Assembly: GCA_951406725.2 (NCBI GenBank)
Contig: OX597832.1
Span: forward strand, 23,994,001-24,058,000
Source of the DNA: Octopus vulgaris
Lineage: Eukaryota
Length of the DNA: 64,000 nucleotides
Direction of reading: 5' to 3'
Shown here: piece by piece, positions 1 to 64,000 of the stretch
How the letters are laid out: each line of letters begins with the position of its first letter
Numbering within the stretch: position 1 is the first letter of the stretch
Translations under genes and position numbers: made by a program
The notes under the pieces: generated by a model
The model's input: only the letters and a program-made list of their open reading frames with translations
Told to the model about the DNA's origin: nothing
Database searches by the model: none

Positions 1-425
1 TGGTGGGTGCCTTTTAAGTGTCACTAGCACTGGCCACAACTGTGATCTTACTTGGCTTAACATGTCTTCTCAAGCACAGCAAATCATCAAAGGTCTCGAT
101 CTCTCATCATCACCTCCATGAAAAGCAACATCCAAAAATCATACGTCACCACCACATCCCATGTCTTCCTGGGACAAGGTGGTGAAGCATGGTCGTCGGA
201 TGTTGAGTCACATGGAGGCTACCAAATCCGCTCACAAGGCTTTGGTTGGCCTATGGCTGTAATAGAAGACAATTATCCAAGGTCCCATGTAATGGGACTG
301 AACCTAAGACCACATGACTAAAAGGCAAGCTTCTTAACCCCAAAGCCACACTTGTACCTAACAAGAGACAGAAAAATACCAACAAAAAGAAATGCAAAAA
401 CAAGACTTAAAAGTGGTTCGTTTAC

Positions 426-603
426 CTTCGTTGTACTCTTCTCTATCTACAACAACGATATTTTTCAGGTCCACAAATTTCACATGTCCGTTTTGATCGA
501 CTACAAAATCACTGGGTTTCAAACTTGTCCAATATAAAGAAAAATTAGATGGATTTTCTGTGAGGAAATTAGCGATTTTCATCACTTGGTAGGCCAGGTC
601 ATA
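426..603 (-). CDS. DIPK2A: DIPK2A-like divergent protein kinase, internal coding exon (gene continues beyond the left edge)
   Basis: cttacag|TAT...GAAG|gtaaa. Encodes YDLAYQVMKIANFLTENPSNFSLYWTSLKPSDFVVDQNGHVKFVDLKNIVVVDR, collinear with the DIPK2A/C3orf58 kinase C-lobe. In frame with exon 2458-2580. Confidence 0.85.
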
Positions 604-653
604 CTGTAAGGCAATACATAACAATAGAGTGAATATAAATACAATTACATATA

Positions 654-949
654 TCTTTATATATAAAACTGAAGTTGTGTGTGTGAGTGTCTGTCTACTC
701 TGATTTAGATTCCTAACCACTCCCACATTTTGCGGTGCAGTTTAACCAAAAGTGGGTATCTTATAGTCGTGATTCATATCGAGCCCTTCTGGGTATTAGC
801 GCACGTCTATGATGAGTCTACGATTAAAAAAAAATTTACCATCATTTTTCCGCATTTTTGCTCGGTTTATATAAGGGAAGTAACTCTCTAAAAATGCTTA
901 TATAGTTATTTCCCTTACAAATCCGAGCAACGCCGGGTGATACTGCTAG
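654..949 (+). mobile_element. Non-autonomous Helitron-like element
   Basis: 5' a|TCtttatatataaa; 3' short hairpin ccgagcaacgccggg then CTAG|t. A|T insertion site with no TSD. Confidence 0.6.
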
Positions 950-1006
950 TAAATAATAAAATGATAAGAAGCAGTACAAAAAGACCAACATAGAAATGAA
1001 ATATTT

Positions 1007-1330
1007 TATTCTTTTACTTGTTTCAGTCATTTGACTGCGGCCATGCTGGTGCACCGCCTTTAGTTGAACAAATAGACCCCAGGACTTATTCTATCATCAG
1101 ACTCTTTTACTGAACTGCTAAGTTATGGGGATGTAAGTAAACACACCGCCATCAGTTGTCAAGCATTGGTACAGGGGACAAAAACACACACATCTTATTG
1201 GTTTCTTTCAGTTTCCATCTACCAAATCCACTCACAAGGCTTTGGTCGGTCCAAGGTGCCATGCAATGGGACCAAACCTGGAACCATGTGGCTGGTAAGC
1301 AAGCTACTTACCACATAGCCACTCCTGTAC
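1007..1330 (-). mobile_element. tRNA-derived SINE, family A
   Basis: Reverse complement of the ggctgtgtggtaag...gactgaaacaagtaaaag element seen many times in the window. Confidence 0.75.
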
Positions 1331-1339
1331 CTATTGGGG

Positions 1340-1693
1340 GAGGCATGGTTGTGTGGTAAGAAACTTGCTTCTCAACCACTTGATTCTGGGTTCAGTCCCA
1401 CTCTGCAGCACCTTGGGCAAGTGTCTTCTACTATAACCATGAGCCAACCTAAGTCCTTGTGTGAGTGGATTTGGTAGATGGAAACTGAAAGAAGCTCATT
1501 GTATTTACGCCCCCCCCTCCCGCTCGACAACTGGTGTTGTTGCGTTTGCATCCCCGTAAGTTAGCAGTTTGGCAAAAGAGACCGATAGAGTAAGTACCAA
1601 GCATAAAAAAAGTACTGGTCTTGATTCATTCGACTAAGAAATCAAGGCAGTGCTCCAGCATGGCTGCCATCTAATGACTGGAACAAGTAAAAG
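1340..1693 (+). mobile_element. tRNA-derived SINE, family A
   Basis: A-box-like tggttgtgtggtaag, B-box-like ggttcagtccc, shared body and tail. Confidence 0.75.
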
Positions 1694-1761
1694 ATAACTA
1701 AAGCAAGTAGCATTGTACCAAGGCACTTCTGAAGGGTAGAGGTAGAATTTGAACTTATGAT

Positions 1762-2082
1762 CAAGTGGTTGTTGTTTTGTTGTTTGTCCCTTCTCGAGCC
1801 ATGCCTGGCTCATTAGGGCCGGTTTCCCGGTTTCCTTGGTGTATAGGTTCCCCACCTGGATGGGACGCTGGTCCATTGCAGGTGAGCTGCAAGATGCGGG
1901 AGGAAAGAGTGAGAGAAAGTCGTGGCGGAAGAGTCAGCAGAAGTTTCGCCATTACCTTCAGCCGGAGCCACGTGGAGCTTAGGTGTTTCATTCATAAACA
2001 CACATCGTCCGGTCTGAGATTCGAACCCGCGATCCCTCGACTGCAAGTCCACTGCTCTAACCACTAGGCCATGTACCTCCAC
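1762..2082 (-). mobile_element. tRNA-derived SINE, family D
   Basis: Minus-strand tRNA-like head (ggcctagtggttagagcag...gggttcgaatctc). Related head at 19840-19937. Confidence 0.6.
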
Positions 2083-2211
2083 ATGATCAAGTGGTTGATT
2101 AGACAGAATCTCAATCTCACAGCCACTGCAACTCAATTAGCAATTGATTTATTCAATTGTTAAAGGAAATATTGATTAATTAAAATAATAATAATGATAC
2201 ATTAAACACTA

Positions 2212-2390
2212 TCATCATCATCATTTAGCGACCGTTTTCCATGCTAGCATGGGTTGGACGGTTCTACTGGGGTCTGTGAAGCCAGAAGGCTTCATCAGGC
2301 CCAGTCAAATCTGGCAGTGTTTCTACGGCTGGATGCCCTTCCTAACGCCAACCACTCCGTGAGTGTAGTGGGTGCTTTTTACGTGCCACC
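2212..2390 (-). mobile_element. Family C retroposon fragment with (GAT)n tail
   Basis: Essentially identical to 42130-42300; recurrent aacccatgctagcatggaaaacgg..gatgatgat end. Confidence 0.75.
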
Positions 2391-2457
2391 CAATATATTT
2401 TATTTAATAAAACATTTAATAAAACAGAAAACCAAAAAGCAAATCTCAGTTACTTAC

Positions 2458-2580
2458 TCGTTTCTGTAGAGGTGCCTGATGAAAATTCTGCAAACTTTCA
2501 CCACAGTTTTCCAAAAGAACAAAACGTCCACAAGCTCCAATATATGAAGGAAATGGCCACCCTGCAGATGCTGGAAATGT
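2458..2580 (-). CDS. DIPK2A: DIPK2A-like, internal coding exon
   Basis: ttttttttag|ACA...CGA|gtaagt, 123 nt. Encodes TFPASAGWPFPSYIGACGRFVLLENCGESLQNFHQAPLQKR, containing the family motif GWPFxxYxGACGR. Confidence 0.9.
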
Positions 2581-2898
2581 CTAAAAAAAATTTAAAAGAA
2601 ACAGTTGTTATTCAAAAGATATCACCATCACCATCTTACTATCAAGAATTTGGTTCTGTTGAATTTGTGTCACCGTTTCCCATGCTGACATAGGTTGGAC
2701 GGTTCGACAAGAGATGGCCAGCTGGAGAGCTGCCTGGGCCCCATGTCTGGTTTGATATGGTTTCTACGACTGGATGCCCTTCTTAATGCCAACCATTCTA
2801 CAGCATGAACTGGGTGCTTTTATACATGGCACCAACATCCCCAAAATAAATATAAAGCATTCATATGAATTGTTTTAAGTGGTGATCAATTGTGGTTA

Positions 2899-3067
2899 TA
2901 AGATCCACACCATGCCATCACCTACTGAAAGGTACCTCCTTAAGATCCACACCATGTCGTCACCTACTGAAAGGTACCTCCTTAAGATCCACACCATGTC
3001 GTCAACTACTGAAAGGTACCTCCTTAAGATCCACACCATGTCGTCACCTACTGAATGGTACCTACTT
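2899..3067. repeat. Tandem repeat, 4 x 42 bp
   Basis: Unit taagatccacaccatgtcgtcacctactgaaaggtacctcct starts at 2899, 2941, 2983 and 3025. Confidence 0.9.
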
Positions 3068-3236
3068 AACCCTTTTGATACCAACCCGGCTGAAACCAGC
3101 TCTGGCTCTGAGTACAAATGTCTAGCTAGGGTTGAGATGTTTGACTAAGCCCTTTGAGATGGGGACCCAGCATGGTTGTGGTCCAGTGAGTAAAAGGAGG
3201 AGAATAAATAAAAATAAATAAAAGACGAAAGATTAC

Positions 3237-3923
3237 CTGTAGCATTAATGGCTCTGAACTAATCATAGCCGTTATCAGAATCTGTATTTTATCAACTGCA
3301 TAGAAAAATGTTGTCTCGTATGTGTACTTCTCCAGGTAATGTTTCAGTAGTCGATCAAAAAGGCGGCGAGACGGACAGTAAAACATATCGTTAACACCTC
3401 TCAGGTGATCCACTTGTAATTCATGCTGTCGAACTTGAGAGACAAGATCCGCTTTAACAACAACCCTTGCAACGTCACAACCAGGAATTCTTCGAGCACT
3501 GCGGCAGATTTTGTCGTCTAAGTCCTTCAACACATCATCTGCTACTAGCTTTTTTAAAACAACATCTTTCCCATTTAATTTGCCATAGTGGAAATTCTTA
3601 GAGTTTAAATAGTCAAAAGACCGAATCCTTGAAAGCGTGCCAGTGAAGTGGGCATCGCCTCTGAATAGAGGAAGGCATATGCTGGAACCGTAGCATGCAG
3701 GGCACGTGTCAGCTTGTATGTAGGTAAATTCACGGAGCCTGTTTGACACCTGATGCCACAGCATTATAATGTATGCAACAAGAAGCGAGAAAGCAAGGAG
3801 AACAAAGAGGCATTTAGTTTTCAAAGAAAGACTTTGAAATTTCTTTGATGTCGAAGAGATTGCCGATTCTATGATTGATTTGTTCTTGTGCCGTTGGCGG
3901 AGACCATCCTGAGGACGATTCAT
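3237..3923 (-). CDS. DIPK2A: DIPK2A-like, first coding exon (229 codons)
   Basis: ATG at 3923, hydrophobic TM-like stretch, CPACYGSSIC motif, VVLKKL, CPSRRL, EPLMLQ|gtaatc donor. A 5'UTR acceptor ttttccag| precedes 4005. Confidence 0.9.
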
Positions 3924-4439
3924 TCTGCTCTCTCTTTTTTTCTGTCTCTCTGTCTCATTTATTCTGTCAGTTTCCAGAAATGAAACTGTAATCTATCTAC
4001 AACTCCTGGAAAATGAGAAAAAAAAAAAAAATTAACGTGAATTTATAACTTACATTTAGGTATTCTTTGCAGAGGGGGAAAAAAAAACACACAAAAACAA
4101 AAAAAAAAAACATTAAGATGCAGACGTGGTCATGTGGTTAAGAAGCTGGCTTTGCAACCATAAGTTTTTGGGTTCAGTCCCACAGCACTTTGGGCTGACC
4201 AATGCCTTGTGAGTGAATTTTTGTAGGTGGAAATTGTGTAGAAGCCCGTCACGTATATGCATGAGTGATTGTCTTTGTGTTTGTTCCCCCACACTGCTTA
4301 ATGACAGGTGGTTTGTTCACATCCCTGTAAATTAGTAGGTCATCAAAAGAAACCGATAAAATAGGCACCAGACTTTGAGGTGGAGCCCCAGCATGGCCTG
4401 GTCCAACGACTGGAACAAAACTACCATTTCAGAAATACA

Positions 4440-4535
4440 GTTGCAAAGTCTTTATTCCATTTGCTGCGCCAAATGTAAGCTATGGACACATAAAAGGTGC
4501 AGAGGAATCACAGGTAGATTAACAGATAAAGTTGT
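4440..4535 (+). mobile_element. RTE-type LINE ORF fragment
   Basis: Translates SICCAKCKLWTHKRCRGITGRL, a CxxCxxWxHxRC segment typical of RTE-clade ORFs. Short and isolated. Confidence 0.5.
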
Positions 4536-5529
4536 GGAAGAGGGAGACCCACCAATCTCAGGATGTTAGGGCTCACGGAGGAAATGACAACGGACAGAGA
4601 TGTCTGGTAGTAAGAGGTTCTTCAGAAGACCCACCAATGTTGGCAAAACTGAGGTCCAAAAGCGCTGTGTTCCACCCACATTTAACAATAGAACTTTGCA
4701 CACACCCTACCCCAACAAACCAAACTACATCTCTTCCTCCAAACTGCATCGCTTCTCTTCCTCACATTTCTATCATACATCATGATTATCACCCACCCCC
4801 TAATCCTGTCCTTCTTTGGCAATGCCCTGCCATTTACATTATGACAGTCGTACCTTGAGGGTGTACCCCGGCACTTGCCACTCTCTCTCTCTCTTCCTTT
4901 ACCATTCCATCTATGTTCTGATTCCTGTTCCTTGTGAGTTTGCCCTGGCACTTCGCCATCATCTCTCTCCTTCTCTTGCTCTTCCCTCTGCCTGGGTAAC
5001 CATGTAACTCCTTTACAGTACCACACCGGTTTCTGTCCTCATTTCCAATCACTCTCTCTCTCTCACTGACCAGGTAACCATGTACCCCCTCTACAGCAAC
5101 ATACCTGTCTCCCTCTCTCTATTTGTTAATTGGTGACCCTGCCAGTGCTGGTGCCATGTAAAAGCATCCAGTCCACACTATAAAGTAGCTGATGTTTGGA
5201 AGGGTATCCAGCTGCAAAACCATGCCAAAACTGACATCACCTGCGCTGGTGCCACATAAAATGCACTTTGGTTCACTCTGCAGAATGGTTGGAGCTAGGA
5301 AAGGCATCCTGCTGTAAAAACCACATCAAAACAGACACAAAAGTCTGGTGCGGCTCTTCTATCTTGCCAGCTCCTGCCAAACTGTCGAACCCATGCCAGC
5401 ATGGACAACAGATGTTAAACAACAATAATTTATTGGCATTGTGTGTGTGTATTGTATATAGTGATTGACAATTTAAAGTCTATTTCTCACCTTATTGGCA
5501 CAGAAATTTTTGCCTTTATAATTATAATT

Positions 5530-5530
5530 A

Positions 5531-5564
<34 letters not shown>

Positions 5565-5770
5565 CATACATACATACACACACACACATATATATACACA
5601 TACATATGTAGATAGATATATATATATGTGTATATATATATATATATATGTATGTAGATAGATATATATATGTAGATATATGAACATACAAATATACATA
5701 TATGTGTACAAACAAATATACATATATATCTACATACATATATATACACACACACATATATATATATATA
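5530..5770. repeat. (TA/CA/TG)n microsatellite
   Basis: Direct inspection; source of spurious IYIY ORFs. Confidence 0.95.
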
Positions 5771-6028
5771 TTTCCAGTAATACACCTAATTACCTTTTGG
5801 ACATACGCTTTTTATATACATCTGTAATGACTTTCTTATTGCTGATGTTGTTCCCTACAAAGGAACAAATTAAATTCCTTCCCAAAAAAATAGCACTTCA
5901 TATTCAAGGCTCTGGTGAAGTCACAAGGTGTTATTCAGGCCACTCAACTAGGAGTCCACTGCATCTTATGGCAGAAACAGTGGTAAGCTAACAAAGTTCA
6001 TATGATGATAATTTATTCCTTTGTCATC

Positions 6029-6068
<40 letters not shown>

Positions 6069-6082
6069 GCAAGCCTATTGCG

Positions 6083-6413
6083 AAGTAATGTTTATCGCCA
6101 CCTACTGTGCTTGTTGCAAGATCAGTGAGTGGTTGACACTTATTTTTTCTCTATACTGCAGGCTGGAGCGAACTACTGCTGTCTCTAGAGGACAGCTGTC
6201 CATCACTAAGAAAGAGGGCAATTGACTCGAAACAGGACAGCCTGGTGGTTCTGTCATCATTGCTCAAAGATGATGGGGTTTTGCTTCCCTGCTTGCAATA
6301 TAAATCAGGTGCAAATTGCATCAACAACCAGCAGGAGCTGTCCTCCTGGAGTTAAAAATGGCAGTAATGTCGGTTCCTACAGAACAGCCATGTTGAAGTG
6401 GTAATAAACATTA

Positions 6414-6416
<3 letters not shown>
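6083..6416. mobile_element. TIR-bounded non-autonomous element (MITE-like) between TA microsatellites
   Basis: 19-bp inverted ends aagtaatgtttatcgccac / gtggtaataaacattactt (2 mismatches). Confidence 0.55.
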
Positions 6417-6450
<34 letters not shown>

Positions 6451-6453
<3 letters not shown>

Positions 6454-6811
6454 AATAGGAGTGGTTGTGTGGTAAGTAGCTTGCTTATGAACCACATTGT
6501 TCTGGGTTCAGTCCCACTGCATGGCACCTTGGGCAAGTGTCTTCTACTATAGCCCTGGGCCAACAAAAGCCTTGTGAGTGGGTTTGGTAGACGGAAACTA
6601 AGAAAAGCCCATCATATATATGTGTGTCTGTGTTTGTTGCCTCCCATCGCCTGACAACTGATGTTGGTGTGTTTATGTCCTCATAACTTAGCAGTTTGGC
6701 AAAAGAGGCCGATAGAACAAGTACAAGGCTTACAAAGCGTAAGTATTGGGATCAATTTGTTCAACTAAAAGTGGTGCTCCAGCATGGCTGCAGTCAAATG
6801 ACTGAAACAAG

Positions 6812-6812
<1 letters not shown>
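6451..6812 (+). mobile_element. SINE family A
   Basis: Full head-to-tail match to other copies. Confidence 0.75.
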
Positions 6813-6859
<47 letters not shown>

Positions 6860-7459
6860 ACACACCAAAAGACTCACCAGTGACTGTCTTTAATGGTATT
6901 ATCTGAGGTTCTAATCTCCACAATCAACCACATTAGTCTGGTTTCCTTTTATTACAATACATAATACATTATAAGTGCAGCTGTGGCCATATGGTGAGTA
7001 GCCTGCTTCCCAACCACATGGTTTTAGGTTCAATCCCTCAGTGTGGCACCTTCAGAAAATGTCCCCTCCTGTAATCCTGGCCCAATCAAAGAAAAAGCTT
7101 TGTGAGTGGATTTGGTAGGTAGAAACTGAAAGAAGCCCATCATACATATGTGTGTGTGTGTCTCTTCATCTTAACATTGTGTGACAAATAATCTGTGAAA
7201 ACATGTCTGTCCAATGAGGAAATATCACCTTGCTTGAAAACAGGTGAGGATTGACAACAGAAAGGGCAATTAGCCATAGAATATCTACCTCATTAAACTC
7301 TGACCAGCCCCATTCAAGCATGGAACAGTTGTTAAAATGATGATGGTGCACATACATGTATCTCATGAACCAACAAGGAAGACCTCAAAAACCTCGGCCA
7401 AATCTGTTAAATTATTGATTTTAAAAACTGAGAAGGGTATTTTTAAAAATGTAGTCATA

Positions 7460-7847
7460 GGCGCAGGAGTGGCTGTGTGGTAAGTAGCTTGCTTACCAAC
7501 CACATGGTTCGGGTTCAGTCCCACTGCGTGGCACTTTGGATAAGTGTCTTCTCCTACAGCCTCGGGCCAACCAATGCCTTGTGAGTGGATTTGGTAGACG
7601 GAAACTGAAAGAAGCCCATCATATATATGTATATATATATGTGTGTGTGACTATGTTTGTGTGTCTGTGTTTGTCCCCCCAACATCGCTTGACAACCGAT
7701 GCTGGTGTGTTTACGTCCCCATCACTTAGCGGTTCGGCAAAAGAGACCGATAGAATAAGTACTGGGCTTACAAAGAATAAGCCCCGGGGTCGATTTGCTC
7801 GACTAAAGGCGGTGCTCCAGCATGGCCGCAGTTAAATGACTGAAACA
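7460..7847 (+). mobile_element. SINE family A, near full length
   Basis: ggcgcaggagtggctgtgtggtaag head, ggttcagtccc B-box-like motif, gactgaaaca tail. Confidence 0.85.
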
Positions 7848-7950
7848 AAAATGTAATGAGTGACGGGATGGTGATAGCTGGAAAAACCTTTAATCGTAAA
7901 TCTATTTGGAGTTAGATCGGATCTGGGGCTAAACAACATCATGAGATTAA

Positions 7951-8169
7951 CCCTTTAGTATTTAAACCGGCCATATCTGGCCAAAATAGCTAATCTGTTT
8001 TATGTTCAAACTGACCACATCCAGGCTCTCACACCTACCCTACAATGTTATTCTACATTAAGTAATTACACCATCAAGATCTTGAAGATATGAGATAATG
8101 CATGATTAATTCAAATCAATGGGAATCAATAGGCATTATGTGTGATTGAATAATCTGAACTCTAAAGGG
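7951..8169. mobile_element. TTAA-flanked MITE (piggyBac-like ends)
   Basis: ttaa|ccctttag...ctaaaggg|ttaa; near-identical copy at 55097-55314. Confidence 0.75.
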
Positions 8170-8736
8170 TTAAATAAACTGTCTTGTACATACAAGTGAC
8201 TTTGTGACATTTTCACAGAGTAAATAACCGGGATTGAAACTATACCGCTAGAAGTAATGATCTCTGTTCTTTGGAGACGACTGGCCTTGCATGATACTTG
8301 TGTATGAACTGTGATGCTGCATGGTAGAGACGTTTGTCCTGCTTGGAGAGGACGAGCAGAAGAGGAAAAAAAAACAACAGCACTGGTATGGACATGTGAT
8401 GCATATGAAGGGTGAAGAAGGAAACCAAGGAGAGATTGGGGTGATGTAATGAAGACTGATCTCAGGATGGACTGAAATGAAACGTTAGCACGCTGGGCAA
8501 AATGCTTAGCAGCATTTCGTCTGCCGTTACGTTCTGAGTTCAAAATCTGCCGAGGTCATCCTTTCGGAGCCGATAAATTAAGTGCCAGTTACGCACTGGG
8601 GTCAATCTAATCAATGTACTTTGTATATTGACCTGCCTGATTTGCTTATCTTACCTCTCTACCCACTCAAGTTTAAACATCTTGAGCACTACCACGTGTA
8701 TTCTTCTATACAGAATATATCTGATTCTCATCTATG

Positions 8737-8777
<41 letters not shown>

Positions 8778-9764
8778 TTAGAAGTACCTTGGGGTATATA
8801 AACAAATTCGAATGCAACACTCACAGTTTGTGGATGTGTGTTTGCCGGATTGAATGGTACAGCCCAGGTGTTGAAACCATAGCGATATCCGGAAGGGCAG
8901 CTGATGATGGATGTGTGTTCAATTGTTGGTATACCTGTTAGTGTATGTGCAGAATAGTTTTTTAAGACATCCATTGTTTGTTTGCTTGTGTGTGTATCCA
9001 CCCATCCATCCTATGATTGTGCTCTGCAGACAGAAGCCAGTACCGACAAATAGCTTACTATATTTTCCACAGGTCCCATAATAATGTTGATATTACTCTC
9101 TCTCTTTACTCTTTTACTTGTTTCAGTCAGTTGACTGTGGCCATGCTGAAGCACCGCCTTTAGTCGAGCAACTCGACCCCGGGACTTATTCTTTGTAAGC
9201 CCAGTACTTATTCTATCGGTCTCTTTTGCCGAACCGCTAAGTTATGGGGACATAAGCACACCAGCATCGGTTGTCAAGCAATGCTAGGGGGACAAACACA
9301 GACACACAAACATACACGCACACATATATACATACACTAAAAAATATATAATATATATTTTAAACAAATGAAATCCTCATCATAATCACTTTAATGATGT
9401 TAATTAAAACCCCCAAAATTTCCATATTTCATTTTAGTGCCTTTTTTTCTGTTTTGGCATTGTTAGTAGACACTGGTGTTCCAAACAACGTCATTGTTAT
9501 TTAAACCTAGGCCTGTCTTGATTGAGTTAACCTATGACCCCAGGTATTCTATTTTCTCTTTTTACCTCAGATACAAGGCATCGAGCATTACATTATCAAA
9601 TGTGTCCATCATTCATTATTTTTAAAAAATAAGGTGTGTTTTCAGGGAGATGCAAGTGTTACACCTAGCAGGGCAAGGAACCAGTTTCGTTTGGTGAGCG
9701 GACCATAACATGAATTACTGTGACAAAATAATCAGAATTTAGTCCAGCACTTTAATTAACCACA

Positions 9765-10085
9765 TCATAGTCATCATTGTTTAACGTCCATTTTCCAGGC
9801 TAGCATGGGTTGGACGGTTCGACCGGGGTCTGGGAAGTCAGGAGGCTGCACCAGGCTCCAGTCTGATCTGGCAGTGTTTCTACAGCTGGATGCCCTTCCT
9901 AACACCAACCACTCAATGAGTGTAGCGGGTGCTTTTTACGTGCCACCGGCGCAGGGGCCAGAGCAGGCTGGCAAACGGCCACAATCGGTTGGTGCTTTTA
10001 CGTGTCACCAACACGGATGCCAGTCAGGCGGCACTAGCAACTGCCACGTTCGAATGGTGCTTTTAACTTGTCACTGGCACAGGTA
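9765..10085 (-). mobile_element. Family C retroposon
   Basis: Matches other family C copies. Confidence 0.7.
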
Positions 10086-11099
10086 TATTAACCACAATAT
10101 AATGCATAAATATGAGAAGAAATAAAGTTAAGAAGATGGTTCTCTGTTGATTCCTATGATGTGGTGACATCAGAGCCTGATTTGGCTCCCTAATCCTATT
10201 TACAATTGCTAGTGTAGCAGTCACTGCTATTTCCAGCTGCTTGGTATCTGTCAATAACAGTACCAAAGTAGGCCAAAATCACAGGATTTGGTAGTCCGGA
10301 CAGCTCCCTAACTACAGCTTTCTCGATACCACTTTTCTTACTGACCATAATTTCACCCTTCATCTACTAATAATGTTATCTTCTCCACCCTCACTTCCAC
10401 CGAATACTCACCCTTCCTCCTAAGTCAACAAATATCCTCTTCCACCACCATATCCCTTGGCCTCCTCATGCATAAAGCCTGCCACCTCCTCCTTTCCTCA
10501 CTCAACATTATCACTGTCTCTCATCCATCTCCTGTTTCATCATTACTATTCCTCTGTTCATCAGTCAGTCATCTTCTCCTTCCCTCCTTTCCCACCACTC
10601 TATGGTAGCCACACTTGGTCACTCCCGACCGCTCTTTTAAAACACAAGCACTTCCTGAGTGTTAAATTAATACATTTGTTTGTTGCCTCCACCACCTGTC
10701 TTCATCCTTTGTTTTTCTTGTGAATTCTCCGCCTATATATATATATATATATATATATAGCTGGCAGGAACGTTAGCACGTGTGAACTGTTCCCCTAAAT
10801 TGATTCAATATAGAAATAACGGACTTTTTAAAAAAATTCTATTGGCTGGCTTTCCTCAATTTCAGCTCTTCGTGTTTTCTGTAGCGAGTAAATAATATGT
10901 GGAAATTGACGATTTAAAAGTCTGTTATGAGCATATATTTATAAGTTTAACCGTAAAGGTATTTTAATATGCTGCCACATTTTTTGATGGAATTATTTTT
11001 CTGTAAAAAAACTTCATCCTATAATAGTAGTAGTATATATATGTATATATATATATAAATACATACATACACACACATACATATATATCTACAACATAT

Positions 11100-11645
11100 G
11101 TGGAAAATTCTGACTGTGGGTGTGTTCGGATTGTCTTGCACAGGAGCCATCCAGACTCCCGTCTTCACTGTGAGCAGGGATTAATCTCACTTCACTCCTT
11201 TGTGCCACATGGGCCAAACTCTCCTCTCTTCCTCCCACCCACCTTCTCCTTTCATCATTACCCCACCATCCCTATACATCCCATCTCTCAGACCACACCC
11301 CCCAGCACTTACACATGCACACACGCACGTCAAGGTCACCAGCCCCCTTACACATGCACATACATGCTCTCACACAAGCATGTGCACCTTTGTTTTAGGA
11401 TCACCACTACTTTATTATCTCCCCTTCTTCCTAGCTCTCCTGTGTGACCCCCCTCTATCCGGCATTTGCCATGATAGATCGCTAGCCACTATACCTTTTC
11501 TATTTTCTCTCCGTTTATTTCTGTGTTCCTTTCTGTCAAAGAGCGCAGGCTCAAAGCGTAAAAGACCATCACTTCCTGAGCGTTAAACTAATAAATCTGT
11601 TTGTTGTTTACACACCCATCTTCGTCTTTTGTAAATTGTCACCAT
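11100..11645 (+). mobile_element. Penelope-like element 3' relic (GIY-YIG tail plus decayed hammerhead)
   Basis: ORF remnant DSRLHCEQGLISLHSFVPHGPNS resembles the PLE GIY-YIG C-terminal R..EQ.LI..L....P.GLN motif. Downstream gagc-gcag-gctc-aaagcgta resembles a decayed minimal hammerhead. Similar tail at 10649-10735. TA-repeat flanks. Confidence 0.55.
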
Positions 11646-13719
11646 ATATACATACATATGTATATATGCATATATAAATACATATCAACACACACATACA
11701 CATTTTCATATATATGTACATAAATACACATTTGTATATATACACACACATATGTATTTATGTATGTACACTGGGGTCACTGAAAATCAATTTTACCCCT
11801 TCCCAAGAAATTACTGTGGTTTTCATTCAAGATAAAAATTTCTTATAGACAAGCTGTGTTAAAAAACGCAATATATATAGCTGAAGGTGCATGGCTTAGG
11901 TTAGGGTATTTGGCCCATGATTATCAGGTCGTCAGCGTGATTCCTGCTGGCATATTGTGTCCTTGAGCAAGACACTTTACGCCACGTTGCTCCAATCCAC
12001 TCAGCTGGCAAAAATGAGTTGCATCTGTTATTCAAAAGGCCAGCCTTGTTGCATTCTGTGTCACATTGACTCTCCCTGAGAACCATATTAAGAGTGCACC
12101 TGTCTCTGGAGTGCTCAACCACTTGCATGTTAATCTCCCTAGCAGGCTACTCCATTGATCGAATCAACTACAACACTCATTGTAGCCAACAGAGGGCCAC
12201 CGTATTGTTGGAGGAAGATGAAAGATTAACCCAGCTGTGAGAAAGCCGGATGCATTTTGACCTTCCTGGGCCTTGTCAATCATGTACATGCCTAGACAAA
12301 GTCTGTCATCTCTGATCTAGGAAGCAGTGAATAATTTATCCACTGACATTGTGAATATCTACCACTCTGCATTACAAGTGAAGCCATATTAAATTAAAGC
12401 AGCTTTCTATGTATCTTACTTAATATATATATACCCTATTGATAGGCAAGTCGCTATGGTTTTCACCTGAGATAAAATCTCTTATAGAAGCACAGAGAGG
12501 GATGAAAAATCCTCCCAGTGGTGGTTACTGAAGTGCCAAGACAATTCTTTGTTTCCTTCCAATATAAGTGTTTTGTAACAATACGTCAATGAGAGATTTT
12601 ATCTCGGACAATAACTGTTGTGTTGCCTGTCAATGGCGTCCATGTTAACTCTTTAGCGTTTACACTGAGTATATCCAGCCCAAATATTCTGTTTTAAGTT
12701 CAAACTGACCAGATACAGCCTTTCACACCTGCCCTACAATGTCATTCTTGAAATAAACAGTCACATTATCCAAATCTCAAAGCTACAAGATAATGCATTA
12801 TTAATTCAAAACAATGAGAATAAATAAGCATTATATTTAATGAAGTAATCTGAATGCCAAAAGATTGAGTATAGTGGCTATTTTTGCAATTATTTTAGAA
12901 TATCCTCAACTGAGCCGTTCCCTTCAATTAGAAACCACTTCAACTGATCATTAGTAGAATTAGTAAACTGACAAAGAAAATGCCTTTGTGTTGTTATATC
13001 CACTTATGTTCCAAATCCTGCTGAAGTCAATTAAAAGAAAAAAAAACCTGGGATTGTTATAATCTACACTATGTACCATTCCTTAAAGTGTACGGCCTCG
13101 TGACGATTATAGCAATCATCATCATCAGCATCATCATCATCATAATTATTATTATTACTGTTAATTTTGCCTTCGGTTGTTATTGGGTTAAAATATGCAG
13201 TCAAGTACTGATGTGTTTGTATTGCTATAATTAAGTCCACAACAGTAAATAATTTAATTAGCCAAATAAACTTAGGGCATGATTTATAAAGAACAAGGTA
13301 AATAATCCAATTTTAGGAACCATCACTTGTCTGTTATAAGTTTGTGTTGTGGTTCACCATTATTATACAAACACTATAGGTGGGACATGGCTCTGTAGGA
13401 AGAAGTTTGTTTCCTAACCACAGAGTTTTGGGTTCAGTCCCACTGTGTGGTACCTTGGAATCCCAGGCTAACTGAGGCCTTGTGAGTGAATTTAAGTAGA
13501 TGGAAACTGGAAGAATCCCATCATGTGTGTGTGTACACACAAACTCGAAGCCAAAAGTCACGTATTTGGCATGGGAGGCTATTTTATGGGCTTTGAAGAC
13601 AGAAAAAGATAAATGGTTTACAGAAGACCATCAGTCATGTAATGATGTTTATCGCATGCACACAAGTAAATCACCAGCACCGTCTTGGCCGATGCCAGCG
13701 TTTTGACCTATGCCAGCGT

Positions 13720-14145
13720 TTGGCTTCTGTGCCAGTGGCACGTAAAAAGCACCAACTGATTGTGGCCGCTGCCAGCCTCCCTGGCACCTGTGGCAGTGGC
13801 ATGTAAAAAGCACCCAGCTGTAGAAACACTGCCAGGTCAGACTGGAGCTTGGTGCAGCCTCCTGGCTTCCCAGACCCCGGTCGAACCGTCCAACCCGTGC
13901 TAGCACGGAAAATGGACGTTAAACGATGATGATGATGATGATATATATATATATATATCATCATCATCATCATTTAACGTCCGTTCTCCATGCTAGCATG
14001 GGTTGGACGGTTCGACCGGGGATCTGGGAAGCCAGAAGGCTGCACCAGGCTCCAGTCTGATCTGGCAGTGTTTCTACAGCTTGATGCCCTTCCTAACGCC
14101 AACCACTCCTTGAGTGTAGTGGGTGCTTTTTACGTGCCACCGGCA
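13720..14145. mobile_element. Two family C copies joined tail-to-tail
   Basis: + copy ends in (gat)n at ~13940; - copy begins (cat)n at ~13959; (ta)n between. Confidence 0.8.
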
Positions 14146-14236
14146 CACATACACTGATTATATCTGCATATATCATCTTTATTTTAACATTCACTTTTTT
14201 TTTGCTTAAATGTGTTGAACATATATATATATACTT

Positions 14237-14274
<38 letters not shown>

Positions 14275-15187
14275 GTATATATATATACATACAAAAGCTA
14301 CATCAGGTTTGGTAAAAAAAAAGGCAATCAGATACCTACCTTGTCGCTGTTGTGATTACAGAGAGACAAAGAATTTTATCTATATAGATTAAGCACATGT
14401 ATTAAATGTTAATCTAGGGATTAATATTTAACTATAATTACCTTGCAACTATATACATACATATATATTCATAATTCAAGGGTTAATACATAACTATAAC
14501 TACCCTGCAACTGTTATGATAATTATATACTAGTAACTGAGCAGTAAATGTGTAAAATAAGATGATCTTAGTATTATCACATTAGAATTAAATCTGAAAG
14601 AATAAAAGCGAAACAATATTATATTTAGAATTAAATGTGAAAGAATAAAAGGGAAACTATTATATCAGTACAATATAGATATTATTGCTTCACTTTTGAC
14701 ACTTAATACTGAACCAGAACTACATGGTTCAAGGTTCAGTCCCACTGCATAGCAAGTGTCTTCTACTTATAGCCTCAGGCCAACCAAAGCCTTGTGAGTG
14801 GATTTGGTAAACAGAAACTAAATATATGTTCTACCTATATATGTATATATCTGTGGGCGTGTCTTTGTATCTGTCACTCCATCATCACTTGACAACCGGT
14901 GTTGGCGTGTTTACGTCCCCATAACTTAGCAGTTCAGCAAAAAAAAAAAAAAAGACCGATAGAATAAGTACAAGGCTTACAAAGATTAAGTCCTGGGGTC
15001 GAAATTTTAGACTAAAAAAAAAAATCCTTTATGGGGATGCTCCAGCATGGCCGCAGTCAAATGAGTGTAACAAATAAAAAAAAATACCATCCTTTGTTTA
15101 TCTGTCTCTCTCTCTCTCTCTTCCTGATCCTAATGAACTGCCTATACAGACCGACACACGTTTCCTTGGACACCAGATTTTTACCTT

Positions 15188-15348
15188 TGGCTGTGTGGTA
15201 AGTAGCTTGCTAACCAGCCACATGGTTCCGGGTTCAGTCCCACTGCGTGGCACCTTGGGCAAGTGTCTTCTGCTATAGCCCCGGGCCGACCAATGCCTTC
15301 TGAGTGGATTTGGTAGACGGAAACTGAAAGAAGCCTGTCGTATATATG

Positions 15349-15379
<31 letters not shown>

Positions 15380-15580
15380 TTGTGTGTCTGTGTTTGTTCC
15401 CCAAGCATTGCTTGACAACCGATGCTGGTGTGTTTACGTCCCCGTCACTTAGCGATTCGGCAAAAAAAGAGACCGATAGAATACGTACTGGGCTTACATG
15501 GAATAAGTCCCGGGATCGATTTAATCGACTAAAGGCGGTGCTCCAGCATGGCCGCAGTCAAATGACAAACAAGTAAGAGA
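15188..15580 (+). mobile_element. SINE family A
   Basis: Match to 7460-7847. Confidence 0.8.
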
Positions 15581-15649
15581 GTAAATGACCAACTCCTTAG
15601 CGTTTTGATAGTTGAATCCGATTCATTGTAACTAACTCAGCACACGCGC

Positions 15650-15940
15650 GTGGTGGCCGATGCCAGCACCGCCTCGACTGGCTTCCGTGCCGGTGGCACA
15701 TAAAATACACCAATCCGACCGTGGCCGTTGCCAGCCTCGCCTGGCACCTGTGCAAGTGGCACGTAAAAAGCACCCACTACTCTCATGGAGTGGTTGGCGT
15801 TAGGAAGGGCATCCAGCTGTAGAAACATTGCCAGATAAGACTGGAGCCTGGTGCAGCCTTCTGGCTTCCCAGATCCCCGGTCGAACCGTCCAACCCATGC
15901 TAGCATGGAGAACGGACGTTAAACGATGATGATGATGATC
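15650..15940 (+). mobile_element. Family C retroposon
   Basis: Match to other copies, (gat)n tail. Confidence 0.75.
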
Positions 15941-16284
15941 AAAACAAAGTATTTAAGAAGAAAAAAAAGTTTTAAAACAAAAGTAACAATGGACAACAAA
16001 TTGTGGTTTTGCATTAAGTGTATTTGTGTCACAATTTTATATATATATTTAGTTAATCCAAACATGAACAAGCAAGGAAAAAACCAGGACAACGCGAGGA
16101 AGTGGAATGAGTGGAGTCTTGTTATTGGACGCCCAGGAAAGGAAAGGAGAGTTAAGAGGATTTCATGTTTCAAGTGGAGAACTTCATGGGAAATATAGAA
16201 AAAAAGTCCAAATAAGGGAATAGGGAGAGAGAAAATGGCCAACGATACACAACGCGGTCACGTGAATAAATAAATAAATAAATA

Positions 16285-16287
16285 TAC

Positions 16288-16318
<31 letters not shown>

Positions 16319-16700
16319 GAATAAGAAAGATAGAGAGAGAGAAAGAAAGAGACAGACAGAGAGAGGGAGAAAGAAACAGGCAGAGAGAGAGAGAAAGAGA
16401 CAGATAGACAGAGAAAAAGATAGAGAGAGAGAGAGAGAAAGAGACAGACAGAGACAGAGAGAAAGAAAGAGACAGACAGAGAGAGACAGAAAGAGACAGG
16501 CAGACAGAGAGAAAAAGAAAGAGACAGACAGAGAGAGAAATAAAGAGACAGACTGAGAGAGAAAAAGAAAGAGAGAGAGAGAAAGAAAGAGACAGACAGA
16601 CAGAGAGAGAGAGAAAGAAAGAGACAGACAAAGACAGAGAGAGAAAGAAAAAGAAAGGAGAGAAAGAGAGAGAGGGAAAGAAAGATAGATAGACAGACAT
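16285..16700. repeat. (GA/GACA)n purine-rich simple repeat
   Basis: Direct inspection. Confidence 0.95.
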
Positions 16701-17748
16701 TCCTAGGAATGTGCCCCGCTCCTGACCTTCCTTCCTCGTAACTTCCAGAAAAATGGATATTTCTTTAATGAAATTTTCTAAAAAAAACAAATGGCGGAGG
16801 TGGGTTCCGCTCAATATAAAGACCTTCACCCGTGAACCCCCCAAAAATCAACCAGCCCGAGGGGGGGGGGGAGTGTTAACAAGTGTGTGGAAAACGATAA
16901 TGAAAAAATTTTTAAAAAAGCGCGCTGACGACTCTGGGGTTGAGGAGAGGAATTTCGGAAAATTCACAAGATCCGATTTTTCCATCATAACTTCGGTTTA
17001 AATGGATATATATAAATTTTTTTATGGAATCCCACGTTTTTGGTTATGGAGGATCCGATTTTGAAAAAAAAAAATATTCAAAAATCGCATTTTCAAAATT
17101 TCAATTCCCCCCACCTCATCCCTTCATTTTTCACTCTTTTCGAAATTTTAATTTTTTTTTTTTTGAGAAATACGTAGAAAAATATGAAGATTACGATTCT
17201 AAAAAAAAAAATTATTTGTAAAATTTCATTTTTCAACAAGAAAAAAAAAGGCGCAGGAGTGGCTGTGTGGTAAGTGTCTTGTTTACCAACCACATGGTTC
17301 CGGGTTCAGTCCCACTGTGTGTGTGACACCTTGGGCAAGTTGTCTTCTACTATAGCCTCGGGCCGACCAAAGCCTTGTGAGTGGATTTGGTAGACGGAAA
17401 CTGAAAGACGCCCGTCGTATATATGTGTGTGCTTGACGGTACTACTAGCGAACAGTGGTCCCGGTGCGCGCACTCGCACTAGCTAGTCGTAATTAGTCGA
17501 TCCTACAACGAATTGTGCGTATGCGCAAATGATACACGTTTGTATTTCAAGGCTGAATAACATATCAAAGAAAATGTTTTTTTGTTTTTTTTTAAACGAT
17601 GTATATAATTTTTTTTATACAAATTAAATAATATTTTCGAACCAAGTAAATATTTTTTTTAAACTAAGTAAAAAACTAATACATTATTTTTTTTAAAATT
17701 ATTTACTTAGTTCGAAATATAAAAAACTCATTTTCTTTGATTTGTATG

Positions 17749-17784
<36 letters not shown>

Positions 17785-17981
17785 TCCCCCCCACCTCCCA
17801 AGAACGCTTGATAACAGACGCTGGTGGTGTTTGCGTCCCCGTAACTTAGCGGTTCGGCAAAAGAGAACCGATGGAATAAATACTAGGCTTACAAAGAATA
17901 AGTCCTGAGGGTCGATTTGCTCGACTGAAAGGCGGTGCTGCAGCATGGCCACAGGTCAAATGACTGAAACCAGTAAAAGAG

Positions 17982-18022
<41 letters not shown>

Positions 18023-18299
18023 TTGGGTGTCTGTTTGTCCCTCCCTCCCAATATCGCTTGACAACCGATGCTGGTGTGTTTACGTCCCCCGAAACTTAGC
18101 GGTTCGGCATAAGACCCGTTAGAACAAGTACTAGCCTTACAAAGAATAAGTCCTGGGGGTCGATTTGCTCGACTGAAAGGCGGTGCTCCAGCATGGCCGC
18201 AGGTCAAATGACTGAAACAAGTAAAAGAGTAAAAAGATGTCGGTTTCGGGACGCGGGGGGGGGGGGTGACTGTGCGCCAGGGTCCTCCCGAGAAATTTC

Positions 18300-19192
18300 T
18301 ACTCGGTCTGAGAGAGACGACTGCTGACCGAGGTGGGTGTGGCAAGTGTGTGCAAAGTGTTGCAGTTGACGAGTTGAATGGTTTTGTCTCCCTCTATGTT
18401 GGCCCCTTGTAGGTAATAAAGAAATTTGATGGTTTTGTTCCCCATCGACCAAAAATTGCTTTTCGGCCCCTTTCGCTAAACTGCCCCGGGTCCTTGAACG
18501 CGGTTTGAGTTACGAGGGCATGGGACCTGGGGGGGTGGCCATTCACGAAGGAATACCTCCCTAAATAAGAACAGAAGTTAACTCACCGTGGTGCAGCATT
18601 AATGCCAGCGTCCTATCCATAAGCTCGGAGGCTTCGGAATCGCCAAATTCTTCCGCATCCTCCATCCTGACCACGAAGCCAGAGTCTGTATTTCAAAATG
18701 GCGTATTCGCGAATGGCAAAACGGTTGGGTTCAGGATGTCTGTTGCCCCTTGTTGCTGTGTCCTCATCGGGTACCGCTGTTACATAGGAATACTTCGTCA
18801 GGTCCGAGGTGACTTTCCGCAGCACGGTGAATCCGTGCTTCAATCCGTGGGGACCATACTTGGGCCAGCTTCAGCCAGGGTCGTGATAGCTTCAGTGCGG
18901 CGGTCGTGTGGTGGTCGCTCGCCATATTTGAGTTATGTACTTCGGGATGGGGGGGGGTCACCAGTAATGACAGCTCGAACAAGCCATACATAAAAAGCAA
19001 CCGGGAACAAGACAGTGTCGGGATACTGCTTATTTCACTTCCATCAGCTACACATCATGAGAGCGAATAAGACCAACAGTCTTAAATACCAGAGGCTTCT
19101 TTCCCGCCCAATCGGAAGTCCGTTCTCACTGCGGACCAGCCCACTTGCTCGCTCGCCGCAGTGAAGATCCTATCTAAAGGTCGTCACTTATA
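18300..19192 (-). mobile_element. Decayed Ty3/gypsy LTR retrotransposon 5' part (LTR, tRNA-Trp PBS, gag relic)
   Basis: TGGTGACCCC (minus 18963-18954) is complementary to the tRNA-Trp 3' end. It is followed by frameshifted gag-like LRKVTSDLTKYSYV...YAILKYRL. GC-rich compared with flanks; putative LTR ~18966-19192. Confidence 0.6.
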
Positions 19193-19644
19193 ATCCCATT
19201 AGCAGTGCCCTACATTAATATATATGTGCACGAGGCCACCATTAAAATAATATTTTTTTTATCATAAAAAAATTCCAAAATAATCGTAATCTACACTCTG
19301 AAAGATATCAATAGAAAATTTCGTGAAAAATAAATGGTAAAATTACCCATTTTTCAGAAAGTTATGGGTAGAGAAAGCCGTTACGTGTGAATTTTGCATA
19401 CACTCCTGACCACACCTTCAGAATTTTTTCTTTTTTTTCACATAATTTGATATAATTAGAATCTACACCATCCTTAGCGTATTTGTAGAAAATTACATTA
19501 TAAAATATCCAATCAGGGATATACAAATGTAGGAATATATATATATATATTTTATTATATAGAAGGAGCTTCTACAGGACTAGAACTGTTTCATTCAAGA
19601 GAGTACCTTATTTACTGTGGTTAACCCCGAATCAACCCGGGACC

Positions 19645-19692
<48 letters not shown>

Positions 19693-20491
19693 CACGTGAC
19701 CGATCAGACCATCAGATGTTGTTACACATCGCTGATCACAATGCGCTTTGCATTGTTTTAGTCTTCGAATAACGCCACCCCGCTGGCTAAGCGAGCAAGC
19801 CAACAGAAGAAAGAGTACAGTGTAGCTTTTAGATGTTTTCGCTCAATAAACACTCACAACGCCCGGTCCGGGAATCGAAACCGCGATCCTGCGACCGCGA
19901 GTCCGCTGCTCTATCCACTGGGCCATTGCGCCTCCATATATATATTTTTTTTTTTTTGGAAGATAAAATATATATATATATATATATATTTAAACAGATA
20001 AGAGATGGCCATAATAGGACAGCTGACTCACTAGAAAGAGCAGTTAAACTCCAAACCACTAATAGTTGTAATTCTGAAAGGGAAAGAGAAATATAAACGT
20101 TTTCCCTGTCTTTCTTGGACAATGTATAATTTTGGCAATCTTTTGTAAACAAAATAAAATAATTTTAATTTACAATTGGCGTTGCCATCTTCAGCAAGTA
20201 TTCTTATTCGTGTTATCATTATTAATTTTACGTATTTTCGTATTCTTATTCGTTCCCGTCCTTGTTTTGTATACATTCGAGGCTTTCTTCCAAGGAATCT
20301 AATGCGCTTGGCTTAGATTTTCCTTTGGGGCTGGCCAGGTCGGAGCAATCTCAAGATTAATCAGCCGAAATTGCGAAGATGATCCGGTTCTTGACTGAAG
20401 ATCGAAGGCTTCGAATGTCCCGTCCGTTTTTTTTGTATCGTCTTCTAAATGTTTTGCGTTCTTGTCCCAGTTTGTGTTTTTTTACTTTTAC

Positions 20492-20522
<31 letters not shown>

Positions 20523-21349
20523 ATGAAACTACAGGAGTAGTTGAAAGCGCTAATATGATGAAATAATATGTGATATGTAAATAAATATATATTTTTACAA
20601 CCATCCAGCATTCTGAACACCTTTTTTCTTTCATATATGTATATATATTTCAAGGGTAGCAAATTCAAAAAGCTATTCGTCCACTCAGAACAACAAATCT
20701 TAAGTGTCCATGGGCCAATCAAGAGCGAACACACGCAGAGAAACAAATAATAGTTATTTTAATTTTTAAAGTAAAACAGGTCAACGGAAATTAACCCAAA
20801 ATGCATCTTTTATTATACATTACGAAAAAAAAAAACGTCGAATGTAAGAACAAAAAAAGTGTCTGTGAAAGAGAAAGAAAGAAATACAGCAAAGGCACTT
20901 GAAAATTTACCTGTTAAAAACAGGAAGCAATTAAAGCGTAATTAACAGGTGTTAGGTATTACTTTAAAGCAGAAATTGAATAAGCAAAAAAAAAATTATT
21001 ATTTTTTCGTCTTTCTTTTATATTTTGAATCGTTAATTAAATAAAATCTGCCAAAGAGGAAAATATAACCTGAAGTTTTGAGGGAGTGGCCAGGTCGATT
21101 ATATCGAACCTCAGTGCGCAACTGGTACTTATTTAGGCATTCCGTTTAAACTTAGAAGGTGAAGACGGGCGAAACAACTGCTAAGCATTTTGTCCGGAGT
21201 GATAACGATTCTGCCAGCTCACCACCTACTTGTACCCTACTAAAAGATTACCTGGAGTTCTTCAGTAATCTAAGTAATATTGCTAACCAGGTGTGCCAAC
21301 AGAGAGCTTATGAAGTATTTTGCCCAGATTGATAATCACTCACTATTTG

Positions 21350-21398
<49 letters not shown>

Positions 21399-21993
21399 AC
21401 AATAATAAATAATAATAACAACAATAATAAATAATAATAATAATAAATAATGATAATTGATAATTGATTAACCATCACCTTTACGGGATAGGTGAAGGTT
21501 ATAAGTTATGATTTAGTATATATATTTCAACTGTTAACAAAGAAATGGTTAGTATGTTTAAAATGTTAACGTTGTGATTGTTTTGCTTTTTGTTTAAATA
21601 GTTCCATAATCTTACCCTGAGCATGCTTAATTAACCACAAAATAAATCATCGACAAAGACATGCAGGTGGCAAAATTCAAACACGATGCTCTGATCACCA
21701 AAGAGAAGATAACTCTGGTTTACTATTTGTTAATCGACTCAGTTCACTCTTCAGAATTGGAGGGAATATTGCTCTAAATGTGTAAATTCATCCATGTTTT
21801 GAAATTTGTGGTTTTTCTCGACCCCCGTTCACCTTTTTGCTGAATACACGGTCAAACCGGGAGTAGATATTACTCCTGACTCACAGTACCTCTATCGAGG
21901 TTTACCGGGATTGGTAAATACTCTTTTGCTTATATCAGATATTGTTTACATGCTGTAAAGTTTTCTTTTCCACCCCTCATCTCCGGCTGAAAC

Positions 21994-23307
21994 ATGAGTG
22001 GACGAGTGAACAACACGATTCCGATCCAGTCGACGGCGGGAGCCGTGACGATCAAGAATGAAAAGGGAGACATCACGATGCAAAAGGTGAAGGTGAATCG
22101 GTACGTGACGGGTAAAAGGCCCGACTACGCTCCGGATTCGAGCAGCGAGGAAGAAGAAGAAGTCGAGTTCAATTTCGGGTCGAAGAAGGTACGTGACGCT
22201 CCTAAACCGGTTCTTGTTGATAGCAAATCCGAAGATCCTCGTTTGAGGCGGTTGAAAGAGAGAACGATTGATGATGATAGCGATGTGGAGGATCGGGTTA
22301 CGAGGCATCGTAGGGAGGTTATTGAACCAGAGGTTGTCATGGAAGCATCCGAAGATGAAATGGATGACAGACATCGGCGGGAGGAAGAGGAAAGTAGCGA
22401 AGAAGAAGAACTAGATGAAGAAGAAATCGAGAGAAGGAGAGAATTATTAAGGCAACGGGCCTTGCAGAGAAAAGAAGAAGAGGAAGAGGAAGTTATGGAC
22501 CTCGAAGATGAAAAATCTGAAGGCGAAAGTGATGAAGAATCATCTGAATATGAGGAATATACCGATTCCGAAGAAGAAACTGGGCCCAGATTGAAACCTG
22601 TTTTCGTCAGGAAGAAAGACAGAATCACGATCCAAGAGAAGGAGAAGGAGGACTTAAGGGCCCGGGAGCAAGAAATCGAAACGAAACGAATGGTGGAAGA
22701 AAGACGAAGACAGACATTAAAGATAATCGAAACGGATGCTAGAAAAGAATTAGAAGAGAAGAAGGAGGAAGATCCGTGTGATGCTGTGGATACGGGTGAC
22801 GAAAATGACGAAGAAGAATACGAAGCCTGGAAAGTCCGTGAGTTGAAACGCATGAAGCGTGACCGAGAGGAACGAGAAGCCCTGGAGAAAGAAAAGGGTG
22901 AGATCGACCGATTACGAAACATGAACGACGAAGAAAGACGATCAGAACAGCGAGCTAATCCCAAGATTATACCCAACAAAGCACCCAAAGGACGATATAA
23001 GTTCCTTCAGAAATACTATCATAGGGGTGCGTTTTTCATGGACGAAGAAGACACTGTTTACAAGCGGGACTTTTCAGCTCCAACTTTGGAAGATCATTTT
23101 GATAAAACTATTCTACCTAAAGTCATGCAGGTGAAGAATTTTGGTCGTTCTGGACGAACCAAATATACGCATTTGGTTGACCAAGACACGACTCAGTTCG
23201 ATTCTCCTTGGCTGGCCGACACTGCACAAAATCTTAAATTCCATACATCAAAAGGTGGCGGCATGAAACAAGTCTTTGACAGACCGTCTGTCAAAAAACG
23301 GAAATAA
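21994..23307 (+). CDS. MFAP1: Microfibrillar-associated protein 1 (spliceosomal B-complex protein MFAP1/Spp381), intronless CDS, 437 aa
   Basis: PIQSTAGAV, RYVTGKRPDYAP, RLKPVFVRKKDR, EYEAWKVRELKR, KFLQKYYHRGAFF, VMQVKNFGRSGRTKYTHLVDQDTT. Intact ORF from ATG to TAA. Confidence 0.97.
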   Translation: MSGRVNNTIPIQSTAGAVTIKNEKGDITMQKVKVNRYVTGKRPDYAPDSSSEEEEEVEFNFGSKKVRDAPKPVLVDSKSEDPRLRRLKERTIDDDSDVEDRVTRHRREVIEPEVVMEASEDEMDDRHRREEEESSEEEELDEEEIERRRELLRQRALQRKEEEEEEVMDLEDEKSEGESDEESSEYEEYTDSEEETGPRLKPVFVRKKDRITIQEKEKEDLRAREQEIETKRMVEERRRQTLKIIETDARKELEEKKEEDPCDAVDTGDENDEEEYEAWKVRELKRMKRDREEREALEKEKGEIDRLRNMNDEERRSEQRANPKIIPNKAPKGRYKFLQKYYHRGAFFMDEEDTVYKRDFSAPTLEDHFDKTILPKVMQVKNFGRSGRTKYTHLVDQDTTQFDSPWLADTAQNLKFHTSKGGGMKQVFDRPSVKKRK

Positions 23308-23714
23308 TATTTAAATACATGACAACTAAGTACAAACTTTACAAAACCTGTGACTCAAACAAATTACTATTACATTCTTTTTTTTTCTTTCTTTTTTAGG
23401 GACACAAATTGTTTTCTTTCAAAAGGGGACAAATATTATTTTTGTTATCAATTTAAAACACAAAATAGTGAGCTGGCAGAATTGTTAGCAAGCCAGACAA
23501 GATGCTTAACATCTGTCTTTACATTCTGAGTTCAAATTCTGCCTTTCCTCTTTTCATGTCGATAAAATAAGTACCAGCTGACCACTAGGATCAATATGAT
23601 CAACTTACCCCTTATAATTACTGGCCTTGTACCAAATTTTGAAACCATTATTAATATAAAACATATCAAGGGCAGATAGCTTATTTCTAAATTTCATTTA
23701 ATATCTAGAAAGTA

Positions 23715-24389
23715 CAGGTACAACTTAGATTTTCCAGAACCTTTAGTTCCAAAACCTTTCCAGATTATGGATTATCAAGGGCGTTCACCTTCTATATTAA
23801 ATTTACTTGAATAATTAACTGGAATACCTGTACAGATAATACAAGTTCATAAGGCGGCGAGCTGGCAGAAACGTTAGCACGTTGGGCGAAATACTAAGCG
23901 GTATTTCGTCTGCCGTTACGTTGTGAGTTCAAATTCCGCCGAGGTCGACTTTGCCTTTCATCCTTTCAGGGTCGATAAATTAAGTACCAGTTACGCACTG
24001 GGGTCTATTTAATCGACTTGATCCATTTGTCCGTCCTTGTTTGTCCCCTCTGTGTTTAGCCCCTTGTGGGTAGTAAAGGAATAGATATTTCGTCTGCCGC
24101 TACATTCTGAGTTCAAATTCCGCCGAGGTCGACTTTGCCTTTCATCCTTTCGGGGTCGATAAACTAAGTACCAGTTACGCACTGGGGTTGATGTAATCGA
24201 CTTGATCCGTTTGTCTGTCCTTGTTTGTCCTCTCTGTGGTTGGCAAAGAAATAGATGATACAAGTTCATTAATGTTGTACTATGCAAGGCACTAGTAAAC
24301 TAATCTGGTGGGAATTTGAAGTTCCTGATCGTTAATTAGAGCAGATTATAAGAGATTTCAAACCGTCTGTGTCTGGAAAGTTGTACCTG
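23715..24389. mobile_element. pogo/Tigger-like MITE relic with nested SINEs
   Basis: ta|caggtacaactt ... aagttgtacctg|ta: 12-bp TIR with TA TSD. Confidence 0.5.
23853..24255 (+). mobile_element. SINE family B, dimeric
   Basis: ggcggcgagctggcagaa head, gttcaaattcc B box, gcctttcatcctttcggggtcgataaa core present twice; TSD atacaagttcat on both sides. Confidence 0.8.
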
Positions 24390-25299
24390 TAACGTCATTA
24401 GTTCTCTAATACAGAAGCAGTATAGGTTATCTCTTTGTCAGCGTCATTTTGAAATACTTTGATAAGTTATTAAGGAAAAAACAATGGCGAGAAAATGTTT
24501 TATATGTTTATTAACAAAGATATGTAAGATAGCAAGTCTTTAAAACAAAACAAAAGAAAAAAAGAAAGAAAACTTCAAAAAAAAAAAAAAATTGTCTGCT
24601 GTTTATTTTCTGAACTCTTGGTTGTACCCCAGACATTCTATATCAAAAACTTTGGCATCAACAAATTTTCACAGAAAAAAAAAAAATCATTATTTAATTT
24701 TTTTTTTTATATATATATATATTCATCATTTGTCATCATAAGCAATAAACAATCTTTTGATTTTTCTAAAATACATTGTGTTTTAAAAAAAAATTAGCAT
24801 TCATTTTATTTTATTTTAAAAATGTATTTTTACTACATGGCATTATTTAAATTTCTGACAGCAAAAATGGCCATATGGTTCAAAGGAAACGAATTCATTT
24901 TATTGCAGGTCTTTCATTATATGTATATATAAGCGTGGCTGTGTGGTAAGAAGCTTGTTTCTCAGCCACATGGTTCCAGGTTCAGTTCCACTGTGGGACA
25001 CCTTGGGCAGGTGTCTTCTACTATAGCCTTGGGCCAACCAAAGCCTTTATCATGCAAGCCAAAACTTTGAAATCAGTCAACCTATTCTTTGTAAAAGTTG
25101 TATACACACATATATATTTTGCCAAACAATACATGTACACATGCACACACATATGTATATATATAAATACACATGTGTTTGTGTATACTATCTGTATGTA
25201 TATTTATAGACATATAGATATAAATGTATTTATAAATATTTACTTAAACTTTTTGGCAAAAAATACTTAATGCAGTCATAATATTTAAAGACATTTAAG

Positions 25300-25447
25300 A
25301 GTGGCTCTGTGGTAAGTACCTTACTTACCAACCACAGGGTTCAGTCCCACTGCGTGGCACCTTGGGCAAATGTCTTCTACTATAGCCTCTGGCCGACCAA
25401 AGCCTTGTGAGTGGATTTGGTAGACGCTAACTGAAAGAAGCCCGTCG

Positions 25448-25480
<33 letters not shown>

Positions 25481-25653
25481 ATATGTTTGTTTGTACCCTC
25501 CAACATCGCTTGACAATTGATGCTGTATTTACGTCCCTGTAACTTAGCGGTTCGGCAAAAGAGACCGATAGAATAAGTCCTGGGGTCGATTTGCTCAACT
25601 AAAGGCGGTGCTCCAGCATGGCCACAGTCAAATGACTGAAACAAGTAAAAGAG
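25300..25653 (+). mobile_element. SINE family A
   Basis: Match to other copies. Confidence 0.75.
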
Positions 25654-26235
25654 AATTTAATTAAAAAAAAAAACAATGTATTTGGTAAAGATGTTTTTGT
25701 ATGTTGTGTAGGTACTTTTGTTCAACTTTTCAAACAACTAAACTCAAAGTTTAGATAGGAGACTTTGGCTTTGGATGTTTTAAATATCAGGCATTATGAT
25801 TTTGCAAAAATCATAATTTTTAGAAAACTTTAAGATTAGAAATAAAATTTCTTTGGCAGAATCATAATATCTGATATTTAAAACAAATTTGATGAAATTA
25901 CTAGTTTCGAGCTTTCCTATAAGATTGCCATATGTGGGTGGGTGGGTGTCTATGTCTGTCTGTCTGTATATACGTATGTTCTCTTTCTCTTTTCAATTCA
26001 GAGTAAATTTTGACTGGCCTCTTACTTGGTAGCAAGGTAGTGAAGGAGAGCATCTTTGTTTGTCTGAGCCCGTCCACGAATTTACAATTTAGAATTGTGA
26101 TGAACCATAACCTTGAACCCTACTAAAAGATTACCTGGAGTTCTTCAGTAATCTAAGTAATATTGTCAGCCAGGTGTGCTAACAGAGAGCTTATGAAGTA
26201 TTTTGCCCAGATTGATAATCACTCACTATTTGTTC

Positions 26236-26281
<46 letters not shown>

Positions 26282-26318
26282 AAATGAAATAAAGTGAAAA
26301 GCAGGACACAAAGGATGT

Positions 26319-26413
26319 TGCGGTACATATGTTTCGAGCTTTATAGAACAACTTATTCTTCCTTCAATGCATAATCAACCTAACAGATAGTTCAAAAGCC
26401 CTCTTCAGCCGCA
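26319..26413 (-). ncRNA. Minimal type I hammerhead ribozyme motif (left arm of palindrome)
   Basis: Minus strand: tgcgg CTGAAGA GGGCTTT..AAAGCTC GAAA C ATAT GTA ccgca. Confidence 0.7.
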
Positions 26414-26503
26414 TGCAATTGCTACACCAAACACTTGTGTAACATTATAACCTTTTCTCAAACCTTTCATAATGTGATACAAGTCTTTGGTGTAGCAATT
26501 GCA

Positions 26504-26598
26504 TGCGGCTGAAGAGGGCTTTTGAACTATCTGTTAGGTTGATTATGCATTGAAGGAAGAATAAGTTGTTCTATAAAGCCCGAAACATATGTACCGCA
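26504..26598 (+). ncRNA. Minimal type I hammerhead ribozyme motif (right arm of palindrome)
   Basis: tgcgg CTGAAGA GGGCTTT..AAAGCCC GAAA C ATAT GTA ccgca; predicted cleavage after A26593. Confidence 0.75.
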
Positions 26599-26726
26599 AC
26601 ATCCTTTGTGTCCTGTTTTTCATTTTTTTTATCATTTGATACATATATCCTCTCACCTATACTACTAGCTGGCATATACAGGTGCTTATATTTATCAAGT
26701 ATTCACCCTGAATTTATATATATATA

Positions 26727-27220
26727 TACGAGCAAAACGCCCCCCGTCCAATAGACTGTGCTGAGTTGTCAAACATTTAAACCAAATTTTCTCAAAACAA
26801 CTTGTCCGACCATTCCATAGGTCTCCCCTTTGAGAAACACTGATTTAACCTAAATTTGAGACACTAGCAAAAGAAGAAACAAAGATAGACTTTTATTCAC
26901 AGAAATATGCAAAAGACTATTGCATTTTGTGGCATTATTTCAAGCCAGCGGGCTTTTTTTGCGCAAACTGCACATGCATTTTTCTCACGTATGCGTAGTA
27001 TCGATCGCAACACATGTACTTGGACGTACAAATGCACGTTCCGGCAGCTTTATCGATCGCCTTCTCACCTGGAATCAATATTTGTAATTTTTTCAAGACT
27101 TATACACGCCCTGATACCATCGGTATCTAGATATCAAATTTGAGCGCAATCGGATGGAGGATGCCCGAGATCCTAGAAGACACACAGACAGACAGACAAA
27201 ACAGATTTTATATAAGAGAT
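26727..27220 (-). mobile_element. Non-autonomous Helitron-like element
   Basis: Minus 5' atctcttatataaa with (tctg)n; 3' gtc-tattg-gac hairpin and CTCG|t end. Confidence 0.45.
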
Positions 27221-28039
27221 ATACTAGCAGAGATACCTGGTGTTGCTCAGGATTAAAACAGCATAATTTTTTATTGTTTTACTTGTTTAAGTCATGTGAC
27301 TGTGGTCATGCTGGAGTACTGCCTTTAGTCAAAGAAATCGACCCCATCATTTATTCATTGTAACCCTAGAACCTACTCTATTGGTGTATTTTGACAAACA
27401 GCTAAATTACAGGACGTAAACACAGCAACACTGGTTGTCAAGTGATGGTGGGGGGAGGCCAGAGCTGGTCATTTTGAATGTAAAACAGGTAGAATATGGC
27501 CAATTTAAATGCTAAAGGGTTAAAATGAATTTTACGTTTTCTGTATTATTATTTGACTCCTCCACACTGTATAGTCATCATCATCATCATCTTCGTTTAG
27601 TATTTGTATTTTGTGTGTGCATGGGTTGGACTGTTTGACAGGATGTGACTCATTGAGGACTACATTGAGCTTCAACGTCTGCTTTAGAATGATTTCAACA
27701 GCTGGATGCCCTTCCAAACATCAACCACTTTACATACTGTACTCAATGTTTTGCATACCACTGGTACTAGTGAGTTTACTGTGTAAACTTGCAAGACAAG
27801 ACCCCTTTATTAAGGTGGGGTGAAAGTATTGAGGGAGGTGGATTATGACAAGTGACTGAGACTTTTGGAAATAATGCAGTGCGAGAGAAGACCTGGCAAG
27901 CCAAATGAGACCATAACCCGTGGCCTATGCCAGGGGTGTAACCAGCCCACTTATGTGTACCTTTCCTTCATTGGACACTAAACTCTGTTTGCAAAGACCT
28001 GTTGAGGCAAGTGAAATCGAAATCGAATTCGGTGACTGG

Positions 28040-28495
28040 CATCCGTGCTAGTGGAGTGCTAAGAGCACCATCCAAGCATGATCGCTTCGAGAGCAGCTGA
28101 CTGGCTTCTGTGCCAGTGGCATATAAAAAGCACCCTTCGAGCATGATCGTTACCAGCATTGCCTTACTGGTACTTCTGCTGGCGGCATGTGAAAAAACAT
28201 TCGAGCAAGGTCATTGCCAGTGCTGCTGGACTGGCTCCTGTGCAGGTGGCATGTAAAAAACACCATTTTCGAGTGTGGCCATTGCCAGTACCACCTGACT
28301 GGCCCTCGTGCCGGTGGCACATAAAAGCACCCACTACACTCTCAGAGTGGTTGGCGTTAGGAAGGGCATCCAGCTGTAGAAACTCTGCCAGATCAGATTG
28401 GAGCCTGGCGCAGCCTCCTGGCTTCCCAGACCCCAGTCAAACCGTCCAACCCATGCTAGCATGGAAAGCAGACATTAAACGATGATGATGATGAT
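28040..28495 (+). mobile_element. Family C retroposon, longer copy
   Basis: Internal ggcacgtaaaaagcacc repeats and (gat)n tail. Confidence 0.7.
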
Positions 28496-29446
28496 TATGA
28501 GGTAATAGTAAAATAAGTGAAAACCCCCTTTGGTCATGAATGACCATGGGATTGCACCTAAAAAGTTCCTTCTGAGACCTAAGTCCAGGCAAGATTGTTT
28601 TATGTAAGACCAGTCATTGCCCATGCATACAAGCCTCCCTTCTCCCTTGGCACCAGTGATGTCACAAGAGATGAGTGAACTGGAGCAACGTGAAATAAAG
28701 TGTCTTGCTCAAGAACACAACACACAACCCAGTCTAGGAATCGAACTCGCTACTTCATGATTGTGAGCCCAATGATCCAACCACTGAACCATGCGCCTTC
28801 ACTGAGGTAAGAGCAGGTGTCTTGCTGTAGAGGAGATATAAGGGAGAGAAGATGGTGATGATGAAGTACCCTCAAGGTACACGAGGGTGGATTTGAGGAG
28901 GGATAGTGACAGTGGAGCAGGTAAGTTTGTGAGATGAGCAACTTTTAGGATAAAGGCTTTGCAGTAAGTATTCAATAGTTTTGTGTAAAAACTAAGAGTA
29001 AAAAGCCATGGGTGCTGTACCTCCCTCCCTGACAAAGTGGTGAAAAGTAGAGAAGTTCGAAAGACAAAAATTAATTAGTTTTATGTAAAAAATAAGAATA
29101 TCTTACTTAAACCTTCTATTTTACTGGCACCTGTGCTATTGGCATGTGTAAAAAAATTCAAGCAAGGTCGTTGCCAGTACCGCCTGACTGGCCCCCATGC
29201 CTGTGGCACGTAAATGCACCCACTACACTCTCGGAGTGGTTGGCATTAGGAAGGGCATCCAGCAGTAGAAACTCTGCCAGATCAAGACTGGAGCTTGGTG
29301 CAGCCATCTGGTTCGCCAGCCCACAGTCAAACCGTCCAACCCATGCTAGCATGGAAAGCGGACGTTAAACGACGATAATGATGATGATGATGAAAGCTGT
29401 GTTATCTTAACTCAGTTGCTCTTGTGTACTGTAAGGAGGGATCTAT

Positions 29447-29787
29447 AGGGTGGTCCGAAAGTCTTGTCACCCCCTACTGAAAAGTACTAAGAACAATAGA
29501 GGGACAATATAATAATATCAAACACATGTACTGGTTTTTAGTATATTCACTTTCATTGATGCTGTCACACATCAAGAAGGTCTGTATGAACATCAAAAGT
29601 TTCTTAAAATATCACACAGGACATGTGTACCACGAAAATAGTGTTCATATAGACCTTCTCAATGTGTGACAGTGTCAGCGTCAATGAAAGTGAATATACT
29701 AAAACCACATGTGTTTGATATTATTATATTGTCCCACTATTGTTCTTATTACTTTTCGGTAGGGGGTATTTACTTTCAGACCACCTT
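29447..29787. mobile_element. Palindromic MITE (Tc1/mariner-like ends)
   Basis: ~145-bp inverted arms (gggtggtccgaaagt...gactttcagaccacc-like ends) around a ~48-nt spacer. Confidence 0.7.
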
Positions 29788-31960
29788 TTATACATTGAAG
29801 ACCTTTTTTAAAAACCTTTTTGATAACAATCAGCATGGGTTGTATTATAAAATCCCTGGTTCTATAATGGAAAACGCCTTGCTTTAAAGTGTTGTGGGAC
29901 CTCGCTTGGCCCTACCTGAGATTTGAAACTGAATCTGTAAATTCTCCCCAGTCACAAGACCTATTGTTCTGTCAGAGATAAACACTTGACTCTTCCAACT
30001 TTTCATGTCATAGAAAAGGTTAAGAATCAAGTGGAAAACACACATCAAAACCTTCCTTCAAAATTCTGAGTTAATTTATGTTCTGGACAACTTAATAATG
30101 ACAAAGTTATTTTATTAAATTCTTCAGTATTTTCAAAACACCTTTTGACACAACCACACTTGAACCAGTGTGTATGTTTGCACCTTCTTGGCTTCATATC
30201 ACGTGATAGTTGTAAGCAATTGTTACCGTCAGTCATTCGTTTCCAATATTCTGTGAAAAACTTGTCTGCTATAGAGAAATATTACTGTTTGAAATCAGGT
30301 CTAGGCTGGCAAATATATAAGCATATGACTTGAGAAAATCTGCCTCAATAAACTCTCTCTGACTAACACATGGCAAAGTAGACACTAACCCTTTTGTTAC
30401 CAACCCAGCTGAAACCAGCTCTGGCTCTGTAGTACATATGTCTTGTTTTCAGAAATTTTGAATTAAAATCTTTCTCCAACCTTAGTCATAATTTATGTTC
30501 CTAACACTAGCTGAATGATAACTGAGTTATTTTACTAAATTCTTTGTTATATTTAAAGTAATTGAAAGAAACACAGAGCAAATTGTCAGCACGAAAACGG
30601 TGACCCCTAATTGCCTTGTTCCATCCTATGACATTGTTTTTGTTTTTTTTGCCTAAAGACCCTTTTGACTCTTATTTGTACTCTACTGGATATTCTTAAC
30701 CATTCGTTATATATAAAAGAAATTCTACTCTCTTTTTTTACATTTAAATTTTATTAGGAATAGTAAATAAAAAAAAAAATTAACCCTTTTGATACCAGCT
30801 CTGGCTCTCAGTACAAATGTCTTGTTTTCTGAAGTTTTGAATCAAAATCTTCCACCTTACCTCAGTCACAATATATGTTCGTAACACTAGCTGAATGATA
30901 ACTGAGTTACTTTACTAAATTCTTTGTTATATTTAAAGTAATTGAAAGAAACTCAGAGCATCTCAAAATACAGTAACGAAAAGGTTAAAGCAATGATGAC
31001 AGACATAACTGAATATACCACTCCTTGACTCTATAATTACTAAATCATCAGTAATTAATTACATTCCTCATGATTAAGGAAGTCTATTTGTAATAACAGT
31101 AGTAATTTGTTTTTTGTTTGTTTTTTTTTCCTAACCCATTATTACTGTTATCTTACAACCAGCTTCTATCCTGGCATAGCTTGGTTGAACTGTCATGGCA
31201 CCAAGATAGTTCTTATTTAAGTCCATATTTCACTCATTCACTACAATTCTGGGGATGCATGGTCTTTATGGTTGGATGTTCTTTTTAGTGTATTAGGTAC
31301 ATTTTATTGAGGGGCCATTAGAGGTAAAGGGTCCTGAACCACTTTTTTTTTAACCTATGGACCCTATTTTACACTAATGAACCTCCATAGCCATTTGTTG
31401 TATATAAGAAAAGTTCATTTGTATCATATAAAATCCTTTGTCTCCGTCTGTTCCCAATGCATTCCCAAATCAAATCAAATTTTACATTTAATATGATATA
31501 TTGTTTCATTTTTATACTTTTACTTTTAATTCTAACCACTATGTCACATTTTGTATATGACTGTATCTATCTGTGAATGTATATGTCTCACAGTGTGTGT
31601 TTTTCCATTATTAAATACACTACATGTATGTGAGTGCTGGTCAGTATCAATACAAAATTTTATTGTCATTTTGATTAAAACAATGTAACATTGCAGAGAT
31701 AATCTTTCTATTGTCAACAGGACATTTTATACCACGACTACAACTACATCACATTTTGTACATGACTTGTGTATCTAGTGTGAGTGTATGTCTTGCTGTA
31801 TTTCCACATTAGGTACATTATTAAACACACACACATATACATACGTGACAACTGACGACAACGTCACATTTTGAATACGACTGTTTATCTGTCTCTGAAT
31901 GTATCAGTGTGTGTATCTTTCTACATTAGGTACGTTATTAAACATACTTATATGTATAGT

Positions 31961-32180
31961 GCGGCGAGCTGGCAGAAACGTTAGCACGCCGGGCGAAATG
32001 CGTAGCCGTATTTCGTCTGCCGTTACGTTCTAAGCTCAAATTCCGCCAAGGTCGACTTTGTCTTTCATCTTTTCGGGGTCGATAAATTAAGGACCAGTTA
32101 CGCTCTGGGGTCGATGTAATCGACTTAATCCGTTTGTCTGCCCCCTCTGTGTTTCTCCCCTTGTGGGTAGTAAAGAAATA
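31961..32180 (+). mobile_element. SINE family B
   Basis: Match to 23853-24085. Confidence 0.8.
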
Positions 32181-32691
32181 TATATGTATGTGAAGGCTGG
32201 TTAGGGTGAATATGAAATTTTATTTTCATTTCGATTAAAACAACATTTCATAGAGATAGTCTTTCTATTGTCAACAGGACATCACATTTAGTATATGACC
32301 ATATATCTGCCTGTGAGTGTATGAGTATGTCTCATGGTGTATCTCTCCGCGTTAGGTACGTTATTAAACACGCACTTACACAAAGCTGTCTTGGTTGATG
32401 AACAACAAACTAGTAAATGTAAAAATCATTGGTGTTGGTGCCACGTAAAAGGCACTGGCGATGGTGCCGTGTATAAAGCACCCACAACACAGTGGAGTGG
32501 TTGGCATTTGGAAGGGCATCCAGCTATAGAAACCAGGCCAAAACAGTCTATGGAACCTGGTGCAGCCCCTTGGCCCTGCCAGTTCTTGTGAAGCTGTCCA
32601 ACCCATGCCAGCATGGAAAATGGATGTTAAATGATGATGAATTGGGACTGTAGAACAAAACCCTTGCCACACTGATAACATAACCCAAACA

Positions 32692-33080
32692 GGCGCAGGA
32701 GTGGCTGTGTGGTAAGTAGCTTGCTAACCAACCACATAGTTCCGGGTTCAGTCCCACTGCGTGGCATCTTGGGCAAGTGTCTTCTGATATAGCCCCAGGC
32801 CGACCAATGCCTTGTGAGTGGATTTGGTAGACGGAAACTGAAAGAAGCCTGTCGTATATATGTATATATATATGTATGTTTGTGTGTCTGTGTTTGTCCC
32901 CTTAGCATTGCTTGACAACCGATACTGGTGTGTTTACGTCCCCGTCACTTAGCGGTTCGGCAAAAGAGACCGATAGAATAAGTACTGGGCTTACAAAGAA
33001 TAAGTCCCAGGGTCGATTTGCTCGACTAAAGGCAGTGCTCCAGCATGGCCGCAGTCAAATGACTGAAACAAGTAAAAGAG
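32692..33080 (+). mobile_element. SINE family A, full length
   Basis: Match to 7460-7847. Confidence 0.85.
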
Positions 33081-33154
33081 AGAGAAAAGAGTATAGTATA
33101 GACTTGAAAATTGAAGATTGAAAAATAAACATACAAAATAATTCAAACAAATGT

Positions 33155-33160
33155 TTTATT
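33155..33160 (-). terminator. Candidate CCT8 polyadenylation signal
   Basis: AATAAA on the minus strand ~280 nt after the stop codon, followed by TG-rich sequence. Confidence 0.45.
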
Positions 33161-33438
33161 TTGGTTTCCAATTACAATACACATACATTGTAGCAAAGCA
33201 GGTTTCTTTTTTGTTTTATCTTCTTCCAATCTTGTTTTAAAGGTTTTTCTCAGTATGAAACCCCCTGTGGAAAGATAATGACCTTTCCATCACATTTCTG
33301 GTAAAAATGGAAATTAGAGATGGTACTTAATATGAAGCCAGTAAATATTTTTTTTTCTTCTTTTTAAAAAAAAGGAATAAATAATGCAACCTATTATACA
33401 TGATAATGAATGCTTGGTATAAATGAAAGTTAATGAGA

Positions 33439-33504
33439 TTAATCTTCATCCCAGTCTTTGGTCTCTCGAGTCTTGGGACCACCTGCAGGCTTGGCCATAA
33501 TGAT
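33439..33504 (-). CDS. CCT8: CCT8 exon 17
   Basis: IIMAKPAGGPKTRETKDWDED*. Confidence 0.95.
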   Translation of the reverse strand: MIMAKPAGGPKTRETKDWDED

Positions 33505-34522
33505 CTGCAAAAGAAAAAAAGGAAATGATAAATATTTTATAAAAACTGAACATATCTGAACAAGATGTTGATACTCAATAACTGAATTGTATCATTGTTT
33601 TTAAAAGCTTAATCAAAGAAGTTATTCTCAAACCAGAGATGAGGTTTGTAATACTTGCAGAACCCAGTTAAATGTCTAACAAAGAATCAACAGCAACGGC
33701 CCTGGACAGTTTGGTATGAACAACAGTTTGTAGGAACCACTTTGTCTGAAAGACATCCAGGGCCCAGGTTGTGAAGTTAAAATGGAAATTAGACTTCCAT
33801 TTTCCCCATGGCCAGAGAACATTTTTCATGGAAGACCGGAAACGAACAATCTCACTTGCACGAGGATGACGTTCATTTACAACCATCACATTTTGACACA
33901 CACTCAAGCCTCTGTCAAAAAATCCCTCACAAGGCTTTGGTTAACCCGGGGCTATAATAGATTACACTTGCTCAACGTGCAAGGCAAGGGACTTAACCCA
34001 AAAACACATGGTTGAGGAACAATGCCTACACCTAAACTACATATTCTTTTATTATTTAATTTATTTCAGTCATTTGACTGCAGCCATACTGGAGCACCAC
34101 CTTGAAGGTTTTTAGTCAACTTTGTAAGCTAGGTTACAGGGATGCAAACACACCAACATCAGTTGTCAAGTGATGGAGAAGGAACAGACACAAATATATA
34201 CTTTTATTCTTTTGTTTGTCATTTGACTGCAACTATGCTGGAGCATTGCCTGTAGTTGTGCAAATCAACCCCAGCACTCATTCTTTGTAAGCCTAGTACT
34301 TATTGTAATCAATCTCTTTGCTGAACTGCCAAGTTACAGGGACGGAAATACACCAGAGCTTCTTTCAGTTTCTGACTACCAAATCCATTCAAAAGGCTTT
34401 GGTCAGCCCAAGACTATATAGTAGAAGACACTTGCCAAAGGTGCTGAGCAGTGAGACTGAACCTGGAACCACATGGTTGGGAAGCAAGCTACTTACTACA
34501 CAGCCACTCCTGTGGCTCTCTT

Positions 34523-34554
<32 letters not shown>

Positions 34555-37500
34555 GTGTGTGTGTATATATATATACACACACACACACACACAATTTCTT
34601 TTAGCTTCCATCAACCAAATCCACTCACAAGGCTTTGGTCTGCCTGAGGCCATAGTAAAAGACACCTGCCCAAGGTGCCACACAGTGAGACTGAACCCGG
34701 AACCATGTGGGTGAAAAGCAAGATTCTTACCACACAGCCATGCATGCGTCTATAGCCATACCTCAGCTCTAATTAATGGCATCTATACGTATTACAGAAA
34801 GTATAAAAAGAGCAAGAAGAAGCAACAGAACAAGAGACATATATCCTTACCTGGTCAACATTGAGCACTGTGCAAGCAGCTGTAGTGGCAAACTTCAATA
34901 TCCAGAAAAATTTTGTATAAAGATCTAAAATATTTTTGTCTACTGAATCCATAACACCACCAACATCCTAAAAAATAAAAAAAATTTTTTTAAATAAACA
35001 GCTGAAAGACAACAACATATTAACCCTTTAAAAAAAAAAACCCATCCGTTCGTGGCCGTTTGCCAGCTCTGTCTGGCACCTGTGCAGGTGGCACGTAAAA
35101 AGCACCCATTACACTCGCGGAGTGGTTGGCGTTAGGAAGGGCATCCAGCCGTAGAAACACTGCCAAATCTGACTGGGCCTGATGAAGCCTCCCGGCTTCA
35201 CAGATCCCAGTTAAACCGTCCAACCCATGCTAGCATGGAAAACGGACGCTAAATGATGATGATGATGATTACTGTATTTATTTTGAGATGTTCTTTGTTT
35301 CTTTCAATTAATTTTAAATCTAAGAAAGGATTTAGTAAAATAACTTAGTTATCATTCAGCTAGTGTTACAAACATAAATTGTGACTAAGGTTTGGTGGAA
35401 GATTTTAATTCAAAACTTATGAAAATAAGACATTTGAACTCAGAACCAGAGCTGGTTTTGGCCGGGTTGGTAACGAAAGGGTTAACCCACAATTTGAGGA
35501 ATAATTATTTATACCGAAGTTTTAAAAATTAAAATGTTCACCTTTAGCAATCACGTTATTCTGTCAAAAAGTAATGCTTACTTATCGACATTGTTTTGAA
35601 TTAATCATGCATTGTAATTTAATTTTCAGAATGATTTTGTTGAGCAGGTGTGAGAGGCCAGATATGGCAAATTTGGACACATAACAGGTAGAATGTTTTG
35701 GCTGGATAAAAGGGGTAAAGACACCCCTCCTCCCTAGTCATGAATGACCATGGGATTGCACCGAGAAAGTTACCCAAGGCACAAGTCCAGGCAAGGTTGT
35801 TTATGGAAGACCAGCAGTTGCCCATGGATACCAGCCGCTCCTCTCCAGGCCACTGATGTTATCCAAGGGAAAGGCAAAAGCCGACACAGTTTGGCACCAG
35901 CAACATCACAACTCATTTCTACAGCTGAGTGAACCGGAGCAACATGAAATAAATTGCTTTGCTCAAGAATACAACACAGCTTGGTCTGAGAATCATACTC
36001 TCCACCTCACGATTGTGAGCCCAGTGCTTTAACCACTGAGCCATGCGCCTTTGGCCAGATATGGCTGGATTAAATGCCAAAGAACTGATGGCCTCAACTT
36101 GAAGAAACAAATAATAATATCAACACAGATGTTCTCACTAGTAGCCCTTTTCTTAATTGAGCAACCCCAGACAAAAATCATTTGTTTATTTTCCAGATCA
36201 ATTTCGATTTAAATGTTCCTTGTACAAACACCCTATTGCTTCTTTCATTTTTATTTTCTTTACATACATTATTGAAAGCTTTCTTTCTTCTCTTTTTAAG
36301 TCATTATGAAGAGACTTGAAGGAGATTCGGTAATAAACCAAACCAGAATACCATATTATTTCCAGACTAACCATCCAAGAGGATTCGATTCCTGGAAATC
36401 ATGATGCCACATATAAGCCGCTTTTTTGGGTTGTTATAACTTTACTCATCAAAGTGTTCAACAGCAATACTCATCTCCCTTATTTTCATTATCAACCCTT
36501 TAGCATTCCAGACTACACTGTCAAAAGCAGTACTTATTCACATTGTCTTGAATCAATCATGCAATAATCTCATATCTTTGAGATTTTGATGATGTATTTG
36601 TTTGTAGGATAGTTATGAGACCAGAACTGGCTTGTTTAAACGCTAATGGATTAACACAGAAATATGGAAATTACTATTTACTCCTATTAGGATGGGGGAG
36701 CGAAGAGAAAATAAAAACAAACAAACAAGTCCTCACCTCAATATTCACACCAACATTCTGTTTACCTTCTTGATGAGAGGCATACAACTTGGAAAGAACT
36801 TCTCGGCTCTACATAAAACAGACAAAATAGATGTTATTTTCTTCTTCCTCTGAAGCGTCACAAATATAAAACAGGAATTTAGAGCAAATAAGTTATTTGG
36901 TAAACTGGGAAGAAAAGTAAAGGTGTAAAAAAAAAAAAAAAAAAATTATGAAATTCCCGCTTACCTTTGCACCGGTATTTTCAGCCAAAGACTGAGGAAG
37001 AACCTCTAATGACTGGGCATACTTTTTAATAGCATATTGTTCTAAGCCAGGAATACTCTGCAACAAATAAACACAAAGTTGAAAACCAACTGCAATGAGC
37101 AGTTAATATTCATGCAAAAATGCTATTGTCCAATAGTTATAATCTAAGTTTAAATTGGGCAAAAGAGAAAGAAAAATGTTGTAAACCCAGTCACGTATAC
37201 ACTGTGGAAAGTGGATTAACCCTTTAGTGTTCAGATTACTCTGTTAACTAATACTTTTTCACTCAAATTGTTTTGGATTAATCCTGGATTATCTTACAGC
37301 TTTGAGGTTTCAATGATGTGATTGTTTATTTTTAGAATGGCATTGTAGGTTAGGTGTGAGAAGCCAGATATCGCCAGTTTGAATATAAAACATGTAGAAT
37401 ATATTGGGCCAGCTTTGGCCAGTTTAAACACTAAAGTGTTAAGCTCAGGCCTTACGAGCCCAAGGAATCACGGCACATCCAAGTCCATAAATAATTGCAT

Positions 37501-40500
37501 TACTATCAAAAGATTTTTACCATTAATGTTAGCAGGGAATCATAGTTGCATGTTTTTGTTTTGGAAAAGTAAGCTTCACCTAACATCTTAAATGTTAGTA
37601 GCAAAGTATTTAAGTGAAATAAAAAATCACGATAAATAAAAGACAACCCATTATATTTAACATTAATTTTTCTATGCCAGCATTGCTTAAATGAATATGC
37701 TATTTTCGGCATTGCCTTACAACTGGATGCCCTTTCTGATGCTAACCATTACCAGTTTTCAAGTAAAGGGTCCTTAATTCCACAAGCTTCAAAACCACAA
37801 AACAAGTATGCTATCTATTTGTAGGTGAAATACTAACAGAATATTGCATGAATGTCGTGACTTTTGACTAAGAGGCAGATGTAAACAAACCCACACATGA
37901 TAGATTCTCTTCATGTTTCCACTTGTACTATGATTTTAAATATCAGTATTAAAAAAAACAATAAAAAAAGACAATTCATGATACATACACATCCATATAT
38001 ATCTAAAACCATATATTCACTAACATCCATTTCTACAAGCTAGCATGGGTTAGATGAATATATTTTAGGCATTGTTTTAAATCTGGGCAGAACTCCCCAA
38101 GTAGACTGCTCATATGTCACATTTGTTTTTAGATGACAATGGATTTATTTCTCAGTACACACACACACACATATCCCATACACTGTTGCAAGCAATCAGA
38201 AAGTGGAAGGTCTCCATAGCAGTCAGAGGGGGAATTCCACATCATCATATTTAACGTTAGCAACAGCATTTAATCTAATTGTAATCTTGAAGCTATGAGA
38301 CAACGAATGGTTAATTCAAAACAATGCAAATAAATAAGCATTTCTTTTGATAGAATTATCTGAATGCCACAGGATTAAGGCTTTGGAACACTAAATTTCA
38401 CTTATATTACAATTATAAATATCAGTTTTTAAAGTAAAAAAAAAAAAAGCACAATAAAAAAAGACAATCCATGATACACACACATCTATATATATCATTT
38501 ATTCACTTACATCCATTTCTCGAAGCTAGCATGGGTTAGATGAATATATTTTAGGCATTGATTTATGTATCCCATACACTATTGCACGCAATCAGAAATT
38601 GGAAGGTCTCCATAGAAGTCAGAGGGGGAATTCCACATCATCATATTTAACGTTAGCAACAGATGATGTCAACGAGTAGAAAGTGAACGGAGAGAAATTA
38701 AAATTATTTTCATAGCATTTAATCTAATTGTAATTAGTAAAATTAAATGTAAACTGAAGAGAGTGTTAAGTAGCTTATTTCACGTTAAGCTATAGAATTG
38801 ATTAAGAACCCTTTCTATAATTGTGTGCCAAATATCACATTAATATGTTGATAAGTATAAAAGTTACAGTTGTTTAATGAAACTAGTCTAAACTCATGAT
38901 TCCTTTAGAACTTAATTGAAACTCACGAGGGGTGTATTTTGGTAAGAAATATAATAACGAAAAGGGTTGATATCAGCATTTAAAAAAAATTCATGATACA
39001 CACACATCCATATGTATCTAAAATCATATATTCACTTACATCCATTTCTCCAAGCTAGCATGGGTTAGGTGAATATATTTTAGCCATTGTTTTACAACTG
39101 GGCAGTCCTCCCCAAGTAGACTGCTCATGCGTCACATTCCTTTTTAGATGACAAAGGATTTATTTCTTAATATGCACACACACACACGCATATCCCATAC
39201 ACTGTTGCAAGCAATCAGAAATTGGAAGGTCTCCATAGAAGTCAGAGGGGGAATTCCACATCATCATATTTAACGTTAGCAACAGATGACGTCAGCGAGT
39301 AGAAAGAGAAAGGAGAGAAATTAAAATTATTTTCACAGCATTTAATTTAATTCTAATTAGTAAAATTAAATGTAAGAGAAAAGAGTGTTAAGTAGATTAT
39401 TTCACATTCTCTTTTAAGTCCTCTTTAAATTAAGCTATAGAATTGATTAAGAACCCTTTCTATAATTGCGTGCCAAATATCACGTTAATATGTTGATAAG
39501 TATAAAAGTTACAGTTGTTTAATGAAAGTCTAAATTCATGATTGCTTTAGAATTTAATTGAAACTCATGAGGGGTGTATTTTGGTAAGAAATATAATAAC
39601 AAAAAAGGGTTAATATCAGCATTTAAGGTAAAAAAAAAAAAAAAAAAAAGCACAATAAAAAAAGACAATTCATGATTACACACACATCCACATATATCTA
39701 AAATCATATATTCACTTACATCCATTCCTCCAAGCTAGCATGGGTTAGAGGAATATATTTTAGGCATTATTTTACAACTGGGCAGTCCTCCCCAAGTAGA
39801 CTGCTCATTCGTCACATTTGTTTTTAGATGACAAAGGAATTATTTCTTAGTACACACACACGCATATCCCATACACTGTTGCAAGCAATCAGAAATTGGA
39901 AGGTCTCCATAGAAGTCAGAGGGGGAATTCCACATCATCATATTTAACGTTAGCAACAGATGACGTCGAGTAGAAAGAGAAAGGAGAGAAATTAAAATTA
40001 TTTTCATAGCATTTAATTTAATTGTAATTATTAAAATTAAATGTAAACTGAAGAGAGTGCTAAGTAGCTTATTTCACATTCTCTTTAAGTTAAGCTATAG
40101 AATTGATTAAGAACCCTTTCTATAATTGTGTGCCAAATATCACGTTAATATGTTGATAAGTAAAAAAAAGTTACAGTTGTTTAATGAAACTAGTCTAAAT
40201 TCATGATTACTTTAGAATTTAACTGAAACTCATGAGGGGTGTATTATGGTAAGAAATATAGTAACGAAAGGGTTAAATATCAGCATAAAAAAAAAAAAAA
40301 AAAGACAATTCATGATACACACATATCTATATGTATCTAAAATCATATATTCACTTACATCCATTTCTCCAAGCTAGCATGGGTTAGATGAATAGATTTT
40401 AGGCATTGTTTTTGAACTGGGTAGTCCTCCCCATGTAGACTGCTGATATGTCACATTTGTTTTTAGATGACAAAAACATTTCTTAGTACACACACACGCA

Positions 40501-43500
40501 TATCCCATACACTGTTGCAAGTAATCAGAAAGTGGAAGGTCTCCATAGAAGTCAGAGGGGGAATTCCACATCATCATATTTAACGTTAGCAACAGATGAC
40601 GTCAACGAGTAGAAAGAGAAAGGAGACATATTTAAATTATTTTCATAGCATTTAACTTAATTGTAATTAGTAAAATTATATGTAACTGAAGAGAGTGTTA
40701 AGTAGCTTATTTCACATTCTCTTTTAATAATGTAGTCTTCTGTTCAATAAATTCATCTTGGAGTTATGGCAATTCCCTAAGTATCTAATATCACAGTGAT
40801 TGTTAATAACAATCAGCTTGCCTTGCCTTGCCTTAACCATGAAGACAACTATTCTTCATTTCAAACAGGAATCTTAGAAATGTTTCGATAACAAACATTT
40901 TCCTCACAGCTTGATACTTTAATTCTAACTACACTCACGGAGTGGTTGGCGTTAGGAAGGGCATCCAGCTGTAGAAACATTGCCAGATAAGACCGGAGCC
41001 TGGTGCAGCCCTCTGGCTTCCCAGATCCCCGGTCGAACCGTCCAACCCATGCTAGCATGGAGAACGGACGTTAAACGATGATGATGTAATGTCCAGGATA
41101 GTAATACAAATGCATTATCAGAAGAATTTACCCATAGAGATATCAACATGTTAGCATTTAAATCCACCATATCTTGCCAAAATATGCTGTTTTACATTGA
41201 CACCGATCAGACCCAGCCTTTCACGCCCACCCTGAATGTGATTCTAAAAACAAACTATCACAGCATTGAAAACTTGAAGCTATGAGACAATGGATGGTTA
41301 ATTCAAAACAAGGCAAATAAATAAGATATTTCTTTTGATAGAGTTATCTGAACGCCAAAGGATCAAGGTTTCCACACACTAAATTTCACTTGTATTCAGA
41401 TTTTAAATATCAGTACTTAAGGTAAACAAAAAAGCACAATAAAAAAGACAATTCATGATTACACACACATCCATATATATCTAAAATCATATATTCACTT
41501 ACGTCCATCTCTCCGAGCTAGCATGGGTTAGAGGAATATATTTTAGGCATCGTTTTACAGATGGGTAGCCCTCATACTGCTCACATGTCACATATGTTTT
41601 TAGATGACAAAAGACTTATTTCTTAGTACACACACACACACACACACACGCATCCCATACACTGTTGCAAGCAATCAGAAAGTGGAAGGTCTCCATAGAA
41701 GTCAGAGGGGGAATTCCACATCATCATATTTAACGTTAGCAACAGATGACGTCAACGAGTAGAAAGAGAAAGGAGAGAAATCAAAATTATTTCCATAGCA
41801 TTTAATTCTAATTAGTAAAATTAAATGTAAGTGAAGAGAGTGTTAAGTAGATTGTTTCACGTTCTCTTTTAAGTCCTCTTTAAGTTAAGCTTTAGAATTG
41901 ATCAAGAACCCTTTCTATAATTGCGTGCCAAATATCACATTAATATATTGATAAGCATAAAAGTTACAGTTGTTTAATGAAAGTCTAAATTCATGATTAC
42001 TTTAGAATTTAATTGAAACTCATGAGGGATGTACTATGGTAAGAAATATAATAACGAAAAAAGGTTAATATCAGCATTTAAGGTAAAAAAAAAAAGCACA
42101 ATAAAAAAAATTCATGATACACACACATCATCGTTTAGCGTCCGTTTTCCATGCTAGCATGGGTTGGACGGTTCTACTGGGGTCTGTGAAGCCAGAAGGC
42201 TTCATCAGGCCCAGTCAAATCTGGCAGTGTTTCTACGGCTGGATGCCCTTCCTAACGCCAACCACTCCGTGAGTGTAGTGGGTGCTTTTTACGTGCCACC
42301 CGCACGAGGGCCAGGCGAGGCTGGCAACGGTCGCGAAACGGAAAGTTCTCTTACATGCCACCGGCACTGGTAACACATCTGCAATTTCCATTGATCGATT
42401 TCCATTGATTAAAATCATATATTCACTTACATCCATTTCTCCAAGCTGGCATGGGTTAGATGAATATATTTTAGGCATTGCTTTACAACTGGGTAGTCCT
42501 CCCCAAGTAGACTGCTAATTCGTCACATTTGTTTTTAGATGACAAAAGATTTATTTCTTAATACACACACACACGCATCCCATATACTGTTGCAAGCAAT
42601 CAGAAATTGGAAGGTCTCCATAGAAGTCAGAGGGGGAATTCCACATCATCATATTTAACGTTAGCAACAGACGACGTCAACGAGTAGAAAGAGAAAGGAA
42701 AGAAATTAAAATGATTTTCATAGTATTTAATCTAATTGTATATTCTTATACTTGTTTCAGTCACTTGACTGCGGCCATGCTGGAGCACCGCCTTTAATCG
42801 AGCAACTCGACCCTGGGACTTATTCTTTTGTAAGCCCAGTACTTATTCTATCGGTCTCTTTTGCCGAACCACTAAGTGACGGAGACGTAAACACACCAGC
42901 GTTGGTTGTCAAGCAACGCTAGGGGACAAACACAGACACACAAATATATACACAAATTACAGGGACGTAAATACACCAGAGCTTCCTTCAGTTTCCGTCT
43001 ACCAAATCCACTCACAAGGCTTTGGTCGGCCCGAGGCTATAGTAGAAGACACTTGCCCAAGGTGCCACGCAGTGGGACTAAACCCGGAACCATGTGGTTG
43101 GTAAACAAGCTACTTACCACACAGCCATTCCTGCGCCTATATATATTTTATATAAACAGCTATAAATTAATTTTCAGTACAATTCAATTGATTTGACTTA
43201 CCTCACCAAAAGTAGTAATTCTTTTAGCCAGTTCAATTTCTACTGCACCGGCACCAGCAACCAATCTACTATCCTGCAATTAAATATGCAATATCACTTA
43301 ATATTAATAAAAATACTATTTTACAACAATATATAATGGTACACAAACTAAACCACAGATGTGTATAAAATAGTGCCATAATTTTTAGCCTTCATCCTCA
43401 CAGACAATTAATCATATTTGGTTTACAGAAAGCATTTTTCTGTATTACTACAGTTTATATCTCTGATTCCAGATTTATACGAAAGTTAATAGAAGAGTGT

Positions 43501-46500
43501 GGCTCTCTGTCAGTTATGAGAACAAGTGATGCAGTTGATCTGCTGAAGAGAAGAGCCTACTTGTGAAATCAACATGCAAGGGGCTGGGCACTCCAGACAC
43601 GTGGACCCTTCAGGTATTCTCAAAGAGATTCAGTGTGACACAGATTGTGACAAGGGTAACCATTCGATTTACAGGTACTAATTATTTTTGCCAGCTGAGT
43701 GGACTGGGACAATGTGAAACTGAGCGTCTTGTTCAAGGACACACTGTGCCGCCAGGAATTGAACTCATGAACTTGAGCCAAACACCCAAACCACTAAGCC
43801 ATGCACCTTCAGGAATGTATACACCCCTAAAGAAAGAAAGAAAGAAAAAAAGCAACTTATCTGTATTCAACCTATTTGGAAAGTGAAAGTGAAATAACGG
43901 GTTAAAACCACATCTTCAGTGTATATTAGTCATAATGCTATCAGCAAATTTGGCCCAAGTTCATGCAATAGTTTATATACATACATTCCTGTTTTTTTTT
44001 TTTCTTTAACCCTTTCGTTACTGTATTTATTTTGAGATGCTCTGTGTTTCTTTCAATTATTTTAAATATAGCAAAGAATTTAGTAAAATAACTTAGTTAT
44101 CATTCAGCTAGTGTTAGGAATATAAATTGCAACTAAGGTTTGGTGGTATATTTTGATGCAAAACTTATGAAAACAAGACATTTGTACTACAGAGCCAGAG
44201 CCGGTTTTGGCCAGGTTGGTAACGAAAGGGTTAAATAATAGTACTTGGCTAACAGCATCTTATCAAAATCTCTAATTTCCAACAGGATTGGGAGATGAAT
44301 AGAGAGAAGGCAGTACAGGACTGATATAATAAATAACCAGTGCTTCAGCCCTTACCTTTGTCATAGCTTTAAATGTGTTGACACCGTCATCAATACATCT
44401 TTCAATATCATCTACAATATTGTCAGAGGAACCCCTGACTACAATTGTAGAGATTGCAGTGTCATCCTTCTCTGAAATCAGAGAAAAAATAAATAAATAA
44501 ATAAAAATAAACAATCAGGCTAATAAGTGCACCAATCATTATCAATAATTAAGAAATAAAACGCAGGTGTCCTACTCACCTTGTTTAAATATCACAACAG
44601 CAGTTTCTCCAATTTCATCTACATAAACATGGTCGCAAAACCCCATCTCTTCAGTGGTTGGAACAGTCTAGAATAGAAAATAGCATAATTAAATAGGTCA
44701 GGTGTACTATGAAATAAATATTCTAACATTGCAAGTTTCTCAAATGAGCCACTAACGATAATCCCAGGCACTGTCAAGTATATACTCTTTTTACTCTACT
44801 CTTTTACTTGTTTCAGTCATTTGACTGCGGCCATGCTGGAGCACCGTCTTTAATCGAACAACTCGACCCCGGGACTTATTCTTTTGTAAGCCCAGTACTT
44901 ATTCTATCGGTCTTTTTTTGTCGAACTGCTAAGTGACAGGGACATAAACCCACCAGCATCAGTTGTCAAGCAATGCTAGGGGGACAAACACAGACACACA
45001 CACGCATATATATATATATATATATATATATACGACGGGCTTCTTTCAGTTTCCGTCTACCAAATCCACTCACAAGGCTTTGGTCGGCCCGAGGCTATAA
45101 TAGAAGACACTTACCCAAGGTGCCACGCAGTGGGACTGAACCCGGAACCATGCGGTTGGTAGACAAGCTACTTACCACACAGCCACTCCTGCGCCTATTA
45201 AGTAATTAATTTTTTTTTACCTTTTTAATAAAATCCCTTAATTTTGAGGTGGATTAAGTACGAAAAGATTTTCTTTGAAGTGGGCATAACTAAAATTAAA
45301 AACTGAATTCCAGACTCATCCTTTGATTCAATCAGTGGACTACGGCCATGCAGAGCAGCTGATCGAATGGTTTAGTTAAACTGACCCCAGGACTTATTTC
45401 CACCAACCGAATTCACTCACAAAGCATTGGTCTGTCTTACCCAAGGTGCCTTGTAGCAAGACCAAACCTAAAACCATACAGTGAATTTCTTAACCACATA
45501 GCCATGCCTGCACCTAATAAAAGAACAGGCACCAGTTTTACTTTGATAGTATCTACTTTGACAAATGACATTACTGGTATCAAAAGCTAAATGTTTTACA
45601 ATTTTTTAATCTAGAAATGACCAATAGACCAAATTATGGATTCCATTAGATATTTATAGGAAGATAAGGAAGAAGATAACTGGTCCCTTTGTCAGTTAGA
45701 GTCACTTAGTGGACTGAAACACAGACCAGGGAACATGAGTTCACAAGAACAACCACCCAGGTTCAAATCCTGCTGGAGCCAGGAGTTTGGAAAGCAGCAG
45801 CAGGACACGTAAGAGTCATGACCTGGGTGGGCCTGGCTCCTGCAGAGCATCAGGTATAAGGGCAGAAACACTTGTTGGATGGGAGTTCTTCCTGTGAAGA
45901 TCTCTCCTGCTGTGTGCTTGCCTTGTGGCGAGTTTGTTATTTATTTTCTTTTGTTGATGAAGGCATCAAGAGTTATATAAAGACACCTTTAAATCAGGCT
46001 ATTTTGATCATCACCCAGTTTCATGTAGCACAATTACTTTGTAATCAAGATTAAAACAAGCATATCATCAGCATCATCGTTTAACGTCTGTTTTCCATGC
46101 TAGCATGGGTTGGACGGTTTGACTGGGGTCTGGGAAGCCAAGAGGCTGCACCAGGCTCCAGTCTGTGTTTCTACAGCTGGATGCCCTTCCTAATGCCAAC
46201 CACTCCGTGAGTGTAGTGGGTGATTTTTATGTGCCAGGGGAGGCTGGCACTGGCCACGATCGGTTGGTGGTTTTTATGTGCCACCGACACGGAAGCCAGT
46301 CAAGGCGGTGCTGGCATCGGCCACGTACAGATGGTGCCTTTTACATGCCAGGGTAGGCTGCATAGTTTAGCCTTATTGGTCATATAACAGTTAACTTTCT
46401 AAATAATACTTTAACAGGAGTAATATCAATATGGCATGCATTCCTTTACTCAGTGCCTGCCACCAAGCCTTAGTTTGTACACTCATCCTGCACTTCAAAT

Positions 46501-49500
46501 GCTTACTCTCCCCCTCTGTATGTTGGAAAGTGTAATCGGAGAATCAATCTAACTAACCAATATTCATATCAGCTATTATTATTATTATTATTATGAAGAG
46601 ATTAATGTTAGAAAAAAGACTGTTTACTTACAATTTTGGGGAGGACAGTTGCTGACACGGAACGAGCCAATCTTCTAAGGTCAAATTTGGATAAAAGACG
46701 AACGACTAGCAAGTTATATTTGTTGCAATAGTGGAGACTAAGCTCACCAACTTTACCACCGGTAACAATCACATTAACACCAGAGTCAGCAATGGTTTGA
46801 ATGTGCTGAAATAAAAAACATATGCAATTAGATACACCTCAGGAAAATATTAGGGGGGAAAGAAACAAACAAAAAGCAAAATAACACCATAATCTACCAG
46901 AAGAAAATACAAACTCACCTTTTCCATTTGGTCCTCTTCACCTTTGCTGAAATTCAGCAATTCTTCGGCAGTTTTTATCAGGACAGTTCCCTGTTAAGAA
47001 ATGGATGAAATTAGTAAAACTTTCTTATGAAATCGTTGGTTTAGGTTTTATTGCTCAATTGTATTGACAGATGAGGTGACAAAGACAGGTAAGGATTTAC
47101 ACAAACAGAAAGGTAGGTGGAGAGAAGAGACTAAACACAGGTGGAAGGAGATGAGTAAGTAGATAAACAAATGGAAAAATAGAGATTGCTGGGTAGGTAT
47201 GTAGTCAGATGGATAAGTAGAAAATTGGCGCTGCCCCAACTGGCCTCCGTGCCGGTGGCACGTAAAAAGCACCAACAGATCGTGGCCGTTGCCAGCCTCG
47301 CCTGGCGCTTGTGCCGGTGGCACGTAAAAAGCACCCACTACACTCACAAGGTGGTTGGTGTTAGGAAGGGCATCCAGCCGTAGAAACACTGCCAGATCAG
47401 ACTGGGCCCGGTGCAGCCTCCTGGCTTCCCAGACCCCGGTCGAACCGTCCAACCCATGCTAGCATGGAAAGCGGACGTTAACGATGATAAAATAATTATA
47501 AACCATGCGTTTATTGTGAAATAAATTATTGTCCAGTTGAGAGCTTATTAGCGTTTAAAACTTCTTCAATGTAATATTATTGCAGAAAGAAGTCCACATC
47601 AATAATAAAATCTAAAGTGCAGGCAATAATAGTCATTTTATAAAACCACCAGCCTTTCATGTTAAGGTGAGCAAAAAGGTTTATACTAGAATCGAAATGA
47701 ACCTATTTGTCATATAAGCAGGAGACTTCTGAAAAAGATTCATTGTTTGCCTGCCTTACACTTAGAAATGTTTGGCCACAAGTATTTTCACTCCACCAAT
47801 TACCAGTGGACTGCCTACTCCATGGTTTTGGTGGTTCTTGTCACAAATTCCCTGCTACAAACATCTATAAAAACGTTAAGTAAAAACTTTGAACTGCTTT
47901 AATGAAATTCGAATTATGAAAATACCTAAAACTAAAAAAAAACCTAAAAGAATCAATTCACTCTATTATATTACAATCTTTTACTTGTTTAAGTCATTTG
48001 ATTGTTTGACGTAGATATGTTGGGATACATGGATGCTAATTCTCAAATATAAAGTCCTAAACCAAATATTTTGAGAACGGTTCATGCTAACACTGTCACA
48101 AAAGACAGAATTAGATTTTAAAAAAGAAAAAAAAAGGGAGAAAGCACTTGTCAATTGTATTGTTAGTGAGAGGTGTATAAAAATTTTTTTAAAAAAAGGG
48201 GTCACTCTTACCTTAGTTTCTGTTTGCAAAGAATCTAATGGGCAGGAATAGATAGCTATTTTGCATTTCTCTGCTTTAGTGATATCACCTTCAACTGCAC
48301 GCTTGAAAACCATTCCTTGAAGCACACTGGAATTCATCATACTACAACCCTAAAAACAGAGAAAGACTTAAATATAGAAACTACAAATTTACTCTAAGTT
48401 GCTAAAAACACCAGAAAGATTTTGACACTAAAATTGCTATTTAAAAAAAAATATCAGTGCTTTTAATTCAAAAATAGTTAAAATTATACAATGAACAGAA
48501 TAGAAGGCTGCAAAGCAATCAGTAAAGCCACTAATGAATGAATATAGAAATGAAAACAAAGTGAAGAAAATCTTACCAGAATCTTGCATACTCTGACATT
48601 ATCAACATTGAAAGTATTTTTCATGGATAATATTCCAACTGAAATTGAAGTAAAACATTATTTACTCATGTGATGCATAACTCACAAATTCAGTTGACAT
48701 TTAATTTTACAAGATACTTAGCATAACATAAAAAAAATTTTTAATTTAAGACCCTTCAACTCTGTTACCATAAGCAAAACAAAATAGAACTTGTGACACT
48801 ATTTACAAAAGCCCATCATACACTACATTAAAATGAATACTTTGAATGGTATTTATTCATAAATCAACAAATTTAATGTCAAATTTGTCAAGTAGATTTG
48901 AGCTCAACCATGTACATCTGGTACAACATGTACCATGGTGAAATGACCAAAGCTAATTTCATCTATCAATAGTTATCTTTCTTGATACAGATTCAAAAAC
49001 TTTCTGGATACAGTCAAGGACTTATGATCTGCACTAATTTAAAAAAAAAACGATGCCGCCGTGGTGAACTGATTCTCACTCACAACATCATAAGCAGAAA
49101 GTGTAACCTCTCGAAAGAGCTGTTCTTCACTCCTGCTCCAGAGCATGGGCTGCGGGGTCACTCCGAAAAGCTCTATCTACGACGATTTCATCTCAATCGG
49201 AGAGGGGCTTTCTCTGTCCGGGTTGCGGATCTGTGGAATAAGCTGCCAGACGAGATAGTGAAGATGCCGACAACCGCTCAGTTCAAAGTCTCTCTTGACC
49301 AGAAATGGCCTGAACTCTTTATATGACCACCCTCCCTGTACATAACTCCCTGTCCCCCTACATGGCCTTGCTTTTGTTTTTTGAGCCAATAAAAATTGAA
49401 TTGAACCGAATTGAATACTTATGATGCAGGTACCTACATTTCATTTAATATTTAAGGTGAGGCGACCAAGGTGACCAACCATGGCCAAGAAAAATCAATT

Positions 49501-52500
49501 ATCTGGAAAGGCTTTGGAAACAAACGTTTCAGTAATGATTAGATCAGTATTGGTTCTTCAATGTCTACAAACTTTCTGAAGTAATGAGTTCCATCCTGAT
49601 AAGGATTGGTTTTCAAAGAATCTCAATCGCTAGTACTACTGTGCTGAGACAGTAAGAGGCCTACTAATTACAGAAGACTGTCTGTCAGAATAATTCTGCT
49701 GCTTACCGTTTCAATCATTAAATGAGTTTAGCTACATAAGTGTTTAATTAACCTTTTAGCATTTAAACCAGCCGTATCCAGCCTATCACACCAACCTTTC
49801 AATGCCATGGAAATTGTAGTTAAGATACTTGTGCCGGTGACACGTTAAAAGCACCATCTGACTGACGCCTGTATCGGTGACACGTTAAGGCACCAACCAA
49901 TCATAGCTGTTTGCCAGTCTCCTCTGGCCCATGCCGGTGGCACGTAAAAGGCACCCACTACACCCACGGAGTGGTTGGCATTAGGAAGGGCATCCAACTG
50001 TAGAAACACTGCCAGATCCGACTGGTGCCTGGTGCAGTCTCCTGGCTTCCCAGACCCCAGTCAAACCGTCCAACCCATGCTAGCATGGAAAACGGATGTA
50101 AAACGATGATGATGATGATGACATCAACATTTCAAAGCTATCAGATAATGCATGATTAATTAAAAGCAATGTTAATGAAAAAGCATTACATTTGACAAGA
50201 GAAATCTGGAATGCTAAAGAGTTAAAATAACACAGATTAGGATAACTTATAAAAGATGGAAACAGAACATATAGGTAGGTTTATAACATCTTGGACTAAA
50301 ATGAAATTTGGAGAGAAAAGTGAAAAATACTCACTACAAGCATCAGTAATTAGATCAGATAAGAAATCTTCGGAACCGTATTGTTTGCTCATAACAGCAG
50401 AACGAATTACTTTTCTGACGTCTTCCCTGTTTCGTAGATCTTTAACTTGGCCAACAACAAGTTCTAAAAAAGAAAAAAAAAAAAAAAGTGTAAGGTTTAC
50501 TAAAAGATAACAGATTGAAATTACAACCGGCAACACAGACAAGTCTTCAGTAGGTATTTTATGAAAAAACTCAGTTTTGTAAAAAAAAAAAAAAAAAAAA
50601 TGTATAATTTCTTTCTTTCCTTTTTTTTTTTTTAATGAAAATATATGGGAAGCTTTTGCTACAAGTCACTACATCAGATAAAATTTGTAAAAGCAAGAAG
50701 ACAGTAAACCATACCTGGTAAGTATTCTGTAGCTTTAGCATAAGCAATCTCGTAGCCCTCAATTACTTCAGGGACAGACAAACCCTACAAAAAGAGATTG
50801 GAAACTAATTAAGGAAACTATATACAAACATACATAAATGATTACTTATACAATTAATTAAAAAGTAGTGTTTAGAAATCACTTTGGTCCAACGTACCAA
50901 ACAAAACTTAGGATTTAAAAGGAAGATACACTGGAAAATGTGTCCCTAGGAATAAACCTTCACGAAGTACCCACTTATAACAAAGGAATGAGCCACTGAA
51001 TGTTATGTGGGTTTTTAATGGAAAGATATGAAACGTCAACCATTACCATATATTCAAAGACCATGTTTAAGATTTACGGGTATTCAACAATTGAGAAAGC
51101 AAATTCTCAATTAGTTTGTAGTAATCTCTCTTTGCTTTTAAAATTTATAGCTGAAACATCATTTCTTACAACCAACCATTCAACTGTGAAGTTACTGGTA
51201 TTTATATCATCAACCACACATCTACTGTTGTTCACCACTCACTACATTCACTTCCAACCATCACCAATTCTTTGTTCATATTCTCTTATGAGAATATTAT
51301 ACCTGCTTGCACCTTGTTACCACCATCATCTCTACAGCAAGACACCTGTGCTTGCCCCTCTATTACACATCAACTTTCAACAATGGGCAAAAAACCATCT
51401 CACTTTCAGCTGATAGGGCTTTTATGTTTTCTTTCATTTTCTTATAAATTACTTAGCAGTACCCCTCACCATCAAAAAGAAAAGAAAAAAGCCCTACCTA
51501 GTACACAATGCAAAGTGGTTGGCATTAGGAAAGGTATCCAACCATAGAAACCATACCAAAGCAGATATGAGCAAGAAGTCCTGCAGCTCACTGGCTGCTG
51601 CAACCCATCCAATTCATGCCAGCATGGAAAAATGGATATTGAATAATGATTTCTATCGAGTCATCATTTAACTCCAGCTTTCCATACTGGCATGGGTTTG
51701 ACAGTTTGACAGGAGCTGGCAAATCAGAAGAATGTGCCGAGTTCTGCCTGATCCATCATGGTTTTTTTATGGCCGAATGCCCTTTGTAATGCTAACCGCT
51801 TAACAGCGCTCCCCACTTTTCCACTTTTTATGTGGCACCAGCAGTGAGGTCACCAAATAATAGGAACCATCAACTGAAGGATGGAGTAATAGCGAATGCA
51901 TGCAAGCTAAGTATGAAGCTAAGCACCTCGCTCAAGAATAAAACAATGACAATACAAGGGGGGGAAAAACCCTAAACTGTGTGGCTACATAGTCAGTGAA
52001 GAAGCATCATGACTTCAGATATGCCCCTTCAAATTACATGGAGAAAGACAAACCTAATAATCTGAAGGAAAAAAAAAGAAATAAACACACACACAATACA
52101 GTGGAATGAGATTTTGTCAAATTTTCTGGCATACAAAGTACACTTTTATCCAAAACATTTTCCAAAAGTTACCATGCACCTTATATGATGAAGGTCAGGT
52201 TTTGGCTAGACTTGGTCGGTCATGATATTTATTCTACCAATACCACTATCAACACTTACCTCTACCTTGGATTTTCTTTACCTCTTGGATACTTACCATT
52301 GGCTGCACCTCTCTTTCGCGGATCAAAGTGACTTTGCATTGATGTAAAATATAGCCTACTATAAATAGCTTACCAAAAGGTTATCAGTCTAAACTTTCAT
52401 GGTTCCTATACACAAAAATGTACGAGACATTCAGTTAAGGGATTCAAGGGTTAGCTGCAGTTTTCTTTACTTTTTCGTAGATTGGGTCTTTTAAAATTGG

Positions 52501-55500
52501 GGTGTGCTTTACATGCCCCAAAATATGATGTACCTGCTGAAAGAAATTTTCACTTAGAGCCTTACCATGCGAAGTAGTTCTTCGGCGTGTTCGAGGAAGG
52601 AACCAGCCAGAATCAGAACAGCATTTGTACCATCACCACATTCTTGTTCTTGCTGCTGACTAGCCATCACCAGCATCTTGGCAGCTGGATGTTGAACCTG
52701 AAAGATACAAAATATCACTGTAAAACTTGGATAGATTTCAAACTGAATACAGCTAACTGCATAAGGTGACATAGTCTAGACCAGGGCTATTCTTTATTCT
52801 TTTACTTGTTTCAGTCATTTATCTGCAGCCATGCTGGAGCACTGCCTTCAGTCAAATAGATCCCAGTACTTATTCTTTCTAAGCCTAACACTTATTCTAT
52901 CAATCTCTTTTGCCTAACCACTAAGTTACAGGGACATAAACACACCAATATTGGTTGTCAAGCGATAATGGGAGGACAAACACAGACACACACATGACAG
53001 GCTTCTTTCAGTTTCCATCCACCAAATCCACTCATAAGGTCTTGATTGGCCCAAAGCTATAGTAGAAGACACTTGCCATGGTGCCACACAGTGGGACTGA
53101 ACCCAAAACGAAATGGTTGGGAAGCAAGCTTCTTACCACACAACCACTTCATAGAAAGAAAAATTGTAATATTTTGCGTATTGTTGAAGCATAACCAACT
53201 TAAGAGATTTTTGCCAACATAACATGGTAATCCTGGTTTAGGACGAATGTTGCTGTAATTTAGCCCCAGCTGGAGATGATGTCTCCTGGGGCTAAATTAC
53301 AGTAACATTCATCCTAAACCAGGACTGTCATGTTATGTTGGCAAAAATCTTTACTCCAAAGTACTGTTGCTGAATATCTCTTGTTGTGTGATTTAAAAAA
53401 TAGTAATTTTCTAATAACTAACTTAGTTGGCCTGGAACTATAGCAGAAGACACTTGCCTATGTTGCAAAACAATGGGGAGCAAAGGTTCTTAATTACATA
53501 GCTATGACATACACATTGGGTGTTTGAGATTGCACCCGAGAATGTGTCTATATACACACACACACACACTCAGGACTACATTTTCCAAGGTAGGGTGCAA
53601 TTAGAAAGAAATTTGTTTACTATATAATAGGTCATGTACCAATTTGGAGTTCTTTTCCTCTTATCAATAGATGCAAGAGTGGCTGTGTGGTAAGAAGCTT
53701 GCTTCCTAACCACATGGTTCTGGGTTCAGTAACACTGAATGGTACCTTGGGCAAGTGTCTTCTAAAAGCCTTGAGTGGATTTAGTAGACGGAAACTGAAA
53801 GAAGTCCATCACAAACACATATATATTTGTACCCCCCCCCCCTGCTTGACAACTGATGGTATATTTACGTCCCCATAACTTAGTGGTTTCGCAAAAGAAA
53901 CTGATAGAATAAGTACTAGGCTTACAAAGAATAAGTCCTGGAGTTGATTTATTAAACTAAAGGCAGTGCTCCAGCATGGCTGCAGTTAAATGACTAAAAC
54001 AATTAAAAGAAGAGAAGAATATGCCATTCAAGACATAATTACAAAACACCAGAAGAAACACATCTGCACTAATTTCATTAAGCATTTAAGAATATTAATT
54101 TCAAACGTTGTTCTAGAACTTACAGATAACTCGTTAAGAATTGTAGCAGCATCATTGGTGACAAATAGTTTCTCAATGTGGTTAATGATCATTTTATTCT
54201 GACCTGCAAAAGTTAAAAAAAAAAAAAATTTTTTTAATTAAAAAAAAGAAAAGAGGAAAGCTAATAAATATGCAAAATGTGAAATATTAATTAGAATTTG
54301 AAATTTAAATGCTTATTTTTTTTCTCTATCTGATCTCAATTTTCTTAATTAGGTAGGAGGCTTCAAAAGAGGTCTCAGGGATGGCGTCCCAACCTTTCAC
54401 AGCTAGTTTACCACCACATTTCTTAAAAATTATGGTAGGAACTCTGCAACAGGCAAATCAAAGATTACAGAAACATGAACTACAAAACAATACTGTGTAA
54501 GGAATATTTTACCAGAGAAAGAAAAGCAGTACCTATGAGCCCCAAAGCCTTCAAGAATGGAAGACAAAGTTATCCCGCGAGCAAATAATTAACACAAATG
54601 CCCCCAATACCATGTACCAAAAAGCTAGATGGTTATGCAGACCAGAAAGACAATTAGGTCTACCATTCAAATTGACCAGTTCTTTTCAAAGTATAGAGAA
54701 ACTGTATTACATCTTACCATGAGGACCATAAGCAGACCTGGTTGTTTTCGCTATCTCTTTACAAGCATCAATATTTCTATAGATAGCTTCTTCAAGGCCC
54801 ATATAATGCTGTTAAAATAAAATTAAACACAAATTAAGTTCCAGATTATTAATGAACAGGAAAGAAAAACCAATAACTCTGAAAAAACAAAAACGTTTTA
54901 TTAATTTTGAACATCTAAAAATGTATACGGAACTTAGGGATGCAATCTCAATATCAAAATGAACATCTAAATTTAATAAGAAATTGCCAATAAGTCCTTT
55001 CAGTTTATGAAAGTAAGGAATGAATGAAAGCAAAATGGTTATTATAGATTCTATTTATTAGTTTTACACGGTAGTTCTCTACAGCAGCACTCTTAACCCT
55101 TTAGTATTTAAACTGGCCATATCCGGCCAAAAAATTTAATCTGTTTTTGTTCAAACTGACCAGATCCAGGCCCTCACACCTACCCTACAATGTTATTCAA
55201 CATTAAGTAATTACACCATCAAGATCTTGAAGATATGAGATAATGCATGATTAATTCAAATCAATGTGAATCAATAGGCATTATGTTTGAAAGAATAATC
55301 TGAACACTAAAGGGTTAAGTCTTTGTCTTCTGTTGATTTTTACAAAGAAGCTTTTATACAAGTTAAATAAAGATCATTTGTCCTGTTCAGCTCCTTCACA
55401 GGGTTACTTGACACTTGTATATTATTTAAAAATTGCTATTAAAAAAAAAAAAAAAATAAGACAGTGACATTTGATGAACAAGCATGATTCAGTGTAACAG

Positions 55501-58500
55501 TTAAACTTTTCTATTGTGTCTGGGGAGAGTCATTCTCTTTTAGTGCCTTATTATTTAACACACTCACTGATTTGATTTCCACTCGTTTACTCAATTTAAA
55601 AAAAAATTTTTTTGTTGTGTCTTGCAACCTCTTCAATAATCGTCCACTCTGTCCAAGAGTCTACCTATCTATAAACTAGGCTGTTGAGATATACCATATC
55701 TAGAGCGATTAAGTACTTTTTAGGTGTGAACAGTCTTGTAGGAGCAAGCCAGTTGCTGGAAGAAAAAATGAAAAAAAAAAAACCAATGGATTTTTAGCTG
55801 TTTGATCTATAATACCAAGAATCAATTAATGAACAAGAGTTTGCTGCTCAAATTATTTGGTATCACAACTGACTTGCTGAATAATATTCCACAACCCCCA
55901 ACAGCCAAATCAGATGCCAGATCTTCATGCTCAGAAAACAGCACATTTTTTTTTACCTATCATTAATCATCTCTTCCGCGAATATCATCAACATCTTTTA
56001 ACATCAATCTTCCATGCTAGAATGTGTTGGATAGTTTGGTAGGATCTGACAAACACACTCGTAGGTCAGATTTTGACATGACTTCTATGATTGAATGTCC
56101 TTCTCATATTTCATCTAGATATTCAATTTCAGTACTTAGACAGACTTGCACAATTTGCAGTCAAACCTAGAAATGTACCAGCTGCAACCATTTGCAGAAG
56201 TTTCCTCCTTACTGCACCACTCCTAACTTTGCAAAATCTTACAGTCTGGTTACTTAATTTGAATCTTTTGTACATGTTTGTTGCTGTTTAGCCCAAGTCA
56301 GCCTTGACCTCAGTTCTTGAAGATTCTTACCATTAAGCATCCAAAGGCTGCTCTAACACAGTCAAGTTTGTTCTGAATCTTGCCATCAATGTCAGCATCA
56401 TCATCATCGTTGTTTAACGTCCGCTCTCCATGCTAGCATGGGTTGGACGGTTCGACTGGGGTCTGGGAAGCCAGGAGGCTGCACCAGGCCCAGTCTTATC
56501 TGGCAATGTTTCTACAGTTGGATGCCCCTCCTAACGCCAATCGCTCCGTGAGTGTAGTGGGTGCTTTTTACGAGCCACCGGCACGGAAAGTAACATGCCT
56601 CCCGGTAGGGAGAAATATGGTAAGTGGTCAACACTTTTGAGAGCCTCTCTATCTACTGTAAATGAAAGCACTTGAAGGTCAATACACAACAGCTTAGGAT
56701 TGACGTTCAGTCCAAAATAGAAATGCATTTCATCAAATACCTAAAGGATGACTGTCGGATTTACTTACAAGTTTGCAGTAATGTTGGGCGTTAACAAACC
56801 TAGCAGCAATGTGGCCGTTGCCTTAGTCTGTGAAGTTGAAGAGCCTTCTATCAGTTCTATCAGAGACGATTTCAATGCCAGGTAGGTACTGGTCCCTGAT
56901 GAGCTTGCACAATCATGGTGATGACTACAACAATGTAGGTGTCTATGACTTGGAAAGGCTCAGATGGTTGGTTTCTAATTGACAAGGACTTTTGGAGACA
57001 TGTCAACATCAATCTCAGAACAGAAGAAATTAATAAAATAAAAAAGCCATCCTTTCTAAGTGTCTGGAGATTGTCTCCTCCACAACGTTACCCGATTAAA
57101 TCTTTTTTCAAGATGGTGACGTTATCATTTGAGGGAAAACTGCTACAATTGCGAGCAGGTTATTAAATGTTTAAATATAACCATTCATTACTTTTATAAA
57201 AACAAATTAACGCCGTTTTCTTCCCCATTTATTAAATAGCATAAGCAGTTCTAGAAACCCTTCGTTATGCCAACTACTTTAATTTACTTTCAACAAGAAC
57301 ACAAAAGCAATCTCTGCAGCAACTCAGACCCTATGGTCAATACTATGGTCAATATTATAAGTCCTGTAACTTTGAATAAATCAGACGGTTATTCATTCAT
57401 ACAAGTGGGGAAATCGTACAAGCAATCATATCTCCCAAAGAAAGACGAGCTGAACAGGTTAGGTATCATCAAATACTAACCACGTGCAAAGAGTAGACGA
57501 AATGCAAGAACTTAAGCAATTATTAGTAACCACTGTTAATATAAACTCAACATTGGTGATTTTACAACCAATTTTCGAGATATTTGGCATAAAAATTGCT
57601 GCATGTTTCGAAATAAACTGCTTTTATAACAGGCAAGAAAAAGCTAGAACCGAGGCGATGGCTTTTCCCTCAGAAACCCCATAACTTATCTTATAAGATA
57701 TGGGACCGGTCACTTCAGAAAATTTTTAATAAGGGCACGAGAAAAGTTCATCGGCAGTATTATTAAAGGTACTTCATTTTATCGATCCCGGTAAAATTAA
57801 AGAGCAAAACAACCAAGAAAATCGCCGGTCTTTTTCTCTTCTTAGTAATATGTGTATCGTCATTTCACTACACATCTTGTTTTTTGTTTAGGGCAACCCT
57901 GATCGAACAGACCCGCCATAAAAAAGGGTCCCATCCGTAACCACGACAAAGTGTGGTGTGATGTGGCTAGTATTTCTGGCAGGACAAGAGACTATCTAGG
58001 ACCGGGATGGGAAACCCTTTTCAAGAAGCGAGCCGCACGAAACGTAGATCATTAATCAGACGAGCCGCTGTTTGCTCATGAATGATCGAGAAGAACCCTT
58101 GATTTTATATATGTGTATATATATATATATATATATAATATAAATTGGACATGGGCGATCGTTGTATTCTTTCTTGTCTTGAGGTTCACAGCCAAACGGC
58201 TGGGTGGATTCGAGTGAAAAATGGCACACATGTAGAGATGGGTGCATAGATTGGAATGCAGTTTGTATTTTTTCCATATCCCCCAAAGTTACCGAGAAAA
58301 TCGACTCAGGGGACCTTAAACGATAAGGTTGAGAAACACTATAATAGATTATGCCTAACCAAAAACGATCACAGCCACATCATCCAAACAGACCGGGTGA
58401 AACCGGGCTTAGCTGCTAGTATATATATATATGTATTTCTTTACTACCCACAAGGGGCTAAACAAAGAGGGGCAAACAAGGACAAAGGGATTAAGTCGAT

Positions 58501-59569
58501 TACATTGACCCCAGTGCGTAACTGGTACTTATATATATATTTCTATATATATATATACTTTATTTCAAAGCAGCAGAAATTCAACAAAACCTGTTACTCT
58601 GAGTTTCATGTTCCCGTTCGTCGGACAGTTTTTAACAAAGCATATTTACTCTACCCCCTGGTATTTGAGTACTCTTTTTTCCACCTTGTTTCACATTTAT
58701 TAGGCTTACTCCGGTGCATTTATATATATATATATATATATTTCATGTCAGCGAACGTTAGGAAATAAAATAAAATAAAAAGAGAGGGCAAAAATGGCGG
58801 GGAAGGGAGAACCTGGACCAAATATTTTAATATTTTTAACCAAGCATCTTGACATAATGAGTAAATGATGATGGCATTAAACAATATACTGAGATGCTGG
58901 ACTGGTGTTAGAATGCAAAATTTAAAATAAAGTTTTTTTTAGAAAAAATGTGATTCAGCGGTTAAGCAATGCATATGAGATGTAATGCCATGTGGTGCCT
59001 TCCTGATTTCCATGAATGGGTAACTTTACGACCCGCATAAATGACTCAGCAGACAAAATCAAGAACATGTAGTCATCAGATGACATTATTTTAACATTTT
59101 AAAAAGACATATCTATGAATGTAGTAAATAAAAACGGGTACAAATTATAACAGAAACAAGAATAAGAGGCCGCATGGTTCAGATATTAATTATGAGGGAG
59201 GTATTAAGGAGGTATTTTTCATCACGCCCGGCCATTTGGGACGGGGGGGGGAGAAAAAACGGGTTTTATTTAATAAATTAAGGTCTTAACTGGTAATTCA
59301 TTGTCCAAATATGGTTTTGAGTAATAGAGGGGACATTATAGAATAAAATTGTGTTGAGAATTAATTAAAACAATGTGGGTAATTGGGGAAATAAACAAGG
59401 CAAGCATCGTTAATTGGATATTAATTAAGGATTGCTCACATGGTCTTTTTTAAAGTTTGAGCGTGAAATTTTTAAGTAAAAACCCTCGAAAATTAACTCG
59501 TGAACTTACCCTGGCACCCTCTTTTAACATCGACGAGAAGCCGGGTGCTTTTGGTACGTGTAGTGCCAT
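33439..59569 (-). CDS. CCT8: T-complex protein 1 subunit theta, whole gene span, 17 coding exons, 1632 nt / 543 aa
   Basis: All introns GT-AG and phases consistent. MALHVPKAPGF start, TNDAATIL, GDGTN, FNVDNVRVCKIL, VAGAGAVEIELA, VDQIIMAKPAGGP...DWDED*. Confidence 0.97.
34851..34967 (-). CDS. CCT8: CCT8 exon 16
   Basis: DVGGVMDS...ACTVLNVDQ|gtaag. Confidence 0.93.
36737..36808 (-). CDS. CCT8: CCT8 exon 15
   Basis: SREVLSKLYASHQEGKQNVGVNIE|gtgag. Confidence 0.93.
36965..37057 (-). CDS. CCT8: CCT8 exon 14
   Basis: SIPGLEQYAIKKYAQSLEVLPQSLAENTGAK|gtaag. Confidence 0.95.
38183..38266 (-). ncRNA. Box C/D snoRNA candidate, copy 1 (3'-most in the transcript)
   Basis: C ATGATGA (38248-38242), D' CTGA, C' ATGGAGA, D CTGA (38199-38196); ctgttgc/gcaacag stem. 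Confidence 0.75.
38579..38662 (-). ncRNA. Box C/D snoRNA candidate, copy 2
   Basis: C 38644-38638, D 38595-38592; stem has one G-U substitution. Confidence 0.75.
39202..39285 (-). ncRNA. Box C/D snoRNA candidate, copy 3
   Basis: C 39267-39261, D 39218-39215. Confidence 0.78.
39876..39959 (-). ncRNA. Box C/D snoRNA candidate, copy 4
   Basis: C 39941-39935, D 39892-39889. Confidence 0.78.
40512..40595 (-). ncRNA. Box C/D snoRNA candidate, copy 5
   Basis: C 40577-40571, D 40528-40525. Confidence 0.78.
40928..41085 (+). mobile_element. Family C retroposon fragment within the array
   Basis: Match to 15775-15940. Confidence 0.75.
41662..41745 (-). ncRNA. Box C/D snoRNA candidate, copy 6
   Basis: C 41727-41721, D 41678-41675. 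Confidence 0.78.
42127..42375 (-). mobile_element. Family C retroposon inserted into an array spacer
   Basis: Interrupts the unit between catgatacacacacat and aaaatcatatattcac. Confidence 0.8.
42587..42670 (-). ncRNA. Box C/D snoRNA candidate, copy 7 (5'-most in the transcript)
   Basis: C 42652-42646, D 42603-42600. Confidence 0.78.
42745..43137 (-). mobile_element. SINE family A
   Basis: Full reverse-complement copy bounding the array. Confidence 0.8.
43202..43273 (-). CDS. CCT8: CCT8 exon 13
   Basis: DSRLVAGAGAVEIELAKRITTFGE|gtaag. Confidence 0.95.
44010..44230. mobile_element. TTAA-flanked MITE, second family
   Basis: ttaa|ccctttcgttac...gtaacgaaaggg|ttaa; relatives at ~30784-30985 and ~35270-35481. 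Confidence 0.75.
44356..44471 (-). CDS. CCT8: CCT8 exon 12
   Basis: EKDDTAISTIVVRGSSDNIVDDIERCIDDGVNTFKAMTK|gtaag. Confidence 0.95.
44580..44667 (-). CDS. CCT8: CCT8 exon 11
   Basis: TVPTTEEMGFCDHVYVDEIGETAVVIFKQ|gtgag. Confidence 0.95.
44798..45195 (-). mobile_element. SINE family A
   Basis: Full reverse-complement copy. Confidence 0.8.
46632..46805 (-). CDS. CCT8: CCT8 exon 10
   Basis: HIQTIADSGVNVIVTGGKV...SKFDLRRL...LPKI|gtaag. Confidence 0.95.
46919..46990 (-). CDS. CCT8: CCT8 exon 9
   Basis: GTVLIKTAEELLNFSKGEEDQMEK|gtgag. Confidence 0.95.
47240..47488 (+). mobile_element. Family C retroposon
   Basis: Match to other copies. Confidence 0.75.
48212..48349 (-). CDS. CCT8: CCT8 exon 8
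   Basis: GCSMMNSSVLQGMVFKR...YSCPLDSLQTETK|gtaag. Confidence 0.95.
48577..48638 (-). CDS. CCT8: CCT8 exon 7
   Basis: IGILSMKNTFNVDNVRVCKIL|gtaag. Confidence 0.95.
49050..49415 (+). mobile_element. 5'-truncated CR1/L2-group LINE 3' end
   Basis: LRGHSEKL...FSVRVADLWNKLPDEIV...FKVSLD is the typical CR1-group ORF2 C-terminus; then aataaa and an (attga)n-like tail. Confidence 0.75.
50335..50463 (-). CDS. CCT8: CCT8 exon 6
   Basis: ELVVGQVKDLR...AVMSKQYGSEDFLSDLITDAC|gtgag. Confidence 0.95.
50715..50784 (-). CDS. CCT8: CCT8 exon 5
   Basis: GLSVPEVIEGYEIAYAKATEYLP|gtatg. Confidence 0.93.
52566..52697 (-). CDS. CCT8: CCT8 exon 4
   Basis: VQHPAAKMLVMASQQQEQECGDGTN...EELLRM|gtaag. Confidence 0.95.
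53205..53350. repeat. Long inverted repeat (65-bp arms, 16-nt loop) in CCT8 intron 3
   Basis: 53205-53269 vs 53286-53350, 5 differences. Confidence 0.9.
54124..54203 (-). CDS. CCT8: CCT8 exon 3
   Basis: GQNKMIINHIEKLFVTNDAATILNELS|gtaag. Confidence 0.95.
54718..54808 (-). CDS. CCT8: CCT8 exon 2
   Basis: HYMGLEEAIYRNIDACKEIAKTTRSAYGPH|gtaag. Confidence 0.95.
55097..55314. mobile_element. TTAA-flanked MITE
   Basis: Near-identical to 7951-8169. Confidence 0.75.
58130..58419 (+). mobile_element. Non-autonomous Helitron-like element
   Basis: 3' hairpin ccgggtgaaaccggg followed by CTAG|t; 5' end buried in a TA repeat. Confidence 0.5.
58947..59087 (-). ncRNA. Box C/D snoRNA candidate in CCT8 intron 1
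   Basis: cTGATGA (59079-59073), internal CTGA, terminal CTGA (58958-58955), closed by aatgtcat/atcacatt (7 of 8 bp). Confidence 0.4.
59510..59569 (-). CDS. CCT8: CCT8 exon 1
   Basis: caccATGG context; MALHVPKAPGFSSMLKEGAR|gtaagt. Confidence 0.96.
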
Positions 59570-60305
59570 GGTGAGAGGGAAATAATTGCGAAGAGTCGAA
59601 GAATTTCGGAGAGAGAGAAATGTTCGGATAAAATGAAGGAAAAAATGATTTAATACAGAATATTCGTGAAGCGGCGACGGAAAGTAACGATGTTTAACGA
59701 AGTTGGGTTACGGAAGGATACGGAAATTGACGTAGCGAATGTTGGGTTTACGGTAGTTTCCGTGTATTGCAATAGACGCTGTTGAGAGAATGGTTGTTTT
59801 TACGTCAAACTAACGCGACAGGATCTCGTACGAAGTCTCGTTGGAATATATTTTTGTCTTGTTTCTTGTTGTTTTCTGTTTTTTTTCTTCTTCTTCTTTT
59901 AACGTTTATTCTTAATGTTTATTTGCGGAAAATTAGTTGAGAGTTTTTAACGTGAAGGAGGAAAAATTTTTAACTTTTGCTAACGAATTTTTTTTTTTTA
60001 GCAAAATTAAAACCACCCCCGAAAAAAAAACAAAACAAACAAACAAAAAACTGCTGCTGCTGAGGAAAAAAAATAACAACAAAAACAATCAATTACAATA
60101 AGCTCACACACACACACACATATACACACACATACATACGTATACGTACAGCAGCGCACACACACTCACGCATACGTAGATACATACGCGTACGTATACG
60201 CATACGCACACAGACACACTCACACATACAGAGTGTTGTTGTTTTGTCATTTCTAAGCTAGCTCGCTTGAAAGAAAGGAGAGAAAACATCGGTTCGTATT
60301 GGAAT
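59570..60305. promoter_or_regulatory. Bidirectional promoter and 5'UTRs of CCT8 and MACO1
   Basis: Only 736 bp between the divergent ATGs; CpG-rich; clustered CGGAA motifs and TGACGT-like sites. Confidence 0.7.
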
Positions 60306-60385
60306 ATGAAGAGACGGAATGCCGAGAGTGGCAAACTGCGGCGCCCGGTGAAGCGCAGCAAAATAACTGATAGCATTTACGGAAG
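60306..60385 (+). CDS. MACO1: Macoilin (TMEM57) coding exon 1; no further exons recognised in the window
   Basis: MKRRNAESGKLRRPVKRSKITDSIYG(S)|gtaag matches the macoilin N-terminus MKRRNADCSKLRRPLKRNRITEGIYGS as recalled. Confidence 0.88.
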
Positions 60386-62473
60386 GTAAGCATTTCTCGC
60401 AACCACACACAAATCCCCCCCCAATTGTCTTTTCAAATCCAAAAACCCAAACATTTTTCTGCCTAGTTTTTCAATATGGCAGAAAAAGAGCGCCCTCCCC
60501 TTCCTCCTACTCACTCGCTACCACTAGTCTTTCTCCACCCCCTCTCTCTTCATCTCTGTATCTATCTAATTTCCCTGGCATCGCTTTCTCTTTCATTCTC
60601 TTTAGTCCTCTCCCTCATCCCCCTTCATTATTATTATTATGCCGGCACAAGAATCCAAGAGACTCGCATGTTTACAATTCCATAGTTTGATCCCTAATAA
60701 ATCCTTGGCGCTCCTTTGTTCGATTTCCCCCTTTCTGACCCCTTCTATTTTCCATCCGTGTCCCCTAATTATGTCCCCACTTACACATCATACCTGTTTT
60801 TTTTTTGCTCTCCTCTATTCCCCTTCAATGACCATAATGCTTGTTTGTTTGTATTATAATATAATATATCTTTATACCTCAGCTATTTCCCGAATATATT
60901 GTCAACCCCTTTCACTTTAAAGATTCCCTTTATTATTAAGATCGCCTATTATTTTTTTTTTCACCTTCTCATTACATACCCAAAGCTTATCACAACGATC
61001 TGGGTTCGAATCCCACCGAGGTCAGCTTCACCCATCGTCCCTTGGGAGCCCACAAAATATATACCAGCCAAGAACTGGGGGAAGAATTGATGGTATCGAC
61101 TAACCACCTTCTTTTAAAATCGCGAGTTTTATACCTAAATTAGAAGCTGTTATTATTATTATTATTATTACTATTATTAGGATTTCGTTGGCGGAATCGT
61201 TAAAGCGTTGGGAAAAAGATTACCTTTCGGTATTTCTTCTTCTTTGCGGTTCTGAGATCGAATCTTGCCGGGGCCAGCTTTGCATTTCAAGGGACGATAA
61301 AATAAAGTATCAGTCATGCACTAGGCCTATGCAATCGACTAAGTCCCTTTCCCTAAATTTCAGACTTTGTGTCTGTATCAGAAACAAACTCATCATGATC
61401 ATTATCATCATCATTATTATTATTATTTAGTTGGCAGAATGGTTGAAGCGTTGGAAAATGCCTGACAATAGCTCTTTCTCTCTGTTTTTTTTTTTCCCCC
61501 TTGGTCCTTTTACGTTCTAAGATCAAAACCCTGCTGAGATTTACTTCGCCTTTTGATTCTTCTTTGGGGATAATATAATGAAGGTAGATGAGGTACCTGA
61601 AGCCGATAATATACTGGAGACTAATCGTCTCCCTTCAAAATTGCCGGCCTTGTGCCTAAACCACAAACCACAAACGGACGAAATGCTTAGCGGTATTTCA
61701 ACTATCTGCCTCTACGTTCTGAGTTCAAATTCCACTAAGGTCAACCTTGCCTTTCATCCTTAATTGATAAATTAAGAACCAGTCGAGTACTGGGGGTCGA
61801 TGCAATCGACTGTCCTCTTCCCCACAAAATCCAGGCCTTGTGCTCATATTAGAAAGGATTATTTATTAAGTAGGAAGAAAGATGGCACTTTCCATGCCTT
61901 GCTTGGAGAAGGCAGGATAATCCGGGACTTTTCACCTCGAATTACCTACTTCAAGGTGGATGATCCCGCCTTTTGGGGATCCTATTTACTAATTATGTAG
62001 ATTGCTTAACCCTATTTTTTATATCATTTTGTTACCTTCTTATAGTTGCAATATCTCCACTTTGATCGATGTAAACCCATCCATTCGTGTCTTGCATCTT
62101 AATCCTTTGACATTGTCCTCGGTATATTTGGGGGCCCTTGTGGCAAAATATAACAAATCGTTACCGTCGTTAATTAATTATTAGTTCGAATCTCGTCGAG
62201 GTTGGTTGGCTGTTGTTTATATCTTTCGTCCGTCCTTCTGGGATTGATTAAAAGTAAAAGTACCAACTAAATACGGATTGTCTAATTACTTTCGACTGAC
62301 ATTTACAACACCGCTGCACTCAAAATTGTATCTCTGTCTCTCTCTATTAGAAAATCATTATCACCATTATTTTCGGCTTTTTTTTTTTTTGACATTTATT
62401 TTTCACATCGATGAAATAAATTGCCAGCCACGGATACAAGGGCCCGCGATTCGATAGCAAATTCTGTTCATAC

Positions 62474-62474
62474 A

Positions 62475-62527
<53 letters not shown>

Positions 62528-62607
62528 TGTATGTGTATGTATGTATGTATATGTATGTATATATTTGTATGTATGTATATATTTGTATGTATGTATGTAT
62601 ATATATG

Positions 62608-62694
<87 letters not shown>

Positions 62695-62733
62695 GTATAT
62701 ATATGTATATATATGTATGTATGTATATATATG

Positions 62734-62771
<38 letters not shown>

Positions 62772-63037
62772 TGTATGTATATATATATGTATGTATATGT
62801 ATGTATGTATATATATGTATGTATGTATATATATATGTATGTATATATATATGTATGTATATATATATATGTATGTATATATATATATGTATGTATATGT
62901 ATATATATGTATGTATATATATATATGTATGTATATGTATATATATATGTATGTATATATATGTGTATATATATATATGTGTATATATATATATGTGTAT
63001 ATATATATATGTGTATATATATATATATATGTATGTG

Positions 63038-63102
<65 letters not shown>

Positions 63103-63118
63103 ATATATATATATATAT
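62474..63118. repeat. ~645-bp (TA/TATG)n microsatellite
   Basis: Direct inspection; source of the long I/Y/V/C/M ORFs. Confidence 0.97.
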
Positions 63119-63399
63119 GCATGTGCCTGGTTAAAATGATTGTTAGTAATAATATTGAGGTGGGCTGGCTGGTAGAAAGAAAATCGTTTTAAGAGCGTCG
63201 TCGTGGGAAAAAATTGCTTTGCTTTATTTCTTCCCCGTTCTCCATGTTCTGAGTTCGAATCTCACATTTTCAACTTAGCACTTAATCTTCCAGGGTCGTC
63301 GATAATACACAGTACCAGTCACGCACAGGGGGTTGATATAATATCGACTGGCCCCTTCCCCCCGAAAGTTTCAGGCCTGGTGCTTTTAGTAGAAAGAAG

Positions 63400-63433
<34 letters not shown>

Positions 63434-64000
63434 GTACCAGTCTTATACTGGTGTCGGTGATTTCGACTGACTCCCTTCCTTCAAAATTGCTGGTTTCTAA
63501 ATTAAAGACCATTATTATTGTTATTTATTTAGTCTAAGAGCAATTGCATTGCCTTCTCCCCGACCCGGCAATCCGGGTTGATAAACGTTCGTTTATATAT
63601 CTTCAAGCCGGTTTCTCTCTCCATATGTGTTGCTGGTTCCCCGTTGAAAAGCAGGCATGAACACTACAACATCCCATTTCGTTTCACTTTCTTATTCATC
63701 CAAGGTTTAGGGGAGAAGATCAAACAAAATCTCACTTTTTTTTCCCCCAACTTCCTCTCATTTCAAAAAAGACGATTCCACTGTAAAAATGCAGAGCGCG
63801 CGCACAATTGTATACATATCTATATGTATGGATTTTCGTGCGTGTATGTATAGATATATATATATGTGTGTATGTGGGGGGGTATATAAGATATATGTTT
63901 ATATAATATGTATGTGTTGATATATATGTTTATATAGTAACATCATTCATTATCTCACATAGTAAAGGCGATGAGTTGGCAGAATCGTTTGGCACGTTGG

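Follow-up and report, generated by a model that had tools for sequence, protein, structure and literature searches.

How can a single intron carry seven nearly identical box C/D snoRNA genes, what would such RNAs guide, and how could they be freed from one another? These questions were raised by a stretch of Octopus vulgaris DNA of 64,000 nucleotides (assembly GCA_951406725.2, contig OX597832.1, positions 23,994,001 to 24,058,000, forward strand), which is referred to below as the window and in which all positions are counted.

Seven copies in intron 13 of CCT8

Matches to TIGR02346 identified the host gene as CCT8 (TCP-1 theta). Its 17 exons formed one open frame with GT-AG introns, and the intron carrying the array was the longest of the 16.

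33439..59569, minus strand: CCT8 (TCP-1 theta), coding sequence of 543 codons and a stop in 17 exons, from TIGR02346 exon matches
43202..43273, minus strand: CCT8 exon 13, from the exon map
37058..43201, minus strand: CCT8 intron 13, 6,144 nt, carrying the array, from the exon map
36965..37057, minus strand: CCT8 exon 14, from the exon map

The junction of exons 13 and 14 across the array was present in contigs of both RNA-like runs (X4 and X12). Together with the TIGR02346 matches and the exon map, this bore out the placement of the array inside a single CCT8 intron given in a preliminary description of the locus. The copies, numbered in the sense of CCT8, are listed below from stem to stem.

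42587..42670, minus strand: snoRNA copy 1, core 42600-42652, D-guide variant A
41662..41745, minus strand: snoRNA copy 2, core 41675-41727, D-guide variant C
40512..40595, minus strand: snoRNA copy 3, core 40525-40577, D-guide variant C
39876..39959, minus strand: snoRNA copy 4, core 39889-39941, D-guide variant A
39202..39285, minus strand: snoRNA copy 5, core 39215-39267, D-guide variant A
38579..38662, minus strand: snoRNA copy 6, core 38592-38644, D-guide variant A, one G-U stem pair
38183..38266, minus strand: snoRNA copy 7, core 38196-38248, D-guide variant C, private linker change

A genome search with the 26-mer from box C to box D' gave seven exact matches, all on the minus strand (0 expected; shuffle maximum 0/100), and the seven copies of the array were the sole matches in the whole genome. 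The units, 925, 1150, 636, 674, 623 and 396 nt in length, all mapped to intron 13, in line with local amplification there. No further C/D gene with a full box layout was found in a scan of the CCT8 introns. In the alignment of the seven 84-nt stem-to-stem sequences, 79 of the 84 columns were invariant. Only 2 of the 53 core columns varied, as described previously: a linker G private to copy 7, and position 4 of the D guide, which was A in copies 1, 4, 5 and 6 and C in copies 2, 3 and 7. In DNA run X18, the summed depth of the core was ∼7x that of the exon; summed depth does not equal copy number, and a stretch that is single-copy in the assembly was similarly high, making this a weak hint.

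Box anatomy and external stem

The sequence search and the predicted folds agreed on seven 53-nt cores with boxes C, D', C' and D, each with a 7-bp external stem and sense to CCT8. The elements are given here for copy 5.

39261-39267, minus strand: box C, from sequence
39246..39260, minus strand: D' guide (antisense element), the same sequence in all seven copies, from sequence
39242-39245, minus strand: box D', from sequence
39230-39236, minus strand: box C', from sequence
39219-39229, minus strand: D guide, from sequence
39215-39218, minus strand: box D, from sequence

The 5' box C (RUGAUGA), the 3' box D (CUGA) and box D' were perfect in all seven copies, and box C' showed two departures from consensus in every copy, with a gap of 5 nt between D' and C'. 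The external stem was present in 7/7 predicted folds, and its single change, in copy 6, still pairs as G-U. The stem has only 7 bp and sits 11 and 6 nt away from the boxes, with just 2 pairs adjoining the kink-turn. We consider it very probable that the array encodes a functional C/D guide.

Constraint on the cores and drift of the spacers

Core and spacer were compared over four clean spacer blocks. The cores had 2/53 variable columns versus 35/134 in one block (Fisher p=1.7e-4) and versus 13/60 in a sub-block of that 134-column block (p=0.004); in two other blocks the counts were 1/53 versus 22/190 (p=0.02) and 1/53 versus 18/140. In the core-versus-spacer comparison proposed in the preliminary description, the cores were thus less divergent, not equal. 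In the shared spacer, each window of 53 columns contained 10-19 that varied. At the spacer rate, 15.8 substitutions would be expected per 53 nt and 2 were observed (Poisson p=2e-5); for the inner copies 2-5 alone, 1 was observed versus 11.5 expected (p=1.3e-4). The earlier claim of selection on every copy is upheld by this deficit, inner copies included, and the substitution deficit in the cores is the real evidence for constraint.

Insertions and deletions had also been read as a sign of selection. Copy 6 is followed by a ∼100-nt deletion beginning 12 nt behind its stem, and a 53-nt deletion upstream of copy 7 extends up to the first stem base. The spacers comprise two unrelated types, tolerate large deletions and contain the following repeats.

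42100..42391, strand not assigned: SINE-like dispersed repeat inserted in the spacer that follows copy 1; 26 overlapping matches in 234 kb of other host DNA
40928..41090, strand not assigned: second copy of this repeat, inverted, in the spacer behind copy 2
38283..38379, strand not assigned: high-copy repeat fragment in unit 6, whose spacer is B-type; unit 2 has a counterpart inside 41151-41367

None of the dispersed-repeat pieces (38283-38379, 40928-41090, 41151-41367 and 42100-42391) lies inside any stem-to-stem unit, and the summed depth of the fragment at 38283..38379 was very high in DNA runs. That insertions and deletions miss the cores was observed, but it was dropped as an independent sign of selection, because the stem-to-stem units make up only ∼13% of the array and roughly a dozen indel events are involved. 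The inverted arms around copy 2 are 84-93% complementary and could form a duplex of 157 pairs, so that copy 2 possibly lies in the loop of a long hairpin.

Similar cores could also arise if only one or two copies were functional and the rest were homogenised by gene conversion, or if the duplication were recent and neutral. Conversion among tandem C/D copies is documented in the available text of PMC11028025. Three of the six informative spacer columns conflict with the split of copies 1,4,5 versus 2,3,7, which implies that some conversion or recombination mixed the units. However, the spacers differ pairwise by 7-15% and the cores by 1.6%, and the near-identity of the units fades within ∼20 nt of the stems. 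Moreover, the A/C core variant tracks spacer columns 43-44 (copies 1,4,5 versus 2,3,7), as expected from descent and not from core-only conversion. We give homogenisation or recent neutral duplication only a slight chance.

Predicted 28S target and probable kinship with SNORD101 and snoR60

Host rDNA was located through 5.8S. The D' guide and host 28S form 8 contiguous Watson-Crick pairs, a bulged A and 3 more pairs, with position 1 mismatched, and D'+5 points to host LSU nt 3218 (RF02543 model position 2129; G000:C20:23991990), the fourth G in a run of five. The energy of this duplex, -18.5 kcal/mol, was the lowest among the 21 anchored candidates from host SSU, 5.8S, LSU and U6. Nevertheless, 64 of 200 shuffled guides reached -18.5 or lower and 138 of 200 reached 8 Watson-Crick pairs somewhere. 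Because the duplex by itself is no better than those of shuffles, the case for the target rests on agreement with a known family site. An 18S site and two other 28S sites were rejected for a lower score or poor pairing at D+5. A genome search for perfect 14-nt complements of the D' guide gave six sites outside the array, none of them in rRNA, snRNA or tRNA.

The known site is that of SNORD101 and snoR60. Chordate and plant D101 guides are aligned by clan CL00074, and SNORD101 is paired with the same 28S stretch in the accessible part of PMC10576143; knock-down of mouse Snord101 led to loss of methylation at 28S-G3283, as stated in excerpts of PMC11863803. The host site reads five G (in 23 of 24 genomic matches) versus A plus four G in the Rfam consensus, and the array guide has five C versus four C plus U in snoR60. 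A host-specific change, 5 C : 5 G, is thus common to guide and rRNA, the guide apparently tracking its predicted target; this compensatory change concerns one position and is set against consensus sequences rather than outgroup molluscs. It is quite likely, given the agreement with the family site, that the array RNA guides 2'-O-methylation of the 28S G equivalent to human Gm3628. With a predicted rRNA target at this site, it would be a housekeeping guide, not an orphan like SNORD115/116. The preliminary description was right about the box C/D anatomy but missed the likely target and kin.

An Rfam search of the whole window at the gathering threshold, suggested earlier as a check, gave no match. 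Under relaxed settings, snoR60 was the sole full-length eukaryotic C/D match, with guide and D' box in register, scoring 16 bits versus a cut-off of 40 (E 0.86). A genome search with RF00186 found nothing above the cut-off, and the array was absent among the 64 candidates scored; two weak matches elsewhere were discarded, neither having the box layout. Zero second loci with the standard guide were found by a genome pattern search whose pattern excludes the array by design. A metagenome scan for intermediates returned eight loci, none with the C'/D half, which were taken as chance. Like SNORD101 (RF00186) and snoR60 (RF00339), the array gene is intronic in a housekeeping host (for human SNORD101 presumably RPS12) and places its D' guide right behind box C, opposite the same 28S stretch and in the same D'+5 register. 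Unlike them, it has a core of 53 nt, compared with model lengths of 73 and 72, and scores below gathering; its guide carries an extra A and a fifth C, fitting the five-G run of the host; and it is present as seven copies in one intron, with CCT8 as host. The array RNA likely works as SNORD101 and snoR60 do, although it falls below the Rfam cut-off.

A second use of the same RNA was also considered, in which the D guide would direct methylation of U32 in U6 snRNA, or the D' guide would act on tRNA-Pro. Between D guide variant A and nt 28-36 of host U6, 9 Watson-Crick pairs form, but 14 of 200 shuffled D guides reached 9 pairs somewhere, three of the seven copies are mismatched beside the U6 site, and a snoRNA guide for U6 Um32 was not found in the literature. 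For tRNA-Pro, the D' guide and the host D arm gave a split duplex of -14.7 kcal/mol, the best among the tRNAs listed (from a sample of 30 Rfam-search loci and a further 6 for tRNA-Pro, none of them a true tRNA-Glu-CUC), and SNORD101-tRNA-Pro chimeras in human are described in the available text of PMC10576143. However, the duplex has only 5 contiguous pairs, in a register one off G18. Such dual use appears improbable.

Proposed release from the intron

The best explanation overall, which we regard as reasonably probable, is that seven constrained, 28S-guiding copies are freed as ∼60-nt RNAs when the excised intron is trimmed; considered solely among the release options, the trimming route stands somewhat below an even chance. 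Starting from a single gene, unequal recombination would have multiplied a 0.4-1.1-kb unit within the intron, the spacers then diverging by 7-15%, and each copy would be transcribed within the CCT8 pre-mRNA. Because the distance to the 3' splice site ranges over 1.1-5.5 kb among the copies (1,138 nt for box D of copy 7), snoRNP proteins would load by a splicing-independent, external-stem route, probably inefficiently; snoRNAs distant from the 3' splice site require extended terminal stems, according to the accessible part of PMC4150776. After debranching, exonucleases would trim to the outermost loaded copies, one loaded copy giving a monomer and several giving a longer snoRNA-ended RNA. If the loading chance p is low, monomers would be produced at 7p(1-p)^6, up to about six-fold above the yield of a single copy, so that every copy, the inner ones too, would be worth keeping. 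By the D'+5 rule, the snoRNP would then methylate host LSU nt 3218, a G. With p as a free parameter, the model gave almost only multi-copy RNAs at p of at least 0.5. The earlier statement that the RNAs must be released by endonucleolysis or extra splicing was too strong, because exonucleolytic trimming with incomplete loading also yields monomers.

Six sampled words were searched in 24 run rows, and at least half of the words were present in 20 of them; the rows came from 10 studies and organisms A-C, and none is registered as RNA. Four of the 24 runs were compared with copy 7 and its flanks. Two were RNA-like and gave low-depth contigs of 334 and 366 nt, which run through the copy 7 core into both flanks; they may be pre-mRNA or DNA and thus uninformative on mature RNA.

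If all copies loaded efficiently, with the same guide and target, endonucleolytic cuts in the spacers could free them as in polycistronic snoRNA clusters. Inner copies constrained as much as outer ones would fit such cuts, and single Drosophila introns hold several H/ACA snoRNAs in the available text of PMC3089462, implying that multiple snoRNAs can be freed from one intron in animals. The inverted repeats flanking copy 2 could give long double-stranded RNA; however, this pair flanks one copy only. The spacer is moreover without a conserved element, varying at 10-19 columns in each 53-column window, and the array tolerates large deletions as well as spacers of two unrelated types. We hold such cutting to be possible but unlikely. 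Efficient loading without an endonuclease would, in the model, force a long product, and two snoRNAs per intron yield sno-lncRNAs through exonuclease blocking, as described in part of PMC11028025. The main product could accordingly be a stable snoRNA-ended RNA of up to 4.5 kb with several snoRNPs, acting as a multivalent guide or scaffold, and inner copies would be selected too if tethered snoRNPs still methylate. However, 87% of such an RNA would be spacer, which drifts and accepts repeats freely, and the guide fits an ordinary rRNA site that in mammals is handled by a monomer. In the form proposed earlier, capped by copies 1 and 7, inner cores should decay, and they do not (p=1.3e-4). We give a stable long RNA a low probability.

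Hidden splicing within intron 13, giving every copy its own intron, was also weighed. A donor-like GTAAGT lies 134-228 nt behind box C in six of the seven units and scores 7.4-8.8 (true donors 4.9-13.1). However, it goes back to a single ancestral site that was multiplied along with the unit and lost in unit 7, the other introns contain 26 donor-like sites in 18.2 kb, or 1.4 per kb, and the contig of run X12 is unspliced through the donor-like position (38012-38266). No acceptor-like site inside the array reached 6, with true acceptors at 9.2-20.7, which counts against the extra splicing suggested earlier and makes this route very improbable. A further, tentative possibility, against which we lean, is that release or use of these one-intron C/D guides follows a scheme undescribed in animals, either endonuclease-cut monomers or a ladder with up to seven active guides, the array being re-amplified independently in related species.

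Comparison with other clustered snoRNAs

Intronic snoRNA clusters exist in rice. Like these and the Drosophila H/ACA clusters, the array places several snoRNA genes, partly duplicates, in one host intron. The C/D class of Drosophila and both classes of Bombyx are one per intron in the accessible text of PMC3089462; unlike in these insects, the array clusters a C/D gene, with repeat-invaded spacers of 0.3-1.1 kb. The Drosophila H/ACA introns in that text make intronic clusters less exceptional than was implied by the earlier remark that tandem C/D arrays are known mainly from imprinted loci. The array resembles SNORD113-116 and rat Bsr in that a single C/D gene was multiplied locally in tandem and kept its cores conserved. 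The members of those arrays occupy repeated introns of non-coding hosts and are orphan and imprinted, as summarised in part of PMC11028025, whereas the array lacks a repeated exon or internal acceptor and has a protein-coding host and a guide with a predicted rRNA target. As in sno-lncRNAs (PWS region, SLERT, LNC-SNO49AB), at least two snoRNAs per intron can shield the RNA between them; unlike those, the array consists of seven identical guides, and any long product of it is a prediction.

No report of the locus, or of a comparable mollusc C/D array, was found in the literature outside subscription papers. The SNORD101/snoR60 guide, known from chordates and plants, would be extended to a likely mollusc member, in a very short form overlooked by standard Rfam annotation. 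The A/C and copy-7 variants can mark which copies are expressed, and the three release routes foresee different bands on one northern blot. With seven constrained C/D copies in one intron, the octopus CCT8 gene offers a natural test of how the animal rule of one C/D snoRNA per intron can be broken.

Array anatomy and copy number

TIGR02346 was found to match CCT8 exon after exon on the minus strand, giving a model of 17 exons with GT-AG introns and a single open frame of 543 codons. The longest intron harbors the snoRNA array in sense orientation, and exon 14 was joined directly to exon 13 in the contigs of both RNA-like runs examined (their RNA nature is predicted).

37058–43201, minus strand: CCT8 intron 13, 6,144 nt

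A 26-nt pattern spanning boxes C to D′ gave seven mismatch-free matches on the minus strand of the window and none in 100 shuffles. A DNA search of the own genome (2.8 Gb), in which repeat counts are lower bounds, returned the pattern only at the same seven array places. Each core measured 53 nt and ran from box C to box D: a 15-nt element separated box C from box D′, a 5-nt linker joined box D′ to box C′ (which departs from the consensus at two positions), and an 11-nt element led on to box D. An external stem of 7 bp closed 7/7 copies. The start-to-start spacing was 925, 1150, 636, 674, 623 and 396 nt. The preliminary description of the array was borne out in its copy number, box order, core length and stem. 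Because the spacers differed by 7–15% in pairwise comparison, an assembly artefact of identical copies was ruled out. The array of seven C/D copies is real, selected and unconventional in its arrangement. SNORD113–116 and Bsr occupy repeated introns of non-coding genes, a layout different from that of the array, which is more like that of intronic snoRNA clusters. The Drosophila intronic clusters described in PMC3089462 are H/ACA, with C/D genes staying one per intron.

Core constraint and spacer drift

Among the gap-free alignment columns of six copies, 2/53 varied in the core and 35/134 in the downstream spacer that these copies share (Fisher p = 1.7e-4); for all seven copies, the figures were 2/53 in the core and 13/60 in a spacer sub-block (p = 0.004). 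The upstream flank varied at 13/57 columns, the four A-type spacers at 22/190 (p = 0.02) and the two B-type spacers at 18/140, each compared with 1/53 in the core. It was calculated that 15.8 core substitutions would be expected at the spacer rate, whereas 2 were observed (p = 2e-5); for the inner copies 2–5 alone, the values were 11.5 and 1 (p = 1.3e-4). This deficit, inner copies included, upheld the earlier proposal of purifying selection on every copy.

The A/C variant at position 4 of the 11-nt D element tracked one spacer split (copies 1, 4, 5 versus 2, 3, 7). Three of the six informative spacer columns were at odds with this split, so that a degree of sequence exchange between units must have taken place. 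Of two deletions, one reached right up to a stem (0 nt) and the other stopped 12 nt short of one. Dispersed repeats occupied four spacer places, none within any stem-to-stem unit, as had been noted for the cores; this is weak evidence alone, because the units make up only ∼13% of the array.

Predicted rRNA target

An Rfam search of the window at the gathering threshold gave no match. At a relaxed threshold, plant snoR60 (RF00339, clan CL00074) aligned over the full core, with guide and D′ box in register, at 16 bits (E 0.86); the cut-off being 40 bits, membership of CL00074 failed by score. The target search used a single rDNA unit of the host genome and compared 21 anchored candidates in SSU, 5.8S, LSU and U6. 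The host rRNAs are strongly enlarged (SSU 2,643 nt, LSU 4,891 nt), and the genome holds at least 40 5.8S-like and at least 24 28S-site copies, many of them dispersed on other contigs. Further loci noted in the window and the host genome (contigs C1, C12 and C20; L017, L018 and L029 are pieces of its DNA) were as follows.

L017 4317–9207 and L018 1537–4179 (C20): rDNA array, 18.4-kb period
C1 113180000–113335000, both orientations: tRNA-Pro cluster, about 30 genes, some divergent
C1 139423726–139428422: tandem run of five U6 genes with equal scores, about 1.1 kb spacing
L029 (C12 25267077–25270148): seven tRNA-Cys-like genes in 3 kb, two with changed anticodons
Window 2899–3069: tandem repeat, 42-nt unit, 4.1 copies, 95% alike

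The 15-nt D′ element paired with LSU nt 3215–3225 through eight contiguous Watson-Crick pairs and, after a bulged A, three further pairs, with the lowest energy of the 21 candidates (−18.5 kcal/mol). The D′+5 position was G3218 of host LSU, corresponding to RF02543 model position 2129. PMC10576143 presents a clan CL00074 alignment of D101 guides from chordates and plants, and assigns human SNORD101 a pairing to the same 28S stretch; its text names Gm3628, while a row of its automatic supplement marks an A two places further on. According to PMC11863803, where the oligonucleotide carries the same guide, knock-down of mouse Snord101 completely abolished methylation at 28S-G3283 (that paper's numbering). 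PMC7668251 cautions that naming within the SNORD101/snoR60 family is unsettled. Among shuffled guides, 64/200 equalled the D′ duplex energy somewhere and 138/200 reached eight pairs, so that what makes the duplex persuasive is solely its agreement with the site known for the family. The host 28S has five G at the target in 23 of 24 genomic matches and the array guide five C; the corresponding letters are A plus four G in the Rfam LSU consensus and four C and U in snoR60. This resembles a compensating change of a single position. Family and pattern searches of the own genome found no other candidate guide for this 28S site. As judged from the sequence, the rRNA target is probably the conventional 28S site of SNORD101/snoR60, and the array RNA is predicted to work like these snoRNAs.

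Additional targets appeared unlikely. In its A variant, the D element made nine pairs with host U6 (D+5 at U32), a number reached by 14/200 shuffled D elements across the target set; the duplex had a mismatch beside the site in three copies, and a literature search on this U6 target found no paper. With tRNA-Pro, the D′ element formed a split duplex (−14.7) having only five contiguous pairs.

Related DNA in organisms A–C

The 96-nt query was present in organisms A, B and C, the sources of the sequencing runs, which are close relatives of the host. Among 40 of the 112 rows for four runs, the core differences were only the two positions known to vary within the array, and the flanks differed at many places. 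For organism C, DNA run X18 gave a summed depth of 130–620 over window 37416–37940 and of 35 over the adjoining exon; 37450–37700 is single-copy in the host genome. Organism C may have amplified a longer unit including the 37416–37940 part of the intron, depth being a weak measure.

Release of the copies

Splicing-dependent processing is favoured by a distance of roughly 75 nt to the 3′ splice site, far less than the 1,138–5,542 nt that separate box D of the copies from it. Distant snoRNAs depend on extended stems (PMC4150776). Extra splicing, suggested earlier as a release route, was unsupported: a matrix trained on CCT8's own 16 introns gave no acceptor-like site above 6 in the array (true acceptors 9.2–20.7), and the one recurrent donor-like site had a score common in other CCT8 introns.

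38510, 39039, 39719, 40358, 41502 and 42430, minus strand: donor-like GTAAGT, recurring in six units
40928–41083 and 42126–42279: dispersed repeat, inverted pair flanking copy 2

Joined to the exon-14 acceptor, the donor-like site would extend exon 13, with a probably unstable product. A long duplex formed by the inverted pair in intron RNA would be a candidate substrate for editing or for RNase III.

In standard release, the intron is debranched and exonucleases then trim it as far as the bound snoRNP proteins; an intron with two snoRNAs yields a sno-lncRNA (PMC11028025). If each copy were loaded with a low chance p, trimming of the excised intron would leave monomers at a yield of 7p(1−p)^6 per intron, with multi-copy RNAs as by-products. 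By arithmetic on an assumed p of 0.05, the yield was 0.26 for the array versus 0.05 for one copy, the maximum being 0.40 near p = 1/7. Endonucleolytic release would account for the same data and stays in contention; it has precedent among clustered snoRNAs, but a conserved spacer signal was not seen. A multivalent long RNA is also a conceivable product. Loading at low p followed by trimming would explain why the gene was amplified and why the inner copies are under equal constraint, with no new enzyme needed.
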